Below the pieces are notes generated by a model. That model was not told where the DNA came from, did not search any database, and saw only the letters and a program-made list of their open reading frames with translations. Source: a virus. Taken from it: a stretch of 64,000 bases of DNA. Location: positions 6,090-70,089 of the IMG/VR virus record IMGVR_UViG_3300018422_000003; one strand, written 5' to 3'. Each line of letters opens with the position of its first letter. Positions within the stretch are counted from its first letter, which is position 1. The translations under genes and the position numbers were made by a program. Below, in pieces: positions 1-64,000 of the stretch.

Positions 1-1
1 C

Positions 2-1132
2 GAATTCCATCGCTACCGCCAGGAGTACATCGACCACTTGGTGGAGGCGGGCGAGATTCAGGATCACGCCTTCATCGGCCACTGGCTGGACACCAATGCC
101 GTAATGCCGGAAACGCGCGAGCTGATTCTCGGCGACCGCCATTACTCCATCGATCCGAAGTACGTCGTCGGCTGCGAGCTTTTTCTCTCCGCCGACGAGA
201 ACTTCCGCCCGCTCGAAATGCTGCAGGGGCGTCCGCCCGGTCAGCTCAGCGCCGATCCGCGCTGCCTCTGCTCGGGGACGATTGATTTGCTCCAAATGAA
301 GGGCAGGGAAGCGACGATTACCGACTGGAAATCCGGGTGGGCGACGGCGGGCGTGGCGGATCACGAGCCGTATATTTACGCCGCGCTCGTAATGGCGCAT
401 TTTAAGCAGGTCGACACGGTTAATTATCGGTGGGAGTTTCCGCGCGTCAATGCGGAAAAGGACGGCGGCCGTTACACGCGCGAGGACTTACCCTGGATTC
501 AATCGTTTATCCGGGGCGAGAACACGCGCGAGGCCGGGCTGCGCGCCAAGCATGCGGCCGGGGACCAGATGCGCGTCGATCCGTACGCGGGGCTGTGCGT
601 GTTCTGTCAGCTTCAGTGTCCGCTGCGGCAGACCGCAACGAATGAGCGGCTGATCCTGCCGCCGATTCAAAATCGTGTGGATGCCGAGCAGGTTGCCAAG
701 CTGCTCTATGCGTCGAGCATGATTGCCGCGATGGCGCGGCAGGCGCTGCGGCCGTACCTCGAACAATGGGGGCCGAAGCTCAAGCTCGCCGAGGATTATG
801 AGCTGGAGCTGCGGACCACGGCGCGGGCCGAATATCCGCTGCCCGATACGCTCGCGCTGCTCGGGATCGTGATCGATGAGGACGCTCTGCCCAAGGCGCA
901 GAAAGGGATCAAGCGCGGGCAGGCCATCACGCCGCGATGGGACGTGCCGATTCAATCGCTGCTGATCAGCGCCAGTAAATTACATAATTTGTCGGACACG
1001 AAAATGCGCGCCGGAATGCGGGACGAATTAGGAGCGATCGCGCGCCGGAAAGTGGTAAGCAAAGTCCATGTGCGCAAGCTCAACGAGGAAGACCGCTTGC
1101 TGATTGAAGAAGGCGCGGAGGGGATGGATTAA
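2..1132 (+). CDS. PD-(D/E)XK nuclease (Cas4/RecB-like exonuclease), 5' end outside window
   Basis: GTIDLL...ITDWKSG nuclease motif, Y-x-A helix, CxxC-x3-CP cluster; frame open from base 2. Confidence 0.8.
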   Translation, partial: EFHRYRQEYIDHLVEAGEIQDHAFIGHWLDTNAVMPETRELILGDRHYSIDPKYVVGCELFLSADENFRPLEMLQGRPPGQLSADPRCLCSGTIDLLQMKGREATITDWKSGWATAGVADHEPYIYAALVMAHFKQVDTVNYRWEFPRVNAEKDGGRYTREDLPWIQSFIRGENTREAGLRAKHAAGDQMRVDPYAGLCVFCQLQCPLRQTATNERLILPPIQNRVDAEQVAKLLYASSMIAAMARQALRPYLEQWGPKLKLAEDYELELRTTARAEYPLPDTLALLGIVIDEDALPKAQKGIKRGQAITPRWDVPIQSLLISASKLHNLSDTKMRAGMRDELGAIARRKVVSKVHVRKLNEEDRLLIEEGAEGMD

Positions 1133-1182
1133 AAAAAGTGTAAGATGAGGCGGGTAATAACCATGCGGTTCTTTACCGTCAT

Positions 1183-1221
1183 AAAAACGAAACCGCCGAA
1201 GTGCATCGAACACTTCGGCGG
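1183..1221 (-). terminator. Intrinsic terminator on the minus strand upstream of rep
   Basis: 11-bp perfect stem CCGCCGAAGTG/CACTTCGGCGG, 7-nt loop, TTTCGTTTTT tail on minus strand. Confidence 0.6.
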
Positions 1222-1361
1222 CAGAGCTTCTTTTCACGATGTACGGATGTCTCCGGGCGGCTTCCCGCTCCCGAGCGACTTTTGTAGTATGCCATATTTC
1301 CGGTGACTATGAGAATCCGCACCTAGCAGTTTTTTTTTGAAATTCTGCTCGGGGACATTCG

Positions 1362-2552
1362 TTGAACTGGTCGGCCGCGATCTGCGCAGGTGTAGCGGCA
1401 GCGGTTAGGGACGATCCTCCTGGGGAGGGAGATCACCCGAGCCCGCTGCTAGGGGAATCGTGGCCCACCAAAAATGGGGAGACTCCACGATATGTTTTCC
1501 GGCGAAAGGTGCGCGCCCTCGCGCGTACAGAATCGCATGTTGGCGGGGCCGCAATGTTAGCGGCCCGCCGTTCCGGCGGCGAAGATGCAAGACTCTGCAT
1601 CACGCGGGATGTGGCGGTTTTATGCCGCCATGATCTCCACGCCGCTTTCCTGCTGACCGCCGTCCGGCAACTCACCGAAAAAGGGAAGCTCACCGACGTC
1701 CAGATCACGATCGCTGATCTGGATGAGGCCATGTTCCATACCGTGGGGGAACGGACCATTCGCACCAAGCTGCACTTGCTGGCGCGTTGGGGCTTCCTGT
1801 CGGTGACCGCGCGAAACGGTCATCCGTCACGGCTGACATTCCACGCCGAGGCCGTAGAGGCCGCTTTGTGCGCCGACACGCAAACCCCGGCAAATGTGCC
1901 GCGCTCAACCCCGGCAAATGTGCCGGGGTCCGGTCAAAGCCCGGCAGATTTACTAGGGTCCTGCCAGTACCCCGGCAAAAGTGCCGCGGTTGATTTGCCG
2001 TGGTCGGTTTTGCCGAATCAGCAACTTAGCCCAACCCCGGCAAATGTGCCGCGCCTGTCGTCGAAAGAACTTTTCAGAGACGACAAATCGTCGACAGACG
2101 ACGAACGGAAAACCTTCCCTAAGATGGCGACGAACGGAAACGGAAACGCCCGCCCGGCAGCGCCCGCTCCTGTACCCGCAGCAGGTTTTTCGGCTGAGCT
2201 GATTGCAGCGGCGCGCTACGAAATCATGCTCGCCATGAGCAAGTGCGGCGAGGACCGCCTGACGCGGACCTACGTGATTGATGACGTGGACGCGGCCATT
2301 GCCCTTGCCGTGCTGCGTGCGGGGCCGTGGGAGGCGTCGCAGGCGCTGATTAAGGAGTTAGCCGCGCGCGGCACGCTGAAGGTCAGCACGCCCGCTTATT
2401 TCGCGGACGTCACGTGGCAGCGGTTCCGGCGGGACAAGACAGGCTGGAGGCGCAAGCAGCCCGGTCAGGCCTTCGCCTCACGCAGCAATGATGAGTCCGT
2501 TGATTTCAGCGCCGCCTTGGGCGCGCTGACTTCGGCCAGGAGGATGAGGTAA
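1362..2552 (+). CDS. Phage replication initiator (winged-helix N-terminus; true start may be ATG 1554)
   Basis: wHTH-like segment (ITIADLDE...GERTIRTKLHLLARWGFLSV), then a low-complexity linker carrying DNA iterons as in lambda O-type initiators. Confidence 0.7.
   Translation: MNWSAAICAGVAAAVRDDPPGEGDHPSPLLGESWPTKNGETPRYVFRRKVRALARTESHVGGAAMLAARRSGGEDARLCITRDVAVLCRHDLHAAFLLTAVRQLTEKGKLTDVQITIADLDEAMFHTVGERTIRTKLHLLARWGFLSVTARNGHPSRLTFHAEAVEAALCADTQTPANVPRSTPANVPGSGQSPADLLGSCQYPGKSAAVDLPWSVLPNQQLSPTPANVPRLSSKELFRDDKSSTDDERKTFPKMATNGNGNARPAAPAPVPAAGFSAELIAAARYEIMLAMSKCGEDRLTRTYVIDDVDAAIALAVLRAGPWEASQALIKELAARGTLKVSTPAYFADVTWQRFRRDKTGWRRKQPGQAFASRSNDESVDFSAALGALTSARRMR
1883..2051. repeat. Iteron-like 19-bp repeats (probable origin)
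   Basis: AACCCCGGCAAATGTGCCG at 1883, 1907, 2033; variant at 1968; internal dyad CGGCA-N4-TGCCG. Confidence 0.8.
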
Positions 2553-2932
2553 TGGCGCACGATTGCATAAGGGAGTCCTGGTTGGAGGAAGCGTGGCTCA
2601 GTTACAGGTGCATTTGTTTCCCGTCATCGTTACCGACTCCCGACGCGGAAGCGGAGACAACTTGCAGGCTGGCGTTTATGGGAGGCGCGTCAACGGTTAT
2701 CGAGGAGATGCGTGACATTTTGGCCCGTACAGCGGCAGACGCTGAAGGGGTCATGAAAGGTCTCGACGCCTCAAAGCACTATTTCAGCCGTCAAACATTC
2801 CGGTCCGGTGAAGAGGTGATTGAACCATGGCGCTTCCGCTTTCCAACGATCCGCCGCCGCCGTTTGATCCGGAGGCCGGGCGGCCGAAGAAGCGACCGAT
2901 CCTGTGCTCGCGCTGCTCTGATACCGGGCTGA
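2552..2932 (+). CDS. Hypothetical protein
   Basis: TAATG coupling to rep with GAGG SD; AFMGGA motif; 3' end overlaps next ORF. Confidence 0.55.
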   Translation: MAHDCIRESWLEEAWLSYRCICFPSSLPTPDAEAETTCRLAFMGGASTVIEEMRDILARTAADAEGVMKGLDASKHYFSRQTFRSGEEVIEPWRFRFPTIRRRRLIRRPGGRRSDRSCARAALIPG

Positions 2933-3084
2933 TCGAGCGCGCGACCGTCCGCCGGGCCCGGTGGGCGTGGGAGGCCGCGTTCACGATGACGGCCTGCTCC
3001 TGCGGAATGGGGAGGGATATCACGCCAGCTTTAGAATGCGCGCGCCAGGAGTATCAGGCGATGTGGGACGACCAGCGATGGTAA
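2827..3084 (+). CDS. Small Cys-rich (CxxC...CxC) protein
   Basis: GAGGTG SD; CSRCSDTG...CSCG zinc-finger-like pattern common after phage initiators. Confidence 0.65.
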   Translation: MALPLSNDPPPPFDPEAGRPKKRPILCSRCSDTGLIERATVRRARWAWEAAFTMTACSCGMGRDITPALECARQEYQAMWDDQRW

Positions 3085-3278
3085 ACGACGCGCATACGCT
3101 CGGAAAAAGCATTCTGAGCCGTCTCGATCGATACCCGACCGCCGACGTGCGGGCCGAGGAAATTACCGCCGCCGGCATCCCCGCCGACGAGCTGGGCGAA
3201 TGGGCGCGGGAGATCGACCTCGAAGTGCAGCTTCCGCTGTTCCCCGGAGCGCCGTATCGATTTCGGCGAGGGTTTTAG
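3078..3278 (+). CDS. Hypothetical protein
   Basis: ATG overlapping previous stop; operon context. Confidence 0.55.
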   Translation: MVNDAHTLGKSILSRLDRYPTADVRAEEITAAGIPADELGEWAREIDLEVQLPLFPGAPYRFRRGF

Positions 3279-3291
3279 AAGGAGGTGTGGG

Positions 3292-3571
3292 TTGACGGAC
3301 GAGCCAGCAACTGTAGCAGACGCACTTATTCGCGATTTCTACGAGCCTCGACGGAATCGCGAAAGCTTTACACGCCCTTGGAAATGCCGATGCAGCGACA
3401 CCGATGGGGGCTATCGAATCGCTAGGCAAAGAAGTTAAAGACGGATTCGAGGCAATGTCAACAAGCATCGGATGCGGGTTAACGGAAATAGCAGAGGCGG
3501 TTCGATCGGACGAACAGGAGCCAGAATCATTAGGGACCGTCGCCGCGTTTGAAAACAACTCTACATTTTGA
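3292..3571 (+). pseudogene. Frameshifted small helical protein
   Basis: AAGGAGG SD + TTG start gives MTDEPATVADAL; protein-like continuation FAISTSLDGIAKALHALGNADAATPMGAIE lies in the +1 frame. Confidence 0.5.
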
Positions 3572-3834
3572 CGGTGGCCGGACGCGCCGCCCGAACCCGG
3601 GCGAGAAGAATCCCCGCGTCGGATCGTGAGACCTCACCGCCGTGCAAAAAATCGAGCACGAATTCGGCGGCCTCCAGCAGCAGGATCTGGCGGCCAGAAA
3701 CGTCCTCGGGCGAATTCGTATACATTGCGCCGTCCGCCCAAATCGAAGCGACGAACTGCAGCGCCCGGTCCCGGTCCGGAGCTGAGCCGCACAAGCGCAT
3801 CAGCTCGTCCGCGAATTGGTCAAGATGGCGCATC
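3561..3834 (-). CDS. Hypothetical protein
   Basis: MMRHLDQFADELMR... directly downstream of the 3842 ORF. Confidence 0.5.
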
Positions 3835-3841
3835 ATTTTTT

Positions 3842-4390
3842 TTAGTGCATTTCGACGACGTCGGAATAATACTGCTCGCCCATAACCGCCAGCTCGACCA
3901 GGCCGACATAAATATCGTCGAGATTCCCGATGCCGAACCACGCTTCGTCCATGCCCGCGCCGCGCAGCGCATTGCGCAAAGCCCGGCCGCCGGAGGAGTG
4001 AAACGACATCCCCGGATACCCGATGTCGCGATTACCGCCGCGCGGTTTGCTCCACCAGTGCAGCGGATCTTCGGCGATCATGTTCTGCATATCGAGGACG
4101 GCCTCGCCCAGCTCGATCGACAAAAACTCGACCGCCTGCTTGCGCTTGTCAGGCAGCAGGCCCGCGACCGATTTTCCATGTTCCTCGCGCGCGGCGGCCG
4201 CCAGTTTCAAATCGAACGGAATGATCTCGGCAGGCGTATCCGGCGGGTTTCGGTCGGCCTCATCTTCCGGCGGCTGACGGGACGCGAGCGGCTGCGGATC
4301 GCGCACGGTCGGCGCATTTCCGGGCTGTGGGTCGATCGTGTCTTTGTTGCTCATCCCTCTATGATCCTCCAAAAACAAAAAAACACTCAC
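3842..4390 (-). CDS. Hypothetical protein (start probably ATG 4354)
   Basis: Globular composition; GAGGG before MSNKD. Confidence 0.6.
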   Translation of the reverse strand: MSVFLFLEDHRGMSNKDTIDPQPGNAPTVRDPQPLASRQPPEDEADRNPPDTPAEIIPFDLKLAAAAREEHGKSVAGLLPDKRKQAVEFLSIELGEAVLDMQNMIAEDPLHWWSKPRGGNRDIGYPGMSFHSSGGRALRNALRGAGMDEAWFGIGNLDDIYVGLVELAVMGEQYYSDVVEMH

Positions 4391-4491
4391 ATGTTTGAGG
4401 GAATGCGGGTTAGCATCGGGTGAGTCCGTGACGCTTTTGGGAATTGCGCCGCGGCGCTCTTAATCCGAAAAAAGGAGACTCCATTTCAAAC

Positions 4492-4659
4492 ATGGCAGTA
4501 GCAAAAAAACCGCCCGCGAAAAGCAAACCAGCCGGGAAGGGAACGGCGAACCGCGCGTCGGCTGCGATTTCTAAAACAAGCAAGAAGAAGGCTCCGGCCT
4601 CTGCGGTAGCCGCCGGTACAGCCCCGCGCAAATCCTCGCGCCGGAAGGAGTCCACTTGA
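4492..4659 (+). CDS. Small Lys/Ala-rich histone-like protein
   Basis: AAGGAG SD; MAVAKKPPAKSKPAGK... Confidence 0.6.
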   Translation: MAVAKKPPAKSKPAGKGTANRASAAISKTSKKKAPASAVAAGTAPRKSSRRKEST

Positions 4660-5114
4660 CCAAACTAGAACGGGATCGCGCCAGGCGCAAACGGCAAAGA
4701 GAAGCCAAAGCGGCCGCCGCCCTCATTGCCGCAGGCGGTACGCATGTGAGCGGCGACGGAGAGCCGGTCGTGGCGGGCACCGCGAACCGCGCGGCCGATA
4801 CGGTTATCGCAACAACGAAGAAGCGGACCAGCGGCGGGCAAAAGAAACCGCGCGGCCGACCCTCCGGTACGGGGACGCGGCCCGGCGCCGTGATGACATC
4901 CGAGCCGGTCCATGAGCCGCTGCACGCTGGGTACAACCAAGCGCAAAGCTTCGGGATCGGGCTGCCCGAATTCCTCTTCCGCGCCACGCCGTGGGACGGG
5001 CAGGAGCTGCTCGAAACGTACGAGAACAGGATCCTCAGCAACGTGCAGGAGGCGATCGGCGGGTATATCCGCTATGCCGCTTCGATGCGCCGCGCGCAGG
5101 CCAACTATCACTAA
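4656..5114 (+). CDS. Basic protein with AT-hook-like KPRGRP motif
   Basis: TTGA overlap, AAGGAG SD, followed by terminator. Confidence 0.65.
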   Translation: MTKLERDRARRKRQREAKAAAALIAAGGTHVSGDGEPVVAGTANRAADTVIATTKKRTSGGQKKPRGRPSGTGTRPGAVMTSEPVHEPLHAGYNQAQSFGIGLPEFLFRATPWDGQELLETYENRILSNVQEAIGGYIRYAASMRRAQANYH

Positions 5115-5130
5115 TCCTTTTACCGGGATT

Positions 5131-5180
5131 AAAAAACAAAGGGCCGCCTCGGGGGAAACCGGGCGGCCCTTTTTGTTTTG
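5131..5180. terminator. Bidirectional intrinsic terminator
   Basis: AAACAAAGGGCCGCC...GGCGGCCCTTTTTGTTTT. Confidence 0.85.
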
Positions 5181-5278
5181 GGGGGAAATGGACACGGTAC
5201 GGGCGCCCTGATCGCGAGCCGTTACGGGTGTCCAATATTCTCGGCGAAAGTGAGCAATATCAATGACTTAGGATCATC

Positions 5279-5306
5279 GTTTTCGATAACGGGTGTTATG
5301 TCAACT
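5279..5306 (+). other. dif: dif-like XerC/XerD recombination site
   Basis: GTTTTCGATAA-CGGGTG-TTATGTCAACT: 11-6-11 layout with conserved ATAA/TTAT core; intergenic. Confidence 0.75.
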
Positions 5307-5579
5307 CGCGCGGGAATTCTTCCCGTAAGCCGCTGAGCGGATTCTATTACCCGGTTTTATTCCCGCCCTGCCCGGCGGAAGCATCGGCGCGCGATCAGGA
5401 CACGAGGCAGGCGCCGGTTTCCCATCGGTCCGCTACAGACTCGAGAAACAGGGAGCGCAGCGCCCACCCGCGAAGGCCTAATCCGAAGGCCCAGAGTCGG
5501 GGGACTCCAGCGAAAGAATAACAGGTTTTCCCGCTTTGCGCGAATGAAAACCTTATGAATTCAAAAGGGTTTACGCGCC

Positions 5580-6020
5580 GTGCCACTGCGAATTACTGAC
5601 CAGCAATTCGCCCTCTTCGAAGCCGCCCGGGCCGCGCCTCCAAAAGCCAAACGGCCGCGCCCTTTCCGCCTCACCGCCGGCCAGGCGCAGCTCAGCGAGA
5701 ACGATGTTGAGGCGCAGATCGTCGGCTTCCTGAAAATCCACGGTTGGCGCGTAGACCGCCAGCACGTCGGCCGCGCCAAATGGCCTGCGGGCGGCTGGCT
5801 GCAGCTACATCCGGAAGGAACCGCCGATTGGTTTGCTCACCGTCCGCGCACGAGCCCATCGTGTCTTTACGTCGAGGTCAAGGCGCCCGGACAGCGCGCC
5901 AGCCGTGAGCAGGAGTTGTACCTGGAGATGGCCCGCCTCGGCGGATATTTGGCGGGCTGCTTTGATTCGTTTCCCGCCTTTCACGCCTTCTATCAAAGGC
6001 ATTTTCCCGGCGAAGCTTAG
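5580..6020 (+). CDS. VRR-NUC domain nuclease
   Basis: SENDVEAQI...GTADW...YVEVKAPGQRASREQ motifs. Confidence 0.85.
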   Translation: MPLRITDQQFALFEAARAAPPKAKRPRPFRLTAGQAQLSENDVEAQIVGFLKIHGWRVDRQHVGRAKWPAGGWLQLHPEGTADWFAHRPRTSPSCLYVEVKAPGQRASREQELYLEMARLGGYLAGCFDSFPAFHAFYQRHFPGEA

Positions 6021-6061
6021 CCGATAATAGAAACTGCTTTTCAAAAAAACCTGGAGGCCGG

Positions 6062-6361
6062 ATGCCCACCTATTGGCGCGGTCAGGAGTGCCCCGCCCGC
6101 CGTCTGCTCGTGCGCGTCAAGGGGAGCCTGGAGGCCGTTCCCGCGGTCGAAGTGATTGCCGGCGGCCGCTGTTTCTATCTCGATGATCGCGACGGGTCCG
6201 CGTGGCTGATCCTGACGTACGGCCTCGGCGCGGCTTGTTTTGAGGTACGGGAGCTGCTCGGGATCGAGGAGGCGCTTACCCCCAGCGATTCGCGGACCGC
6301 CGCAGCTGCTCCCGCTGATCCTTCTTACGCCGCTGCTGCCGCACTCCCGTCAACACGCTGA
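6062..6361 (+). CDS. Hypothetical protein
   Basis: GGAGG SD, ATG. Confidence 0.6.
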   Translation: MPTYWRGQECPARRLLVRVKGSLEAVPAVEVIAGGRCFYLDDRDGSAWLILTYGLGAACFEVRELLGIEEALTPSDSRTAAAAPADPSYAAAAALPSTR

Positions 6362-6410
6362 ATGAGAGCGCGATCGCGCAGGCGGTCAGGATAACAAACT
6401 CCATTCGTTT

Positions 6411-6629
6411 TCATCTCCCTTTTTTGGCTACGACGGTCGACCGCTTCCCGGCGGCCTCCGTGGTTATTGTCAACTTCTCCCGCGAGGCCGAGCAAACCGG
6501 GCAGCACGCTTGGCAATACGCCAGCAGGCCGACGATGTGGCGTACCCGCGCCAAACGGTCACAACGGCAGATCGTAAGCTGCGTCTGCCCGATGCGGAAG
6601 CAAAGCGGCTTCACGGCAGGCTTGCCCAT
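6411..6629 (-). CDS. Small Cys-rich protein
   Basis: Coupled to HNH stop; GGAGG SD. Confidence 0.5.
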   Translation of the reverse strand: MGKPAVKPLCFRIGQTQLTICRCDRLARVRHIVGLLAYCQACCPVCSASREKLTITTEAAGKRSTVVAKKGR

Positions 6630-6988
6630 CAGAAGGACACCTCCTGCTGAGCCAGCAGCGGCCGCGCGCTATCCTTCCGGATCGAGCGGGTCCGCTTGTG
6701 AAACCCCGCATCATAGGCGAGGTGACAGCCACGGCAGAGCGCCTTCAAATTATCGAGACGGTCGTCGCCGGGCGTGTGATTCAGATGCGCAATCCCGAGC
6801 TGAACAACTGGCGTATGCCAGTCGTCGTCCTCATCCGGCGGGCCGGGCCGGTAGCGCCAATACAAAGCGCCGGCGGGAGCGCCGCAATGCTCACAGCAGT
6901 TCCCTGCCCGCGTCAGGACGGCCGGGCGCGTCACCGTCCGCCATTCCTGGGTCTCATACATCCAGCGAACATGCTTAGGAATCGGCAT
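6629..6988 (-). CDS. HNH endonuclease
   Basis: CEHC...AHLNH...DNLKALCRGCHLAYD. Confidence 0.85.
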   Translation of the reverse strand: MPIPKHVRWMYETQEWRTVTRPAVLTRAGNCCEHCGAPAGALYWRYRPGPPDEDDDWHTPVVQLGIAHLNHTPGDDRLDNLKALCRGCHLAYDAGFHKRTRSIRKDSARPLLAQQEVSF

Positions 6989-7457
6989 CTTTCGGAGCCT
7001 CGATCATTTTGAAATTAGTTTCCCGAAAGTGATCCCACGCGGTCCGGCCGCCGCCGGAATCGACGTAAGGCAGAAACACCTGCCCGTATTCCGCCATGCC
7101 GTGCTCGATCATTGCCATTTGCACTTTTACCCACGTCAGGAGCTGCCGCCAGGCCACGCGCCTTGCCGTATCGCGCAGCTTCCGGGTATCGATGCCGCCC
7201 AGTCTTCCCCGCCCGGATACGCGGCGCTTGTACAGAGCGTTATAGACCGGATCCACCTTCGCCGGAAGGATAAACCATACCGGGCGGTCGTACAACATCA
7301 TGCGCCAGCGGACGCCAGCCGGAACGCCGCCCTCATACGTTGTCGCAATTTCGAGCGCTCCCGCCTGGACCAGCACGGACGCAATTTCAGCCATGGAACG
7401 CTCGGCCGGAACTTCCGTGGTTTCGAGATACATCGTCGTGGGCCGTGACGGTTTCAT
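6975..7457 (-). CDS. Conserved phage hypothetical protein
   Basis: TEVPAERS..EI...VAWRQLLTWVKVQ...FLPY pattern recurrent in phages. Confidence 0.7.
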   Translation of the reverse strand: MKPSRPTTMYLETTEVPAERSMAEIASVLVQAGALEIATTYEGGVPAGVRWRMMLYDRPVWFILPAKVDPVYNALYKRRVSGRGRLGGIDTRKLRDTARRVAWRQLLTWVKVQMAMIEHGMAEYGQVFLPYVDSGGGRTAWDHFRETNFKMIEAPKDADS

Positions 7458-8092
7458 TGCGCCGCCTTGGGTCCGAGCGCCGCCTCAAGGTCAGCTCGCG
7501 GAATCCGCGGATCGCGGGAGTTCCCGAAGTTTCGGATCGTACCGCTTTTGATCAGCCTGCGCAAACCCTTGGCATCGAGCCCGCTGCGCTCGATCGATTC
7601 GCCGAGCGTGAGCGTGAGCCGCTCGGCGGGAGGAGGCAGCGCCTTCTGTTGTTGCTGATGCATGCCGGAGGCGATGTGCTCCAACGCTCGCGCAAAGACC
7701 TCGGCGATTTGCTGCTGCCCGGCCGCGACGGCCTGCAGCGCCTGCGCCAGATCCGGACCGCCGCCTCCGCCCATCCGGTCCGCGACAGCGGCGCCGATCG
7801 CCTGACCGATCGCCAGCGGGCTGCCGAGCCGCTTGTCGCGCTCGTTGACCTCAGCCGCCCCTTCGGCCCGTTCGAGCGTTTTCGAGCCGCCCTCCATTTC
7901 CTCTTTCATCTTCAGGATGAACCGGGGATCGTAAACAGGAATTGGTTTCCGCCGGGGGACGGATCGGTACTCAACGCGGAGCTTGCCCTCCGCGACCCAG
8001 CGGTTAATCGTCTTTCCCGAGCGGCTGAGCATTTGCGCGGCCTCGGGTTTGGTCGGCCATTCAGACACGTCGACCACATTACGTTTTGTCAT
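7454..8092 (-). CDS. Double HTH (Xis/MerR-like) DNA-binding protein, candidate regulator
   Basis: N-terminal TKPEAAQMLSRSGKTINRWVAEGKL and C-terminal LTLGESIERSGL...LRRLIKSG...RIPRADLE, helical linker; divergent from operator. Confidence 0.75.
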   Translation of the reverse strand: MTKRNVVDVSEWPTKPEAAQMLSRSGKTINRWVAEGKLRVEYRSVPRRKPIPVYDPRFILKMKEEMEGGSKTLERAEGAAEVNERDKRLGSPLAIGQAIGAAVADRMGGGGGPDLAQALQAVAAGQQQIAEVFARALEHIASGMHQQQQKALPPPAERLTLTLGESIERSGLDAKGLRRLIKSGTIRNFGNSRDPRIPRADLEAALGPKAAQ

Positions 8093-8165
8093 TTAGGTTG
8101 TAGCGGACCTCGCTTGCCATTATGCACGCGTGCGCCGACCGCGTCCAGATAATGTCTCTTTGTCC

Positions 8166-8194
8166 TTGACAGATTTACGTAATTCTGTCAAAGT
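8166..8194 (+). promoter_or_regulatory. Early promoter/operator copy 1
   Basis: TTGACAGATTTACGTAATTCTGTCAA palindrome; TTGACA-17-CAAAGT. Confidence 0.8.
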
Positions 8195-8204
8195 ACTCGT
8201 ATAG

Positions 8205-8387
8205 ATGGCACGGTATACAAAACAGCAAATCGAAACCGCCGGAATGAACGGCGAGCTAATCAGCCGCGGCGAGGAAATCACCGACGCGCCCGCCGCCGAA
8301 ACATGGTGCGCGACCTGCCAGCAATGGCATGACAACAGCGGTCACACCGCCCGGTTTCGCCGCGCCGCCGTCAAGGAGGTTGCATAA
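8205..8387 (+). CDS. Small early protein
   Basis: First ORF after promoter; CxxC. Confidence 0.6.
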   Translation: MARYTKQQIETAGMNGELISRGEEITDAPAAETWCATCQQWHDNSGHTARFRRAAVKEVA

Positions 8388-8612
8388 ATGTCCGTGCTCG
8401 TCACAGCCACCGCCCGCGTCATTACCGCCATTTCCCGCGCCACCGTCGCATGCGCCAATCATGGCGAGATCGTATCCGTACAGCCCGCTGAAGGCCGCAT
8501 CGTCGAGAAAGGCTGCTACCTCGCCGTGATGATTTACGCGGTCACCTTCGAGGATGGATCGGCGCGGAAATACTGGATGCGCGGCGGTGTGCCGACCGAG
8601 GTGAAAAAGTGA
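8388..8612 (+). CDS. Small early protein
   Basis: AAGGAGG SD, abuts previous stop. Confidence 0.65.
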   Translation: MSVLVTATARVITAISRATVACANHGEIVSVQPAEGRIVEKGCYLAVMIYAVTFEDGSARKYWMRGGVPTEVKK

Positions 8613-8896
8613 TCGACATGGAAAACAACGAGTACAAATGCACGCCACGGTGTGGGGGGACGAAAGACAATCCCTGCATGATCGCCGTAAACCGGAGCCG
8701 CGCCCGCGAGAAAGACCTGAAGGCTTTTGAGGCTTTCATTCCCGTCCGCGACGCCTATCGCGCGGGCAAGATCACCGAAGACGCATTTCTCGTGGCGCGG
8801 GCAAAGTACAAGGCTGCGGCCGACGAGTACGAGGAAGCCTTATTAAAGGCTGAGCGGATCCGAAACAACAAAGGGGGACTTAATGAAACTGACTGA
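8609..8896 (+). CDS. Small early protein
   Basis: GTGA coupling, GAGGTG SD. Confidence 0.6.
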   Translation: MIDMENNEYKCTPRCGGTKDNPCMIAVNRSRAREKDLKAFEAFIPVRDAYRAGKITEDAFLVARAKYKAAADEYEEALLKAERIRNNKGGLNETD

Positions 8897-9338
8897 GATA
8901 AATCGAACCGAAAGCGCGGCCATCCGCGAGGATGCTCTGCGCGCCCTTGCGGCGGTCGCCGAAAAATACGGCGTGCGCGTCAGCGCGACGGGAGGCAGCT
9001 ATTCGAGCAAAAGCGCCGTACTCAAGTTTGAGTTTGCGCTCATCGACGAGGGCGGCACGGTGCTGACGCGCGAGGCACAGGACTTTGCGGACGGCGCGCA
9101 CTTCTACGGCCTCCATGCTTCAGACCTCGGCCTTGTGTTCGCGATGGCTGGCCATCAGTACCGCATTACCGGGCTGAATGCCCGCCGCTTCAAAATGCCG
9201 ATCTGCGCCGAGCGAGTCAGTGACGGCCGCCGGGTGAAGATCTCGGCGGAAACGGCCGCCGCCGCTTTGCTCAAGCTCCGCCCCGGGCCGGAAGTGCCAA
9301 AGCCCGTATCCGTGACCGTGATCGGAGGCCGCTCGTGA
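8883..9338 (+). CDS. Early hypothetical protein
   Basis: AAGGGGGACT leader; globular composition. Confidence 0.7.
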   Translation: MKLTEINRTESAAIREDALRALAAVAEKYGVRVSATGGSYSSKSAVLKFEFALIDEGGTVLTREAQDFADGAHFYGLHASDLGLVFAMAGHQYRITGLNARRFKMPICAERVSDGRRVKISAETAAAALLKLRPGPEVPKPVSVTVIGGRS

Positions 9339-9715
9339 GCGAGAAATTCATTTTGATTGTCGACACGGCGCCACGCACGCGCAAGCAAACGTTGTACCTC
9401 GGCAAACGTGACGACGGCTATCCATACCCGAGGTATGAGACGCAAGCAAAGGTTTCCTACGAGAAGGATGCCGTTGAGCGGGTGACCTATCTAAACGCGC
9501 GGGACACGGAGGACCCGCCGTCCGACGAGGCAGAGAAGAAGTTTTACTACACAAGTGTCGTGGATCGAACGACGTTGCGCGGGATCACTTTCGGCGCGCA
9601 TGAGCGGCGCTTTGACGCGGACGTCGAGCAGGAGTACCTCGCCTCGGTGCTCTTGTTTGTGCAGGCTGACGAACGTTATTTCGCAACGGTTGAATCCAAG
9701 GAGCGCAAGTCATGA
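9335..9715 (+). CDS. Early hypothetical protein
   Basis: GTGA coupling, GGAGG SD. Confidence 0.65.
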   Translation: MSEKFILIVDTAPRTRKQTLYLGKRDDGYPYPRYETQAKVSYEKDAVERVTYLNARDTEDPPSDEAEKKFYYTSVVDRTTLRGITFGAHERRFDADVEQEYLASVLLFVQADERYFATVESKERKS

Positions 9716-9927
9716 CCGCCAAGAGGCAGCACGTCGTTATGCTGTTCCGCTTCGGCGGCATCCGTCAGGCCTACAAGTTTCGCGACACGGTCATGAGCGC
9801 GGGCGTACCAGCCGAGGCCGGGTATCAGACCGCCGCCGGGGGCTGGTACGTCAAAACCGATTCGCGCTGCCTGCAGCATGCCACGGATCTTCACAAGCTG
9901 ATTTACAACAAGGAGGCCGCCAATTGA
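9712..9927 (+). CDS. Small early protein
   Basis: ATGA coupling, AAGGAG SD. Confidence 0.65.
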   Translation: MTAKRQHVVMLFRFGGIRQAYKFRDTVMSAGVPAEAGYQTAAGGWYVKTDSRCLQHATDLHKLIYNKEAAN

Positions 9928-10298
9928 AACAGTGCGAGTACGGAATTCTCGGCGAGCTGCTCGACAAGGGCGTGCAGCGCTTCAACATGCAATCGGGGGC
10001 CGAGCCGGTCCCTTACCCGACCTTCGAGCTGCGTGACCAGCAGGGGCTGAGCTGCAGCGAATGCGACCTTCGCTGGTCCGGCAAAGAGCCGCCGCCGCTG
10101 ATCGGCGCGCGCGTCGCTGTTCCGATGAACAGCCTCGGCGCGGGAGTTGTCCTTACCTATTTTTTCGAGTACGGCTGGCTCGGCGTAACGGTCCTGCTCG
10201 ATGAGGCGACGCGGCCTGACTGGCACAGGAAGCAGCGCGGATCGGACCGCCGCGCCCATGTATTCGGGAATGAGATCCGCCGGGAGGAGGCCGCCTGA
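9924..10298 (+). CDS. Early hypothetical protein
   Basis: TTGA coupling, AAGGAGG SD. Confidence 0.6.
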   Translation: MKQCEYGILGELLDKGVQRFNMQSGAEPVPYPTFELRDQQGLSCSECDLRWSGKEPPPLIGARVAVPMNSLGAGVVLTYFFEYGWLGVTVLLDEATRPDWHRKQRGSDRRAHVFGNEIRREEAA

Positions 10299-10302
10299 TC
10301 GT

Positions 10303-10746
10303 ATGTGGCTTTTTACACGCCTCGGCTTCTTCTCGATTGGGATCGCGAACCGGAGCAACGGCAGCCCCGATCCTACGCGCGTGATGATTCGCGCTCGTGA
10401 CAAAGCGCATCTGATCGCGCTCAGGGATCGATTCCCTGCCCTGCGAGGCCGCATCCTGACGCGCCCGCTCCAGGACTACCGCTACCGCCTGATTGCCGAT
10501 AAGAGGCAATGGGCGCTTTGCGTGGCGGCGCTGGCCCGCGAGCAGACGTGGTCCAACTTCAAAAACGAGGCCAAGCGTTTTCGTCCGCAGGATGCCGCGT
10601 ATCTCGACGCGCTCCATGAGATCTGGCGCGTGATGTACCGCCTGCAGAATCCGCCGCCGCCGCCGCCGCCTCAGCTTGACTTTGCCGGGCTTGGCGAAGA
10701 AGACATAGACGACGGGGAATGGTGGCAGCCCGGAATAGATCAGTAG
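10303..10746 (+). CDS. Conserved phage hypothetical protein
   Basis: MWLFTRLGFFSI...RAR...DYRYR...NFK...ALHEIW pattern; GGAGG SD. Confidence 0.7.
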   Translation: MWLFTRLGFFSIGIANRSNGSPDPTRVMIRARDKAHLIALRDRFPALRGRILTRPLQDYRYRLIADKRQWALCVAALAREQTWSNFKNEAKRFRPQDAAYLDALHEIWRVMYRLQNPPPPPPPQLDFAGLGEEDIDDGEWWQPGIDQ

Positions 10747-10821
10747 TACCGCTGTAACTACGCACGTTGACCGAGACGGTTGGGAAGCCGTCCGGCCGAT
10801 TAAAAAGGGGGATTCCAAAAA

Positions 10822-11310
10822 ATGCTACGCGATAAGTGGGCGTCGCCTGACGGCGCTCGCACGTGGTACGTCGGAGTGTGGACAGACGGAGCGCGCGCCC
10901 GGCTGCTGCGATCGGAGAAGAAAGAAGCCGAGCCGTGGCATGCGCCCGATGCGCGGGCCGCTGACATCCGGGCCTTCCTCGGTGAGCACGCGGCCCGGCT
11001 GAAACCGGAGCTGCTGACCGCGCTCCGCCGGGCGCTGGTGACGACGACATTTCTCGAGTCCATATCGACCACGATGATTAAGGCCGTGGCCTGGGGGAGG
11101 ATGACGATCGTCGGGCCGGGCGGCCGAGGTACGCGCCACATCGAGCGCCGGTCCGCTTCCTGGTTCGTCGACGGCGCTGCCGGGTATCGCACGCTTGAGG
11201 ATGCCGTCGTATCCGCCGTCTGGTCGCTCGATCCGGGGCGGATTGCGGTGTATCTCACGGCTGAGCGCACGAACGGCCTTTGGGTCGATTGGGAGGGAAA
11301 AGGCGAGTAA
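10822..11310 (+). CDS. Early hypothetical protein
   Basis: AAGGGGG SD; operon context. Confidence 0.6.
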   Translation: MLRDKWASPDGARTWYVGVWTDGARARLLRSEKKEAEPWHAPDARAADIRAFLGEHAARLKPELLTALRRALVTTTFLESISTTMIKAVAWGRMTIVGPGGRGTRHIERRSASWFVDGAAGYRTLEDAVVSAVWSLDPGRIAVYLTAERTNGLWVDWEGKGE

Positions 11311-11316
11311 AACGTC

Positions 11317-11345
11317 TTGACAGATTCACGTTAATCTGTCACACT
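11317..11345 (+). promoter_or_regulatory. Early promoter/operator copy 2
   Basis: TTGACAGATTCACGTTAATCTGTCA; TTGACA-17-CACACT. Confidence 0.8.
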
Positions 11346-11352
11346 TCAGTCC

Positions 11353-11685
11353 ATGAGTATGACACTGCGAATCGATGACAAGGGCGGGCTGATCGCCGTC
11401 GAAGAAGGAAAGGTAGAGACGGTATTCGGCCCGGCCGCCTCATCGAGGCTGACCGCCTTCTGGAGCGTCCGCGTGCAGCCGGGCTTTGTAGCCGCGCCCG
11501 AGCCGAAGAAGCCAGCCAAGCGGTACTCGATCTTCATCGGCGGAAAGCACGCCTTCGATTCGCACAACGCCATCGGCGAGCGCGTGAAGATCCTGCTCAT
11601 GCGGTCAGGCGGAAAGATCGCCATCGAAGTGCTCGACCACGAAACAGGCGTACGCGCCAAGGTCACATTCAAAGGGAAGGTATAG
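11353..11685 (+). CDS. Early hypothetical protein (possibly leaderless)
   Basis: ATG 7 nt after the -10 box, no SD. Confidence 0.65.
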   Translation: MSMTLRIDDKGGLIAVEEGKVETVFGPAASSRLTAFWSVRVQPGFVAAPEPKKPAKRYSIFIGGKHAFDSHNAIGERVKILLMRSGGKIAIEVLDHETGVRAKVTFKGKV

Positions 11686-11688
11686 GGA

Positions 11689-12369
11689 ATGAAAAAGGGA
11701 TTTCTGAAAAACACAGCGGCGAAGCCTGCCGCCAAGAAGAAGGCGCTGAGCGCTGCCAAGACGAAGGAGGCCGCCATCGTTGGGAAGACGAAGGCGGTCC
11801 CTGCCGCCGCCGGGAAGAAGAAGACGAGCGAGCTGCTGCGCGAAAAGCGCGAGAAGGCGCATCCCGGTAAGAACTTCCGCAAGGCCGACGTGAAGAAAGC
11901 CGGGAAGAAGAAAACGGCCGCAGCGATCATTGACGAAAAGCTGGCGGTGATTGAGGCGCGCGGCACGGTCGCGCCAGAGGACTTGTCCGGTGTGGATATG
12001 ACTCCCGACGACGAGGTATTCAGCGTGCCGTTTGCCGAGGACATGGGCGTCTCCGATTACACCGCCGCCGATCCGAAAGTTGTCGCAGCGCCTGCGGGCG
12101 TAACCAAAAGCGCAGGCGGTCAGCAGCGCCTCGACGGATTCAGCTTCGCTCAGATCTGCCGCTGGATGGGCCGTGAGAACTTCACCGAGAAGCAGGCGAT
12201 CGCGGCGCTTGAAGGCGCCGGACTGGCGGTCGTCAGCAAACCGGGCGTGCGCGGCTCGCTTGGCGCCGGGCGGCTGACATCCCCCCGCTATGACGCCTCG
12301 GCCATCCCGGCGCTACCTGACGCCTTGGCGGCCCGCCTGCGGGCATACCTGCCAAGTAAGGGGATCTGA
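11689..12369 (+). CDS. Protein with histone H1-like Lys/Ala-rich N-terminus
   Basis: AAKPAAKKKA...KKAGKKK N-terminus, acidic middle, globular C-terminus. Confidence 0.7.
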   Translation: MKKGFLKNTAAKPAAKKKALSAAKTKEAAIVGKTKAVPAAAGKKKTSELLREKREKAHPGKNFRKADVKKAGKKKTAAAIIDEKLAVIEARGTVAPEDLSGVDMTPDDEVFSVPFAEDMGVSDYTAADPKVVAAPAGVTKSAGGQQRLDGFSFAQICRWMGRENFTEKQAIAALEGAGLAVVSKPGVRGSLGAGRLTSPRYDASAIPALPDALAARLRAYLPSKGI

Positions 12370-12373
12370 TTAA

Positions 12374-12586
12374 ATGCTGATTGTTATTATTGCCGCCGCC
12401 GCCGCTCTGCTGCTGTTTATTTTCGGAGGCTTCGTGCTCGGAACGATGCGGGCGATTGATGAAGAGGAGGGCCGTTATCCGTATCCGAAGCGCATGCGTT
12501 TCTATCCTGCTGCGCCGCGCCGCCCGGGCGCGGATCTCAGCAGCAGCGGCTTCAGGATTTGGCGCTGGCTTTGGCTTTGGCGCTGA
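12374..12586 (+). CDS. Small single-pass membrane protein
   Basis: Hydrophobic N-terminal helix; last gene before terminator. Confidence 0.6.
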   Translation: MLIVIIAAAAALLLFIFGGFVLGTMRAIDEEEGRYPYPKRMRFYPAAPRRPGADLSSSGFRIWRWLWLWR

Positions 12587-12605
12587 GCGATCCCGAGCGA
12601 AATAC

Positions 12606-12648
12606 AAAAAGGGCGGTGAGGCCGTGAGGCTTTCCCGCCCTTTTTTTT
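12606..12648. terminator. Bidirectional terminator between early and tail operons
   Basis: AAAAAGGGCGG...CCGCCCTTTTTTTT between convergent genes. Confidence 0.85.
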
Positions 12649-12653
12649 ATTGT

Positions 12654-12977
12654 TTATCCGCCCGCGAAAATATCGACCGTGACGTTCACGACGTACTCAA
12701 TATCGCTATCGCTCACGTTGTCCTGACTCACTGGCGTCGTCGATGTGTAGGCCGCCTGGATCGTACCGTTGCCCGCCACCGCCCAGGAGAAGGACGGGCT
12801 GTACGATTGCGGCTGCTGAATCGCTTGGCCCGCCCACTTGGTCCGGTTGCGATGATTGGCCGTCTCGCTAGACTCCGCGCCGATGACATACTGAGCCGTC
12901 TTGGCGATCGCCGCCTCAACGCGTTTGATGAGCGTCGGATCGTTCCGTAATTCGTATTGTTCGAGTAAAGTTGCCAT
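12654..12977 (-). CDS. Small tail-fibre-associated protein
   Basis: MATLLEQYELRNDP...; TAATG coupling; last gene of tail operon. Confidence 0.6.
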   Translation of the reverse strand: MATLLEQYELRNDPTLIKRVEAAIAKTAQYVIGAESSETANHRNRTKWAGQAIQQPQSYSPSFSWAVAGNGTIQAAYTSTTPVSQDNVSDSDIEYVVNVTVDIFAGG

Positions 12978-13144
12978 TACTTCAAAACTATAAGGTGTTC
13001 CGGCGCGTCGGCGGCGGCCACGTACAGATTCGGCTCCGGCCGCGGATACGAATTCTCTTCGGCCGCAATCGCCAGAGCAGCGCGCCGCGCAACCCAAAAC
13101 ATTATTAAAAATAAAGGTATTAGAGCCGCCGCAATTGAAATCAT
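12977..13144 (-). CDS. Small single-pass membrane protein
   Basis: MISIAAALIPLFLIMFWV; TAATG-coupled on both sides. Confidence 0.55.
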   Translation of the reverse strand: MISIAAALIPLFLIMFWVARRAALAIAAEENSYPRPEPNLYVAAADAPEHLIVLK

Positions 13145-14370
13145 TACGCCGCTCCCATCACGGTCACTGTGCCGGATGCGCCTTTCCATTTCAGCGCGCC
13201 CGCCTCAACGTACAGATAGCCGCCGCCTGGGTTGGGCGTTGGCGGCACGGAAGAGGCGTTAAAGAACTCATGTGCGCCCGTCGCATGGAAAATAATCCTA
13301 CCGATGCTGTTTGTCAGCAGCGCAAGAGAGTGGTTGCTGTACGTCCCTATAAGTGATCCGCCAGACGAAGCGCCGAGTTGGAAGAGAACTCCATTGGTAG
13401 TGTCGTCGCAGCGAATGACGCTTTGAGATCCGCCCGCTAAGTGTAGCTTTTGCGCTGGATTGAAAAAGGACCCGCTGCCCGCGATGGCCACGCCTGAAGG
13501 CGTTATGTTTACAACGTGCGCGCCGCCCGGATTGAAATGGAAACCGGAATACAACGGCTGATACCCGGTGAACTTCAGGATGCCATCCACCGAGTCCCGG
13601 TAGATGTCATAGACCTCGTTCGCGCCCGCAGCGTCGATGCGGATACCGGACGCCGGACCTCCCACGCCGCCCCGGATGTGCAGCTTGGTTTGAGGATAGA
13701 CGCCGACTCCGACACAGCCGTCGTGGCGCATGTGCATCGCCAGCGAGAGCGATCCCGTTGACGTGGTCCGATCATAGAGGCCCACATAAAACGACAACTC
13801 GCCGCGAGCGCTTCCGCCGTCCAATCCCTGCCGGATCACCGCGCGTGTTGAGCCGCCGCCAGAGAATGCAATCTCCGCCTCTTCGGTGAACGTCGCACCC
13901 GAGTTGTTCAAGAAAATCGACGGCCCGACGCCGCCCGTATTCGCTTGATAGATCTGAAGCGAGCCTGTCGGAGCCACTCCGCCGGGCATAGCGCCCAACG
14001 TCAGCACGCTGGACGTGGCGTCGAGCGTCATCAGGTTGGTTTCATTTGGACCGGAGGCTAAGCCGTTATCCGACCGCCGCCAATAAAAACCATGAATCCC
14101 GGCTTTGACATAACTCGCAAGGTGCGTCGATTCGTTCTCAATATATTTAAGCGAGGCCCCGGTGAAGCGCAAATTGCTGCCCACGCTCAAAATCCCGCTG
14201 GCGGCTATCGTCGTCACGCCCGCGAGCGCGCCGACGTTGGTGAATCCGACCAGATTCGCATTGACCGCGTCGCCGCCGATCGGATAGGTGTGGTGCTGAT
14301 TCGTCACCGCCGCATAATGCGTCTCGCTTAATGTGTCGCCGTCCGCTAATGGTGCAATCCAATTTGCCAT
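13144..14370 (-). CDS. Tail fibre protein
   Basis: Gly-rich; GxVGVG...PQTKLHI and PAQKLHL fibre repeats; C-terminal GGGYLYVEAGALKWKG. Confidence 0.75.
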   Translation of the reverse strand: MANWIAPLADGDTLSETHYAAVTNQHHTYPIGGDAVNANLVGFTNVGALAGVTTIAASGILSVGSNLRFTGASLKYIENESTHLASYVKAGIHGFYWRRSDNGLASGPNETNLMTLDATSSVLTLGAMPGGVAPTGSLQIYQANTGGVGPSIFLNNSGATFTEEAEIAFSGGGSTRAVIRQGLDGGSARGELSFYVGLYDRTTSTGSLSLAMHMRHDGCVGVGVYPQTKLHIRGGVGGPASGIRIDAAGANEVYDIYRDSVDGILKFTGYQPLYSGFHFNPGGAHVVNITPSGVAIAGSGSFFNPAQKLHLAGGSQSVIRCDDTTNGVLFQLGASSGGSLIGTYSNHSLALLTNSIGRIIFHATGAHEFFNASSVPPTPNPGGGYLYVEAGALKWKGASGTVTVMGAA

Positions 14371-14429
14371 AAGAAAAATCCTAAATCGCTCGCTTTCCCT
14401 GCATTGTCGAGTTATGCTCGACGAGCCTT

Positions 14430-14807
14430 ATGAAACAATTCCTTTTAACCGCTCTAATTTCCGCCGCCATCGCGGCCGCCGAAGTCCCGCTGAATCAGGA
14501 AGTCGTCCGCGGCGATTACAAAATCAAGGCCGTGTCCGTCGATCAGCTCCCGCTGTCCAACCCGGAATATACTGGCGGGCCGGGCCTGTTCGTTTACGTC
14601 GGAACAACCCGATGGCTGCCGGATATCGAAACATTCGACGTCACCGTATCCGTCCGCCTGCGCGATGGCCGCTCCGTGACGCGCACGCAATCCGTGCCCC
14701 GCCGCGCTCTTTTGTGGCAGACCTTCTACTTCAAAGTAGGCGCCGTCGAGACTGTCTCGGCCGTGTCCATTCAGGCCACCGCTTTCCCCACCACGACGGA
14801 TTTCTAG
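14430..14807 (+). CDS. Secreted protein (Sec signal), antisense moron in tail operon
   Basis: MKQFLLTALISAAIAAA signal peptide; beta-rich mature part. Confidence 0.7.
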   Translation: MKQFLLTALISAAIAAAEVPLNQEVVRGDYKIKAVSVDQLPLSNPEYTGGPGLFVYVGTTRWLPDIETFDVTVSVRLRDGRSVTRTQSVPRRALLWQTFYFKVGAVETVSAVSIQATAFPTTTDF

Positions 14808-14818
14808 CCGCCCGCTCA

Positions 14819-17629
14819 TCATCCGATCAGCCGATGGTGCGAGTACAGATCGTTAATGAGCGCGTACACTCGCTCGGCTAACTGCGCCAGCGTGACCGTG
14901 CCGGTATTAAAGCTGGTTCGCGTTGGCGTGCCCGAGGGAAGGCTCCAGCCGGTCGCCATGCTGGTCAGTATTTGCGGCACGGCGAAGCCAGTCCCGATCG
15001 AGATCCCGCTCGACGAAATAATGCACCGCTGGCCCGACGTGCTCGACGTCGCATAGGAAGCCAGCCCGTTCTCCGTCATTTGCGAATACTGCCCGGTGCC
15101 GACGCCCGCCTGCACTTTCATCCGGTCCGTGCCGTTGATCGTAATGTTGTAGCCGGAGCCGGTTAGTACCATCGCAACGCCGATGAGCGTGCCGCCCGAG
15201 GTCACTTGCGTGGCCAGGATTGAGCCGCTGAAAATCGCATTGCCGAGCGAATCGCAGTAGATTTGAGCGTTCGCCGGGCTGGTACCGCCGATATAAAATT
15301 CCTTGCACCAGCCGCCGACGATGGCTCCGTTTGCGCCCATCCATCCGACCAGCACATTTGCTGAGCCGTTCCACTTGTAGCAATACACGCCCGTCGCGCC
15401 GCTGTTGTTATACGTCCCGACGTTGAACGTTCCGCTCGTCATCGAGGTCGCGCCCACGTTGCCGGAGAAGTAAGCGTTTCCCGATCCGTCGACATACACC
15501 TTGGCGTTGGCCGGGCTGGTGCCTCCGACGTAGAATTCCTTCATCCAGCCGCCGATAATTACGCCGTTGGTGCCGACCCATCCGACGAGCGATCCGCCGT
15601 TATAGACGCCCATGTAAGAGGGCGATCCGGCGGTCGCGTTGCCCACCCGGAGAATGCCGGTGTTGATGATATTCGCCGAGATGTTATCGACTTCAAGGCC
15701 CGACGCGGTCTGCGTGAATTGGCCGCCGTACTTCAGCTTGAAGATGCCGCTGGGCGTCGTGAATAGCTGCGGATCGTAGGAGCCTGACACGAGGGAGCCG
15801 AGCCGCACGGCGACCTGCTGAAACACGCCGCCCGAGTTGCCGAAGACGGCCGCGTCGTACGAGCCCGCGAGCGCTTTGCCCATCGGCACACCATTGAGCG
15901 TGATCCCGCCTGGGCCGATGCCGATCTCCGTTGAGTCGTTGACCCTCAGCGAGAACTTCCCGGCTGAGTTGTAGTACACGTTGCCGTCGATCTTACCCGG
16001 ATTGAATCGCGTCGGGTTGAGCCCGCCTGCTGTTTGATATGTGACGGGCAGCGGACCGACGCTTGGGATCGGCGAGGCCAGCGTGCCGTTGCCGTTCACG
16101 CGGTTCGTGAAGTCACGGCCCGGAAACCAGACAGTGAATGTCGTCGGGTTATGGATCGACCAGGAGTCGGTGTATTGCCATACGCCCGGGTCCGGATTGC
16201 GGCCCGGCTGACCGAGCGGAATCTGCCGCCCGCTGCCATCGACCGCGACGGGTGTGCAGCCCGAGAAGCGCGGATCATCGGGCGGTGTGTAGCGGAAGCG
16301 GAAGCCGTAATTCTCGATGCCGTCTCCGTCCGGATCGCCGGTCGGGTATACGATCTCGCATTCAACCGACGTCGGGTTGTCGCAGTAGTCTACTCCGCTC
16401 GCGCCCTTCCAATCGGGGATGGCCGCGACCGCCGTGGGCGATGTGCCGGGGACCTGCGGATCCGGCCACTTCACTTCGCCGTCGATGCCGACGCTGACCG
16501 CGACGCAATCCCAATCGACCGCTCCCTCGGGATAAAACTCCTGCGCGATGTAGGCCTTCGAGCCGGGATCTTCCGCCGTGCTGCGGCCGGGGCTGTTGAC
16601 ATGCACCCACGTCGTGTCCGGCTTCACACGGAGCTGGATGTGACTAAAGTTAGTTGCATCCGCCGGCAGATCAAAGTACGGCGCCAGGATGAGAACCGGT
16701 TCGCCGGTCTGCGGATGATAACCGAAGCCAGCGATCACGCTGAAGTTTTGGACGTCGTTGAGCGCCGGGTATTCCGGTGTGGTGTATGGCTTCTCGGGCG
16801 TGACGTTGAGCGCATACGTGTTTGTATCGCCCGCCTGATTCTGCGAATGGACGCGCACCGAGCCGCTCGCCTGCTCCCGCGGTACGGGCCGGTAATCGGT
16901 AACAAAGAGCTGCGCGCCCTTGCCCACCCGGTGGCGAGTCCCCTTCCCGTCCGTGTCGATGATTTCGACCTCGACCGAGTTGAAGTCCTTGTAGCGATCC
17001 GGGGCGTCCGCCTCAACCGGATCGGTCCAGGCCGCCTGCAGTTTGTACTGCCACTGCGCGCTGACCCAATCCGGACCGAGCACCGTTACCACCAGATCGC
17101 GAACGCGCGGCGCGTATTCTTCGCCAATGCCGAACCGCTCCAGCGGCTCAACAGTGACCAGCGCCGAGGGCGTCGGGGTTTCAGGCGACGGGCCGACCAG
17201 CACGGTCACTGGCGCGAACGGTACGTCATAGCTGCCGCTATAGGGCGCAAGGTAACACCGCCATTGCTGCGACGCGCCAGGCAGAGGCTGATCGGGAAAG
17301 GTGACGATCACGAAACCGCTGTCGTCGAGATTCTGGTCCGAGTAATCGAACTTGCCCATGTCGACGGCTTTCTTGTTTACGCTGCTTTCGCCGACCACCA
17401 GCTCGCCGATCCGCTGCCCGTAGGAGGGCGCGTGGTGCGCCGGAGCTTCGAGATAGCCGTGGGCGCCTTTGAAGCCGTTGGGCGTGACAGGAGGCTTGTA
17501 TTTCACGCGCACGCGGGCCTTCCCGCCGACTTGCTCAGCCGTGGCGCTGAGATCGGTCGGGTTGCCGGGGATCAGCTCCGGAGCGCCGGTCATCACGCGC
17601 GGGCCGGACTGTACGGTACGCTTTGCCAT
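14819..17629 (-). CDS. Tail fibre / host-specificity protein
   Basis: Ig/FN3-like beta-rich N-terminal half; ISANIINTGIL fibre motif; duplicated GGWxKEFYxGGTSPANA module. Confidence 0.7.
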   Translation of the reverse strand: MAKRTVQSGPRVMTGAPELIPGNPTDLSATAEQVGGKARVRVKYKPPVTPNGFKGAHGYLEAPAHHAPSYGQRIGELVVGESSVNKKAVDMGKFDYSDQNLDDSGFVIVTFPDQPLPGASQQWRCYLAPYSGSYDVPFAPVTVLVGPSPETPTPSALVTVEPLERFGIGEEYAPRVRDLVVTVLGPDWVSAQWQYKLQAAWTDPVEADAPDRYKDFNSVEVEIIDTDGKGTRHRVGKGAQLFVTDYRPVPREQASGSVRVHSQNQAGDTNTYALNVTPEKPYTTPEYPALNDVQNFSVIAGFGYHPQTGEPVLILAPYFDLPADATNFSHIQLRVKPDTTWVHVNSPGRSTAEDPGSKAYIAQEFYPEGAVDWDCVAVSVGIDGEVKWPDPQVPGTSPTAVAAIPDWKGASGVDYCDNPTSVECEIVYPTGDPDGDGIENYGFRFRYTPPDDPRFSGCTPVAVDGSGRQIPLGQPGRNPDPGVWQYTDSWSIHNPTTFTVWFPGRDFTNRVNGNGTLASPIPSVGPLPVTYQTAGGLNPTRFNPGKIDGNVYYNSAGKFSLRVNDSTEIGIGPGGITLNGVPMGKALAGSYDAAVFGNSGGVFQQVAVRLGSLVSGSYDPQLFTTPSGIFKLKYGGQFTQTASGLEVDNISANIINTGILRVGNATAGSPSYMGVYNGGSLVGWVGTNGVIIGGWMKEFYVGGTSPANAKVYVDGSGNAYFSGNVGATSMTSGTFNVGTYNNSGATGVYCYKWNGSANVLVGWMGANGAIVGGWCKEFYIGGTSPANAQIYCDSLGNAIFSGSILATQVTSGGTLIGVAMVLTGSGYNITINGTDRMKVQAGVGTGQYSQMTENGLASYATSSTSGQRCIISSSGISIGTGFAVPQILTSMATGWSLPSGTPTRTSFNTGTVTLAQLAERVYALINDLYSHHRLIG

Positions 17630-20600
17630 TTATTCGAGGACCACCTTGAGCTGCACGCCTTCCGCCGCATTGTTCTCGACGTCGATCGTCAATACGGTGC
17701 CAGCCGCGACGGGCGAGAGCGCCGGGCCTTCGATGATGTTGCTTCTGCCGTTGTTGGCCGGGATCGTTAACTCCAGCCATGCAAAGCCGTCGCGTTTGAC
17801 CGTCACGAGAACAGCTCCGTCCGTGCTGGCCTGCGTTGGGCCCGGATACACGGTCGCTCCGGCAAGCGCGGTTTCAGTGACCGTATCGGTGGCCGTGGCC
17901 GTGCCGTTGCTCACGGTCGCGACAAGGCGCAATGGTGAGTCGATGCCGTCCGGTGTGGCGTAAATTTCGACATCGGTCACGCGGGAATCGGCCGACATGG
18001 GAAGGTCCGCCAGGTCAATTTCGGCTGCGCTGCCGGTGGCGCCGGTGGCTGAGCTGAGCGCGCCGAGGTCCGAGCGCAGGCTGCTTCCGGTGAAGGCGCA
18101 AGCGTAGCGGCGGCCGCTCAGAATTTCAAGGGCCGACTCGAGACCGTCGACCGTTGAGGTCAGCCCGCTTGTGCCGCCGATCTCACACGCGATCGTGCCG
18201 CCCGCTCCGACTTGATCGGAAACAATAACGGCCGCGCCGGAAGTGGTCGCGCGATAGAAAGCCGCGAATTCCGGGTCCGCGTTGAGCCAATCGGCAAACT
18301 TGGTGGCGAGCTGCGCGAGCGTTGTCGCGCCGGTCACGGCATGCTCGTTCGCCATGAAGGTGGGAACGCGCATGTGGTTTGTACCTTCGAGCGTGATGGC
18401 GATCTGGAGGCCCGCTGAAACGGTCCCCGCAAAGGTCACCCGTCCGCCTTCGCCGTAAGAGCCGGGAGTAGCCCGCGTTAGCGCGCGTGGCGGCGCCAGC
18501 GGCCCGCTATCGCCGTCCAGGATCTCCGCATAGGCGTAATCAAACGGCTGCGCCTCAGAGGCCCGGATCGGCAGGCAGGTTTCCGTGGTCGGTCCCGCCG
18601 GCAAAGCCGGATGCTGAAACACGAACGCCATCGTGCCGCCGGTTTGCATGCGGTGCGGATAGTCAGCCGTGAATAGCTTCGTGATCGGCTCCGAGCGAAG
18701 GCCGCGCGTATTTTCAAGCGATCCGCGGACGCAGGCAATTCCGCCATACGCGAGGTCGATCGTGTGCCGGAAGGCGGCCCGGTGCGGCGAGCGGAAGAAG
18801 CGCGGCGCGAAGGCAATATTAGAGGTGAGCCGCCGCAGCAGATAAATGCGCGGATCGGCGTACACGGTCTGCCCGGTCCCGATCCCGGTAATCGGCCGGA
18901 TGGTACGGCAGAGGCCCGTCGACGGATCGTACTGCGCGATGGTCGCCTGCTCGGTGGTCGGAGCGACGAGCTGCTGGCCCGGCTCCATGGTGAGGCCCGC
19001 GCCGATGGTCAGCTCCGCTTCCCATGTGGACACGGCCGAGACAGTCGTTACCGCGCGAAGATGCGCCACCGCCGTGGTCCCGAGCTGAGCCCGCGCCACA
19101 GTGGCCACCGAGGCCGCCACAGATTCGCACAGCATGATTTCGGCATCGACCTGGATGTAATCCCCGGCTGCCGGAGGAACGCCGTAAAAATTGATCGTGG
19201 TCGCGACGTCGGTGACATCCGAGGTGATCGAGGTAAAGTGCCCCTCGCGCTCATCGGCGTAAAAGACATCGAACGAGCCGAGGTGAACCGAATCGCCATA
19301 AGAGCCGACGCTGAAATTGCGCAGCGTCAAATGGCCGTCCTTATCCGTATCGGTATCGAAGTGCCAGTCGGCCGGAGCAAACTGATTTTCTTCGGGCGCC
19401 GCTTCGGCGGCTACATCCTCCGGCTTTGGTCCGACCGTGAGGTCGTACATATCGTCGTGGGTTGTTGTGCCCTCGATCGTGACCGAATAGTCCTCGTGGA
19501 GCTGGATACGTTCCACGCGAAACTCTACATATCCGTCCTGCGCCGATTGCCCGCTATTGGCCGCCGGATACGTGGGCAGCTCATCGTGCGTCACCGAGCA
19601 AACCATGCCGGGCGCGGCGGTGAGCGCAAGGATGGTCGAGCCGAGGCTGACGCGCCGGTGATAGCGATAGTGCGCCGGACTGATGCCGCCCAGCTCTTCG
19701 CGTGTGCGTGTGGTCGTCAGCCGGGCCGCGCGGCTTTTGGTCGATACGCCCGGGAGGCTGATCGTCTTCTTGAGAAAGTGAACGCGCGATCCCCCGCCCC
19801 GGTGCTTGGCGTGCTCGATATCGTAATAGGTGACGGAATTCCCGACGTACTCGTATTCTTCATCCGCGAACGTGCCGGTGAGGTGATTGAACTCCGGACC
19901 GAACGGCTCGGCATCGAGCGATTCCCACAGCATGTTTCCGGTCGTGAACGTCTGCGCGACCGAACTGTTAATTCTGAGGATCGGGCAGAACTTACCGAAC
20001 TGAAACCAGTAATCGCCGAGGCAGTTGTTTGCGATTTCCTGCAGCCATTCTTTTAACGGCCGCTCTTCGGCAATCACGCCGACAAATTCAAACTGCTTTT
20101 CATCGCCCTCGCCGATCAGCTTCGCGGCGACGATATCGCAAATGTCGGCCGCCGCGATACAGGCGGCGACGTCGAAGTACAGCTCCTGGGTGGCGGCCGC
20201 CGCAAGGTAGAGGCCCTTGGCGCGGAGGATGGCGTTTACCTGGATCCAGATCGGATTGGTGAGGCCCGGAACTTCCGTCCGTGATCCCGCGCCGCTCCAC
20301 ACCCAGCCCGACAAACCTTTGCGGATGGTGCTCTCCATCGCGTGCTCGCTGAGCCGCGATAACTGCAGGCCTTTGGTGTCCGAGCGCCGGATCTCGCAGA
20401 AAGCAACGCCCGCCGCCCTCGGCGCTCCGTAGCTTTGCGGCCCGGCTCCGTCCCCGAGCGAGAACTTGTCGGAGTTGTTATCCGGGTCGTTGTTCTGGAC
20501 AGGGTCGTGCCCATGCGACAACCGTAAGCCGAAGCGCGAGCGCGGATTGAAGCCGTGCGGTATCCAGCCGTGATGCGGCTGCCCGTCGAGCAGGTGCGGA

Positions 20601-21886
20601 GGTTTAGCCGCTCCGTCCGGTGTGCCCGATTGCGGCTGCGCGAATTCGCCGAGAGGCCCGGCTCCGATGATGCCGATCGCCTGATAGAAGTCGCCTTCAT
20701 CGCGGCCGGACGCGAGCAGCGCCGGAACTTTGAAGCCCTTGCTCGTGTCCTCGTCGGATACGTTGCAATAGATCTGCGGCAGCGGCGCGTCGTAAATCGA
20801 ATCGGCAATCTGCGACGACGTCGTCAGCAGCGCCCGGCCCGCGCCTTTGCTGTTATCTTTCGTGCGGACGGTTTGCGGGGTGGCGACGATGCCGCCGAAA
20901 TAGTCCCGCATGCCCCGCGCCTCGCAGGCAAGATCGCTCTTGTCGCAGCTCGTGTGGCCGCCGGTTCCCTCGGCCGCATACGGGCAGGAAATGCCGTCAT
21001 CGAACGGCTTATAGCAATCGCGCGCGACGCGCCGCTCCGGATAGGGCAGCGTCAGCTCAAACAACCCATCGCTTGCTTCAAGGTGAAATACCGGGTCGCC
21101 CGGCCTGCAGCGATAGCCGGTGACTTCGCCCTTCCAAAAATCGAGCTTGGTGGTGGTCCCGACATGGAACAGCGATAGCTCGACCGAGGCGTACTGGAGG
21201 TCTGTCTCATTTGATACCGCGCTGATGACGCGGTCCGCGTTGCCCAGCTCGATACGGGCTTTGTCGCTGGCGCCGCCGAGCGCCTGCGCAACAGAGGGCA
21301 GCTTCAGCAGCCGCGCCTGATACTCCTGCCCGCCCACGGTGACGTTCCGGTCGCTGATGTAGATCGCCGGATAGCCGTCCTCGACGGACTGGATCTTGAG
21401 TAGCGGAATGATCGTCTGCGTTGCTCCGAGCAGAGCCGAAGCGAATGCGCCGGCGGGGAATCGGGTCACGGTTGCCGCGAGGCTGTATGTTGGGGCGGTC
21501 GTGGGAACTTCGACCAGCTCAACGCCCGCCGTGACGAGGCTCGCAATGAGCCCGTTAAACGTCAGCTCCTGGTTCGAAAACCGGGCCGTGATGTTCGCCG
21601 TCGTGCCGTCCGGCTGCGGCGCCGCGAAGGTAAACTGACCGTATGCGCCTTGGCGGGAGTTGAAGAAATCGGACAGCAGCTTGCGCTTGGCGTTGGTCAG
21701 AACGCTATGGGTCAGGCGGTAGCGCTTCAGGCCGTCCCCGAGATAGAACCGCTGCTCGGTTTTGTTGCCGAACCGATGAGCCGCAATCGCCGGTGAGATC
21801 TCGACCGAATACGGATAGTCTGCCGTGAGCGGATACGTCCCGACCGTACTGACAGTGGGAACTAATACATTGCCGAGTGTGGCCAT
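17630..21886 (-). CDS. Large tail tip protein (Dit-like + gpL-like + gpJ-like fusion)
   Basis: N-terminal FFNSRQGAYGQFTF; Cys cluster CYKPF..CPY..CDKS..C; central hub-like region; position after Dit. Confidence 0.75.
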   Translation of the reverse strand: MATLGNVLVPTVSTVGTYPLTADYPYSVEISPAIAAHRFGNKTEQRFYLGDGLKRYRLTHSVLTNAKRKLLSDFFNSRQGAYGQFTFAAPQPDGTTANITARFSNQELTFNGLIASLVTAGVELVEVPTTAPTYSLAATVTRFPAGAFASALLGATQTIIPLLKIQSVEDGYPAIYISDRNVTVGGQEYQARLLKLPSVAQALGGASDKARIELGNADRVISAVSNETDLQYASVELSLFHVGTTTKLDFWKGEVTGYRCRPGDPVFHLEASDGLFELTLPYPERRVARDCYKPFDDGISCPYAAEGTGGHTSCDKSDLACEARGMRDYFGGIVATPQTVRTKDNSKGAGRALLTTSSQIADSIYDAPLPQIYCNVSDEDTSKGFKVPALLASGRDEGDFYQAIGIIGAGPLGEFAQPQSGTPDGAAKPPHLLDGQPHHGWIPHGFNPRSRFGLRLSHGHDPVQNNDPDNNSDKFSLGDGAGPQSYGAPRAAGVAFCEIRRSDTKGLQLSRLSEHAMESTIRKGLSGWVWSGAGSRTEVPGLTNPIWIQVNAILRAKGLYLAAAATQELYFDVAACIAAADICDIVAAKLIGEGDEKQFEFVGVIAEERPLKEWLQEIANNCLGDYWFQFGKFCPILRINSSVAQTFTTGNMLWESLDAEPFGPEFNHLTGTFADEEYEYVGNSVTYYDIEHAKHRGGGSRVHFLKKTISLPGVSTKSRAARLTTTRTREELGGISPAHYRYHRRVSLGSTILALTAAPGMVCSVTHDELPTYPAANSGQSAQDGYVEFRVERIQLHEDYSVTIEGTTTHDDMYDLTVGPKPEDVAAEAAPEENQFAPADWHFDTDTDKDGHLTLRNFSVGSYGDSVHLGSFDVFYADEREGHFTSITSDVTDVATTINFYGVPPAAGDYIQVDAEIMLCESVAASVATVARAQLGTTAVAHLRAVTTVSAVSTWEAELTIGAGLTMEPGQQLVAPTTEQATIAQYDPSTGLCRTIRPITGIGTGQTVYADPRIYLLRRLTSNIAFAPRFFRSPHRAAFRHTIDLAYGGIACVRGSLENTRGLRSEPITKLFTADYPHRMQTGGTMAFVFQHPALPAGPTTETCLPIRASEAQPFDYAYAEILDGDSGPLAPPRALTRATPGSYGEGGRVTFAGTVSAGLQIAITLEGTNHMRVPTFMANEHAVTGATTLAQLATKFADWLNADPEFAAFYRATTSGAAVIVSDQVGAGGTIACEIGGTSGLTSTVDGLESALEILSGRRYACAFTGSSLRSDLGALSSATGATGSAAEIDLADLPMSADSRVTDVEIYATPDGIDSPLRLVATVSNGTATATDTVTETALAGATVYPGPTQASTDGAVLVTVKRDGFAWLELTIPANNGRSNIIEGPALSPVAAGTVLTIDVENNAAEGVQLKVVLE

Positions 21887-22288
21887 TTAAGCTACTTCCT
21901 CGATCTGGAAGCTCACTTGCGCCCGGCCGCCCGCCAGCGTGAAGCCGAGCGGTCCGCGAAAGGCTACGATGAAGCGTCCGTTCGAACTTGCGCCGGTCCC
22001 GTCATAGTTGCCGTAGGTTGTTGATTCCGATGGATCGTAAAAATAGAACGGCTCCAGGCCGCCCTTGCGGGCCGCGTAGAAGCTCAGCAGTGTCGCGAGC
22101 GCAGCGGCCGTGAGCGCTCTGGTCTGAGACCAAGCGCGCCGCGGCGAGGAGGCTTTTACCTCGCGCTGGCTTTCGCCGTTGGCGTATTCATTGACGTTCG
22201 CCTCGTATCGGCGGCGCTGCTCAAAGGCTAAACACAGGCCTTCCGGGAGGACCGTCGACGGGCTGGCTGCAGATAGATTTCCAGGCAT
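21887..22288 (-). CDS. Distal tail protein (DUF2460/gpM-like)
   Basis: NGESQR...RRAW...FYAARKGGLEPFYFYDP; follows tape measure. Confidence 0.8.
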   Translation of the reverse strand: MPGNLSAASPSTVLPEGLCLAFEQRRRYEANVNEYANGESQREVKASSPRRAWSQTRALTAAALATLLSFYAARKGGLEPFYFYDPSESTTYGNYDGTGASSNGRFIVAFRGPLGFTLAGGRAQVSFQIEEVA

Positions 22289-22496
22289 GAAAAGGACACG
22301 GCCAGGACTGTCCCGGCTATGGCCTTTTTCGTGCCAAGGTTATACTTTCGTTAGGTCAGCGGTATTCCGGGGAGGGTGTGAAGAGCCAATGCCCCGGCGC
22401 TTTGCCCCTGCGCGTGAAGCGATTCGGTCGATCAGGTCTAAAGAGGGGCCGAGACTTTCCCGAGCTTACGGCCCTTCTTTCCTGCCGCTCTTTTAG

Positions 22497-22551
22497 AACG
22501 GTCAAAAAACGGTCAAGAAACGGTCAAGAAACGGTCAAGAAACGGTCAAGA
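22497..22551. repeat. 11-bp tandem repeat x5
   Basis: AACGGTCAAAA + 4x AACGGTCAAGA. Confidence 0.95.
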
Positions 22552-22556
22552 GTGAC

Positions 22557-25500
22557 TTACCGGGTCAGCGTCGACGGAGAAAGCTGCGCGGCGGTCGTCT
22601 CCCGCCGCCCATAGTTGGAGCGTGTCGCGATGCTGAGCGAATCGGACACCACCTCCGGGTTGTTTTTCACCGCTTGCACCGCATGGCCGCTCAGCACATC
22701 GACCGTCGCATCGTAGTTGAGCGTAAGCGATACGCTGCCGTTCGAAGCTCCCGCGCCAGGCGCCACCACGAAAGATCCGAGCGAGGGCAGGGAAGACTGA
22801 AGGCCGATGGCTTTCCCGTTTTCGTAGCTTGCGCCCTGATACAGCCCGCCGGCGGTTTGGACAAGCGTTGCTCCGCGAGCGCCGGACCGCAGGCCGCCGT
22901 TCTGCCCGGTCGCTTCGCCGTACAGTTGGATGAGGTCCCGAACTTGCGGCGATCGCACAGCCATGTCGAGATTCCCGCCGAAGGACTCCTTGGCAATCGC
23001 GGCGATCTGCTTAGACCGCTCCGCGTCGATATCGATCCCGTAAACCTCTTTGACTTTTCGCTTCGCCTTTTCGGTGGCGCTCTTGAACAGGAGCCGTATC
23101 GATCCGGCTACCGCGCCGATTGCGCCGCCGATCAAAGCTCCCATCGGTCCGCCGAACTTGGCGCCGATCAGCGCTCCGCCTGCGGTCGTTTCGGCGAGCC
23201 CGAGCAGGCCGCCCCGCCGCAGGCCGTCCATTGCCAGCAGGCCTCCGCCCGCGAGCATCGCTCCGCCGGCAACTCCGCCAACACCCGTTGCATTCGCGCC
23301 AGCGGTACCGGGAACAGAGCCGAGCTTATTGCCCAGCACATCGGTACCGCCGCGTCCCAGACCGCCAAGCTTCGTGAGGAACCCCTTCACACCCGCTGCT
23401 TGGCCGCTGAGTAGTCCGCCAAAACTTGAGCCGCCGCCTGCGCCGCCGCCTCCGGCAAACGGAGCCGTGCCGCCCGGGCCCAGCATCCCCGCCGGGTTGC
23501 CGCCGCCGAAGCTGCCCGCCATGCCGAGGCCTCCGAACACTTGGCCCATGATGCCGCCGCCTGCCGACGATCCGCCGCCGGAAGCTCCGCCCATCGAGCC
23601 GCCGCTTTGCCCGGTGACCAGGCGCGCGAACATCGTCGCGAACTGTGAGGCGAGCACGGATTTGAGCGCGCTCAGCAGTACGGTTTTCATCAGCGTGCCG
23701 AGATTCAATGTGCCGGTTACGAGCTGATCGAACACGCCTTCAAAGCTGCGTTTGAAATCGTCGAACATCGACTTGTAATGCGCGCGGACCGCCGTCAGCT
23801 CACGCACACGCGCGCTCTGCTGAATGGCCGCCTTGTCGGTTTCAAGATCGACGCTGATCTGCCGGGCCTTCTCGACGGAGAGCTGCTGCATCGCATCGAG
23901 GTTAGCGTCCGCCTGATGCTGCGAGATGGCGCCTGCCGCGACTTTGGCCTGAAGGACGGTGCGCTCCATTTCCACGCGCCGCCGGGTTTCCTCGTCAATC
24001 CGCGCGATCTCAGCCAGCGCCCGCTTGGTTGCGTACTCTTCTTCGATAGCGGCTCGCCGTTGACTCACGTCTATCTGCTGCGCCACGGTCGTCTGCTGCA
24101 TTTCCTCAAGCGCCGCCAGGCGCGCTTGTTTCTCGGTATCGATCGCCTGGATGGAGTAAGCCGACGCGTCATCGAGACGCTGCCGCTCCATGAGCGCCGT
24201 CTGCTCCTGAATCTCGGCCGCCTCGCCGAGCGCATCCGACGTGCGTGTCTTTCGCGCCTTCTCGGAATCCTTCTGGATCGCGCCCAGCCCTGCGTACGCT
24301 TTCTTAGCCAGATCCTTATTGAAATCCTCGGTCTCGGTGCGCTGCGCGGACTCTAGATCGTTGAAAGCCTTCGGGCTGCCATCGACGCCCACCTTTCGAG
24401 CATCCTCGGCGCGTAACTGGCGGTACTTCTCATCGATCTTGTTCAGACCTTCCAGCTCGGACAGCATGGCGGCCTCACGCACGCGCCGGGCGCCTTCCTC
24501 TACCTGCTGGATTTCCTCGGCCGCCTTTTTGCGCGCTGCCAATGCGTCGCTCTGCGCCTTCTTGCCATCAGTCACAGCCTCCCGCATGGCCTCGCTCTGC
24601 GCCTTCAACGCCCGCTCGGCGGCCAGCGATTGCTCGAACACTTGCTTAGCCTTCTTGAATGCGTCCGGGCCGTTCCCAAGCGTCGCCTGCAGGCGGCCAA
24701 AGTCTTCTTCGCGTTTGATCTTCGCGGCCGCAATACGCTCTTCGAGGATCTCTTGGCCCGTTAGGTTTTTGTTGTATTCGACCAGATCTTGATTCGCGCG
24801 CCGGATCGCCTTGTCTTTGTCCGACTCATCAATCGGGCCGACAAAGGATTCCCGCGCCGACTTCTTCTTACCGAACACGTCATCCGGCCCGCCCAGCCTG
24901 CTTCTGGCTCCTGCCAGCGCGCCGCCGGCAGCGTTCTCAGTGATACTGCCGATTGTTTCAATGGTGATCACGAACGGCGCGGACACCATGTTGCGCAGCG
25001 CGACCAAATGTATCTTGAGCCGGTCAAAATAGCTGTCCACTTTGACGCCGGATTGGACAAGGCCTTCACTCATAACCGCGCCGGAATCGCGAACCATCTT
25101 CAGCGCCTCAGAGAGCCCCATCAGCGTGGGGATTAAATCTTTAGCGCCCCTGCCCATTACCTTGAACGCCGCCTCGGATCGGATGGGCCCGGCCGGAAGC
25201 TCCGACAGCCTCTTTCCAAACCTTTCAAGGAACGGCAACACGCCGATAAAGCGTTCGAGGTCATCCACCGCCGACACGCCCATATCATGCAGCGCCTGCT
25301 TGGCCTTTTTGCCCTCGGCTGAGTTTTCGCTCAAGGCTTGGGTTAACGGGCGCATCGCCGCTTCGAGCGCGCCGAAGCTGCTGCCCATCGAGTCGGCGGC
25401 GAGGCTGAACTCCTGCACCTCCGTGGTGCTGAGCCCGGTGCTCGCAGCAAGGTTGCTGATCTTCTCGGCCGCGTCACCGAAGCTGCTGACGAGCTTGAAA

Positions 25501-25916
25501 ACGCCGACCGCCGCGCCAGCCGCCATCAGCCCAACTCCGACCATTGCCACACCGAGCGGTCCCATGCGAAGCAGCAGCGTTTCCGCCGCCTCGCCCGCGA
25601 CCTGCATCGGATTCTGGATCAGGTTTTTCATGTTGCGCGCGAACGTGTCCGCGCCGATGTTGTTTACAGCGTTCGACCAGCTCACGCCGATCCGCTTCCC
25701 CAAATCGGTAATCGATGAGCTGATACCGCTTACCGTTGTCCGCGCGCGAGTCGCCGCCCGCGTCATCGACTGCGTCATCCGGTCGAAGCTGCCGGAAGCC
25801 TGCCCGGTCGAGCGAGCGGTCGCCGTGCCGAGGCCGAGAACAGTTTTGTTCAGCGAGTCGACGGCTGCTTCGCCGCGCTTGGAATCGACATCGATAACGA
25901 CGGTCATGCGGTCCAT
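22557..25916 (-). CDS. Tape measure protein
   Basis: 1119 aa helical Ala/Glu/Lys-rich, Gly-rich C-terminus; between chaperone and Dit. Confidence 0.9.
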   Translation of the reverse strand: MDRMTVVIDVDSKRGEAAVDSLNKTVLGLGTATARSTGQASGSFDRMTQSMTRAATRARTTVSGISSSITDLGKRIGVSWSNAVNNIGADTFARNMKNLIQNPMQVAGEAAETLLLRMGPLGVAMVGVGLMAAGAAVGVFKLVSSFGDAAEKISNLAASTGLSTTEVQEFSLAADSMGSSFGALEAAMRPLTQALSENSAEGKKAKQALHDMGVSAVDDLERFIGVLPFLERFGKRLSELPAGPIRSEAAFKVMGRGAKDLIPTLMGLSEALKMVRDSGAVMSEGLVQSGVKVDSYFDRLKIHLVALRNMVSAPFVITIETIGSITENAAGGALAGARSRLGGPDDVFGKKKSARESFVGPIDESDKDKAIRRANQDLVEYNKNLTGQEILEERIAAAKIKREEDFGRLQATLGNGPDAFKKAKQVFEQSLAAERALKAQSEAMREAVTDGKKAQSDALAARKKAAEEIQQVEEGARRVREAAMLSELEGLNKIDEKYRQLRAEDARKVGVDGSPKAFNDLESAQRTETEDFNKDLAKKAYAGLGAIQKDSEKARKTRTSDALGEAAEIQEQTALMERQRLDDASAYSIQAIDTEKQARLAALEEMQQTTVAQQIDVSQRRAAIEEEYATKRALAEIARIDEETRRRVEMERTVLQAKVAAGAISQHQADANLDAMQQLSVEKARQISVDLETDKAAIQQSARVRELTAVRAHYKSMFDDFKRSFEGVFDQLVTGTLNLGTLMKTVLLSALKSVLASQFATMFARLVTGQSGGSMGGASGGGSSAGGGIMGQVFGGLGMAGSFGGGNPAGMLGPGGTAPFAGGGGAGGGSSFGGLLSGQAAGVKGFLTKLGGLGRGGTDVLGNKLGSVPGTAGANATGVGGVAGGAMLAGGGLLAMDGLRRGGLLGLAETTAGGALIGAKFGGPMGALIGGAIGAVAGSIRLLFKSATEKAKRKVKEVYGIDIDAERSKQIAAIAKESFGGNLDMAVRSPQVRDLIQLYGEATGQNGGLRSGARGATLVQTAGGLYQGASYENGKAIGLQSSLPSLGSFVVAPGAGASNGSVSLTLNYDATVDVLSGHAVQAVKNNPEVVSDSLSIATRSNYGRRETTAAQLSPSTLTR

Positions 25917-25919
25917 CGA

Positions 25920-26357
25920 TTACTCCTTGGCCGCTGTGTGGTTTTCTGTATCTGCGACGGCTGCGACGGCTGGTGGTTGGTTGCGGATCGCTCTCAGCTC
26001 CGCGCGTAACTCATCGACAACCGCGCGCAGCATGTCGCTGCCTTCGCGGGCGCTGAGGACACCCCGGATCTCTGCAAGCTGACGCCCGGAGTCCGCCGCC
26101 GAAGCAACGGCGGCCTGATTGGCCGCAACGGCGACGGTGTTGGCCGCCGCCGCCACTTCGCCTGCGCTCGCGGCCAGCCGGGTCGTGCGGACGAGCTTAT
26201 CGTTTACATGGTTGGCCACGTCGATCTGCTTGTTATTGACGGCGGTATTTTCGTCGATCTTGGCGTTGATGCGCCGGTATTTCACAAAGCTGACGACGCT
26301 GTTTACGATCAGCGCGGCCAGCGCGATCAGTTCTGTAATGTTCTCGGTGCTTATCAT
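25920..26357 (-). CDS. Single-TM coiled-coil protein (holin-like candidate)
   Basis: LIALAALIVNSVVSFV helix followed by KYRR and coiled coil; ATGA-coupled. Confidence 0.55.
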   Translation of the reverse strand: MISTENITELIALAALIVNSVVSFVKYRRINAKIDENTAVNNKQIDVANHVNDKLVRTTRLAASAGEVAAAANTVAVAANQAAVASAADSGRQLAEIRGVLSAREGSDMLRAVVDELRAELRAIRNQPPAVAAVADTENHTAAKE

Positions 26358-26737
26358 GCCTGTCCTCTTCGTCGCTCCGCTTCTTCGCGATCGCGAATTT
26401 CCTTTTCCCGCCGGGCCTGCTCAAATTCGAGGTGCTTAAAGACCGAGAATTCGTCCGCCGGCAATTCGTCCCACGGTACGGACATGCGCCGTCCGCAGGC
26501 AAATGAAACGTCCTGCGCCGCGCGGATCAACTGTCCCGCGGTTGAGTGCATCGCCGCCTCTAAAATCACGGCCGGGCAGATATCGCACCGCTCTTCCGCC
26601 CCGCATCCGGCGGGAAGCTGCTCGCATAATCCCGGGTCGCACAGCTCTTCATTCCGGTGCAGCCAATAGAGCAGGAAGCGTGGGCCGGGCTTCTCTGGAA
26701 ACCCGGCTGGCCACTCCTCCTGCTCTACCGTTTTGGG
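26354..26737 (-). CDS. Tail assembly chaperone GT extension (via -1 frameshift)
   Basis: -1 frame from slippery C-CCA-AAA is open through to 26354. Confidence 0.8.
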   Translation of the reverse strand, partial: PKTVEQEEWPAGFPEKPGPRFLLYWLHRNEELCDPGLCEQLPAGCGAEERCDICPAVILEAAMHSTAGQLIRAAQDVSFACGRRMSVPWDELPADEFSVFKHLEFEQARREKEIRDREEAERRRGQA

Positions 26738-27405
26738 TCGTCTTCCCCTTCAATTTCATCGAGTACCGCGAGTACTTCGCTGACGACCGCCATCTTGTGC
26801 GGCGCCGGAACACGGCCCTCGTAGCCTTGCGTTGTGGCGCTCAGCTCGTCGTAAAAACGGCAGAACTCATCGACGTTTACCTTCATCTGCATCCGGCCGC
26901 GCCGGAGGTCGACAAAGCTAAACGATCCTTTGCGGTGCTTGCGGAGTTGCTTGAGCGTTGGCACGCGCAGCTCGTGCGCCGTGATCACGCCGCCCAGCAC
27001 CGACAAGGACACGGTGATGCTGTCCCCACTGTGAGCCGGATCTGCGTCGACCTCGGCCTTCGTCAGACGGTGAATCAGCTCGGCCGCTTCGTCCTCGTCA
27101 AAGGGGTCGCGCGTTCCAGCCGGGCCTTTGGCGTCGAGGTATTCGCCGTCCTCATCGACCAGGAGCCGCCGGAGCAGCGCCGCGTCCGCCGCCTCAACGC
27201 CTTCGGTTTCGGTTTGGGTCTGCCCCGGTCCGAGCCGGTGCTGTACCGTTTTGATTGCCCGCTGGCGGCCCGCCCACTCGACATCGGTGGGCAGGCGCAG
27301 GGTTGCGCTCTTGCGAACGCCGCCGCGCGCCGGTAAGCGAATCTCAAAAGCCGCCTCGGATTGAAAGGCGGCCGTGTCAGAAGAACTTATTATTTGGGGT
27401 TCCAT
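26725..27405 (-). CDS. Tail assembly chaperone G
   Basis: Between tail tube and tape measure; ends GAC CCA AAA CGG TAG. Confidence 0.8.
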   Translation of the reverse strand: MEPQIISSSDTAAFQSEAAFEIRLPARGGVRKSATLRLPTDVEWAGRQRAIKTVQHRLGPGQTQTETEGVEAADAALLRRLLVDEDGEYLDAKGPAGTRDPFDEDEAAELIHRLTKAEVDADPAHSGDSITVSLSVLGGVITAHELRVPTLKQLRKHRKGSFSFVDLRRGRMQMKVNVDEFCRFYDELSATTQGYEGRVPAPHKMAVVSEVLAVLDEIEGEDDPKR

Positions 27406-27438
27406 CGCGTGTGGATTCGCGCGATGGAACCGAAAGGT

Positions 27439-28500
27439 TTAAGCCTCTCCCGCGAGCGTCTCGATCTCGTTGGTGACCAGCACCTCGATCGGGCCGTCCG
27501 TGGCGTCGTAGAGTACGGTGCAATCGACCGCTACGGTCTGGACGTTATCGGCGTTTTCCTGACGCACCGAAGCGAAGCGGATGCGCGGGAAGTTGATTTC
27601 GAGCTTGTGATAGGTCGAGCCCGCAATGAGCGGTCCGACCACAGTCAGCGCCGCCGTGCCTTCGGTCTGCGCCTTTAGCTTGGTCAGCTCAGCCGAATCG
27701 GCTTTGATGCGCGCCACAAAGCGAAGCGTTACCGCCCGCTTGCCGTGTTCCATGCGGCCTCGGATCGATCCCGATCCGCCGTCGCCGGTGGTCTGGAATC
27801 CGGAGCCCGGATAGTGTCCCGAATCGGTACGGACGTTGTTCTTGATGCTGATCTCAACGGACTCGATGGTTTTGGTCCCGACGTAATCCACGCCGTTTAC
27901 CGTCAGAGTCATACCCGCCGAAGGCAGCCGGTGCTCGGCCGTGATGGCGGGCATCGTGATTCCGGAGGGTGTCGTGAACTTGCCGGTGCCGATGATATTA
28001 GCGACGATCTTCGACGCGGCGCGCGTCGGTCCGCTGGTGAGGCTGATCGTTACATCCTCAACTACGCAGCCGATCAGCGAGCGGTCGACCGGGGAGCCGC
28101 CCGAGCGGTTGATCTGCTCGACCACGGTGAACGGGACCATATCGATCTCGTCCGTGATCGGGTCGCTGAAGCCCATCGTGTGAACGAAGGAGCCCGAACC
28201 CGCTCCGGCGGCGGACTCGGATTTGCCGAGCGCGTACGCCAGCAGAATTCCGGCCGCTTCCGAGGTCAGATATTTATCGAGCTGACCGCTTACGTCCCAG
28301 GAGGTAACAAAGCTATCCTCCGCGAACTCGTGGCCTTTGCCCAGCTCGTCGGTGTCATCTTCGGTGGAGAGCGCCGGGTCGGCGAGGGACGCGTTCAACT
28401 TCTTGAAGCTGATCAAATCGCCCGCCGCGGATGCCGTCAGAAGCGCTGCCTGCGCAACTCTGCCGATCGCTACCCGCTGCTCGAATGTTTGCATTGCCAT
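27439..28500 (-). CDS. Major tail tube protein
   Basis: Synteny; beta-rich with LAYALG, GCVVEDVTI, ISIKNN motifs; GGAAGG SD. Confidence 0.8.
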   Translation of the reverse strand: MAMQTFEQRVAIGRVAQAALLTASAAGDLISFKKLNASLADPALSTEDDTDELGKGHEFAEDSFVTSWDVSGQLDKYLTSEAAGILLAYALGKSESAAGAGSGSFVHTMGFSDPITDEIDMVPFTVVEQINRSGGSPVDRSLIGCVVEDVTISLTSGPTRAASKIVANIIGTGKFTTPSGITMPAITAEHRLPSAGMTLTVNGVDYVGTKTIESVEISIKNNVRTDSGHYPGSGFQTTGDGGSGSIRGRMEHGKRAVTLRFVARIKADSAELTKLKAQTEGTAALTVVGPLIAGSTYHKLEINFPRIRFASVRQENADNVQTVAVDCTVLYDATDGPIEVLVTNEIETLAGEA

Positions 28501-28520
28501 GAGAAAAAAACCTTCCTTTT

Positions 28521-28982
28521 TTACGCGCCTGCTTCTATCAGCGGCGGCAGCGTCATTTGCCACATTTCGGTCCCCTCGGCATCGAGCAGGCGGCCGAACG
28601 TCGGAACGCCCGCCATAACGAGGTCGGGATGAATATCAGCAGTGAGAAATGGCAGCCCACCGCTGAGGTTTTCGGGTACGCCGTCGAGGATGGCCGCAAC
28701 GGCGAGGTGATACTGCTGCGGAATATCGAGGCGCAGCAGAATCGAAACTTGATGTCCGAGCCGGGTGACGTGGCCGAGCTGAGCCGACGCGATGCCGTCC
28801 CAGACGACCATCACGGCCGGGGTTGGCATGATGTTGATCGACTCGGATAAATCGCGGGCCTGCTCATCGGCGGCTTGCGCATAGATGCCGGTCTCGGCAT
28901 CCCCGCCCACCAGCTCGACCAGCTCGGGGATCGAGCGCAGCGCCTCGACCACGGCGCCGATTACCTCGGCGACGGGTGTCAT
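28521..28982 (-). CDS. Tail terminator-like protein
   Basis: Acidic ~150 aa upstream of tube; ATGA-coupled. Confidence 0.6.
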   Translation of the reverse strand: MTPVAEVIGAVVEALRSIPELVELVGGDAETGIYAQAADEQARDLSESINIMPTPAVMVVWDGIASAQLGHVTRLGHQVSILLRLDIPQQYHLAVAAILDGVPENLSGGLPFLTADIHPDLVMAGVPTFGRLLDAEGTEMWQMTLPPLIEAGA

Positions 28983-29386
28983 GAGCGGCGCATCCAAATG
29001 TGCGCCCGCCGGGTTGGCACAGCCGCCTCGCCCGGGTCGGTCCATTCGAGCGCCAGTCCGTCCAGCTCATCGTCGGCGCGCGTATCGTAATAAGCCGCCT
29101 TGTCAGCGGCGATGTTGTCGTTCCGCTGCGCCATGTCGCGGAAGATCAAAGCCAACTCGAGAAATATTGCGCAGCGCCGGAGCTGAGCCGGGCGCGTGAG
29201 CCCATCCGGATCTGTGCCGCGCCGCTCCAGCCGGGCGCCGATTTCATCCTTGGCGACCGCCCGCTTTCCGTCGTATGCCGATTGACCGCTGCCGCCGGCG
29301 ACCTTCTTGGCGGCCTCGGGCATGCGGGATTCATACGTGGTCAAATCGCTATCGGTACAAAGTGTGGCGTCAGTCCAGGCGCTCAT
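28979..29386 (-). CDS. Head-tail adaptor
   Basis: LCTDSDL start, helical, synteny after capsid. Confidence 0.65.
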   Translation of the reverse strand: MSAWTDATLCTDSDLTTYESRMPEAAKKVAGGSGQSAYDGKRAVAKDEIGARLERRGTDPDGLTRPAQLRRCAIFLELALIFRDMAQRNDNIAADKAAYYDTRADDELDGLALEWTDPGEAAVPTRRAHIWMRRS

Positions 29387-29745
29387 TTTCGTGTTGCCCC
29401 GTTGCCGCGCATTACGCGGCCGTGTTGCGGTTTGTCCGCCGTGGCTGGGGCGACGGTACCTGCCGCGGAATCAGGCGCGTTTCTCACGCCCGTATTCAGG
29501 CCGTCGCCGCCAGCATCCGGGCGGTCCTCCGATCCGGGAGGGCGGTCCTCCGAGCCGGGGCTGTCATCCTGCGGGAGAGAGTCCGTAGGAGCCGCCGCCG
29601 GGGCGGGGGATTCGAGTACGACAACTTCCGCCGGAGCGTCCGCGTGCAGCCAGCCGAGCCGCTGGCGCTGCAGCGCTTCCCACGCGGGAACGAGCTGCGC
29701 GGAAAGATCGCGGGGCGGATGCATCCAGATGAAGTCGTTGTTCAT
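29383..29745 (-). CDS. Hypothetical low-complexity protein
   Basis: ATGA-coupled to adaptor; PGSEDRP repeat. Confidence 0.55.
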   Translation of the reverse strand: MNNDFIWMHPPRDLSAQLVPAWEALQRQRLGWLHADAPAEVVVLESPAPAAAPTDSLPQDDSPGSEDRPPGSEDRPDAGGDGLNTGVRNAPDSAAGTVAPATADKPQHGRVMRGNGATRK

Positions 29746-29768
29746 TTTGTTGTGAAGGGTCCGTAACG

Positions 29769-29817
29769 TGAACAGCCCGGCCGCCCCTCCGGTTAAAGAA
29801 GGGCGGGCCGGGCGTTC
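29769..29817 (-). terminator. GC-rich stem-loop downstream of capsid gene
   Basis: TGAACAGCCCGGCCGCCC...GGGCGGGCCGGGCGTTCA; weak U-tail. Confidence 0.5.
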
Positions 29818-29936
29818 AGCGTCGCGGCGGGTGCGCGAATGGGCGGGTTGTTGGGACGCTAAAGAACGTCGCCTTTATGCGGCGAGGGCATTGCCCAAAC
29901 CCCTATCCCCCGGCTGATCCGCCGCGCAGACCGGAG

Positions 29937-31079
29937 TTATCCGAGGACGCGGATTGCTTTTCTGGGGTCGAGAGTCTTGACTCCAAATAAAGAATCAATT
30001 CTCACATAGGTTCTTAGGTCTTTCGCCTCGTACCAGACGCTTGCGCGAATGGTGATGTTGCCGATGCTTGCCGTGTACACGCTGGCGCCGGGCGCATTCG
30101 GTACCTTCAGCGGACGGGTGACGAGCGCGAAGGCGTTCTTGGCAAACGCGATGTTGACGTCGTGGCTGGCGATGATCGTCACGGACTGGGTGCTGACCAC
30201 AGCCGCGCGAAGCGCCGGGAAGATGGGCAGCGTTGCGGCCGAGGCGGAGTGAGCGGTGTCGGCGGTGACGTTGTAGCTGCACACGCCGAGGACGGCGCCG
30301 TGATCGAGGGTGATGATATCGCCCTTTTTCGCGTTCGCTGTCATGCCGGTAACCGCCAGCGTTCCGGCGACGATCGAGCCCGCGTTGAGCACCGACGCGG
30401 CTTGGTTGCTGGAGCAGGTTACCGTTCCGGCAATGCCCGTTACGTGGCGCGCCAGGCGGTTGCTGTTTGTGTAGCTCATCCCGAACTTGCGTGTGAGCTG
30501 ACCTTCGGTCTGCTGCGCCGGCGAGCCGGACACGTAGTCCTGATAGAACACTTGGTTGTATTTGTTGTGGGCCTTCGGTCCGAGCACGACGGAGCGATCC
30601 GTCTCGGCAACATTCAGGGTGTTGAATTTCTCCTGGATGTCCGTGCCGAGGGCGCTGATCGTGGCCGGGGTCGTTCCGGCGATGCCGGTGATATTGCCAA
30701 CGTCGGAGTACAGGCCGACGATTGCATCTTCATACGCGCCGCCGAGAGCTTCCGCTGCCGGTTTCGCGAAATCCGACTGCAAGTCGCGGATCGTCATCGA
30801 CGCTTCTTTGTCGCCGATCTCATAGACGACCTGCTTCCACTGGTCGAGGCGGACCTCGACGTTGTCGGCAGTCGGCTTTACGCTGACGAAGCTGTCGGGG
30901 TCAACGTTTGTCGCCACCATGGTGTGCGGCATGCGCGTGTTGACGACATCGCCAACGGACTGAACCTGCGCATCGAAATCACGATGCACCAGGCCTGCGA
31001 ACTTCAAAGTCGGAAAGAGCTGCATGAGCGTTTCTTGCGCCCATAGCTCGGGTTTGTATACGTCTAAAAGTGCTGCCAC
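29937..31079 (-). CDS. Major capsid protein, P22 coat-like
   Basis: PELWAQETL...VHRDF...GDVVN..P N-terminus; I-domain-like insertion; NIAFAKNAFALVTRPL; RIDSLFGVK. Confidence 0.9.
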   Translation of the reverse strand: MAALLDVYKPELWAQETLMQLFPTLKFAGLVHRDFDAQVQSVGDVVNTRMPHTMVATNVDPDSFVSVKPTADNVEVRLDQWKQVVYEIGDKEASMTIRDLQSDFAKPAAEALGGAYEDAIVGLYSDVGNITGIAGTTPATISALGTDIQEKFNTLNVAETDRSVVLGPKAHNKYNQVFYQDYVSGSPAQQTEGQLTRKFGMSYTNSNRLARHVTGIAGTVTCSSNQAASVLNAGSIVAGTLAVTGMTANAKKGDIITLDHGAVLGVCSYNVTADTAHSASAATLPIFPALRAAVVSTQSVTIIASHDVNIAFAKNAFALVTRPLKVPNAPGASVYTASIGNITIRASVWYEAKDLRTYVRIDSLFGVKTLDPRKAIRVLG

Positions 31080-31161
31080 GTTTGAGCCTCAGAAGGAATA
31101 AAAATCTGGTGGCCGAAAACGCGAGCCAAAGTGCGCGCGCCGAGATGTACGCTGCCCTGTG

Positions 31162-31950
31162 TTACTGGCCCGGTTTCGGACCGCGAACGTACTCCCCGCT
31201 CGTGAACTTGGCGTGATTGGCGGACACGAAATTCATGTCCTGCCACTGCTCGTAGGGGATTTCTCTCCCTACTGCGCCTGCGCCGCCGCCCGATCCTGCG
31301 CCGCCGCGAGGCGTGCCTGAGCCGGGAGCCGCCGTAGCTTTAAAAAGCTCCGGATTTGCCTTGAGGAAGTCGGTCTTTACGTAAGCCTCCAGCGGGATTT
31401 CCGCCTCGGCTCCGTACTGATCCTTGCTCTTCACGACAAACGCGCCGGCATCGTTTTTCACAACCCGGTCCGCGAGATGGATGTAGTCTCGATCCGCGTT
31501 GAGGGCTTGCTCTTTGCTCAGCGCCGCGACGACGGCGGATTTGCGCTCGGCTTTCGAGTTGTTCTCGATTGCCGTCAGCTTCTCCGCGCGCTCATCGGTG
31601 AGCTGCTTTTCGAGGGCCTTCAATCGCTTCATTGCGGGATGGTCGTCGCCGAGCTGATCGTCCTTCTTCCCGCCTTTGGTATCTGGCGGGGCGGCCGAAC
31701 GCGCCCGGAACTTCCCTTCGTCGTCCTTTTCGAGCAGGCCTACTTCGACCAGCTCATCAAGGGTCAACGCTTTGCGCTGCGAGATCTGCGTGACGGTATC
31801 GTTCAACCGTCGGATCTGCGCTGCGGTCCCGTTAAAAACATCTGCGCTAACAAACTTCGACGGATCGAAGGTTGAAGTATCAGGCTTGCCATCGCTGGCC
31901 GGGATGCCCGTTCCCGTGCCCGTGTTACCGGGTTGGTTTGTGTCGCTCAT
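31162..31950 (-). CDS. Capsid scaffolding protein
   Basis: Coiled coil, NPELFK...GSG C-terminal motif, directly upstream of capsid. Confidence 0.8.
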   Translation of the reverse strand: MSDTNQPGNTGTGTGIPASDGKPDTSTFDPSKFVSADVFNGTAAQIRRLNDTVTQISQRKALTLDELVEVGLLEKDDEGKFRARSAAPPDTKGGKKDDQLGDDHPAMKRLKALEKQLTDERAEKLTAIENNSKAERKSAVVAALSKEQALNADRDYIHLADRVVKNDAGAFVVKSKDQYGAEAEIPLEAYVKTDFLKANPELFKATAAPGSGTPRGGAGSGGGAGAVGREIPYEQWQDMNFVSANHAKFTSGEYVRGPKPGQ

Positions 31951-32057
31951 GCGGAAAAGGTTTTGCACGAAGCTGCCCGGCCGGTGGGTCCAAGGAAAAC
32001 CCACCCGCGCCGGGCGCCCGTTACTGATTGCTCTTTCGCGCGTGGCGAGAGAAAGTT

Positions 32058-35000
32058 TTATCGGAGGGCCGGAAGGTACAGCGCCGCGCGGTTGGCCGGG
32101 CAGGCGACCGTCACGAAATACGCCGTGTCCTCGATCAGATCCGCGATCGATACCGAGCGGTTGCGGCTGCCGCCGCCGTCCGATATGCGTGTCCCGCTGC
32201 CCGGATCGGACGACGTCGAATACCAGACTTGGCAGGCCGCCGCGCCAGGCATGTCGTAACGAATGGTCGCCGCCGTTGGGGCCTGCGCCGAAATGCGGTG
32301 ATTGAAAGCCACGGCAAAGGCGGTATCGAGCGCGAGGAAATCGACGCCCGCATTCCGCTTGTCGGTAGCCGCCGCGAGAGCCGGAGCGCCGGGAGCGAGC
32401 CGGAAGTTGGCCGGGTCAACGGCAGAGCCGAGGCAGACCGATCCGCACTGCATCAGCGCCGCCGCGATCCGGGCGTTGGCCGTTGTGCCGCCGCTCAGAC
32501 AGGTAAACGACCCTGCCGGAAAGCCCGTCATCGCCGTATTGCAGTCCGATTGAGTCCAGGTATAGGTGCTGCTGGTGGACGCGTAATGCGCGTCGCTGTC
32601 GGTGTTTTTGACAGTCGGGATTACCACGTTTCCCGCCGTGGTCGCGTTCTTGTTTGCGCCGGCGAACTTGACGTATTGCCCGGTGAGCGAAGGCGTTGAG
32701 CCAAAGGCCTGCCAAGCGTTCTGGCCCACGATGCCGCCGCCGTTGTCGGTCGAGGCGGTGAAGAAATTATTGGTTACGCTCAGGCCTTCCCCGGTGCCAT
32801 AGATGAAGCTCAGCCATTCGCCTTGCTTGCCCCGGAAATCAATCGTCGTATTGTGATCGATCACGACATCCTCGGTTGTGAGGTTGAGCGCAACGGTATA
32901 GCCGCACAGCCCGCCGCCGACGTCAGCGGTCGGACTCGCGTCCCAGACCCGGTTGTCGAGCGCGTACAGCAGGTTGTTTCTGAAGACAATCCGTTTGGTG
33001 GGGCCCGCGCCAACACCGTCCGCATACGTGTCCTGCCCGTTGACATGAAAGACGCTGGCGCCGTTGCGGAAGATGTTATTCCGCACCATCACGTCAACGC
33101 CTTGGTTGCCGGTGTTGGTGGACGTTCCGCGCGGGCTGACCGCGATGAAAGGTCCACACGGTGTCCAGTCCGCCCAATTGCCGTCGTATAGGTTGCCTTC
33201 GATCACGGCGCGCTGAATCTGCTTGAACTCGGTTGCGTGCCGCTTGGGATAGTAGCGGCCGTTCGATGTGCTCGATCCGGTCCGGTAGGCCGGGTCGGAG
33301 TAAAAGGTGTTGCCGCGTATGGTGATGTCGGTAACGGGCGTTGCGCTGCTGCCCTCCTGCGCGAAGATGCTAATTCCGACAAGGTTTTCAAAGCGGTTGT
33401 TCTGGAACTTGACGTAAGAGGAATTCGTGAAATCGATGCCCGTCGTCGTGTGATGGTAATAGTTGTGGAGGGAGCCTTGAATAATGCCGTTGCGTACCGC
33501 GAGCCATGCATTGAAGTCCTTCACGAGACTATCGACGATGGCGCTATTGGTATTAGTTCCGGTGATTACCATTCCCGTAAGGAACCGCGTCGGCCATCCG
33601 CTGGAGCGGACCACGGAGCGGTCGAGAATCATGCGGCTGGTGTTGGCCGCAAAGGTCAGCAGGGGCGGTTCCATGCCGGGATCGAAGGTGACCGCGCCGC
33701 CGCTGACGTATGCGCCATTTCCGGCCGCGTCGTCGAGCTGCAGCGTATTCGGTCCGAGGACGGTGAAGGTATGCGCGCCGTTGGCCGCCGTGTTCCCGAG
33801 CACGCCATCGATTGAGATCGCCTCGCGGAATCGGGCCTCCCCGCAATCGGACGCGCACGTCTGAGCGTAGTTGAGCCCGGTCTGCATCCAGCGATTCGTG
33901 AGCAGCAGTCCCGAGGTACTGGTGGCGAGGATGCCGTCGAGGCCGGTGATCGGCGTATTCCGAAACTCCATCTGTGAGCGCCGCGATCCGTCCGCGATCG
34001 CACCCCAACTGCCGGCGAAGGTGAAGGTCGCCTCCACCCGCGGTGAGGTCACGGTCGCGGTAAACGATGTGATCTCCATCCACGGTTCAACGGGCAGGCC
34101 GTGCGGAGTCTCGGTCGTGATGACGATGGGCGTTGCGTTGGTCGCGCTGGTGATCCGGTGCGCGAGCGCCTGTGTCGCTTTGCCGCCGCCCGCATAGCAG
34201 GAGCTTGTGGCGCAGGCGATTGAGGAATTCTGATAGCTGAACTCCGTCGTATTGTGTACAGCGATGGGCGCGGTCAGATTCGGCCCTCGGCCGGGGAATC
34301 CGGTCACGCCGCTTACGGTCACCATTTGGTGCGTAATGAAGCCGTGCGGCGCGCTGGTGGTCATGCGTCCCGCGTCGGTTACCGCCGTGATCGTGAACTG
34401 GCGCGGCGTGTGATTGGCGACCGATTCCGACGTGAAATCGATCCCGACGAAGCGCCAGCCTGCGGTCGTATTCGTGTTGATAAAAACGCTGTGCGCGTTG
34501 CCGTCATTGAAGTTGTGCGGCCGGATGAGCTGCGCCATATTCGGCAGATCGGCCTCGGTCACGCGCGTGCCTTCGGGCGGCAGCAGAGCATGCGCGCTGG
34601 TTCTCACCACGCAAGTGCCCGCCCCGCTCTTGGCCGGGAGCGTAACCCGCTGCGCGCAGGACAGCCCGGCTGTAATGGTGACGGTATGATTCAGCGCCGT
34701 ATCGGCCGCGCCGCAGGCCGTGAGCTGCGTCTGTAGCTGGCCGCATGAGGTAACAGCGAAGTCCGATCCGTTGATGGTGGGATAAGCCGTGTTGACTTCC
34801 GCCGGCGCGGTCGGCGGTACCGGGTGCACTTCCGGCTGAGCCTCCAAGGTGACGGTGGCAACGTCATCCGAGCACGTATACCCGGTTCCTGGCGCGTCGC
34901 ACTCCCAGGTGGATGCATTCGAGACTGGCTTGAAGTAAACGGTCGAGCCAGGAACGGCGCTGAAGGCGCACCAGCGCCGCAACTGGCTATAGGCGACGGA

Positions 35001-35186
35001 TGTGATTGTCGCGGTCGAACTTCCCAGCGCCGATGTGGCGCCATAGGCGCAGTAGGAGGCTCCGCCGGTGGCGGTGATCTCCCACTTGGCATATACCGTT
35101 CCGTGCGAGACAGAGACTACAAGATTTGAGATCGTCTGAGCGAACGATACCGTCGCCAGCAGCAGCGTGAGAAGTAAGAGTTTCAT
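32058..35186 (-). CDS. Large secreted Cys-rich beta-helix protein
   Basis: MKLLLLTLLLATVSFA-Q signal; ITxAT...TTxxPHG repeats; parallel beta-helix repeats (ITIRGNTF, VIEGNLY, VRNNIF, IDHNT); 20 Cys. Confidence 0.8.
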   Translation of the reverse strand: MKLLLLTLLLATVSFAQTISNLVVSVSHGTVYAKWEITATGGASYCAYGATSALGSSTATITSVAYSQLRRWCAFSAVPGSTVYFKPVSNASTWECDAPGTGYTCSDDVATVTLEAQPEVHPVPPTAPAEVNTAYPTINGSDFAVTSCGQLQTQLTACGAADTALNHTVTITAGLSCAQRVTLPAKSGAGTCVVRTSAHALLPPEGTRVTEADLPNMAQLIRPHNFNDGNAHSVFINTNTTAGWRFVGIDFTSESVANHTPRQFTITAVTDAGRMTTSAPHGFITHQMVTVSGVTGFPGRGPNLTAPIAVHNTTEFSYQNSSIACATSSCYAGGGKATQALAHRITSATNATPIVITTETPHGLPVEPWMEITSFTATVTSPRVEATFTFAGSWGAIADGSRRSQMEFRNTPITGLDGILATSTSGLLLTNRWMQTGLNYAQTCASDCGEARFREAISIDGVLGNTAANGAHTFTVLGPNTLQLDDAAGNGAYVSGGAVTFDPGMEPPLLTFAANTSRMILDRSVVRSSGWPTRFLTGMVITGTNTNSAIVDSLVKDFNAWLAVRNGIIQGSLHNYYHHTTTGIDFTNSSYVKFQNNRFENLVGISIFAQEGSSATPVTDITIRGNTFYSDPAYRTGSSTSNGRYYPKRHATEFKQIQRAVIEGNLYDGNWADWTPCGPFIAVSPRGTSTNTGNQGVDVMVRNNIFRNGASVFHVNGQDTYADGVGAGPTKRIVFRNNLLYALDNRVWDASPTADVGGGLCGYTVALNLTTEDVVIDHNTTIDFRGKQGEWLSFIYGTGEGLSVTNNFFTASTDNGGGIVGQNAWQAFGSTPSLTGQYVKFAGANKNATTAGNVVIPTVKNTDSDAHYASTSSTYTWTQSDCNTAMTGFPAGSFTCLSGGTTANARIAAALMQCGSVCLGSAVDPANFRLAPGAPALAAATDKRNAGVDFLALDTAFAVAFNHRISAQAPTAATIRYDMPGAAACQVWYSTSSDPGSGTRISDGGGSRNRSVSIADLIEDTAYFVTVACPANRAALYLPALR

Positions 35187-35193
35187 GGATTGG

Positions 35194-36483
35194 TTAGCGA
35201 TACGAGATGCCCGTAGCCTCAAAAGCAAAGCGCAGCAGCTTCATCGTGTGGCTGCCCGCATCGCAGGAATAGGTCTGCCATAAGAAGTACATGGAGCCGG
35301 TTGGGAGCGAGGACAACGGGACAGGCGTCGACCACGATCCGCCGTTGACGCGGTAGCGCGCGTTGATTGTGCCCGCGACCGACGATTCAAATTCGACCGT
35401 CATGATGTTGCTTAGAGCAAAGGCCGTCGCGGTTGCCGTCAGCACGGGAGTACCGGCCGTGCGGACTTCCCACTGCCATGCGGTGTCGGAGGCGGTCTCG
35501 GTGCAGGCGTTGTTGCTGATCGCTCGCAGGCCGATAAAGTTAGCGGGCGTTGTGGTGAGCACGTCCGAAAATCCGACGCGAAAGCCGTACTGCACCGTGA
35601 AGAATTCGTCGGTGCCAAAGATGAACTGAGCCCGCCAGCCTGCATGCGTGCTGAGATCTTTGATGGATACCCGCGAGGCTGAGAGCGATAGCGAAGCGCG
35701 TCCGTTGATGCCCGAGGCGGCGAGCGATACGCCTGTGCCTTCGGCCCATGCGCCGGTCGGTGTGGTGCCGTCCGATCCGCCGGCAGTCCCGCTGACCGAG
35801 GTCTTCCATCCGAGTTGACCGAAGCCGTTCACGCCGGCCGTATTCGAGCCGCCCGGGAATTCGTCAACCAGCCGAAGAATACTCGCGTCGAACGGATCAA
35901 ATTCGGCCGGTGGCGTCGGTCCTTGCGCTTCCCAGCCTGCCGCCGTGCAGATATAGAGTTTTTGTCCCGCTGAGCCGCTGCGGTATACATACACGTCGTC
36001 GTACTCGCTCGATTCATTGCAAGCGCCTGCGGCCGGGGCCGAAGTGCCGGATGGCGGCTTGAATGCGCCTGTGTAATCGTTGCGCGCGGACCATGCGTTC
36101 GGCTGGGCGAGCCAGCCTACATATCCGTCAACGAGAGAAATTTTCGGAAGGGTGGATCCGGTTGCATAGACGACTGAGATCGCGCCGTTGTCGCCGCCGA
36201 TAAATTTAACCTGCTTCCAGGCGCCGTCGATGCAGCGGTATTCGTCGGTGCCGTCGAGGATGTCCTCGGTACGGACCGCTTCTCCGGTCGCGCAGGAGCC
36301 GGGGAGCGCTGAGCTGAGCACGACCTTCCACGGAATCGAGGCGGTAGAGTTGGCGGCGCTGAAGACGGTCGTGATGTTTGAGACGTCCGTGCCCTCGCCG
36401 CCGCCGGTGGACGGGGGAGGGAAGGACTGAGCCGCCGCGCTGAGCGCGAGCAGAAAGAGAGAGAGGGTCTGTTTAGAATTCAT
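35194..36483 (-). CDS. Secreted fibre/lectin-like protein
   Basis: MNSKQTLSLFLLALSAAA-Q signal; two P-x2-C...Y-x-C...W modules; C-terminal beta-sandwich; 6 Cys. Confidence 0.75.
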   Translation of the reverse strand: MNSKQTLSLFLLALSAAAQSFPPPSTGGGEGTDVSNITTVFSAANSTASIPWKVVLSSALPGSCATGEAVRTEDILDGTDEYRCIDGAWKQVKFIGGDNGAISVVYATGSTLPKISLVDGYVGWLAQPNAWSARNDYTGAFKPPSGTSAPAAGACNESSEYDDVYVYRSGSAGQKLYICTAAGWEAQGPTPPAEFDPFDASILRLVDEFPGGSNTAGVNGFGQLGWKTSVSGTAGGSDGTTPTGAWAEGTGVSLAASGINGRASLSLSASRVSIKDLSTHAGWRAQFIFGTDEFFTVQYGFRVGFSDVLTTTPANFIGLRAISNNACTETASDTAWQWEVRTAGTPVLTATATAFALSNIMTVEFESSVAGTINARYRVNGGSWSTPVPLSSLPTGSMYFLWQTYSCDAGSHTMKLLRFAFEATGISYR

Positions 36484-36904
36484 CGGTCCAGCCCTTCACG
36501 CGCGCCACCAGCGTGCCGCTCGATGAGCTGACATAGAGGCCGTCTTTGAATTCCCCGCCGCCGTCCGCCATCGGGACAACGTAGAAGCTGTTCGCCGCGA
36601 TCGTTACGTCCTTGGCCAGCCCGTAGGAAGCGCCGTCGCCGTCCTGGATCGTGAACGTGGCGGCCGAAGCGGTCAGGTTGGAAATGATAAACGTCTTGAC
36701 GTGGATCGTCTTCACGGCGAGGGCCGTGAGCGATACAGGCATCAGAACTTTAGCCTGGATGTTGCGCCCGCTGAAGGGAGCTTGATTGGGCGGCGCGTTG
36801 CGGATGTCAGCCTGCGCGCTCGCCGGAAGAATCGTGAGGGTCAGCAGCGCCACAAGCGTTGCGGCCCGGGAAAGGGTCTGCACGCCGGGTATTTCGCGCG
36901 TCAC
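36473..36904 (-). CDS. Small secreted beta-sandwich protein
   Basis: LVALLTLTILPASA-Q signal; IISNLTASAATFTIQD...GLYVSS. Confidence 0.7.
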   Translation of the reverse strand: MTREIPGVQTLSRAATLVALLTLTILPASAQADIRNAPPNQAPFSGRNIQAKVLMPVSLTALAVKTIHVKTFIISNLTASAATFTIQDGDGASYGLAKDVTIAANSFYVVPMADGGGEFKDGLYVSSSSGTLVARVKGWTDEF

Positions 36905-36915
36905 CGAGGGACGGT

Positions 36916-37569
36916 TTAGCTTGCCAGATCTTTGACCAGACTCGAGACGATCTCTTTGACCTTGGCGAGCACGACGGCGCGGTTGGCCGGGCTGAGCCCG
37001 TACCAGGGGTCGATCCGCTGATTCCCCTTTGCTTTCTTGTGCTCTTCCTCGCGCCGGAAGCCGATATGGACGCTCGACGGGTTTTGGCTGACGATCCCGA
37101 TACTGTTGAGCATCCGGCCGCTTTCCTCAAGATCCCGGTAGCCGGGCTTGCCCTTGGCGCGCTTATACTCCGAGCGATTGTTATAACGTACGCTCTTCTT
37201 GGAGTTGGTGATCTTCGCCTTCACCGCGTCAGGCTTGGCGACCGCGCCCGCCGCCTTTTGCTCCTTGCCCTTGTGATGAAAGGTGGCCAGTCCCGCGCGC
37301 TTGATTTTGAGGATGTCTGAGGCGGTCAGGACCTCGCGGCCTCGCAGGTTTGTCTTGGTGCGGCCCTTTCCGGTCAGCGGTATATAGACCGGGCTGGCCG
37401 AGTACGGCTTGGCGGATTGATCGAGCAGGTTTCGCCCGGCTCGCGCGCGGGCGGTGATCTCATGCACCGCCACGCCCGCGAGATAGGTGATGTTGGAAGG
37501 CGCAAGAACCGGGGCCTTGAACCGGAGCAGCTTATCGGCATACATGAAAACGGAGGTGCCGTAAGCCAT
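36916..37569 (-). CDS. Virion morphogenesis protein (Mu gpG/HK97 gp10-like)
   Basis: Basic; LEESGRMLNSI...KAKGNQ...PWYGLS; AGGAG SD. Confidence 0.7.
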   Translation of the reverse strand: MAYGTSVFMYADKLLRFKAPVLAPSNITYLAGVAVHEITARARAGRNLLDQSAKPYSASPVYIPLTGKGRTKTNLRGREVLTASDILKIKRAGLATFHHKGKEQKAAGAVAKPDAVKAKITNSKKSVRYNNRSEYKRAKGKPGYRDLEESGRMLNSIGIVSQNPSSVHIGFRREEEHKKAKGNQRIDPWYGLSPANRAVVLAKVKEIVSSLVKDLAS

Positions 37570-37587
37570 CTGGTGCAGGCTCCTTTT

Positions 37588-37857
37588 TTACTGCCGCGGC
37601 TGCGCCGCTACGAGAGCCGAGCCGTCCTCGGTCAGCGTATAGCCGCCGGGGATCTGGTCGAGCTTCCGTTCGCGGACAACGTGATTCAAAAAGAACGACA
37701 GGAAGGCCTGCCCCTGACTGATCTGCTCGATTACGGGCTTGATCGTCCTGATTTGCTCCTCGGTCAGCTCATGCCGGGAGGAGGCAGCGGCGGTCGTATT
37801 CTCGGGCGCGAAAGCTGGTGGCTTCGCGGGTTTGGATCGATTGATAGGGTGTTGCAA
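37588..37857 (-). CDS. Hypothetical protein
   Basis: GAGGA SD, TTG start. Confidence 0.5.
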   Translation of the reverse strand: MQHPINRSKPAKPPAFAPENTTAAASSRHELTEEQIRTIKPVIEQISQGQAFLSFFLNHVVRERKLDQIPGGYTLTEDGSALVAAQPRQ

Positions 37858-38130
37858 TGTTTGGGGTTTCCTCGCGGGGTACTTCGTGCAAGGAGGCCGG
37901 GTGTTTTATCCGGGGAGAAAGGTACGCCTGCAGGTTGCGGAGGAAGACGGCCTCATTGGCCGCATGCCTCCATTCGGTCTTGCCGCGCCGCTCCCGCTTC
38001 TTCCGGTTGTGACACTGCCTGCAATACGGATCTTTACCCACGGCCGGGCGGCCTTTGCAGCTTGCGCACTCGTTGGTTAGTTTTCTGGGCCGTCCCACGC
38101 CGCAACGTCGCGCAAGGGAGACCCGGTGTT

Positions 38131-38583
38131 TTATGACTCGTTCGCCATTTCGCGGAAGTACTCGATAAACAGCTTGTCGGCTTCGCTCCACTGTTTGGAC
38201 GCCCGTACCGCCGCGCCGTCTTTCCAGGCCGCCAGCTCTTCATTCGTAGCGAGGAACTCGACCGTGAGCCGGTGGCCGTCATCGGTATACAGCCGCAAGT
38301 CGTCGTCGCGCTTTTCCCAAGTGCGGATGAGCTTCAAGTGGACATGCTGCTGGCCGGTCGATTCCGGCCAGCCCAGCTCCCGCCAGGCGACCCAAAAATC
38401 GAGGCCGTCCGTGCCCGCGTGAGGCAGCACGCGGACGACGCGCCACGCGTCCACAACCCACAGATCCATGCCTTTGTCGTCGGGCGCGTCGCCGCTGCTG
38501 GGCATGTTCACGAATGCCCGCGAACCCTCGCGGTTGAACTTCTCAAACAGCTCGGCCGTAATGGCTTCAACAGTGGCTTCCAC
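38131..38583 (-). CDS. Acidic 150-aa protein, candidate MuF-toxin immunity protein
   Basis: First gene downstream of extended MuF. Confidence 0.55.
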   Translation of the reverse strand: MEATVEAITAELFEKFNREGSRAFVNMPSSGDAPDDKGMDLWVVDAWRVVRVLPHAGTDGLDFWVAWRELGWPESTGQQHVHLKLIRTWEKRDDDLRLYTDDGHRLTVEFLATNEELAAWKDGAAVRASKQWSEADKLFIEYFREMANES

Positions 38584-38638
38584 CTATCCAGTAAAGCAGG
38601 CGGTGGCGCGAAAGTGTTCCTCGCTTGCCCAAAGCTTT

Positions 38639-41600
38639 TTAGTACCTTGAGCCGGCCTGTATGACTTTTTCAATCGGACGGCCATCGGGGAACTTCGTGA
38701 TTCCGTGCTTGCGGAATACGGCGAGGACCTCTTGGCGCTCATGCTCGTCCAGCGTTTTGACGTGATCGATTTCGTGCAGCAGAGACAGCGTGTTTTTCAA
38801 AATGGTCTCATTACCGGAATGCAGCGAGTACTTCTTAAATTCAGAGATCGTAGAACCGCGCTCTGTCGACACGGTGTCGCCGGTCACGCGGCCGTACTTA
38901 TCGCCGTCGTAGCTGATCGCGTCCATGCGGCGCAGGTTGCGTACTTTGAAATAAATCTGCGACTTCGTGTTAGCGGCTTTTTGAATACGAGTGAAGACGT
39001 AGCTGCCGCCGCCGCTTTTAATATCGGCGGTCGCTGAGCCTGCGCCCTTGCGTGTGATTCCGGTGCGGAGCTTTTCGGTGGTCGATACCATCGAGGCATT
39101 GTTGGGCAGAGCCACGTCGAAAAATTCGTTTAGCTTGGCGGACGCATTGCCGAACTTGATGTCATGAACGAGACGGTACTCGCCCAGTTGTTCGTTGAGC
39201 TGTTGCTCCGTTAGATCAAAACGGTACTGATGACGGTTGCCTGCCTGCTCGCCGTGTTTATCCCATCGCTGCTCGTACTGACCCTCGGGCTTATATTCGG
39301 GCAGCTTGGTCACATCCGGAACGCCGAGGCGGCGCGACCAATACGCGCGCATTTCAACCACGCGCGCCGCGTCGGACGTGTTCTCCGTCTTGTGTTTAGC
39401 CACCAGCTCCTTCCATTCGGCGGACGTGTGCGCATTGGCGACGTACGTCGCCTTTTGTAAATACAGCAGCTCCTCGTCCGTCTTCGTCGCCGCCTTCGTG
39501 TTCAGCCCGGTCTCCGATAGCCTTTTGAGCGCGTGCTCGACCTGCTTGGGATCGACCGCGCCGGGGACCATTACCTCCAGCGTTCCGTGGAACGTGAATG
39601 ACTTCGTGTTTGTGTCCCCCTTGCCCTCGCTGTACGGAATGTAGCGAACGCGAACGCCATCCTTCCAGGTGACGTTATACTGCTGCAGCCCGGCGCCCGC
39701 GCCTGTATACACCGAGCTGAGCGACACCTGCTCCTCAGCGACGATTATGCTGCCGTTTTTGATTTCCTTGGAATCAACCCGAGCCCCGGTTTGCTTGACG
39801 GTGAACTGCTTTTCTCCCGTTTGTATGGCGCCTTTATTCGCGGCTTGATCCTCCAGCTTCTTCAGCCGGGCGCGCTCTTTCGTGACCGCGCTCGTCCAGT
39901 CTGTGAATTCCTTTTTGAGCTGTTTCACCTGCTCGATCGACATCTGCCCGCCCCATCCAAAGGCCCACGCCTTGGAATCATCGGGCGTGCTCAGCGACAC
40001 GTTACCGACTCCGTTCACAAGATTGCTGAAGATCTGCTTGGACACGGGCGCGTGCGGGATTGGGACCAGCTCCACGTCGGACTTCGATGATGCCTTGTTG
40101 CTGTCGTCGTCATCGTCATCATTTTTAGCCACACCCGGATCGAGGCCGAGGCCGCGCAGGAAATCGTCCTGCGCTTCAAGCCGCAGCTTCATCCGCAGCA
40201 TTGTGCGGTCGCCCGCTTTGGTTTTTTCCTGCCACACGAGAACGTTCTGATCCTCGATCTGATCCTTATCGATAGCCAGCGTTTTGCCTTGCCAGCCGTT
40301 AGCTTTGGCCGTCGCGACATGCGCCAGGTTGCGCTCGCCAAGGTGAGCCAGATCGCCTGTCTCCGCCTCTTCCTCGGGCGCCGGATCATCCAGCACAACG
40401 CCCTTTTTCTTGGCGCGCTGTGCCCGCGTGTAAGCGTTGCGGGCGAGCCGCTTGGCCTCCGCCTCATCCTCGACGTTCAATACCGTAGCGGCCGCCGTTT
40501 GCGCGGCGGCGGCAGCTACATCGGCCGCCTTCTGAGCTGACGAGGCGGCCTCGGTAACATCCGATTTCTCGTCCTCGTCGATTTCCTTCTGCAGCGATTT
40601 CAGCTCCGATAAAGGCAGCCCATCGAGGAGGCCCTGCTCGTATTCGGACAAACCGTTGTAGCCGAGCGCCTCATGCTTTTTAACGATTTCTTTCTGCTCG
40701 TGTTTTTCCTGCTCGGTCGGCGCGAGATGCGGCTGCTTCTTCTGAGCGCTCGTCGGGGTGAGCGCGACCGTATCCGCGTCGTTAAGGAATGTGCTTTTGA
40801 AATCCGCGCCCGGGGTAACGAGGTGCGTCAGCGTGCCGTCCGCTTTGCTCCAGACGTAACCGCCCTTGACGCTGTCCCATGTCGCGGTCCAATTCGTATT
40901 CTTGTTTTGATACTTCGCCGCGAGGCCGGGCGGAGGTTCATCGGCGGCCTTTTTCGTCGCCGCCTTCGGAGGCTTCGGCGCCGCCGGCATGATTGGCGTC
41001 TGCGCGACCATGGCTTTGTTCTGCGAGGCCTTGGTCGTGCCGACGACCGACTTCTTCATCTGATCGGGAGACGTGACGGTATCGGTCGCCAGCGTGCCGT
41101 CAGGCTTGACCCAGACGTAACCGCCTTTGCCGCCGTCCCACTTTGCCGACCATTCGCTGTACTGGTTCTTGTAGACGGCCGCCATTCCGGGCGGTACCGG
41201 AGCCGCGTTGGCTTCGGCGGCGGCCTTTGCCTCGGCCGCCAGCTTTTCGGCGGCAGCGAGCTTGGCTTCGTATTCCGCTTTTTCGGCTGCCGCCTTTACT
41301 TTGGCCGCAGCTTCCTCGTTAGCTTTTTGGAGCGCCAGCGCATCCGCCGCTTTCTGATTGGCGGCGGCAATCGCATCCGCATGTGCCTTTTTCGCCGCCG
41401 CCATCTTGGCCGGATCGAAGCTGAAATGCGGGTCGCTGGTCAGCTTGCGATAGTACGTTTCGAAATCCGAGCGCAGGCTGTTCTTGCGCGCGATCGCCGC
41501 CGCCTTGAATTTGGCTGCGGCAGCCGGGCCGCCCGGATGATTCGCCGCGTAGCCTTCGACCGCCTTCAGGTAATCCGCGTCGCTGATCTTTTCAGCGGCC

Positions 41601-43153
41601 TCGATCGCGGGCAGGGAATCGGCCGGATTGAATTGGACCTTGCCCGCCTTGATGGCCTTGCCAAGCGTGTTGTAGAGCGGCTCCTGCTCACCGAAGCTTT
41701 TATTCGGGTGATAGTCGACGCTGAGCTGATCGTTGCCGATGTGCTTGTACGCCTGCGCTTTGTCGATCCCGTAGATTGCGCCCGATTTGGTCCGCAGGAA
41801 CTGGCCGGGGTGGCCGTCATGATTGCTGATCAGCCAATCGAGAACGTGCTCGCGCTGGATCTGCTGAATCTCAAACGCCGACAACGATTCCATCGGTACG
41901 GGCTTGTTCTGCCCACCGTTCGTGAAGTCGATTTTCTTTGCAAGATCCGGAACGAATTTCTGAGCGGATCCGAACTTCCCGCCGAGCGTCATCGTGTGAA
42001 CTTCGACGGCGGTTTGAGGGTTGACCAGGCGCGCTACATTAGCCGCCGCCTCCTCCGCGTACGGAATGATTTTCTTTGACGCATCGACGGGTTTGAACAG
42101 CCAGTCGTTGCCCGCCGGATCGGTCCAGATCTCCTTGGCGTGAGCGCCGCCGAGGCCGGGGTTAGCGGACTTGAGCGCCCATGGTTTCGGCGCAGGCGGC
42201 TTGGGCGCTTCCGGAGGCGCGGGTGGTACGTAAGTGCCGGGTCGCTTCTCAAAGCCCAACGCTTCGCGCGTGGCGGCCATAGCGACCGCCTGCGGCATCT
42301 TCCCGCTGGCGCCGGTATCGGCAGCCTTCGGCGCGGGCATGTCCGCTGGCCACGGCATCCAGACGTGACGGCAATTCCAGCCGCCGCCGTAGCGCAGCGC
42401 CGGGAGCAATGGCGTTTTTGAAAGCTGCTTCAGCTCCGCATCCATCGCGTGAATATCTTTGAGCGTGTACAGCTTGTCGATTTTCGCGAGGCAGAACGGG
42501 CGGTTCTTAATGTCCTTCGGCCCGCGATAGGTGAAGTTTTTGATTCCGGCGGTTTGCCAGATCTTCATCGACACGGTCCGGTCGTAAACAACCAGCGCCG
42601 TGTCCGCGTACGTAGCCGCGTAGTTCTTCAGCTTGAGGTCGAGCGTTGCCGCAATCTTGTCGATGAGCGGCGCCCGCGCGGTACCGAGCAGCGCGTTCTG
42701 GATGACTGCCTGCCCGACCGATTTCACGGCCTCTGTGCCGAGGCCGGACAGGTAATCGTAATCGATATTCTTGAGCTGCTTTAGGGCGTTGCGATCGAGC
42801 GGCGCGAGCCGTTCGTCGGGAAGCTTCAGCGCCTTCACGGTGGCGATCGCATTCTCGACCGATTGATCGAAGCTGCCGGTCAGCTCTTTTACCAGCTCGG
42901 GATAGCCTTCGCTGTTGAGCTGCTTTTGTAGCTCAGCCTGGAGCTGCAGCAGCGATTGCGCCTGCGCCGCGACCTTCGGTGTCAGCTCGCCGGCGGAAAG
43001 GATTTCGATGACGCGCGAGCGCATGGCAGCGACCGTCTTCTTCAACCCGGCTTCGAACACGGCGAGCGCCTTGGCCTGCGAGGTAATCGAGGCGTTGGAG
43101 ATTTCGGTAACCGCGCCAAGCTGGCGCTCCGGTTGATTGTTATAGCGCGGCAT
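38639..43153 (-). CDS. MuF (SPP1 gp7-like) head protein with kinase-like and ART-like extensions
   Basis: YRGPKD..NRPFC...GGWNCRH (MuF); WLFKP/AEEAA/DWLISNHDGH/IDKAQ (HipA/PI3K-like); C-terminal H...VST...YVFTR...NETIL. Confidence 0.85.
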   Translation of the reverse strand: MPRYNNQPERQLGAVTEISNASITSQAKALAVFEAGLKKTVAAMRSRVIEILSAGELTPKVAAQAQSLLQLQAELQKQLNSEGYPELVKELTGSFDQSVENAIATVKALKLPDERLAPLDRNALKQLKNIDYDYLSGLGTEAVKSVGQAVIQNALLGTARAPLIDKIAATLDLKLKNYAATYADTALVVYDRTVSMKIWQTAGIKNFTYRGPKDIKNRPFCLAKIDKLYTLKDIHAMDAELKQLSKTPLLPALRYGGGWNCRHVWMPWPADMPAPKAADTGASGKMPQAVAMAATREALGFEKRPGTYVPPAPPEAPKPPAPKPWALKSANPGLGGAHAKEIWTDPAGNDWLFKPVDASKKIIPYAEEAAANVARLVNPQTAVEVHTMTLGGKFGSAQKFVPDLAKKIDFTNGGQNKPVPMESLSAFEIQQIQREHVLDWLISNHDGHPGQFLRTKSGAIYGIDKAQAYKHIGNDQLSVDYHPNKSFGEQEPLYNTLGKAIKAGKVQFNPADSLPAIEAAEKISDADYLKAVEGYAANHPGGPAAAAKFKAAAIARKNSLRSDFETYYRKLTSDPHFSFDPAKMAAAKKAHADAIAAANQKAADALALQKANEEAAAKVKAAAEKAEYEAKLAAAEKLAAEAKAAAEANAAPVPPGMAAVYKNQYSEWSAKWDGGKGGYVWVKPDGTLATDTVTSPDQMKKSVVGTTKASQNKAMVAQTPIMPAAPKPPKAATKKAADEPPPGLAAKYQNKNTNWTATWDSVKGGYVWSKADGTLTHLVTPGADFKSTFLNDADTVALTPTSAQKKQPHLAPTEQEKHEQKEIVKKHEALGYNGLSEYEQGLLDGLPLSELKSLQKEIDEDEKSDVTEAASSAQKAADVAAAAAQTAAATVLNVEDEAEAKRLARNAYTRAQRAKKKGVVLDDPAPEEEAETGDLAHLGERNLAHVATAKANGWQGKTLAIDKDQIEDQNVLVWQEKTKAGDRTMLRMKLRLEAQDDFLRGLGLDPGVAKNDDDDDDSNKASSKSDVELVPIPHAPVSKQIFSNLVNGVGNVSLSTPDDSKAWAFGWGGQMSIEQVKQLKKEFTDWTSAVTKERARLKKLEDQAANKGAIQTGEKQFTVKQTGARVDSKEIKNGSIIVAEEQVSLSSVYTGAGAGLQQYNVTWKDGVRVRYIPYSEGKGDTNTKSFTFHGTLEVMVPGAVDPKQVEHALKRLSETGLNTKAATKTDEELLYLQKATYVANAHTSAEWKELVAKHKTENTSDAARVVEMRAYWSRRLGVPDVTKLPEYKPEGQYEQRWDKHGEQAGNRHQYRFDLTEQQLNEQLGEYRLVHDIKFGNASAKLNEFFDVALPNNASMVSTTEKLRTGITRKGAGSATADIKSGGGSYVFTRIQKAANTKSQIYFKVRNLRRMDAISYDGDKYGRVTGDTVSTERGSTISEFKKYSLHSGNETILKNTLSLLHEIDHVKTLDEHERQEVLAVFRKHGITKFPDGRPIEKVIQAGSRY

Positions 43154-43155
43154 TC

Positions 43156-43545
43156 TTAGGAGGCCCGCTTTGCGCGGACGAGCGCTACGCAGGCTTCACT
43201 GATTGCCTCGATCGCCTGCTCCTGCGCCGTATCCTCGGCTGAGTCAGGGTCGACGCCCAGCGGCGCGAGGTGCAAATGACAAAGCTCGTGTACGATATCC
43301 AGCTCCATGTCCTGAGCGCCTTTGAAGCCGGAGCGCCGGTAATCCCACGGCCGCATCAGCCGGATCGTCGCGGTCTTGCGCAGCAGATTCCAATCGATCT
43401 TGGCCTGGACTTTCGCCGGCATGTCCCGCTTGCTGGAGATGACGACCTCGACGCGCCAATCCCGCAGGCGCAGCACGCCCTGATACCAGGAGCACATCGC
43501 AGCCGCCTCGGCGGCATCATAGATAACCTCGCCCGCTGCAGCCAT
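43156..43545 (-). CDS. Zinc metallopeptidase-like protein (HExxH)
   Basis: DIVHELCHLHL, downstream EQA. Confidence 0.7.
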   Translation of the reverse strand: MAAAGEVIYDAAEAAAMCSWYQGVLRLRDWRVEVVISSKRDMPAKVQAKIDWNLLRKTATIRLMRPWDYRRSGFKGAQDMELDIVHELCHLHLAPLGVDPDSAEDTAQEQAIEAISEACVALVRAKRAS

Positions 43546-43551
43546 GGCGGT

Positions 43552-45072
43552 TTACTCTTCTTCTTCGGCGCCGGGGCCGCCGGGCGCTGGCATTTCAAGC
43601 GCCGGATCTTTCATCGCCGCAATGTCGGCGGTGATTATGGCTTTGCGATCTTCAGGCAGCGAGGTGAGCAGCTTGAATACGGCGCGCTCCATCAGCTCCT
43701 GCCGCGCGCTCAGCGGCGCTCCCGCGGATTGCAGCAGGATCATTGCGTCGATGAGGTCCTTGGCGGTCGATAGATCGTACTTACGCGCGTACTGGACGTT
43801 GCCCTTCCATTCCGAGCCGAGGTATAGCCCGGCGAAATAGAGGATCTGCTTTACTGCGTCCTCCTCCCATCCGGCCATGCCTGCCAGGATCTTCTCGGCT
43901 TCGCTGAAGTCCCATTCCTTCGATACGCCGGACTGCGTGTCGTTCGCGCCGCCGCTGGTTTGGAGCGCCTTGCCCTGGATGCCCATGTGGCGCAGCGCCA
44001 GCGAGAACATCGTTCCGAAGGCTTTCCAGCCGGATTCAAACGGGCCGCTGTCGGGGGATACGTAGAAAAACTCTTCCTGCTCCTCGGGGTTGAGGTGCAT
44101 GATGGTTGCCGCGCCGACGCCCGCATCGCCCGGTGACTTGAGGCTTTTGAATACGGGGACCGGAAACATTGAGCTTTCGAGGTTCTCGTCGAAGCTCGAA
44201 ACCCAATTGGTCAGCAGCTGCGCAAACTTGGCCGCGTCGCGCAAAAGCGAGTCGCCGCGGAAAGCGCCGAGGCGTACGTGATACATCGGCACGACCGGAA
44301 TTGCGCCGACGCTGTTGCGCCCGGTGCTTACGCCGATCCAGTGGCCTTCGACCTTCTCAAACACGATCCATTTCTCGAGAGACCAGTACCGGAGCTGCTC
44401 GGTGCAGGCGCTCGAATTCTCATCGAGCACACTGCCCTGGGACGGGGCCTCGCGCCGGAACAGAATCTCGATGGGCCTGCCGCGCTCGTCGAGCCGCCAG
44501 TTGAGCATGTCCTCACGCGGAATATGCACGAGGTACGGCCGCAGGTTTTGTTCGTGCTGATCGCGCCGGGTGATGACGGGCCGCTGCGGATCCGCCTGCG
44601 GCATGTCGATCAGGACGAAGTCGCAGCCGGTGACGGTTTTCGATGTTCGAACGGAGCTGAGGAATTGCGCGAGCGATTGGCCCTGCAGATCCGCGTCATC
44701 GAGGAACGCCGCGAAGGCGTCTCCGTTGGGCGTGATCATTGCGTTCTCGGGCTTGCCGACCGTCGCTGCGTAAAAGTCCACAATCGGGCCGACCAGATTC
44801 ACATACACAGCCCGCGCCAGCCGGTGGCAGTACTTGTCGTGGCGCTCCATCGGGTACTGCCAGAGGTAGTTCTGCGTCCCGGTGTACACGCCCGAAAGGC
44901 CGGGATCGGTCTTCGGTGAGAGCATCGCCGACGATCCGGCTGCCGCCGCCGGGAGAGGATTCCGGGTGCTCGGATAGAGCGGCCCGCCGTCGTAGTGATC
45001 CCGATAAAATTTCCAGAGCGCGTTTCCGCTCGTATATACGGGGTGCCTCTGCTCTAACGCTTTGTTATCCAT
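43552..45072 (-). CDS. Portal protein (SPP1/DUF4055-like)
   Basis: HPxY, YxxRLxRAxY, CDFVLIDMP, RPYLV, LNW, IPVVP, SGVSK motifs; upstream of MuF. Confidence 0.9.
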   Translation of the reverse strand: MDNKALEQRHPVYTSGNALWKFYRDHYDGGPLYPSTRNPLPAAAAGSSAMLSPKTDPGLSGVYTGTQNYLWQYPMERHDKYCHRLARAVYVNLVGPIVDFYAATVGKPENAMITPNGDAFAAFLDDADLQGQSLAQFLSSVRTSKTVTGCDFVLIDMPQADPQRPVITRRDQHEQNLRPYLVHIPREDMLNWRLDERGRPIEILFRREAPSQGSVLDENSSACTEQLRYWSLEKWIVFEKVEGHWIGVSTGRNSVGAIPVVPMYHVRLGAFRGDSLLRDAAKFAQLLTNWVSSFDENLESSMFPVPVFKSLKSPGDAGVGAATIMHLNPEEQEEFFYVSPDSGPFESGWKAFGTMFSLALRHMGIQGKALQTSGGANDTQSGVSKEWDFSEAEKILAGMAGWEEDAVKQILYFAGLYLGSEWKGNVQYARKYDLSTAKDLIDAMILLQSAGAPLSARQELMERAVFKLLTSLPEDRKAIITADIAAMKDPALEMPAPGGPGAEEEE

Positions 45073-45198
45073 TGTTTCGGCCGGGAGGGGGTGGCCGGGC
45101 GCGCGGCTAGGGACCGTGCTCGGGGCCGCCCTCTCCTTCTGCCGGGGAAGTCGCGCGTGGCGAGTGTTAGGTTTAGAGGCATGGCGTGGGCGCCGGAG

Positions 45199-45438
45199 AT
45201 GACAACCACACGAGCCGATAGGCGGGCGAGCCTGACCGCCGACGAAGCCGTTAAGATGTGGGCCATTGCCGGAGGCGAAGAGCAGAAGTTTCGGGATATA
45301 TTCGAGCTGCTCGTTACGATTCAGCTCGCGCGCATGCCTCTACAGACAGCGACGCCTCGCTCACCTCTTAATCCCTACGGCTCGGAGGGCAATCCGGTGG
45401 ATGTCAGCGACCGGCTGCGCGGGAATGAGAAACCTTAA
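45199..45438 (+). CDS. Small antisense ORF between portal and endolysin
   Basis: C-terminal 20 aa nearly identical to N-terminus of the 55365 ORF. Confidence 0.5.
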   Translation: MTTTRADRRASLTADEAVKMWAIAGGEEQKFRDIFELLVTIQLARMPLQTATPRSPLNPYGSEGNPVDVSDRLRGNEKP

Positions 45439-45959
45439 CCCTCGGTAATGAACTTCAGCGCCTCGGCTGCGGGCGATCCGCGGAACAGAGCCGCCTCCGC
45501 CGAGCGGCGTTTGGAGAGGCCCGCAAAGACGGCTGTCTCGCCAGTATCCGGGTGCTTCCCCTTGTTCCAAAACTTAAATTGAGCCGCCGCGCCCTCGTAA
45601 TCGGCGTGGTTGAGCTTGCGCAGCAGCGTACACTCGATCGTGTTCCACCGTGACTTTCGGATATTGTGAACAAATGAGACAAGAGCGTCGAATTCGTTCT
45701 GCGTCAAAGGTACCGTCACCTTCCGGCGGACATAAGCAGCCGCCTCCGCGACGTCCACGCGTAGCAGCCCCTCGGCCTGCGCGGGTGTGATCCGCTGGCC
45801 GGGTGAGACCATCGCTTTGGTCGTGCCGAAGCCGATCGTCAAAATCCCGGCCGGGCAACGGTACGCTTCGAGCCGGGGCTGACCGCCCTCGGCCTCCGCG
45901 TGGCGGATGATTACCAGCGCATCCTCGGTCGGCCTCAAATCAGTAACAGGGTTTCTCAT
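45435..45959 (-). CDS. Endolysin, GH24 lysozyme
   Basis: E...AYRCPAGILTIGFGTT, LTQNEFDALVSF, GLSKRRSAE. Confidence 0.92.
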   Translation of the reverse strand: MRNPVTDLRPTEDALVIIRHAEAEGGQPRLEAYRCPAGILTIGFGTTKAMVSPGQRITPAQAEGLLRVDVAEAAAYVRRKVTVPLTQNEFDALVSFVHNIRKSRWNTIECTLLRKLNHADYEGAAAQFKFWNKGKHPDTGETAVFAGLSKRRSAEAALFRGSPAAEALKFITEG

Positions 45960-46246
45960 CAGCCCATCGGCTCCAAAATCTCAAGAACGAACGTCCGCTT
46001 GCCTGACTTTCGTCCGGCGCTCGTGACGACGCTATTGCCGATCAAATACTTCTCGCCCGGCTCAGCGGCCGCCGTCCCGATCCATACCGTCGCGGTCGTA
46101 GAGGTCTTGGTGCTCACGGACGGTTCTGTGAGCGGCGAGGGAACGGTCCATGTGCTGGTGGCGATCGATTCGCCCTCTTGTAGCCAGCCGCTCCAATCGC
46201 GCGTGTAATCAAGCTCCGCCAAAGTTGTCGATTGAAAAATTTTCAT
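45959..46246 (-). CDS. Fibre adaptor-like small structural protein
   Basis: LDYTRDWSGWL..GESIATSTW...TATVW...TSAGR pattern. Confidence 0.7.
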   Translation of the reverse strand: MKIFQSTTLAELDYTRDWSGWLQEGESIATSTWTVPSPLTEPSVSTKTSTTATVWIGTAAAEPGEKYLIGNSVVTSAGRKSGKRTFVLEILEPMG

Positions 46247-47682
46247 CGTGGTATCGTCCTGTTCTCGTCCGCGTTGATGACCGTACGGAAGTCTCGGGGT
46301 GTCCCCGCCTCGCGCAGCTCCGCCGCCGTTTGGATCGTGCGGGCCGCCGCCGGGGTGTACGCCGTCGCCTCAATCTGAAGCCCGGTGGCCGCCGACGATC
46401 CGGCCGGGGCCGTGCTGGAGCCAACGCCAGAGAAGATCCGCCCGCCGATACCAGCCGAGGAAGCAAGGCCCGTCGATGCGCCCGCGCCGCCGAAAAGCTG
46501 CCAGCCGGTCCCCTCGGTAGAGGCCCTTGCGGTGATGCTGAGCGCGCCGGAGAAGACTTGGCCGCCAGATCCCGCTGACGTCGCCGTCGCCGTGCTGGTG
46601 GCTGATCCGCCGCCGATAACGATCTGCTGCCCGCTGCCCGTACTTTGCGCCGCCGGGATGGCTGAGCCGCCCGAGCCTGCAAATACCAGCGCTCCCGAGC
46701 TGCTGGCCTCCGCCGTAGCGATCGAGGAAGCCGCGCCGGTTGCGCCTTGAATGCCTGATCCGCCGGTCAGCGCAGCCGCCGTACTTTGTCCGGATCCAGA
46801 GAATACCAGCGCTCCCGATCCGGCGGCCTGCGCCGTCCCGGTTGCCGCGCCTGCGCCCGCAAACACCAGAGCGCCGTTTGCTGCCGCCGTGGGCGCGCTG
46901 GTGGCGCTGTCCCCGGCTGAGCTGAAGCTCAGTGAGCCGGTCGCGGCCGCCGCGCCAGGCGTAACGCTGTTTGCGCCCGTCCCGGCAAACGCCAGCGATC
47001 CGGAGCCGATGACTGAGGCCGCTCCCGCCGCCGCGCCTGCTCCTGCAAATTCGAGAGAACCGGTTCCGGCCGCCGCCGCTGTCCCGGTCGACGCGCCTGA
47101 TCCCGAGACGGCGCTGCTGATCGTTCCGCCGCTGAAGTCATCGAGCCGCCCGGTTTGGGCGAGCTGGACGAGGCCGAGGTATCCGGCCGCTGTGACGGAG
47201 GAATCGGTCGCGCTGAGAACTTGCGTCCAGGAGCCTGCTGCGGCCTTGTAATAGCCCTTGATCTGATTGCCGATTGCCTCGATGCCGACCGAATCGCCGG
47301 CGGAAACTTCCTGGTTGACCGCGCTGGCAATTAGAGTTTGCGATCCGGCGACGGTCTTGTAAAGGCTGAGCTGATCCGTGCCGCCTGACTTTTGGACGTG
47401 CAGGAAGTAGTTGCTGACCGAGCCGGTGCCGGGGCTGGTGATCCGGAGCGCGACCTCGAAATGGTCGGCTGAAACGGGAACGGTGACGTACGCCTCCGCA
47501 TCGGGGCCGTAGGTTGCCGCGTTGTAATACGCGGAGCACCAGGACGCGTTTGATCCTGTGACTGCGTTTCCGTTTATGTTCAGGCCGCTATCGCCCGCGA
47601 ACAGACCGCCGGTCCAGACACCCGAGAGTGTTCCGTTCCCGCGGTTAAAGTTGTCGAGAAGCGCGGTCGTCGGGAATGCCAT
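46243..47682 (-). CDS. Fibre protein: ConA-like head plus Gly/Ala/Ser repeats
   Basis: DNFNR...DDFSGG beta-sandwich, then ~20-aa GxLxFxGxG repeats. Confidence 0.7.
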   Translation of the reverse strand: MAFPTTALLDNFNRGNGTLSGVWTGGLFAGDSGLNINGNAVTGSNASWCSAYYNAATYGPDAEAYVTVPVSADHFEVALRITSPGTGSVSNYFLHVQKSGGTDQLSLYKTVAGSQTLIASAVNQEVSAGDSVGIEAIGNQIKGYYKAAAGSWTQVLSATDSSVTAAGYLGLVQLAQTGRLDDFSGGTISSAVSGSGASTGTAAAAGTGSLEFAGAGAAAGAASVIGSGSLAFAGTGANSVTPGAAAATGSLSFSSAGDSATSAPTAAANGALVFAGAGAATGTAQAAGSGALVFSGSGQSTAAALTGGSGIQGATGAASSIATAEASSSGALVFAGSGGSAIPAAQSTGSGQQIVIGGGSATSTATATSAGSGGQVFSGALSITARASTEGTGWQLFGGAGASTGLASSAGIGGRIFSGVGSSTAPAGSSAATGLQIEATAYTPAAARTIQTAAELREAGTPRDFRTVINADENRTIPR

Positions 47683-47692
47683 CAGGCGCTAC

Positions 47693-48097
47693 TTAACCGC
47701 GCGATTCTGTGTGTGTAAAGGCTGTGATATTCAGCGTTGCGCCGCTCGAAAGAGCGACGGAATCGAGCACCAGATTCGAGGTAGCCGTTCCGACCGTTCC
47801 ATCCTCGACCACGGTCGTTCCGTTCGATGCCACGCAGCGATACCATGCGGCCGTTCCCGACGCGAGGATAACTTCGCTGCTAATCGCGTTCGCAGTAGCT
47901 ACGCCATTGGCAGGAGCGCCAAAAGCGGTCGCCGAGAAGTCATGCTCGCTCAGCAGCGTCCCGCCGCCAACGCCCGCGTCGGTATCGGCCGGTTGCGTGC
48001 CGGAATAGATTCGGAGCTTGCCGGTGTTGAGCAAGGCGGTATGAGCGGCGCAGCGCGCGTCGGCGGAGCCTTCGGAGAACTTTGGGTTGAGTGCCAT
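47693..48097 (-). CDS. Small fibre/filament subunit
   Basis: LRIYSGTQPA...ASGTAAWYR...DGTVG pattern common in phage fibre modules. Confidence 0.7.
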   Translation of the reverse strand: MALNPKFSEGSADARCAAHTALLNTGKLRIYSGTQPADTDAGVGGGTLLSEHDFSATAFGAPANGVATANAISSEVILASGTAAWYRCVASNGTTVVEDGTVGTATSNLVLDSVALSSGATLNITAFTHTESRG

Positions 48098-48180
48098 TAC
48101 GGAAAGGCATTCGCGCGGAATCCAGGGATCGTTTAGCCCGGATTATCGGCGCATGGTTGGGACACGAGACAATGGCGGCA

Positions 48181-48579
48181 ATGACCGAAGCGCAATTTCT
48201 GCGGCTGATCGAGCTGCAGAACGCCACGATCGAGGCGCAAGGCAGGACGATTGTCGTTCTGCAGGACCTCCTCGTGAGAGATACGGGACGAACGGTCGGC
48301 GCGCTGAGCGCGCTGCGGTCAGAAGTCAGAAAAACCAGGGAGGCTCTTATGGCAAAACTTGACGATCTCGAACGCGAGGTGGAGCAGAACGAGGACGTAC
48401 AGCGGTCCGCCGTTACGCTGCTGCATCATCTATCGCAGCAGATCAAAGATGCGGGCACGGACCCGGCGAAGCTGGCCGCTCTCACAGCGCGCCTCGATAC
48501 CAATAGCGCGGCTCTGGCGGCCGCCATCGTAGCCAATACGCCCGCCGGTCCGGACGCGGGTGAGCCGCAGCCCGCGTGA
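48181..48579 (+). CDS. Coiled-coil protein with in-frame internal start at 48349
   Basis: GGGAGG SD before MAKLDDLE; helical Ala-rich C-terminus; own terminator. Confidence 0.65.
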   Translation: MTEAQFLRLIELQNATIEAQGRTIVVLQDLLVRDTGRTVGALSALRSEVRKTREALMAKLDDLEREVEQNEDVQRSAVTLLHHLSQQIKDAGTDPAKLAALTARLDTNSAALAAAIVANTPAGPDAGEPQPA

Positions 48580-48675
48580 GATAAGATAGGGACTCGTCGC
48601 ATCCCTTTTCACGGAGGCGGCGTGGATTGAAACGAATAGAATGTTTAGCCGATCAGTTTGACTGTTTCGGATCGG

Positions 48676-48715
48676 AAGACGGCCCGCTTCTCACGAGGCG
48701 GGCCGTTTTGTTTTT
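48676..48715 (+). terminator. Intrinsic terminator
   Basis: ACGGCCCGC...GCGGGCCGTTTTGTTTTT. Confidence 0.8.
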
Positions 48716-50045
48716 ATCTGTAGGAATTCTCGCGCTGGAAGCCCTGTACGCGATACTCTTTCCAAATCAAATAACCAAGCGCGTCACTAGGGTGCGACAA
48801 GGTCATGTTGTCGTGGGTCGTGTCCTTGTCGATCGTATGGCCGGGATCTTTCTTATCCCAAATACAGCGCCGGAAATCGATTCGCAGGCGCTTACATTTT
48901 TTGTCGATCCACATGCGCTGCAGGCCTGCCGCCGATTGCATCATGGCGTTAACGCTGGTGACGCGATCGCGTACGAGCGGGTTGGCCGCGAGGATATTCC
49001 AGTACAGCTTATAGGCGGGCTTGGCCCTAAAATAATCCTTGATCAGCGCATAGTCCGCGCGGCCTGACGTGGAGCCGTGCTCGCCGGCAGCGTCGCCATA
49101 CATTTGGATGTCGAGCGGCCGCCCGTTTACTTTCCTCCACTGATCGAGATAGCCGCCCGGCTCTTCGAGCGTCGCCGTGAACCGCTGGCAGGCGTCGATG
49201 GTGGTTGCCCCGCGGATGATCTGTTCATCCAGCACGAACACGTTGCCGCCGTAATGCTGCGTGAGCACCCAGCACATGGGATCGATGTTGAAATCCATGC
49301 ATAGGCTGAGCGGTACCGCCGGATTAAATTTCAGGTCCTGCTCGTGGCGCTTCTCATCCCACGAATAATAGACCGCGCCGGAATGCATGTCGAGGTATTC
49401 GCCGAGCACCTCCTGACGGAAGAACCGCTCGTCGTAGGAAGCCTTCAGCCGGTCGTAAAAATCGGGGTTCTTCGAAAGCACCGCGATGTTTTCGCCAGGC
49501 GCGGCCAGGATGGCGTCGTAGCCGGGTTTCTTCTCGGGACCGATGAACCGCTCGTAAACGAAATCGAAGCCGTTGGGGGTCCATACTCCGAAGCCGCACA
49601 GCTCGGTGGCCAGCGGATCGCGGAGGCGGCCCTCCAATCGCAGCCACGCGGCCTCGTCCGTGAAGCTCAGCTCATCGACGCCAAACCACGCGAGGTTCGT
49701 ACCGCGCAGGCGCTCGTAGTCCTTCAGCGATCGCATGAGGATTCTGGAGCCGAGCCGTTTCAGCGTTATCGCCATTTCCTGCTTGTGGAAGGTATACGGT
49801 ATGCGCCGGTCCTCCAGCTCATCGAGCAGCGTGCGGAGCGTGACGTCGCGAAGCATCGGGAAGGTAGGAGCGCCGAGCAGGCCGGTCCGGCCGCGATTGA
49901 TCGCCGCCATGCGGAGGGCCTTGCCGACCAAGGCGTACGTTTTGCCTGATCCGATGGGGCCGGAGAAGCCGACAAATCGCGACCGGGAATCGTAGAAACG
50001 GCGCTGCGACGGGAGAACGTGGGAGGTGAAAACGACACGCTGCAT
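48714..50045 (-). CDS. terL: Terminase large subunit
   Basis: Walker A GPIGSGKT, Walker B WFGVDE, TPNG, RNase H motifs MDFN, YGDAAG, HPSDALGY. Confidence 0.95.
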   Translation of the reverse strand: MQRVVFTSHVLPSQRRFYDSRSRFVGFSGPIGSGKTYALVGKALRMAAINRGRTGLLGAPTFPMLRDVTLRTLLDELEDRRIPYTFHKQEMAITLKRLGSRILMRSLKDYERLRGTNLAWFGVDELSFTDEAAWLRLEGRLRDPLATELCGFGVWTPNGFDFVYERFIGPEKKPGYDAILAAPGENIAVLSKNPDFYDRLKASYDERFFRQEVLGEYLDMHSGAVYYSWDEKRHEQDLKFNPAVPLSLCMDFNIDPMCWVLTQHYGGNVFVLDEQIIRGATTIDACQRFTATLEEPGGYLDQWRKVNGRPLDIQMYGDAAGEHGSTSGRADYALIKDYFRAKPAYKLYWNILAANPLVRDRVTSVNAMMQSAAGLQRMWIDKKCKRLRIDFRRCIWDKKDPGHTIDKDTTHDNMTLSHPSDALGYLIWKEYRVQGFQRENSYR

Positions 50046-50086
50046 ATTCAGTGGCCGTTCGCGCGAGGGGGACTGATCTTTTAGTC

Positions 50087-50115
50087 TTGACAGATTTACG
50101 TTAATCTGTCAGTAT
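50087..50115 (+). promoter_or_regulatory. Early promoter/operator copy 3
   Basis: TTGACAGATTTACGTTAATCTGTCA; TTGACA-17-CAGTAT. Confidence 0.8.
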
Positions 50116-50148
50116 GTCGTTGTGAGCGAAACAAGGGGGACTGAAAAG

Positions 50149-50295
50149 ATGATCGAAATACACGGACGCAAGGGGATGAAGAGCACGCCCTTCCGTAAAA
50201 CGTTTGCATCGCAGGCCGCGTTTGACCGCTGGCTTGAGAAGAACGGCGAGAACGTCAGCATCGACGGAATCCGCGAAACAGAAGGCGGTTACTAA
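50149..50295 (+). CDS. Small early protein (48 aa, below ORF-track cutoff)
   Basis: AAGGGGGACT leader; MIEIHGRKGMKSTPFRKTF...; TAATG-coupled to next. Confidence 0.6.
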   Translation: MIEIHGRKGMKSTPFRKTFASQAAFDRWLEKNGENVSIDGIRETEGGY

Positions 50296-50510
50296 TGATG
50301 AGCTGGCAAATACTGACGGAAACGATTCAGGCGGCAGGCGAAGAAGCCCGCGCGGCCTCGCTCGACGCGCACGGCCATCTGGTACCGATCCAGGAAGCGT
50401 ACGATTTCCTCCTCAGCGTTTGGTACGACACCGAGGACGCACGATATGACGTAATGCCAACGACGTGGATTCCTAGAGGGTTTGCGCTGGCATACAAGGG
50501 GAAAAAGTAA
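50295..50510 (+). CDS. Small early protein
   Basis: Coupled ORF. Confidence 0.6.
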   Translation: MMSWQILTETIQAAGEEARAASLDAHGHLVPIQEAYDFLLSVWYDTEDARYDVMPTTWIPRGFALAYKGKK

Positions 50511-50825
50511 ATGAGCGAATACGCGCAGTACTACGAAAGCTTTTCTACCGGGCGCTGGGCGACGGAAGATGCCGCTACCTGCCGCTGCAACGGTGGCGGC
50601 TGGGCGCTGAGCGAAGTTGATACGTGGCACAAGTGCCCGGCGCATTACACGCCCGGCCAATCTCATCCGGACGACGACGGTGAGTGGCTGCCGATGCCGT
50701 ACGATTCGCCTTGCAAGGGCTGCGGCTGTGAGATTCACGGCGAGCCGAATTATGGCGGCCTCTGCGGGACTTGCTTCAACGAGAACATCGCCGCTGACGA
50801 CGATCTGACCGACGTACCTTTTTGA
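50511..50825 (+). CDS. Cys-rich acidic early protein
   Basis: CxC...C..H, CxxC, CxxC; ends DDLTDVPF (SSB-tail-like). Confidence 0.65.
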   Translation: MSEYAQYYESFSTGRWATEDAATCRCNGGGWALSEVDTWHKCPAHYTPGQSHPDDDGEWLPMPYDSPCKGCGCEIHGEPNYGGLCGTCFNENIAADDDLTDVPF

Positions 50826-50846
50826 TTTGACAGGGGGGACTTACAA

Positions 50847-51698
50847 ATGACAACAACACCAACAATTGAATGCCGCATACCGGACGGCGCATGGGCGAAG
50901 ACGGTAACAGAGGTTGAGCCGCGCGCCAAGACGGGTTATGACTGGACCGGGGATTTCCTCCGGGCCGGTCAGCTCATCGACCTGGAGCCGGGCGAGGTGC
51001 TCACGGTGGCGCGCAATACCGGGAGCCGCAAACATCCCTCGATCGAGGTGACGATCTATATCCTGATGCCCAACGCGGAATGGGCGTCCGTCGTCAGCTA
51101 CGACGGAAAAGAATGGGCCTCGTCTCTGCGCAAGGAGGCGCGTGAGCTGCTCGACCTTGAGCCGGAGCGCCGGATCAAGAAAGTAGCCGCCGCGCAAGTG
51201 ACGATCTGGGAAACAAAGCTGGCGGCGCGGATCGAGAAGCGCGCCGTGATCGCCAAGGCTCTCGAAACCGCAGAGGCCGACGCGACCGCAATGTACAACA
51301 ATCCTCCGAGCGGTTACAACTACTTTCATTTTCCGCTCGCCGCCTCCACGTCGCAGGGAACAATGCATAAGCGAAATACCGCCGAGGAGTTTGCGGCCGC
51401 CGCCAAGGCCAAGGTTGAGGGTCAGCTATCCGTGTCTGACGAGCGGATCGCTGAGGCGCGGGCGCGGATCGCTGAGTACGAGAAACTCGCGAAGGGGAAA
51501 AAGGGCGACGTGACCGTGGCGATGATCGGCGAGCTTGGCGATGAGCTGAAGCAGGCGCTGGCGGAATTGCTGACGGTGTGCGGTACGCAGGAGAAGATCG
51601 TCGAGGTACTCACCGACGGTGGCGTCCGGCGGGCGGTCCGCCGCGCGCTGAAGGCCGAGGCTGAGCCTGCGGCAGCGGTAGCAGCGGAGGTGAAGTAA
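50847..51698 (+). CDS. Early hypothetical coiled-coil protein
   Basis: GGGGGGACT leader; 283 aa. Confidence 0.75.
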   Translation: MTTTPTIECRIPDGAWAKTVTEVEPRAKTGYDWTGDFLRAGQLIDLEPGEVLTVARNTGSRKHPSIEVTIYILMPNAEWASVVSYDGKEWASSLRKEARELLDLEPERRIKKVAAAQVTIWETKLAARIEKRAVIAKALETAEADATAMYNNPPSGYNYFHFPLAASTSQGTMHKRNTAEEFAAAAKAKVEGQLSVSDERIAEARARIAEYEKLAKGKKGDVTVAMIGELGDELKQALAELLTVCGTQEKIVEVLTDGGVRRAVRRALKAEAEPAAAVAAEVK

Positions 51699-51702
51699 AG
51701 CG

Positions 51703-51978
51703 ATGAGCAACGTCCAGCTATATCTGGCCATCGGAGTCCCGATGCTTTTCAATGCTTTGCTCTGCGCCATTCTGATCGCCTATATCAATGCCAAATTTGA
51801 CGGCGTGAATGCCAAATTTGACGGCGTGAAGGGACAATTCGATGGAGTCAAAACACAATTCGACGGAATCAATAAGCGCTTTGACGACATGCGGGATCTC
51901 TGGCGTGCCGAGCTGCGGCGCGTCGAGGAGGTTCTCGACGCCCGCCTGAAGCATTTGGAACACAAGGAGCGCAGCTAA
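51703..51978 (+). CDS. Membrane-anchored heptad-repeat coiled-coil protein
   Basis: TM helix, 5x (x-x-FD-x-x-x) heptads, 21-bp DNA repeats. Confidence 0.75.
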   Translation: MSNVQLYLAIGVPMLFNALLCAILIAYINAKFDGVNAKFDGVKGQFDGVKTQFDGINKRFDDMRDLWRAELRRVEEVLDARLKHLEHKERS

Positions 51979-52338
51979 ATGCCGTACTCAGAGGAAACAA
52001 AGGCCGACGTGATTGCCGCCCTGACCGCAGCGCCGTGGAGCGTTGCGGCGGTCGCGCAGGCGTACGGTATCGCTCACACCACGGTGACGAAATGGGCGCG
52101 GGCGGCGAGGCTGCAATTGCCATCCTCACACGCCCGCATACTGGCCGCGTCCGAGCGCGGTCAGCGTGCGCAACATGGGGATTGGCGGGCCCGGCGGCTC
52201 AAGGCGATCGCGCTACGCAAGCAGGGGAAATCGCTCACCGAGATCCGGTCGCTGGTCGGATACCGCTCCGTCGCGAGTGTCTATTACGCCTTGCAGGCGA
52301 ACGTTACGCTACTCAGGGAAAAAGGAGTGGCGGTATGA
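51979..52338 (+). CDS. Double HTH DNA-binding protein
   Basis: YSEETKA...SVAAVAQAYGIAHTTVTKW; GKSLTEIRSLVGYRSVASV. Confidence 0.75.
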   Translation: MPYSEETKADVIAALTAAPWSVAAVAQAYGIAHTTVTKWARAARLQLPSSHARILAASERGQRAQHGDWRARRLKAIALRKQGKSLTEIRSLVGYRSVASVYYALQANVTLLREKGVAV

Positions 52339-52574
52339 ATCCCGGCGACATACAACTGCTCATGGAGTGCCTCGAAAGATTCACGCGCGCCATCGAGGGG
52401 CATGGGAAATCGATCGCGGACGGGCTTACCGTCCTCGCGCGCGCCGTGGAGGAGTTGTCGCCGAGCGCGCAGTCCGAAAAGTTCGATAAAGAAGTCAAGC
52501 GCATTATGCGGGAGAACAGGATGATACGCGAAGAATTGGATCGGATCGAAGCAAATAGAAAGGGTGGCGCGTAA
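52335..52574 (+). CDS. Small early protein
   Basis: ATGA coupling, AAGGAG SD. Confidence 0.6.
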   Translation: MNPGDIQLLMECLERFTRAIEGHGKSIADGLTVLARAVEELSPSAQSEKFDKEVKRIMRENRMIREELDRIEANRKGGA

Positions 52575-52844
52575 ATGCCAAATGAAACACGCTTTGCCGT
52601 GGTCAGGATCGATAACGGCTGGAGCAATCCGTACACGTCGGTCGAGGTGAACGCGTACACGGCGACCAAGGCGGCGGAATGGATTCAGCGGGAAATGGGA
52701 GGCCGGGATCGTGGCGGCTGGCGCAGCGGACGGCTGACGCGAGAGGTTTGCCCGTTCGCGGTGCTCGATCGCGAAACCGGAAAGAAGTGGACCGCGCACG
52801 ATATCCTGCTGCGCGATCTCGATGATGTTGAGGTGCCCGTCTGA
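52575..52844 (+). CDS. Small early protein
   Basis: Abuts previous stop. Confidence 0.6.
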   Translation: MPNETRFAVVRIDNGWSNPYTSVEVNAYTATKAAEWIQREMGGRDRGGWRSGRLTREVCPFAVLDRETGKKWTAHDILLRDLDDVEVPV

Positions 52845-53086
52845 CGGCCTACATTGCAGTCACCAAAGACCGCGACGGAGGGTTCAAAGTACAGCTCCGC
52901 GACAAGCTCGCGGGCACACGGCCGCTGATGCAATCGGCGAAAGAACCGAATCCAGGAGCGGCTCGTCGTACGGCCGAGCGGCTCTTCGGCGTGCTCGAAT
53001 GGCGCAGCCGCGACGAAGCCGGGCTTGGCGGTCAGCCGTACGTGGAATGCGTCGCCGTGATCGATACGGCGCAAGGAGTTTGGTAG
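52841..53086 (+). CDS. Small protein with probable CTG start
   Basis: GAGGTG SD 5 nt before a CTGA overlap; 81 open codons. Confidence 0.45.
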   Translation: MTAYIAVTKDRDGGFKVQLRDKLAGTRPLMQSAKEPNPGAARRTAERLFGVLEWRSRDEAGLGGQPYVECVAVIDTAQGVW

Positions 53087-53099
53087 CGCGGCCCACGCG

Positions 53100-53128
53100 T
53101 TGACAGCATTTCATCATTGCGTCAGACT
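53100..53128 (+). promoter_or_regulatory. Degenerate fourth promoter/operator
   Basis: TTGACAGCATTTCATCATTGCGTCA; TTGACA-17-CAGACT. Confidence 0.55.
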
Positions 53129-53194
53129 TGGCTTGCGGCCGCTTGGGAAGGCGGCCTGAAAACGTAAAAAAACAAAGGGGGCGCGCCCATCCAC

Positions 53195-53536
53195 ATGAGC
53201 GTTGCGAATCCGGCGGTTACTCCGCCACTGCGTCAGCCGCCGCCTGACAATCACATTACGCGGTCTCACATTGCCAACGTCAACGAGTTGCTCGCGGGCC
53301 TTGGCATGGGCGCGCGACCGGACCGTACGCAGGCCGCGTACCTGATGGCATACGCCTCGATCCTGACCCGGTTTGCAGGCCCGCGCGGGCTGCTTGAATA
53401 CGCGCGGGATCTATGCTCGGAAAATCAGCCGGTCAGCCGGGAAGCTCTCAATCGCATCCGCGTAGCCGCGACGCATTACGGCCTGCACCACAATATAGGC
53501 GAGGCGATCCAGGCGGCCGAGGCTGCTGAGCTGTGA
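53195..53536 (+). CDS. Hypothetical protein
   Basis: AAGGGGG SD. Confidence 0.6.
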   Translation: MSVANPAVTPPLRQPPPDNHITRSHIANVNELLAGLGMGARPDRTQAAYLMAYASILTRFAGPRGLLEYARDLCSENQPVSREALNRIRVAATHYGLHHNIGEAIQAAEAAEL

Positions 53537-54021
53537 GCCGTCCTGCCTGCGAAGGGGCGGGGAAGCCGGGCCTATGCCAGAACGGCTATACCGGACGCTG
53601 CCCGGTTTGCGGCGACACGTTCCGGCTCAACAAACGCGGCGAGGTGTATCCGCATAAAGCGAAACTTGCGCAACTTGCGCAAGTCAGCAAGTCCGTGGCG
53701 AGCCTGATCCTGGTCGCCGGCAATCCATACGAAACGGCGACGGAGATCGTCTTCGGGCCGGGCCTCGTGCTGAGGGCGGTCCGTTACGACATGTCCGATC
53801 CGAGCCTGCCGTTTGAAAGCTATCACCACATGTGGGGCGGCGTGAGCACAGAGGCCGCTGTACAGCTCAACGTTGGCTATGGTGGCGACGCTGGCGGCTG
53901 GCGGCCTGACATCCGCGCGCCGATCCCGGAGCCCGCCTATTGGCTTACTATGCTCCTGGTGCTGGCCGTGATCTTGGTTACCGCGCTGCGGCGATCGCGT
54001 CCGAAGTGGGGGCGTGACTGA
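53533..54021 (+). CDS. Zn-finger-like N-terminus fused to PEP-CTERM-like tail
   Basis: C...CPVC...H; C-terminal IPEP-AYWLTMLLVLAVILVTAL-RRSR. Confidence 0.65.
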   Translation: MSRPACEGAGKPGLCQNGYTGRCPVCGDTFRLNKRGEVYPHKAKLAQLAQVSKSVASLILVAGNPYETATEIVFGPGLVLRAVRYDMSDPSLPFESYHHMWGGVSTEAAVQLNVGYGGDAGGWRPDIRAPIPEPAYWLTMLLVLAVILVTALRRSRPKWGRD

Positions 54022-54060
54022 AGTTTGATGTAATTTGCGTTTGTATACAAAGGGGGACTT

Positions 54061-54465
54061 ATGAAAAGGGAAGAGAATCGGCGGCCGCGCTCGCTACAAG
54101 CGCTCCGCGCAGAAGTGGACCGATGGAATTCGGCGTACCGCGTGGGGACGCGAGTCACGCTGACCAAGGATGACGGAACCGAGGTCGATGCGGTCACACG
54201 CTCCGAGGCCTCGGTGCTCAGCGGGCATACGGCCGTAATATGGCTGCGCCAGGTCGTCGGATGTTGGGCGCTCGATCGAGTCCGTGCGGCGCGGGGTGTG
54301 GTTGCCTTCGAACGCACAATTGAATTGGTGACAGCGGAAGACGGCGGCGGCTGGCACGTCGCGCTGAGCTGCGGACATGAGGCCTTCTTGGCCACTGAGC
54401 CGCAAAGCGACGCGCAGGTATGCGCTCAGTGCGTGAACGTATTTGTCGAGGCCGCTCGTGCCTAA
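54061..54465 (+). CDS. Hypothetical protein with C-terminal LSCGH...CxxC
   Basis: AAGGGGGACT leader. Confidence 0.7.
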   Translation: MKREENRRPRSLQALRAEVDRWNSAYRVGTRVTLTKDDGTEVDAVTRSEASVLSGHTAVIWLRQVVGCWALDRVRAARGVVAFERTIELVTAEDGGGWHVALSCGHEAFLATEPQSDAQVCAQCVNVFVEAARA

Positions 54466-55057
54466 TACGGAAATCGTGAGGCCGGGGACGATGGACTTGC
54501 GCAAGCTGGCCGACGCCGCCGCGAAGGAGATCCGGCGCGAGTCCCGTAAGACTCGGTCGCCGACCGCCTATTTTCTGGCGGTCCATTCGGCTGAGTACGG
54601 GGCGCGATTCCGGCTGCCAAAGGATGCCGCGTGGATGATGAATAGCGGCGACGGAAAAGTCCTGTTGTTCTCCGGGTTTCGCGAGATGAGGGATGTTGCG
54701 GTTTGGGTGTTCGGATCGGAAGTGTGGCTTGCCAAGCGCACGCCCGAAGGCGCGAAGCACTCGCCAAAAGAGCACGACGCTCACATGGACAGCGGCTTCA
54801 AAACGCTGCAGAAAATGGGATGGGCGACCGTGACAGAGGCGCTTGTGATCGTTGCGCAAAACGTTGAGGAGGTCGTACAGGTAACGCAACCGTTCATTCG
54901 CAAACCGGGCAGCGGAGACATTCAGCTATGCGGGCCGCCGGAAGTGCAGGCTATGGCGCAGGCGGATTTCGGCGGGCGCATAAAGATGTTTGGCGACGTC
55001 ACCGAGGCCGACGTACAAGGCGCATATCCGAAGGACGAGGGCGATCATGTCCAATGA
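54458..55057 (+). CDS. Hypothetical protein
   Basis: GAGG SD, GTG start, overlap coupling. Confidence 0.65.
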   Translation: MPNTEIVRPGTMDLRKLADAAAKEIRRESRKTRSPTAYFLAVHSAEYGARFRLPKDAAWMMNSGDGKVLLFSGFREMRDVAVWVFGSEVWLAKRTPEGAKHSPKEHDAHMDSGFKTLQKMGWATVTEALVIVAQNVEEVVQVTQPFIRKPGSGDIQLCGPPEVQAMAQADFGGRIKMFGDVTEADVQGAYPKDEGDHVQ

Positions 55058-55292
55058 ACACGACGCCCGCATTCTTCTCGATCCCTACACTGTAGCGGCG
55101 GCGGTCTTTTCGATGACGGAGGAAAGCGCCCTTGCAATGGACAATGCCTGCGGCGATGATCCGTTCCGCGTGAGCGCGTACCTTATCGACCGCTTTGGGT
55201 TGGATGGCTTGTGTCAGCTCGCCGAGAAACACCGCGCGGAAGCCGTGGAAAGTATCGACCGCGCCATTCGCGATCTAAAGGTGGCCAGATGA
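55047..55292 (+). CDS. Hypothetical protein
   Basis: GAGGG SD. Confidence 0.55.
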   Translation: MSNEHDARILLDPYTVAAAVFSMTEESALAMDNACGDDPFRVSAYLIDRFGLDGLCQLAEKHRAEAVESIDRAIRDLKVAR

Positions 55293-55364
55293 ACATTGTC
55301 TTCTTGTGTGAAGAGCTGGGCGGGGCCGGGAGCGGCTCCGCCCGTTTTGTTTCTGGAGGCAAAC

Positions 55365-55679
55365 ATGGCAGTTAATAGCAACCCTTACGGTACAGAGGGG
55401 AATCCGGTCAATGTCAGTGACCGTTTGCGCGGCAACGAGCCGAGGCTTAAAGCCAGTTGGGAAGTGCGCGCCGGAATCATACCGGGGCAGCCCCTGCCTG
55501 TGTGGACGAAGCGGTTTTTCTACACCAGCGCCCAACGCGAAGAAGACGAGACGAAGTTGAACGAGCCGCACCATCACGCTCACTTCTCCCGAATCAGAGC
55601 AGAGGCGATGGACTATTACCTCCAGGCGAGCATGCCGAATCTCGTTAATTGGGCCGAGATCACCTTTATCTGGTACTGA
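55365..55679 (+). CDS. Hypothetical protein
   Basis: GGAGG SD; N-terminal NPYGTEGNPVNVSDRLRGNE. Confidence 0.7.
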   Translation: MAVNSNPYGTEGNPVNVSDRLRGNEPRLKASWEVRAGIIPGQPLPVWTKRFFYTSAQREEDETKLNEPHHHAHFSRIRAEAMDYYLQASMPNLVNWAEITFIWY

Positions 55680-55683
55680 TGCG

Positions 55684-55929
55684 ATGACGGTCGAACCAAT
55701 TGAGCCGGGCGCGCTTATCGAGAAGGTGAACTCCGATCCGGGCGACCTCAATCCTGACGGCGCGCGCGGCACCGTGGTGGAGCGCCTTGGTCCATTGCCG
55801 GCGGGGACGATTTTACCGGACGGTACTGACGCCTCCGGTCACTACGGTTATTTCGTGAAATGGGCGTGCCTGCCGGACCTTGCTGTATTTGTGTCAGGCC
55901 CGCGCATTCGCATCGTGAGGCCCATGTGA
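55684..55929 (+). CDS. Small SH3-like protein
   Basis: GARGTVV...GYFVKW. Confidence 0.6.
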   Translation: MTVEPIEPGALIEKVNSDPGDLNPDGARGTVVERLGPLPAGTILPDGTDASGHYGYFVKWACLPDLAVFVSGPRIRIVRPM

Positions 55930-56159
55930 AGAAGCGAGTCGTTATGATCCGGCGCCCCGCTGCCGTCGTCTTGAGCCCGTGCCCTTTTTGCGGCGCTGAC
56001 GCAAATCCGCCTGAGAACATCGGGTCGTCAGGCCGCGGGGCAAGGTGGTCGATTATGTGCAGTCAGGTCTGCGTGGCCATGATCCGCAAGACGCGGGCCT
56101 GGGTGATTCAGGACTGGAACCGCCGCGCCGGGGACGATTTCGTGAGGCCACCAGCATGA
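55926..56159 (+). CDS. Lar-family restriction alleviation-like protein
   Basis: LSPCPFCG...CxxxC...WNRR signature; GTGA coupling. Confidence 0.7.
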   Translation: MKKRVVMIRRPAAVVLSPCPFCGADANPPENIGSSGRGARWSIMCSQVCVAMIRKTRAWVIQDWNRRAGDDFVRPPA

Positions 56160-56488
56160 ACAACGAAGACGTCAGGCGCGCAATGATCGCGCATTTCGGC
56201 GCCGCGCGGGCCGCTGAGCTGTTCGCCGCGATGGAGGCCAACCCGCCGGGACATTGGATGCATGAAGCGTCAGGCGTGCTCCGTCCCGTCATCGAGGCCT
56301 ATCTGTACGGCCGCGTCATGAACGACGCGGAAATCAGTATCATGCGGCGTTACTTATATCAGTGGATGACGCGCGGAACTTGGGACGCGCCCGCTGAGCT
56401 GACCGACTCAATCAAGGACATTCGCACGCGCGAGGATTTGGACGGCTGGCTGCACAAGGCCCTCGATCTTGGGATCGATCCGTTATGA
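56156..56488 (+). CDS. Hypothetical protein
   Basis: ATGA coupling. Confidence 0.65.
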   Translation: MNNEDVRRAMIAHFGAARAAELFAAMEANPPGHWMHEASGVLRPVIEAYLYGRVMNDAEISIMRRYLYQWMTRGTWDAPAELTDSIKDIRTREDLDGWLHKALDLGIDPL

Positions 56489-56682
56489 GCGCGGACACGT
56501 TCGCGCGTAATTTGGTAAAGCGGTTTAGGGAGGAAACGGGCCTGCACTCGTGTTTCTTTGGCCATCGGGATGAAGACACAGGCCACTATGTCCGCTGTGA
56601 ATCTTGCGTGCTGAAGGACGCGCAGGAGGACGCGTGGCTGATTGCGGCCGTCACGAAACTCCTCGTCGAGGGGAATCCATGA
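56485..56682 (+). CDS. Small Cys-containing protein
   Basis: ATGA coupling. Confidence 0.55.
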   Translation: MSADTFARNLVKRFREETGLHSCFFGHRDEDTGHYVRCESCVLKDAQEDAWLIAAVTKLLVEGNP

Positions 56683-57206
56683 GCGCCTCGCCCGCGTTTG
56701 TTTGGAGCACTCTCGATTTACACGCCGCGCTGGAGGAGCGCCGCGCGATCCGGAAGGCCTGCCGGTTCTGTCAGCGCCGAAACGCCAAGGCGCTTTGCGA
56801 TTGGCCGGTCGAGAGAGCGCGCCCGGTCAAAGTTGAGGAGCTGCAGAACGGCGATCATGTGCTCAGCGAGCTGGCGCGCAGGCGCTGCCGCGTGATCGCG
56901 CCGCAGGAGTTTGTCCGCACCGACCGCCCGACCGGCTATTGGATGTACTGGCTGGAATTTCCGGGCCGCGGGAAAATCTCGGATCTCGAGTTGAGCAAGG
57001 AAACGCGCACTTGCGTCGGCGAGAACCAGAGCAGCCGGGTTTTCCAGTACCTGAAGCCAAAAGGGTTTGTATTGCAAACGTTCCGGCCTGCTACCTGCGA
57101 CGCGCCGTGCTGTTTCGCCTGCCGCCGGCATGTCGGCCCGGGCCGGGATTATTGCCGCGAGCACTGGTGCTCCTGGGAGACTGCCGGGCCGGGCCTGAGC
57201 TTATGA
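56679..57206 (+). CDS. Zn-finger protein with central insertion
   Basis: CRFC...LCDWP...[insert]...TCDAPCC..C...DYCREH. Confidence 0.65.
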   Translation: MSASPAFVWSTLDLHAALEERRAIRKACRFCQRRNAKALCDWPVERARPVKVEELQNGDHVLSELARRRCRVIAPQEFVRTDRPTGYWMYWLEFPGRGKISDLELSKETRTCVGENQSSRVFQYLKPKGFVLQTFRPATCDAPCCFACRRHVGPGRDYCREHWCSWETAGPGLSL

Positions 57207-57736
57207 AAGTGGACGACGAGTACCTCATGCTGGAGTGGCGCCGCATCCGCCGCAATCATGCGGTGACCCTGAGCCTTTGGTTCACGACTATTGTGCTCGC
57301 GTTCGTGGCGGCCGCCGTGTTAGGCGTGGTGTTTTGGGTCGATCCGGGCTGGGTGGTAGGTCTGTGCTGCTTGTTGGAATATCTATACTTTCTGCCATGC
57401 GCTCGTGAAGTTTCGACAGCGCAAACGGGAGTGGGGCCTATGAGCTACATTCCGGTCCTGCGCAACGGCCGCCTGTACGTGTGCGCCGAGATGTGCAGCA
57501 CGTGTGTATTCCGCCCGGGTAACCTCATGCAGCTTCACAGGGGCCGCGTCGCCGGGATGGTGAGAGGCGCGGTCAAAAACGAGAGCTGCATTCCGTGCCA
57601 CCATCATGCGTACACGGAGACGCCAGCGGTATGCCGGGGCTTCTTTGATTTGCATCCGACGCAGCCGCTTCAGGTGCTGAGCCGCCTCGGGCTGGTGACG
57701 TACGTGGACGCGGAAACGGGGGAGGACATCGCGTGA
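57203..57736 (+). CDS. Two-TM segment in frame with a Cys/His domain (internal start 57440)
   Basis: Hydrophobic N-half; GGAG before MSYIP; CSTCVF...CHHH...CRG. Confidence 0.6.
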   Translation: MKVDDEYLMLEWRRIRRNHAVTLSLWFTTIVLAFVAAAVLGVVFWVDPGWVVGLCCLLEYLYFLPCAREVSTAQTGVGPMSYIPVLRNGRLYVCAEMCSTCVFRPGNLMQLHRGRVAGMVRGAVKNESCIPCHHHAYTETPAVCRGFFDLHPTQPLQVLSRLGLVTYVDAETGEDIA

Positions 57737-58467
57737 TCAGCTCCGGGCTTTGCCTGTACTGCTCAGAGCCGATCGTCGAAGGTGAGCCGCTGGGCGACGT
57801 GAGCAACGGAACAGTGCATCGAGAATGCCTGATCCGCATGACGGCCGGAAGCCTCGGCCATCAGCAGCAAAAGTGCTCGTGCTTCGGAGGGCAGGAGGAA
57901 GATCCGCCGGGCCTGACCGTGCGCGAGGCGGCGCGCGCCGCGGCTGACTATTTCGACCGGACGGCCCAAGAGGATCCGCCGCCTGCGGACCGTTTCGAAC
58001 GCCTCGACTGGATGGAACGGCGGTCAGGCAATAATGAGCGCGCGGGGGATTACTACGACCGTAACGGCCTGCCGCTCTCGCTGGGCGAATGGGCGCGCCG
58101 CATCGAGGACCCAAACTACAAACGGGTCGCGCTAACGAACTTTGGTCCGCTGGCGGTGTCGACGGTATGGCTCGGCATGGATCACAGCTTTGCGCGGTTT
58201 CTGCCGCCGGGGGCGGGTGCGGATCGCCGCCCGATCCTTTTCGAGACGATGGTTTTCTTCCTCGATCCCGTTACAGGCGAGTGGATTTCAGATGACACCA
58301 AGCATGAGTTAGCCGGGGAGCAGCACCGCTGGCACACGCTTGAGGATGCGCTGGCCGGGCATGAAACCGTCGTGCAATACGTGAAGGACAATATCCTGCC
58401 GCCCGAGGCGGTGGAGTCGATCCGCGATCTGCTGACGACGGTTTACAAAGTTGAGGAGGATCAGTGA
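57733..58467 (+). CDS. Hypothetical protein (Zn finger + VSTVWLGMDH domain)
   Basis: GGAGG SD; VSTVWLGxDH...LFETMVF...AGH phage pattern. Confidence 0.7.
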   Translation: MISSGLCLYCSEPIVEGEPLGDVSNGTVHRECLIRMTAGSLGHQQQKCSCFGGQEEDPPGLTVREAARAAADYFDRTAQEDPPPADRFERLDWMERRSGNNERAGDYYDRNGLPLSLGEWARRIEDPNYKRVALTNFGPLAVSTVWLGMDHSFARFLPPGAGADRRPILFETMVFFLDPVTGEWISDDTKHELAGEQHRWHTLEDALAGHETVVQYVKDNILPPEAVESIRDLLTTVYKVEEDQ

Positions 58468-58886
58468 CGCACGAGCAAATCGATAATCTCGTGAAGGATA
58501 TCCGCCGGATGTGCGGGCTGGAGCATGCGCCGCCGACTTCGGTGCTGCGGTCGTTGGTCCGCAACGCCGTCGCGCTCGCCAGGCTAAAACCGGGCGGGCC
58601 GCAGGAGCCGATGATTATCGACATCGCCTCCATCGTGTCAGCAAGAGATAATTCGCCGGTTATTCAAATGAGTTGGGGGGATCAGCAGGGACAGCTCAGC
58701 CCGGGCGAGGCGCGGGATCACGCTGAGCGGTTGCGCCGCGCTGCCGACGCTGCTGAATCAGACGCTTTTCTGTTTCACTTTCTGACGACGGAGACGGGCC
58801 TCGATCCTGATAAAGCCAGCTGGATGCTACACAGCTTTCGTGAGTTTCGGGAGGAGCGCGCGCGGAAGGACTATCTGCCTCGGTGA
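58464..58886 (+). CDS. Hypothetical protein
   Basis: GTGA coupling, GAGGAGG SD. Confidence 0.65.
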   Translation: MTHEQIDNLVKDIRRMCGLEHAPPTSVLRSLVRNAVALARLKPGGPQEPMIIDIASIVSARDNSPVIQMSWGDQQGQLSPGEARDHAERLRRAADAAESDAFLFHFLTTETGLDPDKASWMLHSFREFREERARKDYLPR

Positions 58887-59005
58887 GCGCGGCTTAAAAC
58901 CACGCGGGGGGAACGGGCAGGCCTTCTTCTTCCATCTGCCGGGTTGTTCGTGCAGCCGGCGCGTTTTATGTTCTGCGAAATAAGCGAAATAAGGGGGGAG
59001 AGAAA

Positions 59006-59281
59006 ATGCCGTGGCCGCCGATGGTCGACGTGAGCCGGGAGAACAAAGCGTGCTGTGCGGGTTGGATCGGGCGGTTGTTCGGACACTCGTTTCAGGAGTT
59101 CACCCTAGAAGAAGTTGTTCGGGTAAACCCGTCCGTGATAGCGGCATTGAGGGACAGCGACGAGAGATCGATTCCGATACTTGCTTTGAAGCTTGAAAAC
59201 ATTTCACAGCAGGATCGCGCTGTGAAGTATTCCGTTCGCTGCAAACGGTGCGGTAGCGCGCCGGATGTTGATCCGAAATAA
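59006..59281 (+). CDS. Small protein (LFGH...CKRCG) flanked by direct repeats
   Basis: Strong SD; Zn-ribbon-like motif. Confidence 0.6.
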   Translation: MPWPPMVDVSRENKACCAGWIGRLFGHSFQEFTLEEVVRVNPSVIAALRDSDERSIPILALKLENISQQDRAVKYSVRCKRCGSAPDVDPK

Positions 59282-59420
59282 GGGGGGGAGAGATGCGGGG
59301 AGAGATCCGGGGAGAGATGCCGGGGATGAACGGGCGGAGGAAAGGGGAGGACCGGGTGGGAGGAAAGGGGAAATCTCGGAAGATGCGCTCGAAGGGGAGC
59401 CTACAAAACCTACAAAACCC
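59282..59420. repeat. Purine-skewed G-rich repeats
   Basis: GGGGAGAGATxC x3, GGAGGAAAGGGGA x2, CCTACAAAA x2. Confidence 0.85.
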
Positions 59421-59577
59421 CCGCGAGGTCGGTGGCCACCGCCGGGTGGACGGTTGGGTGGCCACCCACGGGTGTACACCGCCGGATGATCTAAGCTGAA
59501 GGGGAGCTGTTGGGTGGGTGGTCCGACGCGTACGCGCGGGATCCCTGTTCAGCGCGCTCCTTCGCTCGATAAGAATA

Positions 59578-59633
59578 GAAGACGGCCGCCCTCCTTGAAC
59601 TTGTGACCAGGGGGCGGCCGTTTTCGTTTTGTT
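59578..59633 (+). terminator. Intrinsic terminator of second early block
   Basis: ACGGCCGCCC...GGGCGGCCGTTTTCGTTTT. Confidence 0.75.
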
Positions 59634-59796
59634 GGGGGGTGTCCTACCGGGTAGGACACCTCAGATCCCGGATCTTGCGGGTTGTAGCTTATAAGCTACA
59701 CATTGGGCGCAGGACCAGACGCCACGCCACTTCCCTCCCGTCTGGTTATTGGACAGCGGTGGAATCGTGGACCGCTGAAACCTCCGCCTTTGAATT

Positions 59797-60132
59797 CTAG
59801 CGTTCGAGCATGCGGACGTCGCCGAAGATCCCGTAAATGTACTCGTGCTCGTCCCGCGTGAGAGCGGTCTCGATGGGGATCAGAATCACCGAGTGCCGGT
59901 CGCGGCCGCGCAGCTTGTCGAGCGTGTCCACGTACACGTACTCGTCGGCCTCGGGTGTTACGCAGGTGATGCCCAAGCAGCTTGAGCCGAGAGGCAGCGT
60001 TGACTGCATGCGGTAGCGGAAGCGCTGAAAGCCGCCGCCATAGACGAGGAACGTGATGGGCTTACGAGCCGCCACCATCGTGCCGCCGTCCTCGGTGGAT
60101 AACAGCGAAAGCAGCTCACGAATCCGTTTCAT
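59797..60132 (-). CDS. Hypothetical protein
   Basis: AAGGG SD, ATG. Confidence 0.55.
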   Translation of the reverse strand: MKRIRELLSLLSTEDGGTMVAARKPITFLVYGGGFQRFRYRMQSTLPLGSSCLGITCVTPEADEYVYVDTLDKLRGRDRHSVILIPIETALTRDEHEYIYGIFGDVRMLER

Positions 60133-60295
60133 TTTTTGCCCTTCGCCTGAATGATTCTCTCAATCTCCGCTGCCAACTCCCGAAGCGCATCCGGGCCGAC
60201 TTCGATGCATATCCTGGTGAATATCCTGCTGATACACGAAGATGCAAGGCGGCGCGGCATCCGCAGTGCGATCCAATAATAAAATCGGTCCAGGT

Positions 60296-60949
60296 TCATT
60301 TCGCGCTCGGCACAACGGCGACGCCAAAGGTCACGTCGAAGCGGAAAATCATCTTGCGGCTGGCGAGGTCGTAGCGGACGCAGCCGTCCGCAGCGATGTC
60401 GATGAACTTTGCGCTGGCGAGGTAATACGGCGACACCCAGCCAAAGAGGGTACCGTACGGGTCCTCGCCGCGAAAACCGTCGCGCAACTCACGGCCAGGC
60501 GCAAACACGAGAACCCGTTCGCCCGAGCCGATGCTCTTGTTTACAGCCGATTGCATGGCCTCGACAAACGTCGCAATCATAGGCGCCAGGAAGCTGTGCG
60601 ATCGCGCGTCCGGGCTGGCGATGAATAGCTCGACCTCGGACTCACTGAGCGCCGCCGAGGCCGTGCGCGTGCGTAACTGCGCCGCACCCGCATCCTTCTG
60701 GCCTGCCGGCACAAGGACGGTATAGCCGTCGTGGGCGACCTGATCATTAAGCTTCAGGGTTACCGCCATATTGCGGGCCGCCTGACGCAGCGCCTTGGCA
60801 ATGCTGAGCGTTGCCTCGCCAAGCGCGGTATCGAGCGCCGGGCGGTCTATCTTCACATTCAGCGTGCCGGCGGTCAGCGTGTCAGCCTGGATCGGCTTGC
60901 CGCATTCCGGCGACAGCGCGGGCTGGATGAATCCATACTCATAACTCAT
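60296..60949 (-). CDS. Hypothetical protein, possible truncated capsid paralogue
   Basis: C-terminal RYDLASRKMIFRFDVTFGVAVVP resembles capsid C-terminus; abuts/overlaps terS 3' end. Confidence 0.6.
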   Translation of the reverse strand: MSYEYGFIQPALSPECGKPIQADTLTAGTLNVKIDRPALDTALGEATLSIAKALRQAARNMAVTLKLNDQVAHDGYTVLVPAGQKDAGAAQLRTRTASAALSESEVELFIASPDARSHSFLAPMIATFVEAMQSAVNKSIGSGERVLVFAPGRELRDGFRGEDPYGTLFGWVSPYYLASAKFIDIAADGCVRYDLASRKMIFRFDVTFGVAVVPSAK

Positions 60950-61593
60950 TTAGGGGGTTGATAATCCTTTTCTTCGAATTCGTAAACTGCGCCGTTTTCC
61001 ATTTCGGCCTTGTCGTCTTCTTCGTCGCCGCGGATTGCCGCGAGCGCCAAGTCGCTTGCGCTCAGCGCGATCTTGCGGACCGTGTCGAACGTCCACTTGG
61101 CCGGGATCAGCTCAGTAGCGCGGCCGCCTTTCAAGTTGGTCGAGCCGCACCTCGGGCATTCCGGGAATTCGAGGTTCTTGCCGTCGCCCGCCCAATTGCA
61201 GCCGCCGCACACCAGCTCGCCTTTGATCCGCTGCCGGGTGATGGGCGTCTTGAGCATCAGCTCCGCTTTCCCGAGCAGGCTTTCGGCGAGCGCGAACCGC
61301 CGCTCCCGAAGCTTTTCCTCGCGCTCGGCCCAGATCGCAGCCTTTGCCTCGATCAGCCGCCGGCGCTCGGCGCGCTCACGTTCGACGAGGTCGGTATCGT
61401 ATGAGGCCGCTCGGTCGACCCAACGGTGGGCGGCAGACCAACGACCCATGAGCGTTGCACTTTTGCCCAACTTTTGACCAACTCCGGCGAGGGAACGGGC
61501 AGCTCCGAGCAGGCAGTATTCCGTAAAGGCTTCATAGGCGCGGGCGCTCTCCCCGGGCTGTCGATCCCGGGCGTGCTCAGCTCCACCGAGCAC
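60946..61593 (-). CDS. terS: Terminase small subunit-like HTH protein
   Basis: GESARAYEAF..Y...RSLAGVGQKLGKS...RWSAAHRWVDRAASYD; coiled coil; CxxC...CxxC insert; follows MTases. Confidence 0.7.
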   Translation of the reverse strand: MLGGAEHARDRQPGESARAYEAFTEYCLLGAARSLAGVGQKLGKSATLMGRWSAAHRWVDRAASYDTDLVERERAERRRLIEAKAAIWAEREEKLRERRFALAESLLGKAELMLKTPITRQRIKGELVCGGCNWAGDGKNLEFPECPRCGSTNLKGGRATELIPAKWTFDTVRKIALSASDLALAAIRGDEEDDKAEMENGAVYEFEEKDYQPPK

Positions 61594-61766
61594 TTGCCCT
61601 CGGTAGCAAATAAGTTTTCATCAGCGGTCCAACACGCACGCCAAAGCCACGCCTAAACATTTCGCGGGGTTCGCACGATATACCTCGTCCTGGGTTTGCA
61701 GGCGGGGCTTTAGGGGCTTGCGGGCGTATCTCCTTACCCGTCAATCGTTCGCAACGTCAGGCGTGT

Positions 61767-62993
61767 TTAATCCGGCAACTCATCGGGCGTTTCCATGTCC
61801 GAGAACAATTCCAAGGCGGCGCGCAAGCGTAAGGATTGCGAGCGCAGCCACCAACGGAACCACGCCGTTGCCAAGGGCGCGCAATCGGTCCACCCGAGAG
61901 GAACCAATATAAGCAGCTCCACAAATCGCGGGTTCAAGCTCCGGGTGGCGGCTGAGGATATCGCGCCAGGCGTCGAGATCGTCGGGGCCGGGAGCGCAAA
62001 CCGGGAGGCCCATTCGCTCAACGGCCGCGCGTTCGCGGTGAAGGTGCCATCCGATACCTCGCCGCTTTTGTAATCGTTCGCTCGCGGGGTTGGCCACGTC
62101 CCGACCGCCGCCGGGAACAGCATCACGTCGTCTGTCAGGTTGCGGCATCCGGCCTTCGAGCTTCCCCGCCGGGCTCGCGCCGCGTTGCCTTGTCCCACAT
62201 CGTGAGCTTGGGGTGTCGCCCACTGCTTGCGCCAATTCAGTACCTGCTTGGCGAACTCGCCCGCTCCGCCCGCTACCTTGCCCTTCCGATCCACACCGCC
62301 GAAGCCGTGAGGCGTTATCCACGTCGACGCCTGATTGCGTAGCCTCTGGTCGCTCGTTCGTTTGCCGTACGTCGCCATGCCGTGCCGATCCACTTTGTGA
62401 TCGCTGCCCGTTGGCGTATTCCACGTCCGCGCCGCGCCGGTGAGAGAATCCGTTGCTCCCGGATGATTGCCGCAGCTCTCCGCGGACGGCCAGTGCGAAT
62501 AGCCGTTTGCGAATGTGGCCCGCCCCAACTTCCTCCGCGCTGAAGCCGCCGACCTCCACCGCGTAACCAAGTCCGCGTAGCTCAGCCCGGACTTGTTCAA
62601 ATCCGATCCGGAAATGGGCGTCGACGTTTTCGAGGAACACGAGCTGCGGTTCGCACTCGCGGATGATCCGCGCAACTTCCGGCCAGAGGTGACGGGGATC
62701 GGCTGCGCCGAGCTGTTTGCCTGCCTGACTAAATGGAGTGCAGGGATATCCGGCAACGACGCAATGTATTTTGCGGCGCCACGGTCGAGCGTCGAAGGTT
62801 CGTAAATTAGTCCAGATAGGCGCGTCGTCGAGCACACCGTCCGCAATACGCGATGCCAGGATTTCGGCGGCAGTGATTTCGTTTTCCAGGTACAGCTTCG
62901 TGCGAGCGCCGATACCAGCGAGCTGGAGGCCAAGATCGATTCCGCCGTAGCCGGCGCAGAGGGACAGAACTGAGAAGGGAGATGTATCCACAC
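61767..62993 (-). CDS. Alternate-frame subunit of C5 methyltransferase
   Basis: 408 open codons; repeated WxTP modules; LNPRFVELL..P.GWT (motif IX-like). Confidence 0.7.
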   Translation of the reverse strand: MWIHLPSQFCPSAPATAESILASSSLVSALARSCTWKTKSLPPKSWHRVLRTVCSTTRLSGLIYEPSTLDRGAAKYIASLPDIPALHLVRQANSSAQPIPVTSGRKLRGSSASANRSSCSSKTSTPISGSDLNKSGLSYADLVTRWRSAASARRKLGRATFANGYSHWPSAESCGNHPGATDSLTGAARTWNTPTGSDHKVDRHGMATYGKRTSDQRLRNQASTWITPHGFGGVDRKGKVAGGAGEFAKQVLNWRKQWATPQAHDVGQGNAARARRGSSKAGCRNLTDDVMLFPAAVGTWPTPRANDYKSGEVSDGTFTANARPLSEWASRFALPAPTISTPGAISSAATRSLNPRFVELLILVPLGWTDCAPLATAWFRWWLRSQSLRLRAALELFSDMETPDELPD

Positions 62994-63000
62994 GTTTCAA
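61780..63000 (-). CDS. DNA cytosine-C5 methyltransferase
   Basis: Motif I SLCAGYGG, IV GYPCTPFS, VI FLENV, VIII HIRKR, X LGNGVV. Confidence 0.9.
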   Translation of the reverse strand: MKRVDTSPFSVLSLCAGYGGIDLGLQLAGIGARTKLYLENEITAAEILASRIADGVLDDAPIWTNLRTFDARPWRRKIHCVVAGYPCTPFSQAGKQLGAADPRHLWPEVARIIRECEPQLVFLENVDAHFRIGFEQVRAELRGLGYAVEVGGFSAEEVGAGHIRKRLFALAVRGELRQSSGSNGFSHRRGADVEYANGQRSQSGSARHGDVRQTNERPEATQSGVDVDNASRLRRCGSEGQGSGRSGRVRQAGTELAQAVGDTPSSRCGTRQRGASPAGKLEGRMPQPDRRRDAVPGGGRDVANPASERLQKRRGIGWHLHRERAAVERMGLPVCAPGPDDLDAWRDILSRHPELEPAICGAAYIGSSRVDRLRALGNGVVPLVAALAILTLARRLGIVLGHGNAR

Positions 63001-63131
63001 ACCTTTTTTTGTTTCGGGGGAGGAGGAGCTTGCTTGGTATCGAGCCGGAAGCCAATCACGAGCAGGCGGTCGGACACTTCCGCCAGGCGCGCCAGGCTAA
63101 GCCGCTTATCCGGCGAGCGCAATGTCGCCAT
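62997..63131 (-). CDS. Small basic protein
   Basis: Overlaps both flanking MTase genes. Confidence 0.4.
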   Translation of the reverse strand: MATLRSPDKRLSLARLAEVSDRLLVIGFRLDTKQAPPPPKQKKV

Positions 63132-64000
63132 ACGTCCGGCCGTCCCCTTCGAGCGTTGCGTGGAGGCCGGTGAAATTCTGCCACCGTTTGACGATGACGT
63201 CGACGTACTTTGCATCCAGCTCGATGAGCCGGGCGGTGCGGTCCGTCTTCTCGCACGCAATCATCGTTGAGCCCGAGCCGCCGAATAGATCGAGCACGGT
63301 ATCGCCCAGCTTGGTGCTGTTCTCGATCGCGCGAACGATCAGCTTAACGGGCTTCTGCGTCGGGTGAACATACTTGCCGCCGGTGTCCGATTCCGACTTC
63401 TCGTAGCATTCGGCTGCGATTTCAATGATGGTCGTTTGCTTGCGATCGCCTTCCCATACATGCGCCTCGCCTTCTTTCCATCCGTAGAGGATCGGCTCGT
63501 GCATCCAGTGATAATCGGCGCGGCCGAATACGAGCGTCGATTTTTTCCAGATCAGGCAGCTCTGTAGCTTCCAGGGCTGCGCAATATACGCATTGCGGAA
63601 ATGGTGGCCTTCGGTATCGGCGTGGCAGATATAGATCGGCCGCCCGGCTTTTAGGACCATATTTGCGGAGGTGTAAACGTCATCGAGAAACTGCCGGAAT
63701 TGCTCCGGTGTTTTCTTGTCGTTTTTGATTTTCCCGAGCTTTCCCGCGCCGAGACGGTCCGCGCTGAAGCTGCAGGCGCGCTCTTCGGGATCGTAATCGA
63801 CGTTATAGGGCGGATCGGTAAACAGCATGTCCGCCTGACCGCCATTCATCAGGCGCTCGACATCGGTCAGAACGGTCGAATCTCCGCACGTCAAACGGTG
63901 GCGGCCGAGAATCCATACATCGCCGGGCTTGCTGATCGGATCGACGGTCGCCGGCGGTACGGCATCTTCGTCGGTTTGCTCGGCGGGCGGCAGTACCTCA
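63106..64000 (-). CDS. DNA amino-methyltransferase (beta class N6A/N4C), 5' end outside window
   Basis: GRHRLTCGDS, FTDPPYNV, HPTQKP, DLFGGSGST. Confidence 0.92.
   Translation of the reverse strand, partial: EVLPPAEQTDEDAVPPATVDPISKPGDVWILGRHRLTCGDSTVLTDVERLMNGGQADMLFTDPPYNVDYDPEERACSFSADRLGAGKLGKIKNDKKTPEQFRQFLDDVYTSANMVLKAGRPIYICHADTEGHHFRNAYIAQPWKLQSCLIWKKSTLVFGRADYHWMHEPILYGWKEGEAHVWEGDRKQTTIIEIAAECYEKSESDTGGKYVHPTQKPVKLIVRAIENSTKLGDTVLDLFGGSGSTMIACEKTDRTARLIELDAKYVDVIVKRWQNFTGLHATLEGDGRTYGDIALAG

Follow-up and report, generated by a model that had tools for sequence, protein, structure and literature searches.

Does a 28-nt element that resembles a bacterial dif site serve the host recombinases XerC and XerD in a phage that carries no recombinase gene? 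The window, i.e., the whole stretch of 64,000 nucleotides analyzed here, covers bases 6090 to 70089 of a 70,089-bp virus record that is rated 100% complete (CheckV 100). For the circularity check proposed in the earlier note, which had been made from the letters of the window, the contig ends were seen to overlap by approximately 67 bp with a few mismatches. A gene for a ParB_N/N6_N4 DNA methyltransferase spans the two overlapping contig ends (record 1-543 and window 63106-63999, both on the minus strand), and this fits a circularly permuted, headful-packaged genome. As far as can be predicted from sequence, this is a siphovirus-like, tailed, headful-packaging soil phage of about 70 kb.

The 11-6-11 site noticed previously in the noncoding gap 5115-5579 was found again at 5279-5306 on the plus strand, as the 28-mer GTTTTCGATAA-CGGGTG-TTATGTCAACT, and it occurs once in the window even when 3 mismatches are allowed (Table 1). 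A dif-type site is defined, in the available text of PMC5357621, as two 11-bp arms with a partial dyad (inner ATAA/TTAT) around a 6-bp center. The phage 28-mer has the same build, and its XerD-type arm agrees with the conserved pattern TTATGTnAAnT. The motif AATATCAATGACTTAG upstream of the site and the imperfect palindrome were likewise recovered. The sequence ATAA-N6-TTAT has a single occurrence in the 70-kb genome, the site at 5279-5306; the idea of a pdif module was dropped because the genome has no second site. A second, degenerate site at 5214-5241 was also rejected, its arms matching at only 4/11 and 4/11 positions.

Table 1. Features in and around the dif-like site (window coordinates)
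Feature	Position	Strand	Remarks
Upstream gene, 152 aa	4656..5114	+	No family match; GC3 0.78
Bidirectional intrinsic terminator	5131..5179	.	18-nt arms, T-runs on both strands; ends the upstream operon
Sigma-70-like promoter match TTGATA-18-AATATT	5234..5263	-	1 found versus 0.3 expected
Motif AATATCAATGACTTAG	5256..5271		Upstream of the site
XerC-type arm GTTTTCGATAA	5279..5289	+	Inner 7 nt TCGATAA as in dif of Micromonosporaceae and Solirubrobacterales
Central region CGGGTG, 6 nt, G-rich	5290..5295	+	Unlike the usual TGTACA, TGCACA, TCTATG
XerD-type arm TTATGTCAACT	5296..5306	+	As in the dif/dif-like arm of Actinoplanes SE50/110 and Sorangium cellulosum
Imperfect palindrome	5547..5572	.	88% complementary (5548-5572 in the earlier note); just upstream of the next gene's start
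Downstream gene, 146 aa, PD-(D/E)xK nuclease	5580..6020	+	Weak VRR-NUC match
HTH_17 excisionase-type protein, 212 aa	7454..8092	-	PF12728 E 7e-9; phrog_66; 2.2 kb from the site

The site had been compared with E. coli dif, and this yardstick failed. The arms of the phage site match E. coli dif, as quoted in the earlier note, at 15 of 22 positions, which is the top score in the genome, with five other places scoring 14; a score of at least 15/22 was reached in 315 of 500 block shuffles, i.e., at chance level, and the comparison with E. coli dif is therefore no evidence. The bare ATAA-N6-TTAT core turned up in 11% of shuffles. We then used ATAA-N6-TTATGTNAANT, the 13-position core common to the E. 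coli, Actinoplanes, and Sorangium dif sites in the literature, which was observed once against an expectation of 1-2e-4 in this genome, and the 18-nt form TCGATAA-N6-TTATGTCAACT, for which the expectation is approximately 2e-7; both figures derive from the genome's own composition (global, or in 200- and 500-nt blocks) and are optimistic, as promoter-like words are more frequent in AT-rich intergenic DNA than the model assumes. With 18 of 18 positions matching the real dif form of high-GC lineages, the dif-like identity proposed earlier was borne out. It is well supported at the sequence level that the element belongs to the dif family, with a match of nonchance quality, and that it is much closer to the dif of high-GC lineages than to that of E. 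coli.

Two published sites carry the same XerD arm. The putative dif of Actinoplanes sp. SE50/110 is given as CAGGTCGATAATGTATATTATGTCAACT in the accessible part of PMC3364876, and a dif-like site of Sorangium cellulosum as GGATCGCATAAGAAACATTATGTCAACT in that of PMC2650636; the phage arm is identical to both at 11/11 positions, and TCGATAA is also shared with Actinoplanes. The exact 28-mer was absent from a collection of 185,579 species, each represented by a single genome. The form TCGATAA-N6-TTATGTCAACT, matched at 18/18 positions, was found at at least 120 genomic loci, versus approximately 17 expected by chance in 596 Gb. Going by their record titles, Actinomycetota account for 101 of the 120 matches listed (Micromonosporaceae genera, Solirubrobacterales, Thermoleophilaceae, Actinophytocola, and actinobacterial MAGs), and the other 19 are scattered over Burkholderia (3), Caballeronia, Chlorobi (3), Acidobacteria (2), Myxococcales, and others, including a "Deltaproteobacteria" MAG, a Binatia MAG, and single loci of further groups. 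In all five single-chromosome assemblies considered, the site lies 41 to 49% of the circle (shorter arc) from dnaA, which is where dif is expected.

The center sets the phage site apart. The commonest centers among the matches listed are TCTATG, TGTACA, TGCACA, TGCATG, and TGTGTC, and CGGGTG is the center of none of these 120 loci, the best agreement being 4/6 with GGAGTG in the Binatia MAG. The TG beside the XerD arm is also present in the TGCATG and TCTATG types. The two arms together are identical at 21 of 22 positions to those of Phytohabitans maris and, likewise, to those of a site in the Binatia MAG. The whole XerC arm matches at 10/11 positions in P. maris, a Micromonospora MAG, and a Binatia MAG; this adds little, because the outer 4 nt of the XerC arm vary among genomes.

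Individual lineages were scanned with a pattern of all 22 arm positions, 3 mismatches at most being tolerated, and with the reversed pattern as a control. Matches were obtained in 12 of 401 genomes from the phylum of Burkholderia latens (control, 9), which is chance level except for a site common to Burkholderia genomes, in 8 of 81 from the phylum of a Myxococcales MAG (control, 2), and in 2 of 81 from the phylum of Phytohabitans, one being the seed genome (control, 1). Those from the Myxococcales phylum resemble real dif, e.g., GCGTCCGATAA-GATGCG-TTATGTCAACT. Five Burkholderia/Caballeronia genomes held 1 to 4 sites each with the pan-dif core, 12 in total, with no control matches; their XerD arms fit TTATGT[CA]AA[ACG]T, and the exact phage arm is among them, accompanied in Burkholderia and Caballeronia by TTCGATAA or ATCGATAA. 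Outside the 28-mer, no flank similarity was found between the phage locus and the 120 listed bacterial dif loci.

Several observations on such sites elsewhere were made along the way. The Binatia soil MAG has five dif-like sites, three of which have approximately 90 nt of conserved upstream flank in common; the centers of these three are G-rich (GGAGTG, GGGGCG, and GGTGCG) and the closest to that of the phage, and the sites may be the ends of a Xer-dependent mobile element family. Eight loci in Thermoleophilaceae, Solirubrobacterales, and related MAGs combine canonical arms with GC-rich centers (CCGCCG, CCACCG, GGTCCG, TGGTGG, and GGTGGG). In Caballeronia sp. LZ065 and Burkholderia sp. BCC0044, dif-like sites with the phage XerD arm lie in low-GC, mobile-DNA regions. 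The former lies between remnants of P2-type gpU and gpD tail genes and a RES-domain gene; a whole prophage was considered there and dropped, the tail genes being a remnant only. The latter has genes for MqsA-like and HTH_3-Peptidase_M78 regulators, an rve transposase, and H-NS as neighbors. Six other IMG/VR contigs (GC 42 to 68%, up to 64 kb), unrelated to this phage, also carry TCGATAA-N6-TTATGTCAACT, with no integrase found within 2 kb of it. Phage-borne dif-like sites may thus be commoner than thought.

The site lies within a 465-nt gap, with the terminator on one side and the VRR-NUC-like gene on the other. This is the largest noncoding gap of the recombination module (RecT, exonuclease, and the VRR-NUC-like protein), and attP of phage lambda has a comparable position. 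Both flanks are phage genes, as stated in the earlier note, and one contig of a single sequencing run bridges the site. The downstream nuclease has a D...ExK motif, and its VRR-NUC match (PF08774, E 0.0012, below the cutoff) is found in 3 of 4 homologs. About 100 nt of AT-rich DNA separates the terminator from the XerC arm, and the local GC content is 43% compared with 61% for the genome. In this segment, the promoter match at 5263-5234 faces the terminator, overlaps AATATCAATGACTTAG, and lies 15 nt from the site. The sequence ACGGGTGT, which runs across the arm-center junction, is repeated 65 nt upstream at 5224. The minus strand of 5125-5270 folds with a z score of -4.8, largely due to the terminator; the plus strand of 5300-5580 gave no sign of structure (z +0.45), and an Rfam search of 5000-5700 returned subthreshold, terminator-driven matches only. 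The promoter match, the minus-strand fold, and the ACGGGTGT repeat keep a regulatory reading of this segment alive. A small-RNA unit of approximately 95 nt could be assembled on the minus strand of 5131-5263 from the TTGATA-18-AATATT match, a hairpin at 5190-5235, a C-rich linker, and the bidirectional terminator, with subthreshold Rfam matches to RcsR1, ftsZ-DE, and mmgR.

We surveyed the gene content by Pfam and PHROG scans of approximately 100 open reading frames. The virion and lysis genes encode a P22-type coat protein, a portal, a large and a small terminase, a tape measure protein of 1119 aa, a DUF2460 tail protein, and a GH24 lysozyme; the recombination and nuclease genes encode RecT, an exonuclease, an SbcC-like ATPase, and an HNH endonuclease; and the regulators comprise a sigma-70-family protein together with HTH_17 and HTH_23 proteins. 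The sigma-70-family protein has regions 2 and 4 (record 868-1797, minus strand), and a tblastn search of 50,697 phage records (E 1e-5) yielded no match to it. The statement that the phage has no visible integrase holds for the complete 70,089-bp contig, as six-frame searches at E<=1 returned no Phage_integrase (PF00589), Resolvase (PF00239), or rve (PF00665) domain, and with them neither a tyrosine or serine recombinase nor a DDE transposase. A search of the same scope and threshold yielded no match to the Xer activation factor XafT (DUF3653). The suggested check for parA in the rest of the contig came out negative. No ParA-like AAA_31 domain was found in the six-frame search of the whole contig, the sole ParB_N domain being the one fused to the DNA methyltransferase, and the Pfam/PHROG scans recognized no repressor or lysogeny gene, plasmid replication initiator, or partition gene. 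By inference only, the HTH_17 protein is a candidate accessory factor. The divergent intergenic region between its gene and a plus-strand operon of small genes (8092-8205) may be a regulatory switch.

The hallmark proteins matched phage database entries at 21 to 31% identity, all of them phages of Gram-negative hosts. The terminase matched 895 phage records (best, 31%; cyanophages, Stenotrophomonas phages, and enterobacterial phages), the portal 31 (Rhizobium, Pseudomonas, Stenotrophomonas, Xanthomonas, Nitratiruptor, Variovorax, and Tunturiibacter phages), and the capsid 41, all Vibrio siphoviruses of approximately 76 kb (<=29.7%). Among plasmids, the capsid matched only three from Leptospira, which are plasmid prophages (27 to 28%), and a protein atlas returned viral clusters only. 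Capsid homologs were present in 0 of 151 genomes from the phylum of the Myxococcales MAG, in 0 of 121 from the class of Solirubrobacterales, and, weakly (E 4e-9), in 1 of 301 from the phylum of Burkholderia; no prophage relative was seen among these sampled genomes of three lineages.

Three homologs of the downstream nuclease, at approximately 60% identity and on contigs of 1.2 to 2.1 kb, were all that a search of 5.8 billion proteins yielded. Two distant relatives, IMG/VR loci whose nuclease is 36 to 46% identical, show nothing dif-like in the flanks that were fetched. The upstream gene, a 396-aa gene, and RecT recovered 0 viral-contig relatives each, and the one capsid relative among viral contigs covers structural genes only. 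Metagenome contigs gave 0 relatives in the nuclease alignment and 0 matches to a 24-mer of the site. The region is held by one soil DNA metagenome run, probably its source, with no RNA holder listed; a 23.7-kb contig of that run bridges the site, and no loose ends or joints at 5279-5306 were found in it, which, for contigs of the same sample, is not evidence of absence. The relatives split at the site for which the earlier note had called did not turn up in the genomes of the three lineages or in metagenome contigs, and neither did an integrated copy or a hybrid dif junction, the sampling being thin.

We estimate at roughly 0.5 the probability that host XerC and XerD genuinely use the 28-bp element of this recombinase-less phage as a substrate, a judgment made on sequence comparisons. 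It is supported by the 18/18 match to the dif form, the location of such sites roughly opposite dnaA, and the published identical XerD arms, as well as by the lack of a recombinase gene on the complete contig and the position in the recombination-module gap. Counted against it are the missing sign of lysogeny, the phage sigma factor, the missing XafT, the lack of prophage relatives, the absence of the exact 28-mer from the genome collection and of the 24-mer from metagenome contigs, the two distant relatives without the site, the center found in none of the 120 loci among the matches listed, and the adjoining promoter-like match. The capsid, portal, and terminase, in addition, resemble those of phages of Gram-negative hosts only, but the best-populated lineages with matching dif are Actinomycetota.

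If the element is such a substrate, the phage genome would circularize first, after which host XerC and XerD, each bound to its arm, would carry out strand exchange over the 6-bp center. [quoted passage not shown] The resolution of multimers of a circular plasmid-like form, in the manner of cer and psi, is less likely and seems improbable to us, and some other employment of Xer or FtsK takes up what little remains of the estimate. That a temperate tailed phage without an integrase lysogenizes by Xer insertion of the whole 70 kb at the host dif is doubtful. Dimer resolution and integration by the phage site, the two roles suggested in the earlier note, remain inferences.

The strongest competitor, clearly less probable than a Xer substrate, is that the likeness is a coincidence. 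The AT-rich segment 5230-5310 would then be a promoter or operator, for the downstream VRR-NUC operon and/or the minus-strand small RNA, and the ATAAC-N4-GTTAT dyad would bind a phage or host regulator and not Xer. The sigma-70-like minus-strand match, with 15 nt between it and the site, a perfect TTGACA inside the XerD arm on the same strand, the upstream ACGGGTGT repeat, and the low local GC content are all in keeping with such a segment, as are the two distant relatives without the site and the lytic look of the gene content. However, TTGACA has poor -10 partners, and no further copy of the motif exists in the genome, though it would be expected of a phage operator or promoter family. Such a coincidence would also have to produce 18/18 and 13/13 matches to the dif form and the pan-dif core, for which the expectations of 2e-7 and 1-2e-4 already include the local composition.

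Alternatively, the site may be a relic or passenger, a dif copy taken from a host chromosome or a mobile element and having no present function in the phage. We consider this unlikely, although the site is an orphan found in no known relative and dif regions are hot spots for mobile DNA, as illustrated by the Burkholderia sp. BCC0044 and Caballeronia sites among IS, toxin-antitoxin, and phage-remnant genes and by the five sites of the Binatia MAG. The likeness to bacterial dif loci ends at the 28-mer, and the center is unlike that of every chromosomal dif among the matches listed; moreover, an unselected 28-mer would decay, but all conserved positions are intact. Very unlikely is a role in lytic infection in which host XerCD or FtsK would be drawn to the site or titrated by it (e.g., disturbing chromosome segregation), with no phage recombination product. 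It would account for a genuine-looking site within a lytic-type genome, but one site per genome makes for poor titration, and no precedent was found in the literature searched.

In the literature searched, the viruses documented to exploit Xer are filamentous phages, satellites, and double jelly-roll phages. A functional site in this phage would add the Caudoviricetes to them, and insertion of the whole genome at dif would make this the first IMEX that is a tailed phage, and one larger than any known so far. A missing integrase would then not mean a lytic phage, and integrase-based lifestyle prediction would misclassify such phages; the arms of a dif-like attP would also offer a sequence handle for predicting the hosts of orphan soil phages. 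Should the site prove nonfunctional, the case still shows that E. coli dif alone is uninformative and that a lineage-matched dif is needed.

No tailed phage relying on host Xer was found in the literature searched, which is no proof of absence in print. As described in the available parts of PMC5357621 and PMC12715192, IMEXs comprise filamentous phages and double jelly-roll vibriophages, together with the TLC satellite and with islands, one of which is the 57-kb gonococcal genetic island (GGI), and the integration of IMEX phages depends on host XerCD. Those of Vibrio and Xanthomonas (CTXphi, VGJphi, the TLCphi satellite, and dif-type double jelly-roll vibriophages) resemble the phage analyzed here in having no integrase of their own; their attP is one dif-like site, in which XerC and XerD arms enclose a 6- to 7-bp center that differs from the host dif. 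However, they are filamentous or nontailed and of approximately 5 to 15 kb, several with XafT or RstR by attP, whereas the present phage is tailed, has 70 kb, and is without DUF3653, which is present in only some IMEX classes, and no integrated copy of the phage was found. Closer in size is the GGI, whose 57 kb is called unusually long and which uses a degenerate dif copy and host XerCD (PMC5357621, in the part available).

The GGI is a genomic island and not a virus, and its divergence lies in the XerD arm, whereas that of the phage site lies in the center, with both arms canonical. In cer and psi, as in the phage site, a Xer core is found on an extrachromosomal circle with a center unlike that of dif. 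Both work only with approximately 180 to 200 bp of accessory sequence, to which ArgR/PepA or ArcA binds. The phage differs from the replicons that carry them in having no recognized plasmid replication or partition genes. Circular plasmid prophages (P1 with Cre/lox, and those of Bacillus, Clostridium, and Vibrio) are tailed phages as well, and as prophages they have to resolve dimers. They usually encode their own Cre/Xer-like tyrosine recombinase and ParA/ParM, as stated in the available part of PMC8026635, whereas this phage encodes neither. The dif sites of Micromonosporaceae, Solirubrobacterales, and Myxococcota share with the phage site an identical XerD arm, the inner XerC arm, and the 11-6-11 layout; they are chromosomal, opposite oriC, and usually have TGTACA, TGCACA, or TCTATG as their center, whereas the phage site combines these arms with CGGGTG and is found in a virus.

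Follow-up and report, generated by a model that had tools for sequence, protein, structure and literature searches.

What are three genes that appear to encode exported proteins doing among the head genes of a tailed soil phage, and where would their products act? The genes, referred to here as A, B and C, lie in a soil virus record of about 70 kb (IMGVR_UViG_3300018422_000003), of which positions 6,090-70,089 were analysed; this stretch of 64,000 nt is called the window, and coordinates refer to it. The original prediction had favoured an appendage of the phage head, and had given as its alternative a late secreted module acting on the host surface or matrix. On balance, we lean towards the latter: A-B-C would resemble a moron or an AMG, encoding exported proteins that bind or degrade glycans, are produced along with the late genes and act in the envelope or matrix. 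The features of the locus are as follows.

36916..37569, minus strand: conserved 217-aa gene, 55% identical to the 218-aa protein of L019; upstream boundary of the insert
36473..36904, minus strand: gene A, 143 aa, GTG start
35194..36483, minus strand: gene B, 429 aa, ATG start
32058..35186, minus strand: gene C, 1042 aa counted from ATG
31951..32057, minus strand: intergenic region separating C from the scaffold gene, structured (fold -49.5 kcal/mol, z -2.44), with a weak terminator-like hairpin
31162..31950, minus strand: scaffold gene (phrog_206, E 6.3e-6), whose N-terminus matches the scaffold start of L019; downstream boundary of the insert
29937..31079, minus strand: major capsid protein of the P22-coat type (PF11651, E 5.8e-26; phrog_283, E 4e-54)

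The three minus-strand genes form a translationally packed block of 4.8 kb, flanked by the conserved 217-aa gene on one side and by the scaffold and P22-type coat genes on the other. The 217-aa gene ends 11 nt before A begins, A and B overlap by 11 nt, and 7 nt lie between B and C, for which an upstream TTG at 35228 offers an alternative start giving 1056 aa. A Shine-Dalgarno survey found a 4-mer match in 11 of 23 late genes and was uninformative. The layout first described, three coupled genes on the same strand, holds for these junctions of 7-11 nt, but C stands further from the scaffold gene: the gap is 53 nt if the latter starts at a GTG, and 107 nt if it starts at the ATG corresponding to the N-terminus of the L019 scaffold. 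A terminator-like site is located in this intergenic region, at 32016-32002, and a hairpin is also found upstream of the scaffold gene in L019. The neighbour that had been called a morphogenesis gene is a 1504-aa gene without a Phage_Mu_F match, and three more genes (150, 89 and 217 aa) separate it from A. The last of these shows about 40% identity to a protein of L024 and was assigned to no family in Pfam and PHROG searches; an Rfam search of 29500-39000 likewise gave no family.

The closest relative, L019, has a coat protein 61% identical to that of this phage and presents the order 218-aa gene, scaffold and coat, without A-B-C. Since its 218-aa gene stands directly before the scaffold gene, A-B-C is read as an insert, the slot being covered by this one relative, as the contig of L024 ends too early. 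A cassette set between conserved genes and absent from the corresponding slot of L019 has the arrangement of a moron or accessory locus, as defined in PMC7067206. In the same neighbourhood, L019 encodes a membrane protein as well as an exported one of 96 aa, and A showed no similarity to the small exported proteins of this relative. Among 50,697 GenBank phage records, tblastn returned no homologue of A, B or C; pattern scans of IMG/VR with C and with the alignment of its family found no match, a word-index search with C recovered the query only, and the coat alignment found no match in the JGI metagenomes. The literature, searched in its main texts, yielded no direct precedent for an exported cassette inside a phage head module.

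The prediction of export rests on the N-termini of the three proteins, in which the following signal peptides were called (the slash marks the predicted cleavage site).

36815..36904, minus strand: signal peptide of A, residues 1-30, ending LPASA/Q; heuristic call, its character conserved in the A homologue P0155
36430..36483, minus strand: signal peptide of B, residues 1-18, ending LSAAA/Q; heuristic call
35139..35186, minus strand: signal peptide of C, residues 1-16, ending VSFA/Q; heuristic call

Proteins routed through Sec and signal peptidase I are recognised by a basic n-region, an uncharged hydrophobic core of 7-15 residues and small residues at -3/-1. The N-termini of A (MTREIPGVQTLSRAATLVALLTLTILPASA/QA), B (MNSKQTLSLFLLALSAAA/QS) and C (MKLLLLTLLLATVSFA/QT) each combine a basic n-region, an uncharged hydrophobic core of 13-15 residues and small -3/-1 residues, and all three share a small-x-A/Q junction. 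None of them carries a lipobox cysteine or a twin arginine (the n-regions are without RR), the first cysteine being residue 64 in B and residue 46 in C, while A is free of cysteine. A crude rule of our own, run over 68 provisional gene calls across the window, was passed by 3/3 cassette genes and, at the first start, by only 1/65 other calls, so that the clustering of signal peptides in the cassette is not a matter of chance; the single exception lies at 14430-14807 on the plus strand, and three other non-cassette genes pass from internal starts only. The signal peptide originally claimed for each gene, with its small-x-A/Q end, is thus borne out in all three cases under a Sec-type rule.

The predicted signal peptide is, moreover, a family trait of C. 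A hydrophobic N-terminal core was found in 94 of 111 near-full-length homologues, 80 of the 111 satisfy a stricter signal-peptide rule, and a small-residue-Gln junction follows the core directly in 52/95, against 12% of control windows. The homologues align from C's own start Met and have signal peptides there as well. Taken together, these features suggest that A, B and C would be exported and cleaved.

The product of gene C can be divided into an FN3-like domain, a split beta-helix with FCCH-like inserts and a second FN3-like domain; the regions delimited are the following.

34170..34361, minus strand: E1_FCCH-like beta-barrel insert of C, residues 276-339 (PF16190, E 4.2e-8)
32607..33659, minus strand: predicted right-handed beta-helix of C, main part, about residues 510-860 (PF13229, weak)
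32100..32321, minus strand: FN3-like domain at the C-terminus of C, about residues 956-1029 (weak FN3 matches; conserved pair Cys985-Cys1029)

The match to PF16190 reaches 33.6 bits, above the gathering cut-off of 29.5. The motif ITxATxxxPxVITTxxPHG, which had been described as a repeat of the beta-helix, does occur in C, but as one exact copy (residues 345-363) and one degenerate copy (266-283), both in the E1_FCCH-like inserts and not in the helix. C itself matches PF13229 with E 0.0022 over residues 534-630 (18.1 bits, below the cut-off of 25.9), and 6/12 members of its family do so at E<=0.01, the best at 1.3e-8. Pfam matches among these 12 members comprise Pur_ac_phosph_N (8), Beta_helix (6), E1_FCCH (3) and fn3 (3), and the family profile gave only weak FN3 matches against PDB chains. 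Columns of Asn, Asp, Arg, Glu and Lys in the beta-helix region are nearly invariant across 91 sequences. The beta-helix fold of C is a prediction from these partly weak Pfam matches.

The family comprises 1015 proteins at E<=1e-3, to which C is 32-37% identical (36-37% for the best full-length relatives), in alignments that span residues 5-1032 with E 2e-156. C belongs to it over its full length, sharing its order of domains and its conserved cysteine pairs. The counts of six cysteines in B and 20 in C stand as first given. Expressed as both present, one only or neither, the pairs of C were found in the family as 77/1/4 (Cys148-177), 8/0/74 (158-192), 8/0/79 (677-761) and 68/2/3 (985-1029); the cysteines are thus gained and lost pairwise, as would be expected of structural disulfides formed outside the cytoplasm. 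The branch of C within its clade is long (1.27 against a median of 0.69), and no relatives nearer than those known appeared in 401 class-level or 77 family-level genomes. The nearest subclade (P0003, P0004, P0006 and P0010, from metagenomes) could itself be phage-borne. Neither catalytic residues nor a CAZy-type family could be recognised in C.

All five genomic contexts obtained for C homologues are chromosomal and belong to Bryobacterales-type Acidobacteriota; mostly chromosomal homologues, not linked to phages, are what the original prediction itself had named as evidence against it. A beta-CASP RNase gene adjoins the homologue in 4/5 of these genomes, other neighbours being regulators, Usp, an M36 peptidase, ThiI and similar genes; in G001, the homologue adjoins a secreted M36 peptidase gene. 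No homologues of A or B were found in the five genomes, and their coat-like matches are placed on other contigs or megabases away. The phage host is probably a Bryobacterales-type acidobacterium; a search of 201 genomes of the order Bryobacterales found no coat homologue at E<=1e-20.

By their Atlas features, the other two proteins point towards viruses. A is probably a small, beta-rich exported protein. The word-index search recovered one homologue of A, P0155, 78% identical, whose N-terminus has diverged in sequence and yet remains signal-peptide-like. The language-model features of A in the Atlas are nearest to unnamed viral clusters of 132-145 aa (score 0.92-0.93), A matches phrog_16194, a 'tail protein', weakly (E 0.015), and its alignment found no match in IMG/VR or the JGI metagenomes. 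A match of A to the C-terminal domain of RgpB among PDB sequences was non-significant (E 0.45) and was discarded. In B, the cysteines at 64/84, 155/179 and 327/407 include two Cys-bracketed repeats of the form C-x(19-23)-C-x(2-3)-G-(x)-W. Its Atlas features are also nearest to viral clusters, one of which has Mtd_N in 15% of its members, and its residues ~200-429, as modelled in the Atlas, are structurally similar to viral ConA-like/SO2946-like_C proteins (TM by target 0.76-0.83), suggesting a lectin-like C-terminal half. No homologue of B was found by the word index (query alone) or in IMG/VR, GenBank phages, the five C-homologue genomes or PDB. A role for B as the Mtd-like target of a diversity-generating retroelement was rejected, the record having no RVT_1 and no direct repeat involving B.

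Comparisons made for the whole cassette were negative. A, B and C show no paralogy with the tail proteins of their own phage and no similarity to capsid, decoration or tail families of Pfam and PHROGs, apart from the weak phrog_16194 match of A; no similarity to lysis families was found either, and the phage has a separate lysozyme-type endolysin gene at 45435-45959. NCBIfam and PADLOC gave no match for the three proteins, and no glycoside hydrolase, lyase or CBM family was detected in the cassette.

With regard to expression, no sigma-70-like promoter was found in 29500-39000, against 1.9 expected, although acidobacterial promoters may differ from the consensus used; together with the junctions of 7-11 nt, this fits read-through with the late genes, and A-B-C would be co-transcribed with them. 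Terminator-like sites show no overall enrichment (14 found, against 10.6 +/- 3.3), and one weak hairpin follows C. The virus record contains no tyrosine integrase, and the classic model of a moron expressed in the lysogen is thus not obviously applicable. Third-position GC in the cassette is 0.73-0.80, like that of its neighbours, the three frames are intact, and by its tetranucleotide composition (87th percentile) the cassette does not stand out as foreign in this phage. Taking into account this phage-like composition and the viral affinity of A and B in the Atlas, the cassette would be an old resident and not a fresh capture.

From these data, the following sequence of events can be proposed. 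The cassette, inserted into a tailed soil phage at its head-gene cluster, would be read through together with the late head genes, and its products would pass through Sec across the inner membrane, have their signal peptides removed and form their disulfides outside the cytoplasm. C would be the phage copy of a cellular secreted FN3/beta-helix family, probably active on glycans; B would be a lectin-like binder with features of phage fibres, and A a small beta-rich partner. Late in infection, the most likely targets of these proteins, for binding or cutting, would be polysaccharides in the envelope or matrix of the infected cell; the proteins would not become parts of the virion, and the phage could benefit through escape of the progeny, avoidance of re-adsorption to debris or exclusion of other phages. 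Gene layout, signal-peptide-like N-termini, the insertion, family membership and the chromosomal homologues are observed; co-transcription, actual export with cleavage, glycan activity and the benefit to the phage are inferred. The late secreted module that had been named as the alternative fits this evidence, its biochemical activity being an extrapolation. Against this reading count the score of C below the Beta_helix cut-off, the lack of a catalytic or CAZy-type match, the single relative that covers the slot, a nearest subclade of C that could be phage-borne, the phage-like composition of the cassette and the missing integrase. PMC6172770 reports that Acidobacteria-linked soil viruses carry polysaccharide-binding and polysaccharide-degrading auxiliary genes.

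Other explanations have to be weighed against this one. That the N-termini are start-codon artefacts or membrane anchors, with the proteins staying in or at the cytoplasm, is hardly credible: the calls rest on a heuristic rule and the GTG start of A has no clear Shine-Dalgarno site, but cores of 13-15 residues followed by small -3/-1 residues are too short for typical membrane anchors, the feature is conserved among homologues of both C and A, and the paired-cysteine pattern fits export. If the proteins are exported, they might still be virion parts, forming a base-fibre-enzyme appendage that is routed through Sec, folds with disulfides in the periplasm and joins capsids or tails at or after lysis. 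L019, with very similar coat and scaffold, does without the cassette, and the homologues of C are secreted proteins that stand alone on chromosomes, A, B and capsid genes being absent from their surroundings; these facts, and the lack of head, decoration or tail family similarity and of paralogy with the phage's own tail proteins, make such an appendage very unlikely, and the original head-appendage inference is not sustained. In its favour are the embedding and tight coupling of the genes in the head module, the placement of A and B nearest all-viral clusters, some of fibre type (Mtd_N, SO2946-like_C), and the exported 96-aa protein and membrane protein that L019 encodes in the same neighbourhood. 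FCCH-like domains, according to PMC13576161, decorate the exterior of siphovirus tail tubes, which would also favour a place in the virion. Against it, no tailed phage is known to assemble virion parts via the Sec pathway. A capsid decoration or head spike (e.g., of the RcGTA type) finds no support, as no Pfam or PHROG head family was matched and the relative with the 61% identical coat lacks the genes.

There are two further possibilities. The proteins could be nutrient-type auxiliary products, exported to break down or bind environmental polysaccharide, such as soil organic matter, and feed the infected cell or lysogen, without acting on the host surface. This is unlikely, even though C comes from a cellular secreted family of a lineage reported as polysaccharide degraders, the G001 homologue lies beside a secreted M36 peptidase gene and the soil-virus genes of PMC6172770 set a precedent; expression from a late head cluster shortly before lysis would leave little return from feeding, the missing integrase and the absence of a coat homologue from the 201 Bryobacterales-order genomes give no sign of lysogeny, and no glycoside hydrolase or lyase family was identified. 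The cassette could also be passenger DNA acquired by illegitimate recombination, with little or no function for the phage. The otherwise cellular C family and the gap in the closest relative would agree with this, but the intact frames and signal peptides, a third-position GC like that of the neighbours, a composition matching the phage, the 78% identical homologue of A elsewhere and the long branch of C, which is not a near-identical copy of a host gene, make it quite improbable.

If the reading of A-B-C as a late exported cassette is true, a soil phage whose hosts are Acidobacteriota devotes about 7% of its genome of 70 kb to exported proteins of its own, made with the head genes; among these is a large secreted beta-helix protein taken from the host lineage. 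The phage would then reshape from inside, shortly before lysis, the envelope or matrix of a member of a major polysaccharide-cycling soil phylum. The cassette also gives access to a so far uncharacterised family of some 1000 secreted FN3/beta-helix proteins, and the surroundings of the conserved 217-aa gene in the head cluster would be a place where exported accessory genes accumulate in this phage group.

Among known systems, phage morons, such as lom and bor of lambda, are the nearest in arrangement, being extra genes amid conserved late genes, missing in a close relative and with signal-peptide-bearing, envelope-targeted products. Expression in the lysogen is their usual hallmark, and here the cassette differs, as no promoter of its own was found, its terminator-like hairpin is weak, there is no integrase and lysogen expression is doubtful. 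Phage tailspikes and depolymerases share with C a large predicted right-handed beta-helix, a tailed-phage origin and a plausible activity on glycans. C, however, has a predicted cleavable signal peptide, no virion-adaptor N-terminus, a place in the head and not the tail cluster, and no phage homologues in the 50,697 records, its relatives being chromosomal and secreted; on account of the missing phage homologues, the head-cluster position and the signal peptide, a virion tailspike or depolymerase identity was discarded.

The export of late proteins by tailed phages through the host Sec system before lysis is documented for Lys44 of fOg44 and for SAR endolysins in PMC6116005; these exported lysis proteins are peptidoglycan hydrolases, whereas A, B and C have no lysis similarity and the endolysin of this phage is encoded separately. 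The soil-virus polysaccharide auxiliary genes described in PMC6172770 resemble C in being carbohydrate-related genes of the host lineage with likely Acidobacteriota hosts, and differ from the cassette, which has no recognised GH, lyase or CBM and consists of three exported genes inside a head module. The closest counterpart of C itself is the Bryobacterales-type secreted FN3/beta-helix/FN3 family, with which it shares the signal peptide, the domain order, the FCCH-like inserts and the cysteine pairs, and from which it is set apart in being viral, in its longer branch and in being coupled to A and B, neither of which is present at the chromosomal loci.

The source record is a linear sequence of 70,089 bp with a CheckV completeness of 100%, of which the window covers bases 6090-70089, and the sole sequencing run listed for it is from a soil metagenome. 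The minus strand of the window carries a siphovirus-like late cluster, in which three consecutive genes, A, B and C (the cassette), lie between a 217-aa gene and the scaffold gene:

48714-50045, minus strand: large terminase
45435-45959, minus strand: lysozyme-type endolysin, between the terminase and portal genes
43552-45072, minus strand: portal
38639-43153, minus strand: giant 1504-aa protein
between the giant-protein gene and A, minus strand: small genes of 150, 89 and 217 aa
36473-36904, minus strand: A, ORF of 143 aa
35194-36483, minus strand: B, ORF of 429 aa
32058-35186, minus strand: C, ORF of 1042 aa from the ATG aligning with the starts of its homologues
after the cassette, minus strand: scaffold (phrog_206)
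minus strand: P22-type coat protein (PF11651, E 5.8e-26; phrog_283, E 4e-54)
late cluster, minus strand: tail genes, including the tape-measure protein

No tyrosine integrase was found in the record, and none of 201 genomes of the Bryobacterales order contains a coat homologue at E<=1e-20. The original prediction placed a morphogenesis gene beside the cassette, a description that needs correcting, the 1504-aa gene being without a match to Phage_Mu_F or any other Pfam or PHROG family and not adjacent to A. This giant protein, encoded just past the portal region, is kept in all three related phages, that of the window, that of the IMG/VR contig L019 (710-5545, 1611 aa) and L024 (718-5358, 1546 aa). 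In the window phage its residues 428-467 are weakly kinase-like (TIGR03843, E 0.013), and its gene contains an internal 108-nt direct repeat (40826-41194). The endolysin gene is adjoined by a 479-aa ORF without family (46243-47682, minus strand), carrying 60-nt-periodic direct repeats at 46670-47103.

The cassette is tightly packed, with an 11-nt gap ahead of A and a 7-nt gap between B and C, whereas A and B overlap by 11 nt; from C to the scaffold start there are 53-107 nt. The N-termini of its three products are alike, combining a basic n-region, an uncharged hydrophobic core of 13-15 residues and a small-x-Ala-Gln junction, which reads ASA-Q in A, AAA-Q in B and SFA-Q in C; neither a lipobox nor a twin-arginine motif is present in them. 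When a crude signal-peptide rule of our own was applied to 68 rough gene calls in the window, all three cassette genes passed, as against 1 of the other 65 at the first start (3 more passed from internal starts). Three coupled late-strand ORFs with such N-termini are present as predicted. The one call outside the cassette that passed at its first start is an ORF of 125 aa that lies in the reverse orientation and is flanked by tail genes (14430-14807, plus strand; MKQFLLTALISAAIA-A), for which no NCBIfam or PADLOC family was found.

C belongs to a large family, an exhaustive HMMER search returning 1015 proteins at E<=1e-3, of which 309 reached E<=1e-10 and 64 reached E<=1e-30, and it shares 36-37% identity with its full-length relatives. 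Among 111 homologues of 760-1200 aa, kept from the 149 matches listed, 94 have a hydrophobic core within the first 45 residues and 80 pass a stricter signal-peptide rule, while a small-residue-Gln junction directly past the core occurs in 52 of 95 homologues versus 266 of 2220 control windows. In a 91-row alignment of the family, cysteines 148 and 177 are both present in 77 sequences, one only in 1 and neither in 4; the corresponding counts are 8/0/74 for 158-192, 8/0/79 for 677-761 and 68/2/3 for 985-1029, and pairs 96-105 and 444-448 stand at 17 of 17 each. Such paired gain and loss is the signature of structural disulfides and, combined with the signal peptides, characterizes the entire family as extracytoplasmic. 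The predicted cysteine richness was borne out for B (6) and C (20), A having none, although it is not unique to the cassette, since tail-region proteins of 1418 aa (17630-21886, minus strand) and 936 aa (14819-17629, minus strand) contain 18 and 9 cysteines and lack signal peptides. The gene for the latter also has an 87-nt direct repeat (15267-15590).

Pfam domains in 12 family members were Pur_ac_phosph_N (FN3-like; 8), Beta_helix (6), E1_FCCH (3) and fn3 (3), and a five-sequence C profile retrieved from the PDB only FN3 domains, weakly and at both ends. The PHG motif that had been ascribed to a beta-helix does exist in C, once exact and once degenerate, but within E1_FCCH-like inserts (PF16190, E 4.2e-8). 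Any catalytic activity is putative.

The only homologue of A, P0155, is 78% identical and has an N-terminus that differs in sequence while keeping the signal-peptide shape. In the ESM Atlas, A itself is placed near viral clusters without names whose proteins are 132-145 aa long. For B no sequence relative was detectable. Its nearest Atlas clusters are all viral (score 0.92), one taking its name from the N-terminal domain of Mtd, a domain found in 15% of the members of another. The Atlas model of B is of low confidence (pTM 0.48); in it, residues ~200-429 look similar to viral ConA-like/SO2946-like_C proteins. All of these Atlas results serve only as leads. B also contains two Cys-bracketed repeats, each ending G-(x)-W. 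A link to a diversity-generating retroelement (DGR) was rejected, reverse transcriptase and repeat pair both being absent.

Relatives of C were found neither in IMG/VR by pattern scan nor in 50,697 GenBank phage records. The same kind of scan, run on species-representative genomes, picked out two loci, each on a large contig of an Acidobacteria or Bryobacterales MAG. Matches occurred in 12 of 201 sampled Bryobacterales-order genomes at E<=1e-10 (six at E<=1e-70), only in the centre genome of a 301-genome phylum sample, and at full length in 5 of 77 genomes of one GTDB family. Four of the five contexts examined (G001, G002, G305 and G447) show the homologue next to a gene for a beta-CASP RNase, with Usp, two-component, ThiI, FAD-oxidase, VIT1 or M36-peptidase genes nearby; G427, the fifth, has an integrase gene at a distance of about 4 kb. 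The conserved neighbour, a beta-CASP/RMMBL ribonuclease gene (loci L002, L021, L022 and L023), is 71% identical between two genomes and often accompanied by tandem Usp genes. None of the five genomes has an A or B homologue at E<=0.01, and their weak coat-like matches are on other contigs or megabases from the C homologue.

A 26-row maximum-likelihood tree was built from phage C, the five chromosomal proteins and 20 metagenomic proteins spanning the 149 matches listed. In it phage C groups with the metagenomic relatives P0003, P0006 and P0010 (support 93/89) and with P0004 (100/99), and its branch is long (1.27, the median being 0.69); the orthologues linked to beta-CASP genes make up a clade of their own (100/100). 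Transfer from cell to phage is likely, though not proven.

In L019, whose coat is 61% identical to that of the window phage, the gene for the giant protein (1611 aa) is followed by a 188-aa gene and others, then by those for a membrane protein of 146 aa and a signal-peptide protein of 96 aa, by the 218-aa gene (counterpart of the 217-aa gene), and by scaffold and coat. The spacer between the 218-aa and scaffold genes measures only 164 nt, and thus A-B-C is missing exactly at its slot. Judged by gene order, the cassette is an insert, one relative spanning the slot; the second, L024, ends before it. The membrane-anchored 146-aa protein (7111-7551, plus strand) and the 96-aa protein (7657-7947, plus strand) of L019, directly upstream of the 218-aa gene, are unrelated in sequence to A, and the surroundings of this conserved gene seem to collect exported accessory genes. 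The third-position GC of the cassette (0.73-0.80) is as in the phage and its tetranucleotide make-up is the phage's (87th percentile of same-size windows), which argues against a fresh capture. No sigma-70-like promoter was found in 29500-39000 (1.9 expected), and a weak terminator-like hairpin follows C within the structured 107-nt spacer (z -2.44), terminator-like sites overall not being enriched. A stable hairpin just upstream of the scaffold gene is found in both phages (window 31951-32057, minus strand; L019 8614-8777, plus strand) and may set the expression level of scaffold and coat.

These features fit an accessory cassette of putatively exported proteins, read with the late genes. We lean towards the reading that the exported products would act late in infection on glycans in the envelope or matrix of the infected cell itself, which we consider somewhat probable. 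The original prediction preferred a head appendage folded in the periplasm and docking on the capsid; such a virion role for A, B and C now appears improbable, given that C homologues are chromosomal in all five contexts and that synteny with L019, where the slot is empty, also speaks against it. A nutrient-type role is a minor possibility, and that the cassette is passenger DNA is rather unlikely. Least credible of all would be that the signal peptides of the three products are non-functional.

For Sec export of phage late proteins, secreted endolysins and SAR endolysins offer a precedent (PMC6116005), and polysaccharide-binding and polysaccharide-degrading genes have been reported in Acidobacteria-linked soil viruses (PMC6172770). 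FCCH-like barrels are described as outward-facing domains on siphovirus tail tubes (PMC13576161), a reminder of surface roles for such domains. The cassette resembles morons in being optional and, as proposed here, envelope-directed, and it resembles the auxiliary genes of soil viruses through C, which derives from a family of secreted cellular proteins.

Follow-up and report, generated by a model that had tools for sequence, protein, structure and literature searches.

Large phage head proteins that carry enzymes have been described in two main settings. In the main-text descriptions of Iyer et al. (2017, PMC5512222; 2022, PMC9503650), polyvalent or MuF-fused effectors are large multidomain proteins of the head module in which a MuF packaging anchor is joined to an ADP-ribosyltransferase (ART) or kinase payload, with injection alongside the DNA predicted. 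The ARTs reported there are of the H-Y-D (Tox-ART-HYD2), Alt/VIP2 and N4-ART kinds, and the kinases are Ser/Thr/Tyr-type enzymes without a C-lobe or zeta-toxin kinases. MuF polymorphic toxins, in the parts of Jamet et al. [quoted passage not shown] These toxins, like T4 Alt, include head-associated ARTs whose delivery together with the DNA is thought to occur in the first case and has been shown in the second. A further relevant enzyme is DarT, which in the sections of PMC9967889 cited here acts on DNA and has the residues H13, R51, Y71 and E160.

Here we describe a gene pair in a 64,000-nucleotide window (positions 6,090 to 70,089) of IMG/VR record IMGVR_UViG_3300018422_000003, a complete 70,089-bp uncultured phage; coordinates below are those of the window and all features lie on the minus strand. 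The large gene (38639..43153) encodes 1504 aa arranged as a MuF-like domain, a kinase-like domain, a variable spacer and a conserved C-terminal block. The portal gene (43552..45072; phrog_145, E 5.3e-51) and one 129-aa ORF precede it, and the gene order runs TerL, portal, 129-aa ORF, large MuF gene and partner gene, with scaffold, P22-like coat and tape measure genes further along; the portal gene as neighbour places the large gene in the packaging and head module. A database search with the large protein returned 33 proteins at E <= 1e-3, the query included, and its C-terminal 404 aa alone matched 741 representative clusters at the same threshold, demonstrating that the gene is real and not a chance ORF. 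All of the features described in the sequence-only reading were found where it had placed them. With MuF, kinase and ART domains in a single head-module ORF, the protein combines at least two effector-type domains in one polypeptide that is predicted to be virion-associated, and we place it, as a variant, among the polyvalent MuF effectors already described. Compared with the main-text descriptions of Iyer et al., whose supplementary lists may include the family, the differences are a DarT-like ART with an invariant Glu, a kinase of the PI4KII/CtkA/HipA type, and a block of kinase, small beta-rich subdomain and ART that forms a fixed cassette with a dedicated partner gene. Literature searches, which cannot prove absence, found no experimental study of this cassette.

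None of the three domains of the large protein is recognised by Pfam, PHROGs or NCBIfam. Direct searches of these collections, of PDB sequences and of the ESM Atlas with the large protein and its partner gave nothing usable, the sole hints from the family searches being TIGR03843 over the catalytic loop (E 0.013) and CTD3 (E 0.12). TolA-type matches from a PDB profile search were rejected as swamping by low-complexity Ala/Lys sequence. A scan of related loci with the single protein as query found no relative; the search of bacterial-genome contigs was run with a 12-row alignment.

The first 275 residues (42329..43153; core aa 110-270) form a divergent MuF-like head domain ending in GGWNCRH (aa 257-263, 42365-42385). 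PF04233 gave no Pfam match in the large protein, even at E <= 1. An hhalign comparison of a seven-sequence N-terminal profile with MuF regions taken from 17 relatives positive for PF04233 gave a probability of 95.6% (E 1.1e-8, 143 columns), and hhalign within the family paired PFC...NCRH of the N-terminal module with CPxC...NCRC of the MuF relatives. The MuF domain proposed earlier is thus borne out at the profile level, though without a Pfam call. PF04233 scores above its cut-off in 17 of 31 relatives, with PF06152 or VG15 in others. It is the N-terminus (MuF, PF06152 or none detected) and the spacer that vary among relatives.

The domain that follows (aa 331-585, 41399..42163) adopts an atypical protein-kinase-like fold of the PI4KII/CtkA/HipA type, as established by structure comparison with an AlphaFold (AF2) model of pLDDT 93.9. 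Its motifs, GGAHAK (aa 335-340), WLFKP (351-355), AEEAA (366-370), LDWLISNHDGHPGQ (438-451) and GIDKAQ (462-467), span 41753-42151 and contain the key residues K354, D/E367, D446, H448, Q451, D464 and Q467. Foldseek with this model returned 254 matches at E <= 1e-3, kinases throughout among the matches listed. VIA Z-scores were 16.0 to PI4KIIbeta (4wtv), 16.0 to CtkA (3akk), 13.0 to MavQ and 11.8 to HipA; an independent wide search gave Z 15.4 to 4hnd, with kinase folds in all of its best 50 rows and a ranking that agreed. The best matches overall are therefore PI4KII (Z 15.4-16.0), CtkA (Z 14.7-16.0), MavQ, Fam20 and HipA (Z 11.8), confirming the HipA/PI3-4K-like kinase proposed from the motifs. 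Across 32 sequences, D446, D464 and Q467 are invariant and K354 occurs in 31. The replacement of the usual catalytic-loop Asn by Gln was also read correctly, since position 451 is Q in 21 sequences, N in 10 and H in one. The roles of these residues (ATP-binding Lys, catalytic Asp, metal-binding Asn/Gln and DFG-type Asp) are assigned by motif position rather than by superposition.

The phage domain and PI4KII, CtkA, MavQ and HipA have in common a bilobal fold (Z 11.8-16), the FKP lysine, an N-H-D-x-H-x-x-[QN] loop and I-D-K-x-Q in place of DFG. Identity to these proteins is only 9-16%, and unlike them the phage kinase is embedded in a head protein and has Gln for the usual Asn in two thirds of relatives. 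Neither HipA_C (PF07804) nor PI3_PI4_kinase (PF00454) gave a Pfam match in the kinase domain of the large protein; below cut-off, they were seen in 9 of 32 (best E 3e-4) and 4 of 32 (best E 0.02) relatives, respectively. The model and the conserved motifs indicate that the active site is intact and of the PI4KII/CtkA/HipA type, and the domain is predicted to be active. Elsewhere among MuF/VG15 head proteins, the same kinase family is joined to a PF03496 ART (8 of 32). An apparent absence of the kinase from half of the family proved to be an artefact of HMMER filters: once these were switched off, 100 of the 141 long proteins gave a match at E <= 1e-3, and the best matches lie just upstream of the small beta-rich subdomain in 133 of 138 cases. 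The kinase is not universal, as gp15 of Pseudanabaena phage Pan1 has a MuF domain and the C-terminal module with no room for a kinase.

Between the kinase and the conserved block lies the spacer (aa 586-935, 40349..41398), an Ala/Lys-rich helix followed by a Trp-rich module that is present twice (aa 653-700 and 740-787, about 48 aa each). The Ala/Lys stalk noted at first sight is present (aa 586-660, with A or K making up 60% of residues), as is the duplicated 28-aa module (aa 661-688, 41090-41173, and aa 748-775, 40829-40912). Searches of 187 proteins and of the ORFs from 160 related loci gave no homologue for the spacer or the duplicated module. The small beta-rich subdomain (about aa 934-1009, 40127..40352; model strands E53-86), delimited by BLAST map, HMM and model, always lies upstream of the C-terminal module, and its HMM matches nearly all proteins that carry this module. 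A poly-Asp linker modelled with low confidence comes next. The middle part of the C-terminal module (aa 1117-1320, 39194..39805) is modelled as beta strands and a helical bundle. R1311 and D1313 are invariant in this part, and structure searches found no convincing fold match for it. A TTM/CYTH-like fold for aa 980-1220 was not adopted (Z 4-5.4), and matches of the helical bundle to Vpr/Vpx (Z 5-6) seem to reflect the generic packing of helices.

The last 184 residues (aa 1321-1504, 38642..39193; pI 9.5) form an ART-fold domain whose nearest solved relative is DarT, in agreement with the DarT-like H...E fold suggested beforehand. The domain carries YRLVH (aa 1326-1330), MVST (1355-1358), YVFTR (1385-1389) and GNETIL (1447-1452). 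In Foldseek the best four rows were DarT (probability 0.97-0.99), with no match at E <= 1e-3. VIA gave Z 8.1-9.2 to seven DarT entries, with 151-158 residues aligned, rmsd 3.1-4.0 and 7-12% identity; these DarT structures (PDB 7omv-7omy, 8baq, 7yk3; PF14487) are the closest solved folds. At Z >= 8 only DarT was found, both when the Foldseek list was rescored (7 of 996 chains) and in a search independent of Foldseek (4 of 48,161 chains); the next ART-fold matches were SopF, Tpt1 and CteC. A match at Z 8-9 is moderate, and DarT membership was not detected at the sequence level, with no Pfam match to PF14487 and only 5.9% probability in hhalign against 19 PF14487 sequences, a local alignment of 43 columns that set NE(1449)T on the invariant 'AE' of DarT. 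A PDB sequence search with a 14-sequence profile of the ART alone gave no match.

Among 283 unique modules, H1330 is conserved in 271, R1363 in 278, Y1385 in 277 and E1449 in all. We consider these four residues a candidate active site: they occur in the same order as H13, R51, Y71 and E160 of DarT and with similar spacing (33/55/119 as against 38/58/147), a mapping that follows from spacing and the ends of the alignment ranges rather than from residue-level superposition. An alternative set, R1311, S1373 and E1449, is equally conserved. Both domains are basic and share a Y-x3-R motif. Unlike DarT, the phage ART is the C-terminal part of a 1504-aa head protein and is preceded by about 260 further conserved residues, and its neighbour gene encodes a small acidic protein instead of a macrodomain (DarG) or NADAR hydrolase. 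Its ART clade is also distinct from the R-S-E type, to which Alt and EFV belong.

With both folds at hand, it can be asked whether they are enzymes at all. The kinase- and ART-like folds could be catalytically silent scaffolds of an internal head or pilot protein, serving as DNA- or membrane-binding modules that aid genome delivery, with the downstream gene encoding an assembly chaperone or further head component. Pfam and PDB-sequence searches gave no family-level match to an active enzyme, the ART Z-scores are moderate, and the partner sits in the head gene cluster, with evolutionary distances that track those of the MuF domain best. All of this would suit a structural role. However, the positions expected to be catalytic are the most conserved ones, D446 and D464 in 32/32, K354 in 31/32, E1449 in 283/283 and R1363 in 278/283 sequences, a pattern in both domains that is typical of active enzymes. 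Members of the kinase family are moreover joined to genuine PF03496 ARTs in further MuF/VG15 proteins. We regard silent scaffolds as very unlikely.

The partner gene (38131..38583) encodes 150 aa with a pI of 4.76 and was identified by HMM and adjacency. A 55-base spacer (38584..38638) separates its GTG start, immediately preceded by an in-frame TAG, from the stop of the large gene; given this gap, the GTG start and a weak ribosome-binding site, it is not translationally coupled here. A 4-base overlap of partner start and large-gene stop, found in 47 of 80 viral loci, is the usual state in relatives. The downstream ORF noticed in the sequence-only reading turned out to be a strictly conserved partner: in 157 of 160 related loci its HMM has a match directly 3' of the ART module. 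Five whole genomes contain eight partners and eight C-terminal modules, paired one-to-one and always 3-15 bases apart, with none solitary. The pairing belongs to the large gene and is not a by-product of head-module synteny, since the portal and other neighbours in the window have no homologues in the related loci compared. The partner family (acidic, 156-170 aa in relatives) comprises 130 clusters, all 'hypothetical' or unnamed; searches of Pfam, NCBIfam and PDB sequences, including a profile search, gave no match and no macrodomain or NADAR domain. Partner distances co-vary with those of all domains of the large protein (r 0.87-0.94, best for MuF at 0.94), and mirror-tree analysis with partial correlations singled out no contact domain. 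The partner (pI 4.8) contrasts in charge with the ART domain (pI 9.5). A role as inhibitor, or immunity protein, is plausible.

A small ORF directly 3' of an enzymatic C-terminus, behind a MuF N-terminus, is also the layout of a MuF polymorphic toxin with its cognate immunity protein, which would act in bacterial or phage competition, superinfection exclusion or kin discrimination. Many relatives are prophages in bacterial genomes: the cassette occurs in those of Acidobacteriota, Armatimonadota, Desulfobacterota, Nitrospirota, Planctomycetota, Verrucomicrobiota and Proteobacteria, and in a cyanophage. The downstream-ORF rate and the ART toxin domains given for MuF toxins by Jamet et al. point the same way. 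In contrast to such toxins, the tip here is not polymorphic. The C-terminal module (741 clusters) is almost always at the extreme C-terminus of its proteins, and one module and one partner family recur throughout. The earlier reading needs one correction in this respect: the C-terminus is a module conserved in hundreds of phages and not a variable toxin tip. Furthermore, neither a tyrosine integrase nor a serine recombinase was found in the phage record, whereas MuF toxins are reported only in temperate phages in the parts of PMC5576092 cited here, and the partner is close in length to the under-150-aa ORFs counted there (150 aa here) or exceeds them (156-170 aa in relatives). Unlike MuF toxins and Alt, the protein also combines two enzymes. 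We consider a polymorphic toxin quite improbable.

Our preferred reading, to which we assign a probability of roughly 60%, is that the large protein is a polyvalent head protein whose enzyme cargo, a kinase and an ART held by a MuF anchor and accompanied by a partner, is delivered with the phage DNA. The interpretation given in the sequence-only reading is, overall, supported. By homology and gene position, the MuF-like N-terminus would anchor the protein, in one or a few copies, to the portal within the capsid; SPP1 gp7 is likewise located at the portal in the parts of PMC5576092 drawn on here. We infer that the conserved block of kinase, small beta-rich subdomain and ART-fold domain is ejected together with the DNA and does its work in the cell that has just been infected. 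The kinase would spend ATP to phosphorylate a host component, and the ART, judging by its DarT-like fold, candidate H-R-Y-E site and basic surface charge, would use NAD+ to ADP-ribosylate a target. The acidic partner most likely binds the basic ART module and would either block that module's activity in the producing cell or serve as a chaperone for its entry into the capsid.

Rather than being ejected as weapons, the same enzymes could act on components of the phage itself, either in the producing cell or within the capsid, with the partner timing their activity; for example, they may ADP-ribosylate or phosphorylate the ends of the phage DNA or proteins of the head and portal, to protect the genome or to control ejection. 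Conservation of the C-terminal module far exceeds what is typical of a polymorphic toxin tip, and invariant catalytic-type residues fit a core phage function; the portal location of SPP1 gp7 and the action of DarT-type enzymes on DNA, in the cited parts of PMC5576092 and PMC9967889, are likewise consistent with this possibility. Against it, NAD+ and ATP are absent from the capsid, and the module occurs in one of 50,697 deposited phage records and is hence dispensable for most phages. A dedicated, tightly coupled partner also better suits the containment of a dangerous activity. We therefore hold work on the phage's own material to be unlikely.

If the cargo is delivered to the host as we favour, the ART target is somewhat more likely to be nucleic acid than protein, though neither reaches an even chance; nucleic acid is preferred because the closest folds are the DNA-modifying DarTs and because the module is conserved across phages of many host phyla. 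PI4K-like folds phosphorylate hydroxyl groups of sugars and lipids. A more elaborate version, which we think distinctly doubtful, joins kinase, ART and partner in one three-part machine. The ART would put ADP-ribose on host (or incoming phage) nucleic acid, and the PI4K-like kinase would phosphorylate the adduct or target, making the adduct resistant to removal by macrodomain or NADAR hydrolases of the host; the acidic partner, as a nucleic-acid mimic, would fill and block the basic substrate groove until packaging. Such a machine would fit the pairing of the kinase family with PF03496 ARTs in MuF/VG15 head proteins (8/32) and the kinase-like match that directly precedes the C-terminal module in most members.

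Head-packaged enzymes that arrive with the DNA are the earliest acting tools of a phage. To our knowledge few have been studied, the main examples being T4 Alt and the N4 virion RNA polymerase. The locus described here would employ a known delivery strategy with an unstudied and very widespread enzyme cassette, represented by hundreds of sequence clusters, and gp15/gp16 of Pseudanabaena phage Pan1 provide a cultured entry point to it. If our reading holds, the partners would represent a type of ART inhibitor not seen before, and the PI4KII/CtkA/HipA group would gain a phage branch with this kinase. Should the ART modify DNA as DarT does, these phages would be turning bacterial anti-phage chemistry against the host.

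The 1504-residue product of the gene at 38639-43153 (minus strand) received no assignment in Pfam, PHROG or NCBIfam and had no sequence match in the PDB. A database search with this large protein returned 33 proteins of 961 to 2610 residues at E ≤ 1e-3, the query included, and a BLAST map of these sequences resolved three modules common to the relatives, at aa 10-272, about 320-585 and about 920-1500. The spacer before the last module (aa 586-935, including a duplicated Trp-rich module) was unique to the window protein when compared with 187 proteins and the ORFs of 160 related loci. Among the 31 relatives scanned, Pfam MuF scored above cut-off in 17, VG15 in three and Phage_min_cap2 in two, and six carried ADPrib_exo_Tox at the C-terminus in place of the conserved C-terminal block, referred to here as the C module.

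For the N-terminus, a profile of the first 290 residues of the large protein and six close relatives was aligned with the MuF regions from the 17 relatives positive for PF04233. The two matched with a probability of 95.6% (E 1.1e-8), and in this alignment CPxC...NCRC is matched by PFC...GGWNCRH. Judged by this profile match, the N-terminus is a MuF domain of divergent sequence and lies where such domains usually do.

The second module was modelled by AlphaFold over aa 305-600 from a 32-sequence alignment (pLDDT 93.9, pTM 0.88). Foldseek returned 254 PDB matches to this model at E ≤ 1e-3, and all of the matches listed are kinases. Structural alignment with VIA-align gave Z-scores of 16.0 for PI4KIIbeta (rmsd 3.6, 214 aligned), 16.0 for CtkA, 15.4 for PI4KIIalpha, 13.0 for MavQ, about 12 for Fam20 and 11.8 for HipA. 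A search of 48,161 chains that did not depend on Foldseek left the order of these matches unchanged, with a kinase fold in each of the best 50 rows. The columns where catalytic residues are expected are conserved within the 32 sequences: D446, D464 and Q467 are kept throughout, K354 in 31 and H448 in 30, while position 451 is Q in 21 and N in 10. Sequence models gave sub-threshold matches to HipA_C in nine of the 32 relatives and to PI3_PI4_kinase in four. With HMMER filters off, 100 of 141 long proteins bearing the C module had a kinase-profile match at E ≤ 1e-3; the lower count from an earlier run with filters on was a filter artefact. In 133 of the 138 proteins with any match, the best one lay no more than 250 residues before a small beta subdomain that precedes the C module. 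The kinase is frequent in the cassette but not obligatory, as gp15 of Pseudanabaena phage Pan1 (below), which lacks it, shows. Additionally, eight of the 32 aligned sequences (P0020, P0021, P0027, P0029, P0031, P0034, P0037 and P0040) are further head proteins, of MuF or VG15 type, that join this kinase family to the Pfam ADPrib_exo_Tox ADP-ribosyltransferase (ART), and the pairing of kinase and ART therefore arose with two unrelated ART clades.

At E ≤ 1e-3, a search with the last 404 residues hit 741 cluster representatives (50% identity level), 517 of them at E ≤ 1e-10, and nearly all C-module matches lie right at the C-terminal end of proteins 1000-3000 residues long. The small beta subdomain (about aa 934-1009) is always found upstream. 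The fold predicted for aa 905-1504 from a 57-sequence alignment had a pLDDT of 85.8 and a pTM of 0.81. Foldseek found no match to it within E ≤ 1e-3, and the four highest-ranked rows were Thermus DarT, with probabilities of 0.97-0.99. When the Foldseek list was realigned with VIA-align, seven DarT entries scored Z 8.1-9.2 over model residues 409-600, and these were the only ones of 996 chains at Z ≥ 8, SopF being next at 6.4. Similarly, an independent wide search found Z ≥ 8 in four of 48,161 chains, all of them DarTs, followed by SopF (6.4), Tpt1 (5.6) and CteC (5.0). The best rows among predicted viral structures were uncharacterised giant-virus proteins, iridovirus 422L and baculovirus ORF30/32; Iyer et al. 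(2022, PMC9503650) describe as related to DarT an "ORF28 family" that belongs to DNA viruses of arthropods.

The key residues of DarT, according to a review (PMC9967889), are H13, R51, Y71 and E160. Their candidate equivalents in the large protein, H1330, R1363, Y1385 and E1449, come in matching order with similar spacing, and the structural alignment range, in which model residue 417 falls on DarT residue 4, sets H1330 near H13. Of the 283 unique modules compared, 271 have H1330, 278 R1363, 277 Y1385 (F in five) and all E1449; S1373, D1377, G1381, D1411 and G1421 are likewise invariant. At the sequence level, hhalign of the C module against 19 genuine PF14487 DarT sequences drawn from genomes gave a probability of just 5.9%, and the sole local alignment set N-E1449-T and the next strand and helix on the invariant "AE" segment of DarT. 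Based on the predicted model, the C-terminal domain has a DarT-like ART fold with a plausible H-R-Y-E site; by its sequence it is outside the DarT family.

The gene that follows, at 38131-38583 (minus strand), encodes an acidic protein of 150 residues, which we call the partner. It starts at a GTG 55 bases past the stop of the large gene, with an in-frame TAG just upstream of the GTG. In 157 of 160 related loci (80 viral and 80 genomic), an HMM built from ORFs like it matched the reading frame that comes directly after the C-module gene; the three misses were L049, a diverged case, and two loci where the space available was 0 and 125 bases. The partner start overlaps the large-gene stop by four bases in 47 of the 80 viral loci. 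Five whole bacterial genomes held eight C modules and eight partner genes, each pair separated by 3-15 bases, and no partner gene away from a C module. The pairing follows the large gene rather than the head module, since the portal, the 129-residue ORF and the other neighbours in the window have no homologues in the related loci. The 130 clusters of the partner family are all unnamed or annotated as "hypothetical", and neither Pfam nor PDB sequences gave a match to the family. Its members are acidic (pI 4.6-5.3), in contrast to the basic ART domain (pI 9.5).

One 9.1-Mb Bryobacterales assembly (G004, which holds related loci L137, L157 and L160) carries four complete cassettes of large protein and partner, with three clustered in about 115 kb. 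The C module had a single match in 50,697 deposited phage records, gp15 of Pseudanabaena phage Pan1 (L162, ON968452.1, 4120-7270). This protein, annotated as "head morphogenesis protein", has MuF, the small beta subdomain and the C module without the kinase, with only about 200 residues from MuF to the subdomain. Pan1 gp16 (110 residues, 34 bases after gp15) had no detectable relation to the partner family (E 0.087).

The IMG/VR record, of which the window covers 6090-70089, has 70,089 bases and is rated complete by CheckV. Family searches of the window ORFs place the large gene within a block of head and tail genes on the minus strand. The order begins with the large terminase (48714-50045), an endolysin and a Gp77-like fibre-tail adaptor (45435-46246, between large terminase and portal, inside the packaging module), the portal (43552-45072; phrog_145, E 5.3e-51), the 129-residue ORF (43156-43545), the large gene and the partner gene. 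Several small ORFs, a 1056-residue beta-helix protein, the scaffold and a P22-like coat protein come next, and the tail genes, including the tape measure, are last. No integrase or serine recombinase was found in the record; in contrast, many relatives of the large gene are prophages.

The 129-residue ORF contains an HExxH motif (HELCH), and an HExxH ORF between portal and MuF gene occurred in one of 115 related loci. It had no family match and no homologue across the 160 related loci. Possibly this ORF encodes a small metallopeptidase for processing of the large protein; Iyer et al. (2017, PMC5512222) rank a metallopeptidase domain (MPTase) first among the hub domains of polyvalent proteins.

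Other minus-strand genes nearby were also noted. A basic ORF of 140 residues (37769-38191), a candidate gene, shares 61 bases with the 3' end of the partner gene and has a zinc-ribbon-like CxxC...CxxC; it had no family match and may start further in. The 217-residue ORF at 36916-37569 gave a weak NCBIfam match, well under the cut-off at E 0.014, to an OspF-type phosphothreonine lyase and has a 38%-identical homologue (tblastn, 4983-5573) in L049, the sole related locus whose MuF N-terminus is of the window's type. The 1056-residue protein (32058-35228) combines an E1_FCCH-like domain with a right-handed beta helix, and its gene separates the scaffold and coat genes from the MuF region, an unusual site for a spike-like or fibre-like protein. 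At 60946-63894, some 11 kb away from the large terminase, a small-terminase-like gene (phrog_6299) precedes two genes for DNA methyltransferases.

The sequence-only reading had proposed a MuF head protein bearing a kinase and an ART, beside a candidate immunity gene. Its motifs are all present where it had placed them, and its observation is confirmed; its interpretation is supported by the MuF profile match, the kinase fold, the predicted DarT-like ART fold and the adjacent partner gene. Our best reading is a polyvalent MuF-anchored enzyme carrier with a partner for its ART module, for which we infer packaging, ejection, activity, targets and the role of the partner. The large protein would take the kinase and the DarT-like ART into the host as a head protein, and the dedicated partner would restrain or escort the ART module. 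This concept is shared with the polyvalent proteins of Iyer et al. (2017, 2022; PMC5512222, PMC9503650) and the MuF toxins of Jamet et al. (2017, PMC5576092), whereas the domain families of the window cassette differ from those described in the available text of these papers. The interest of the cassette, with its putative enzymes, lies mainly in how widespread it is.
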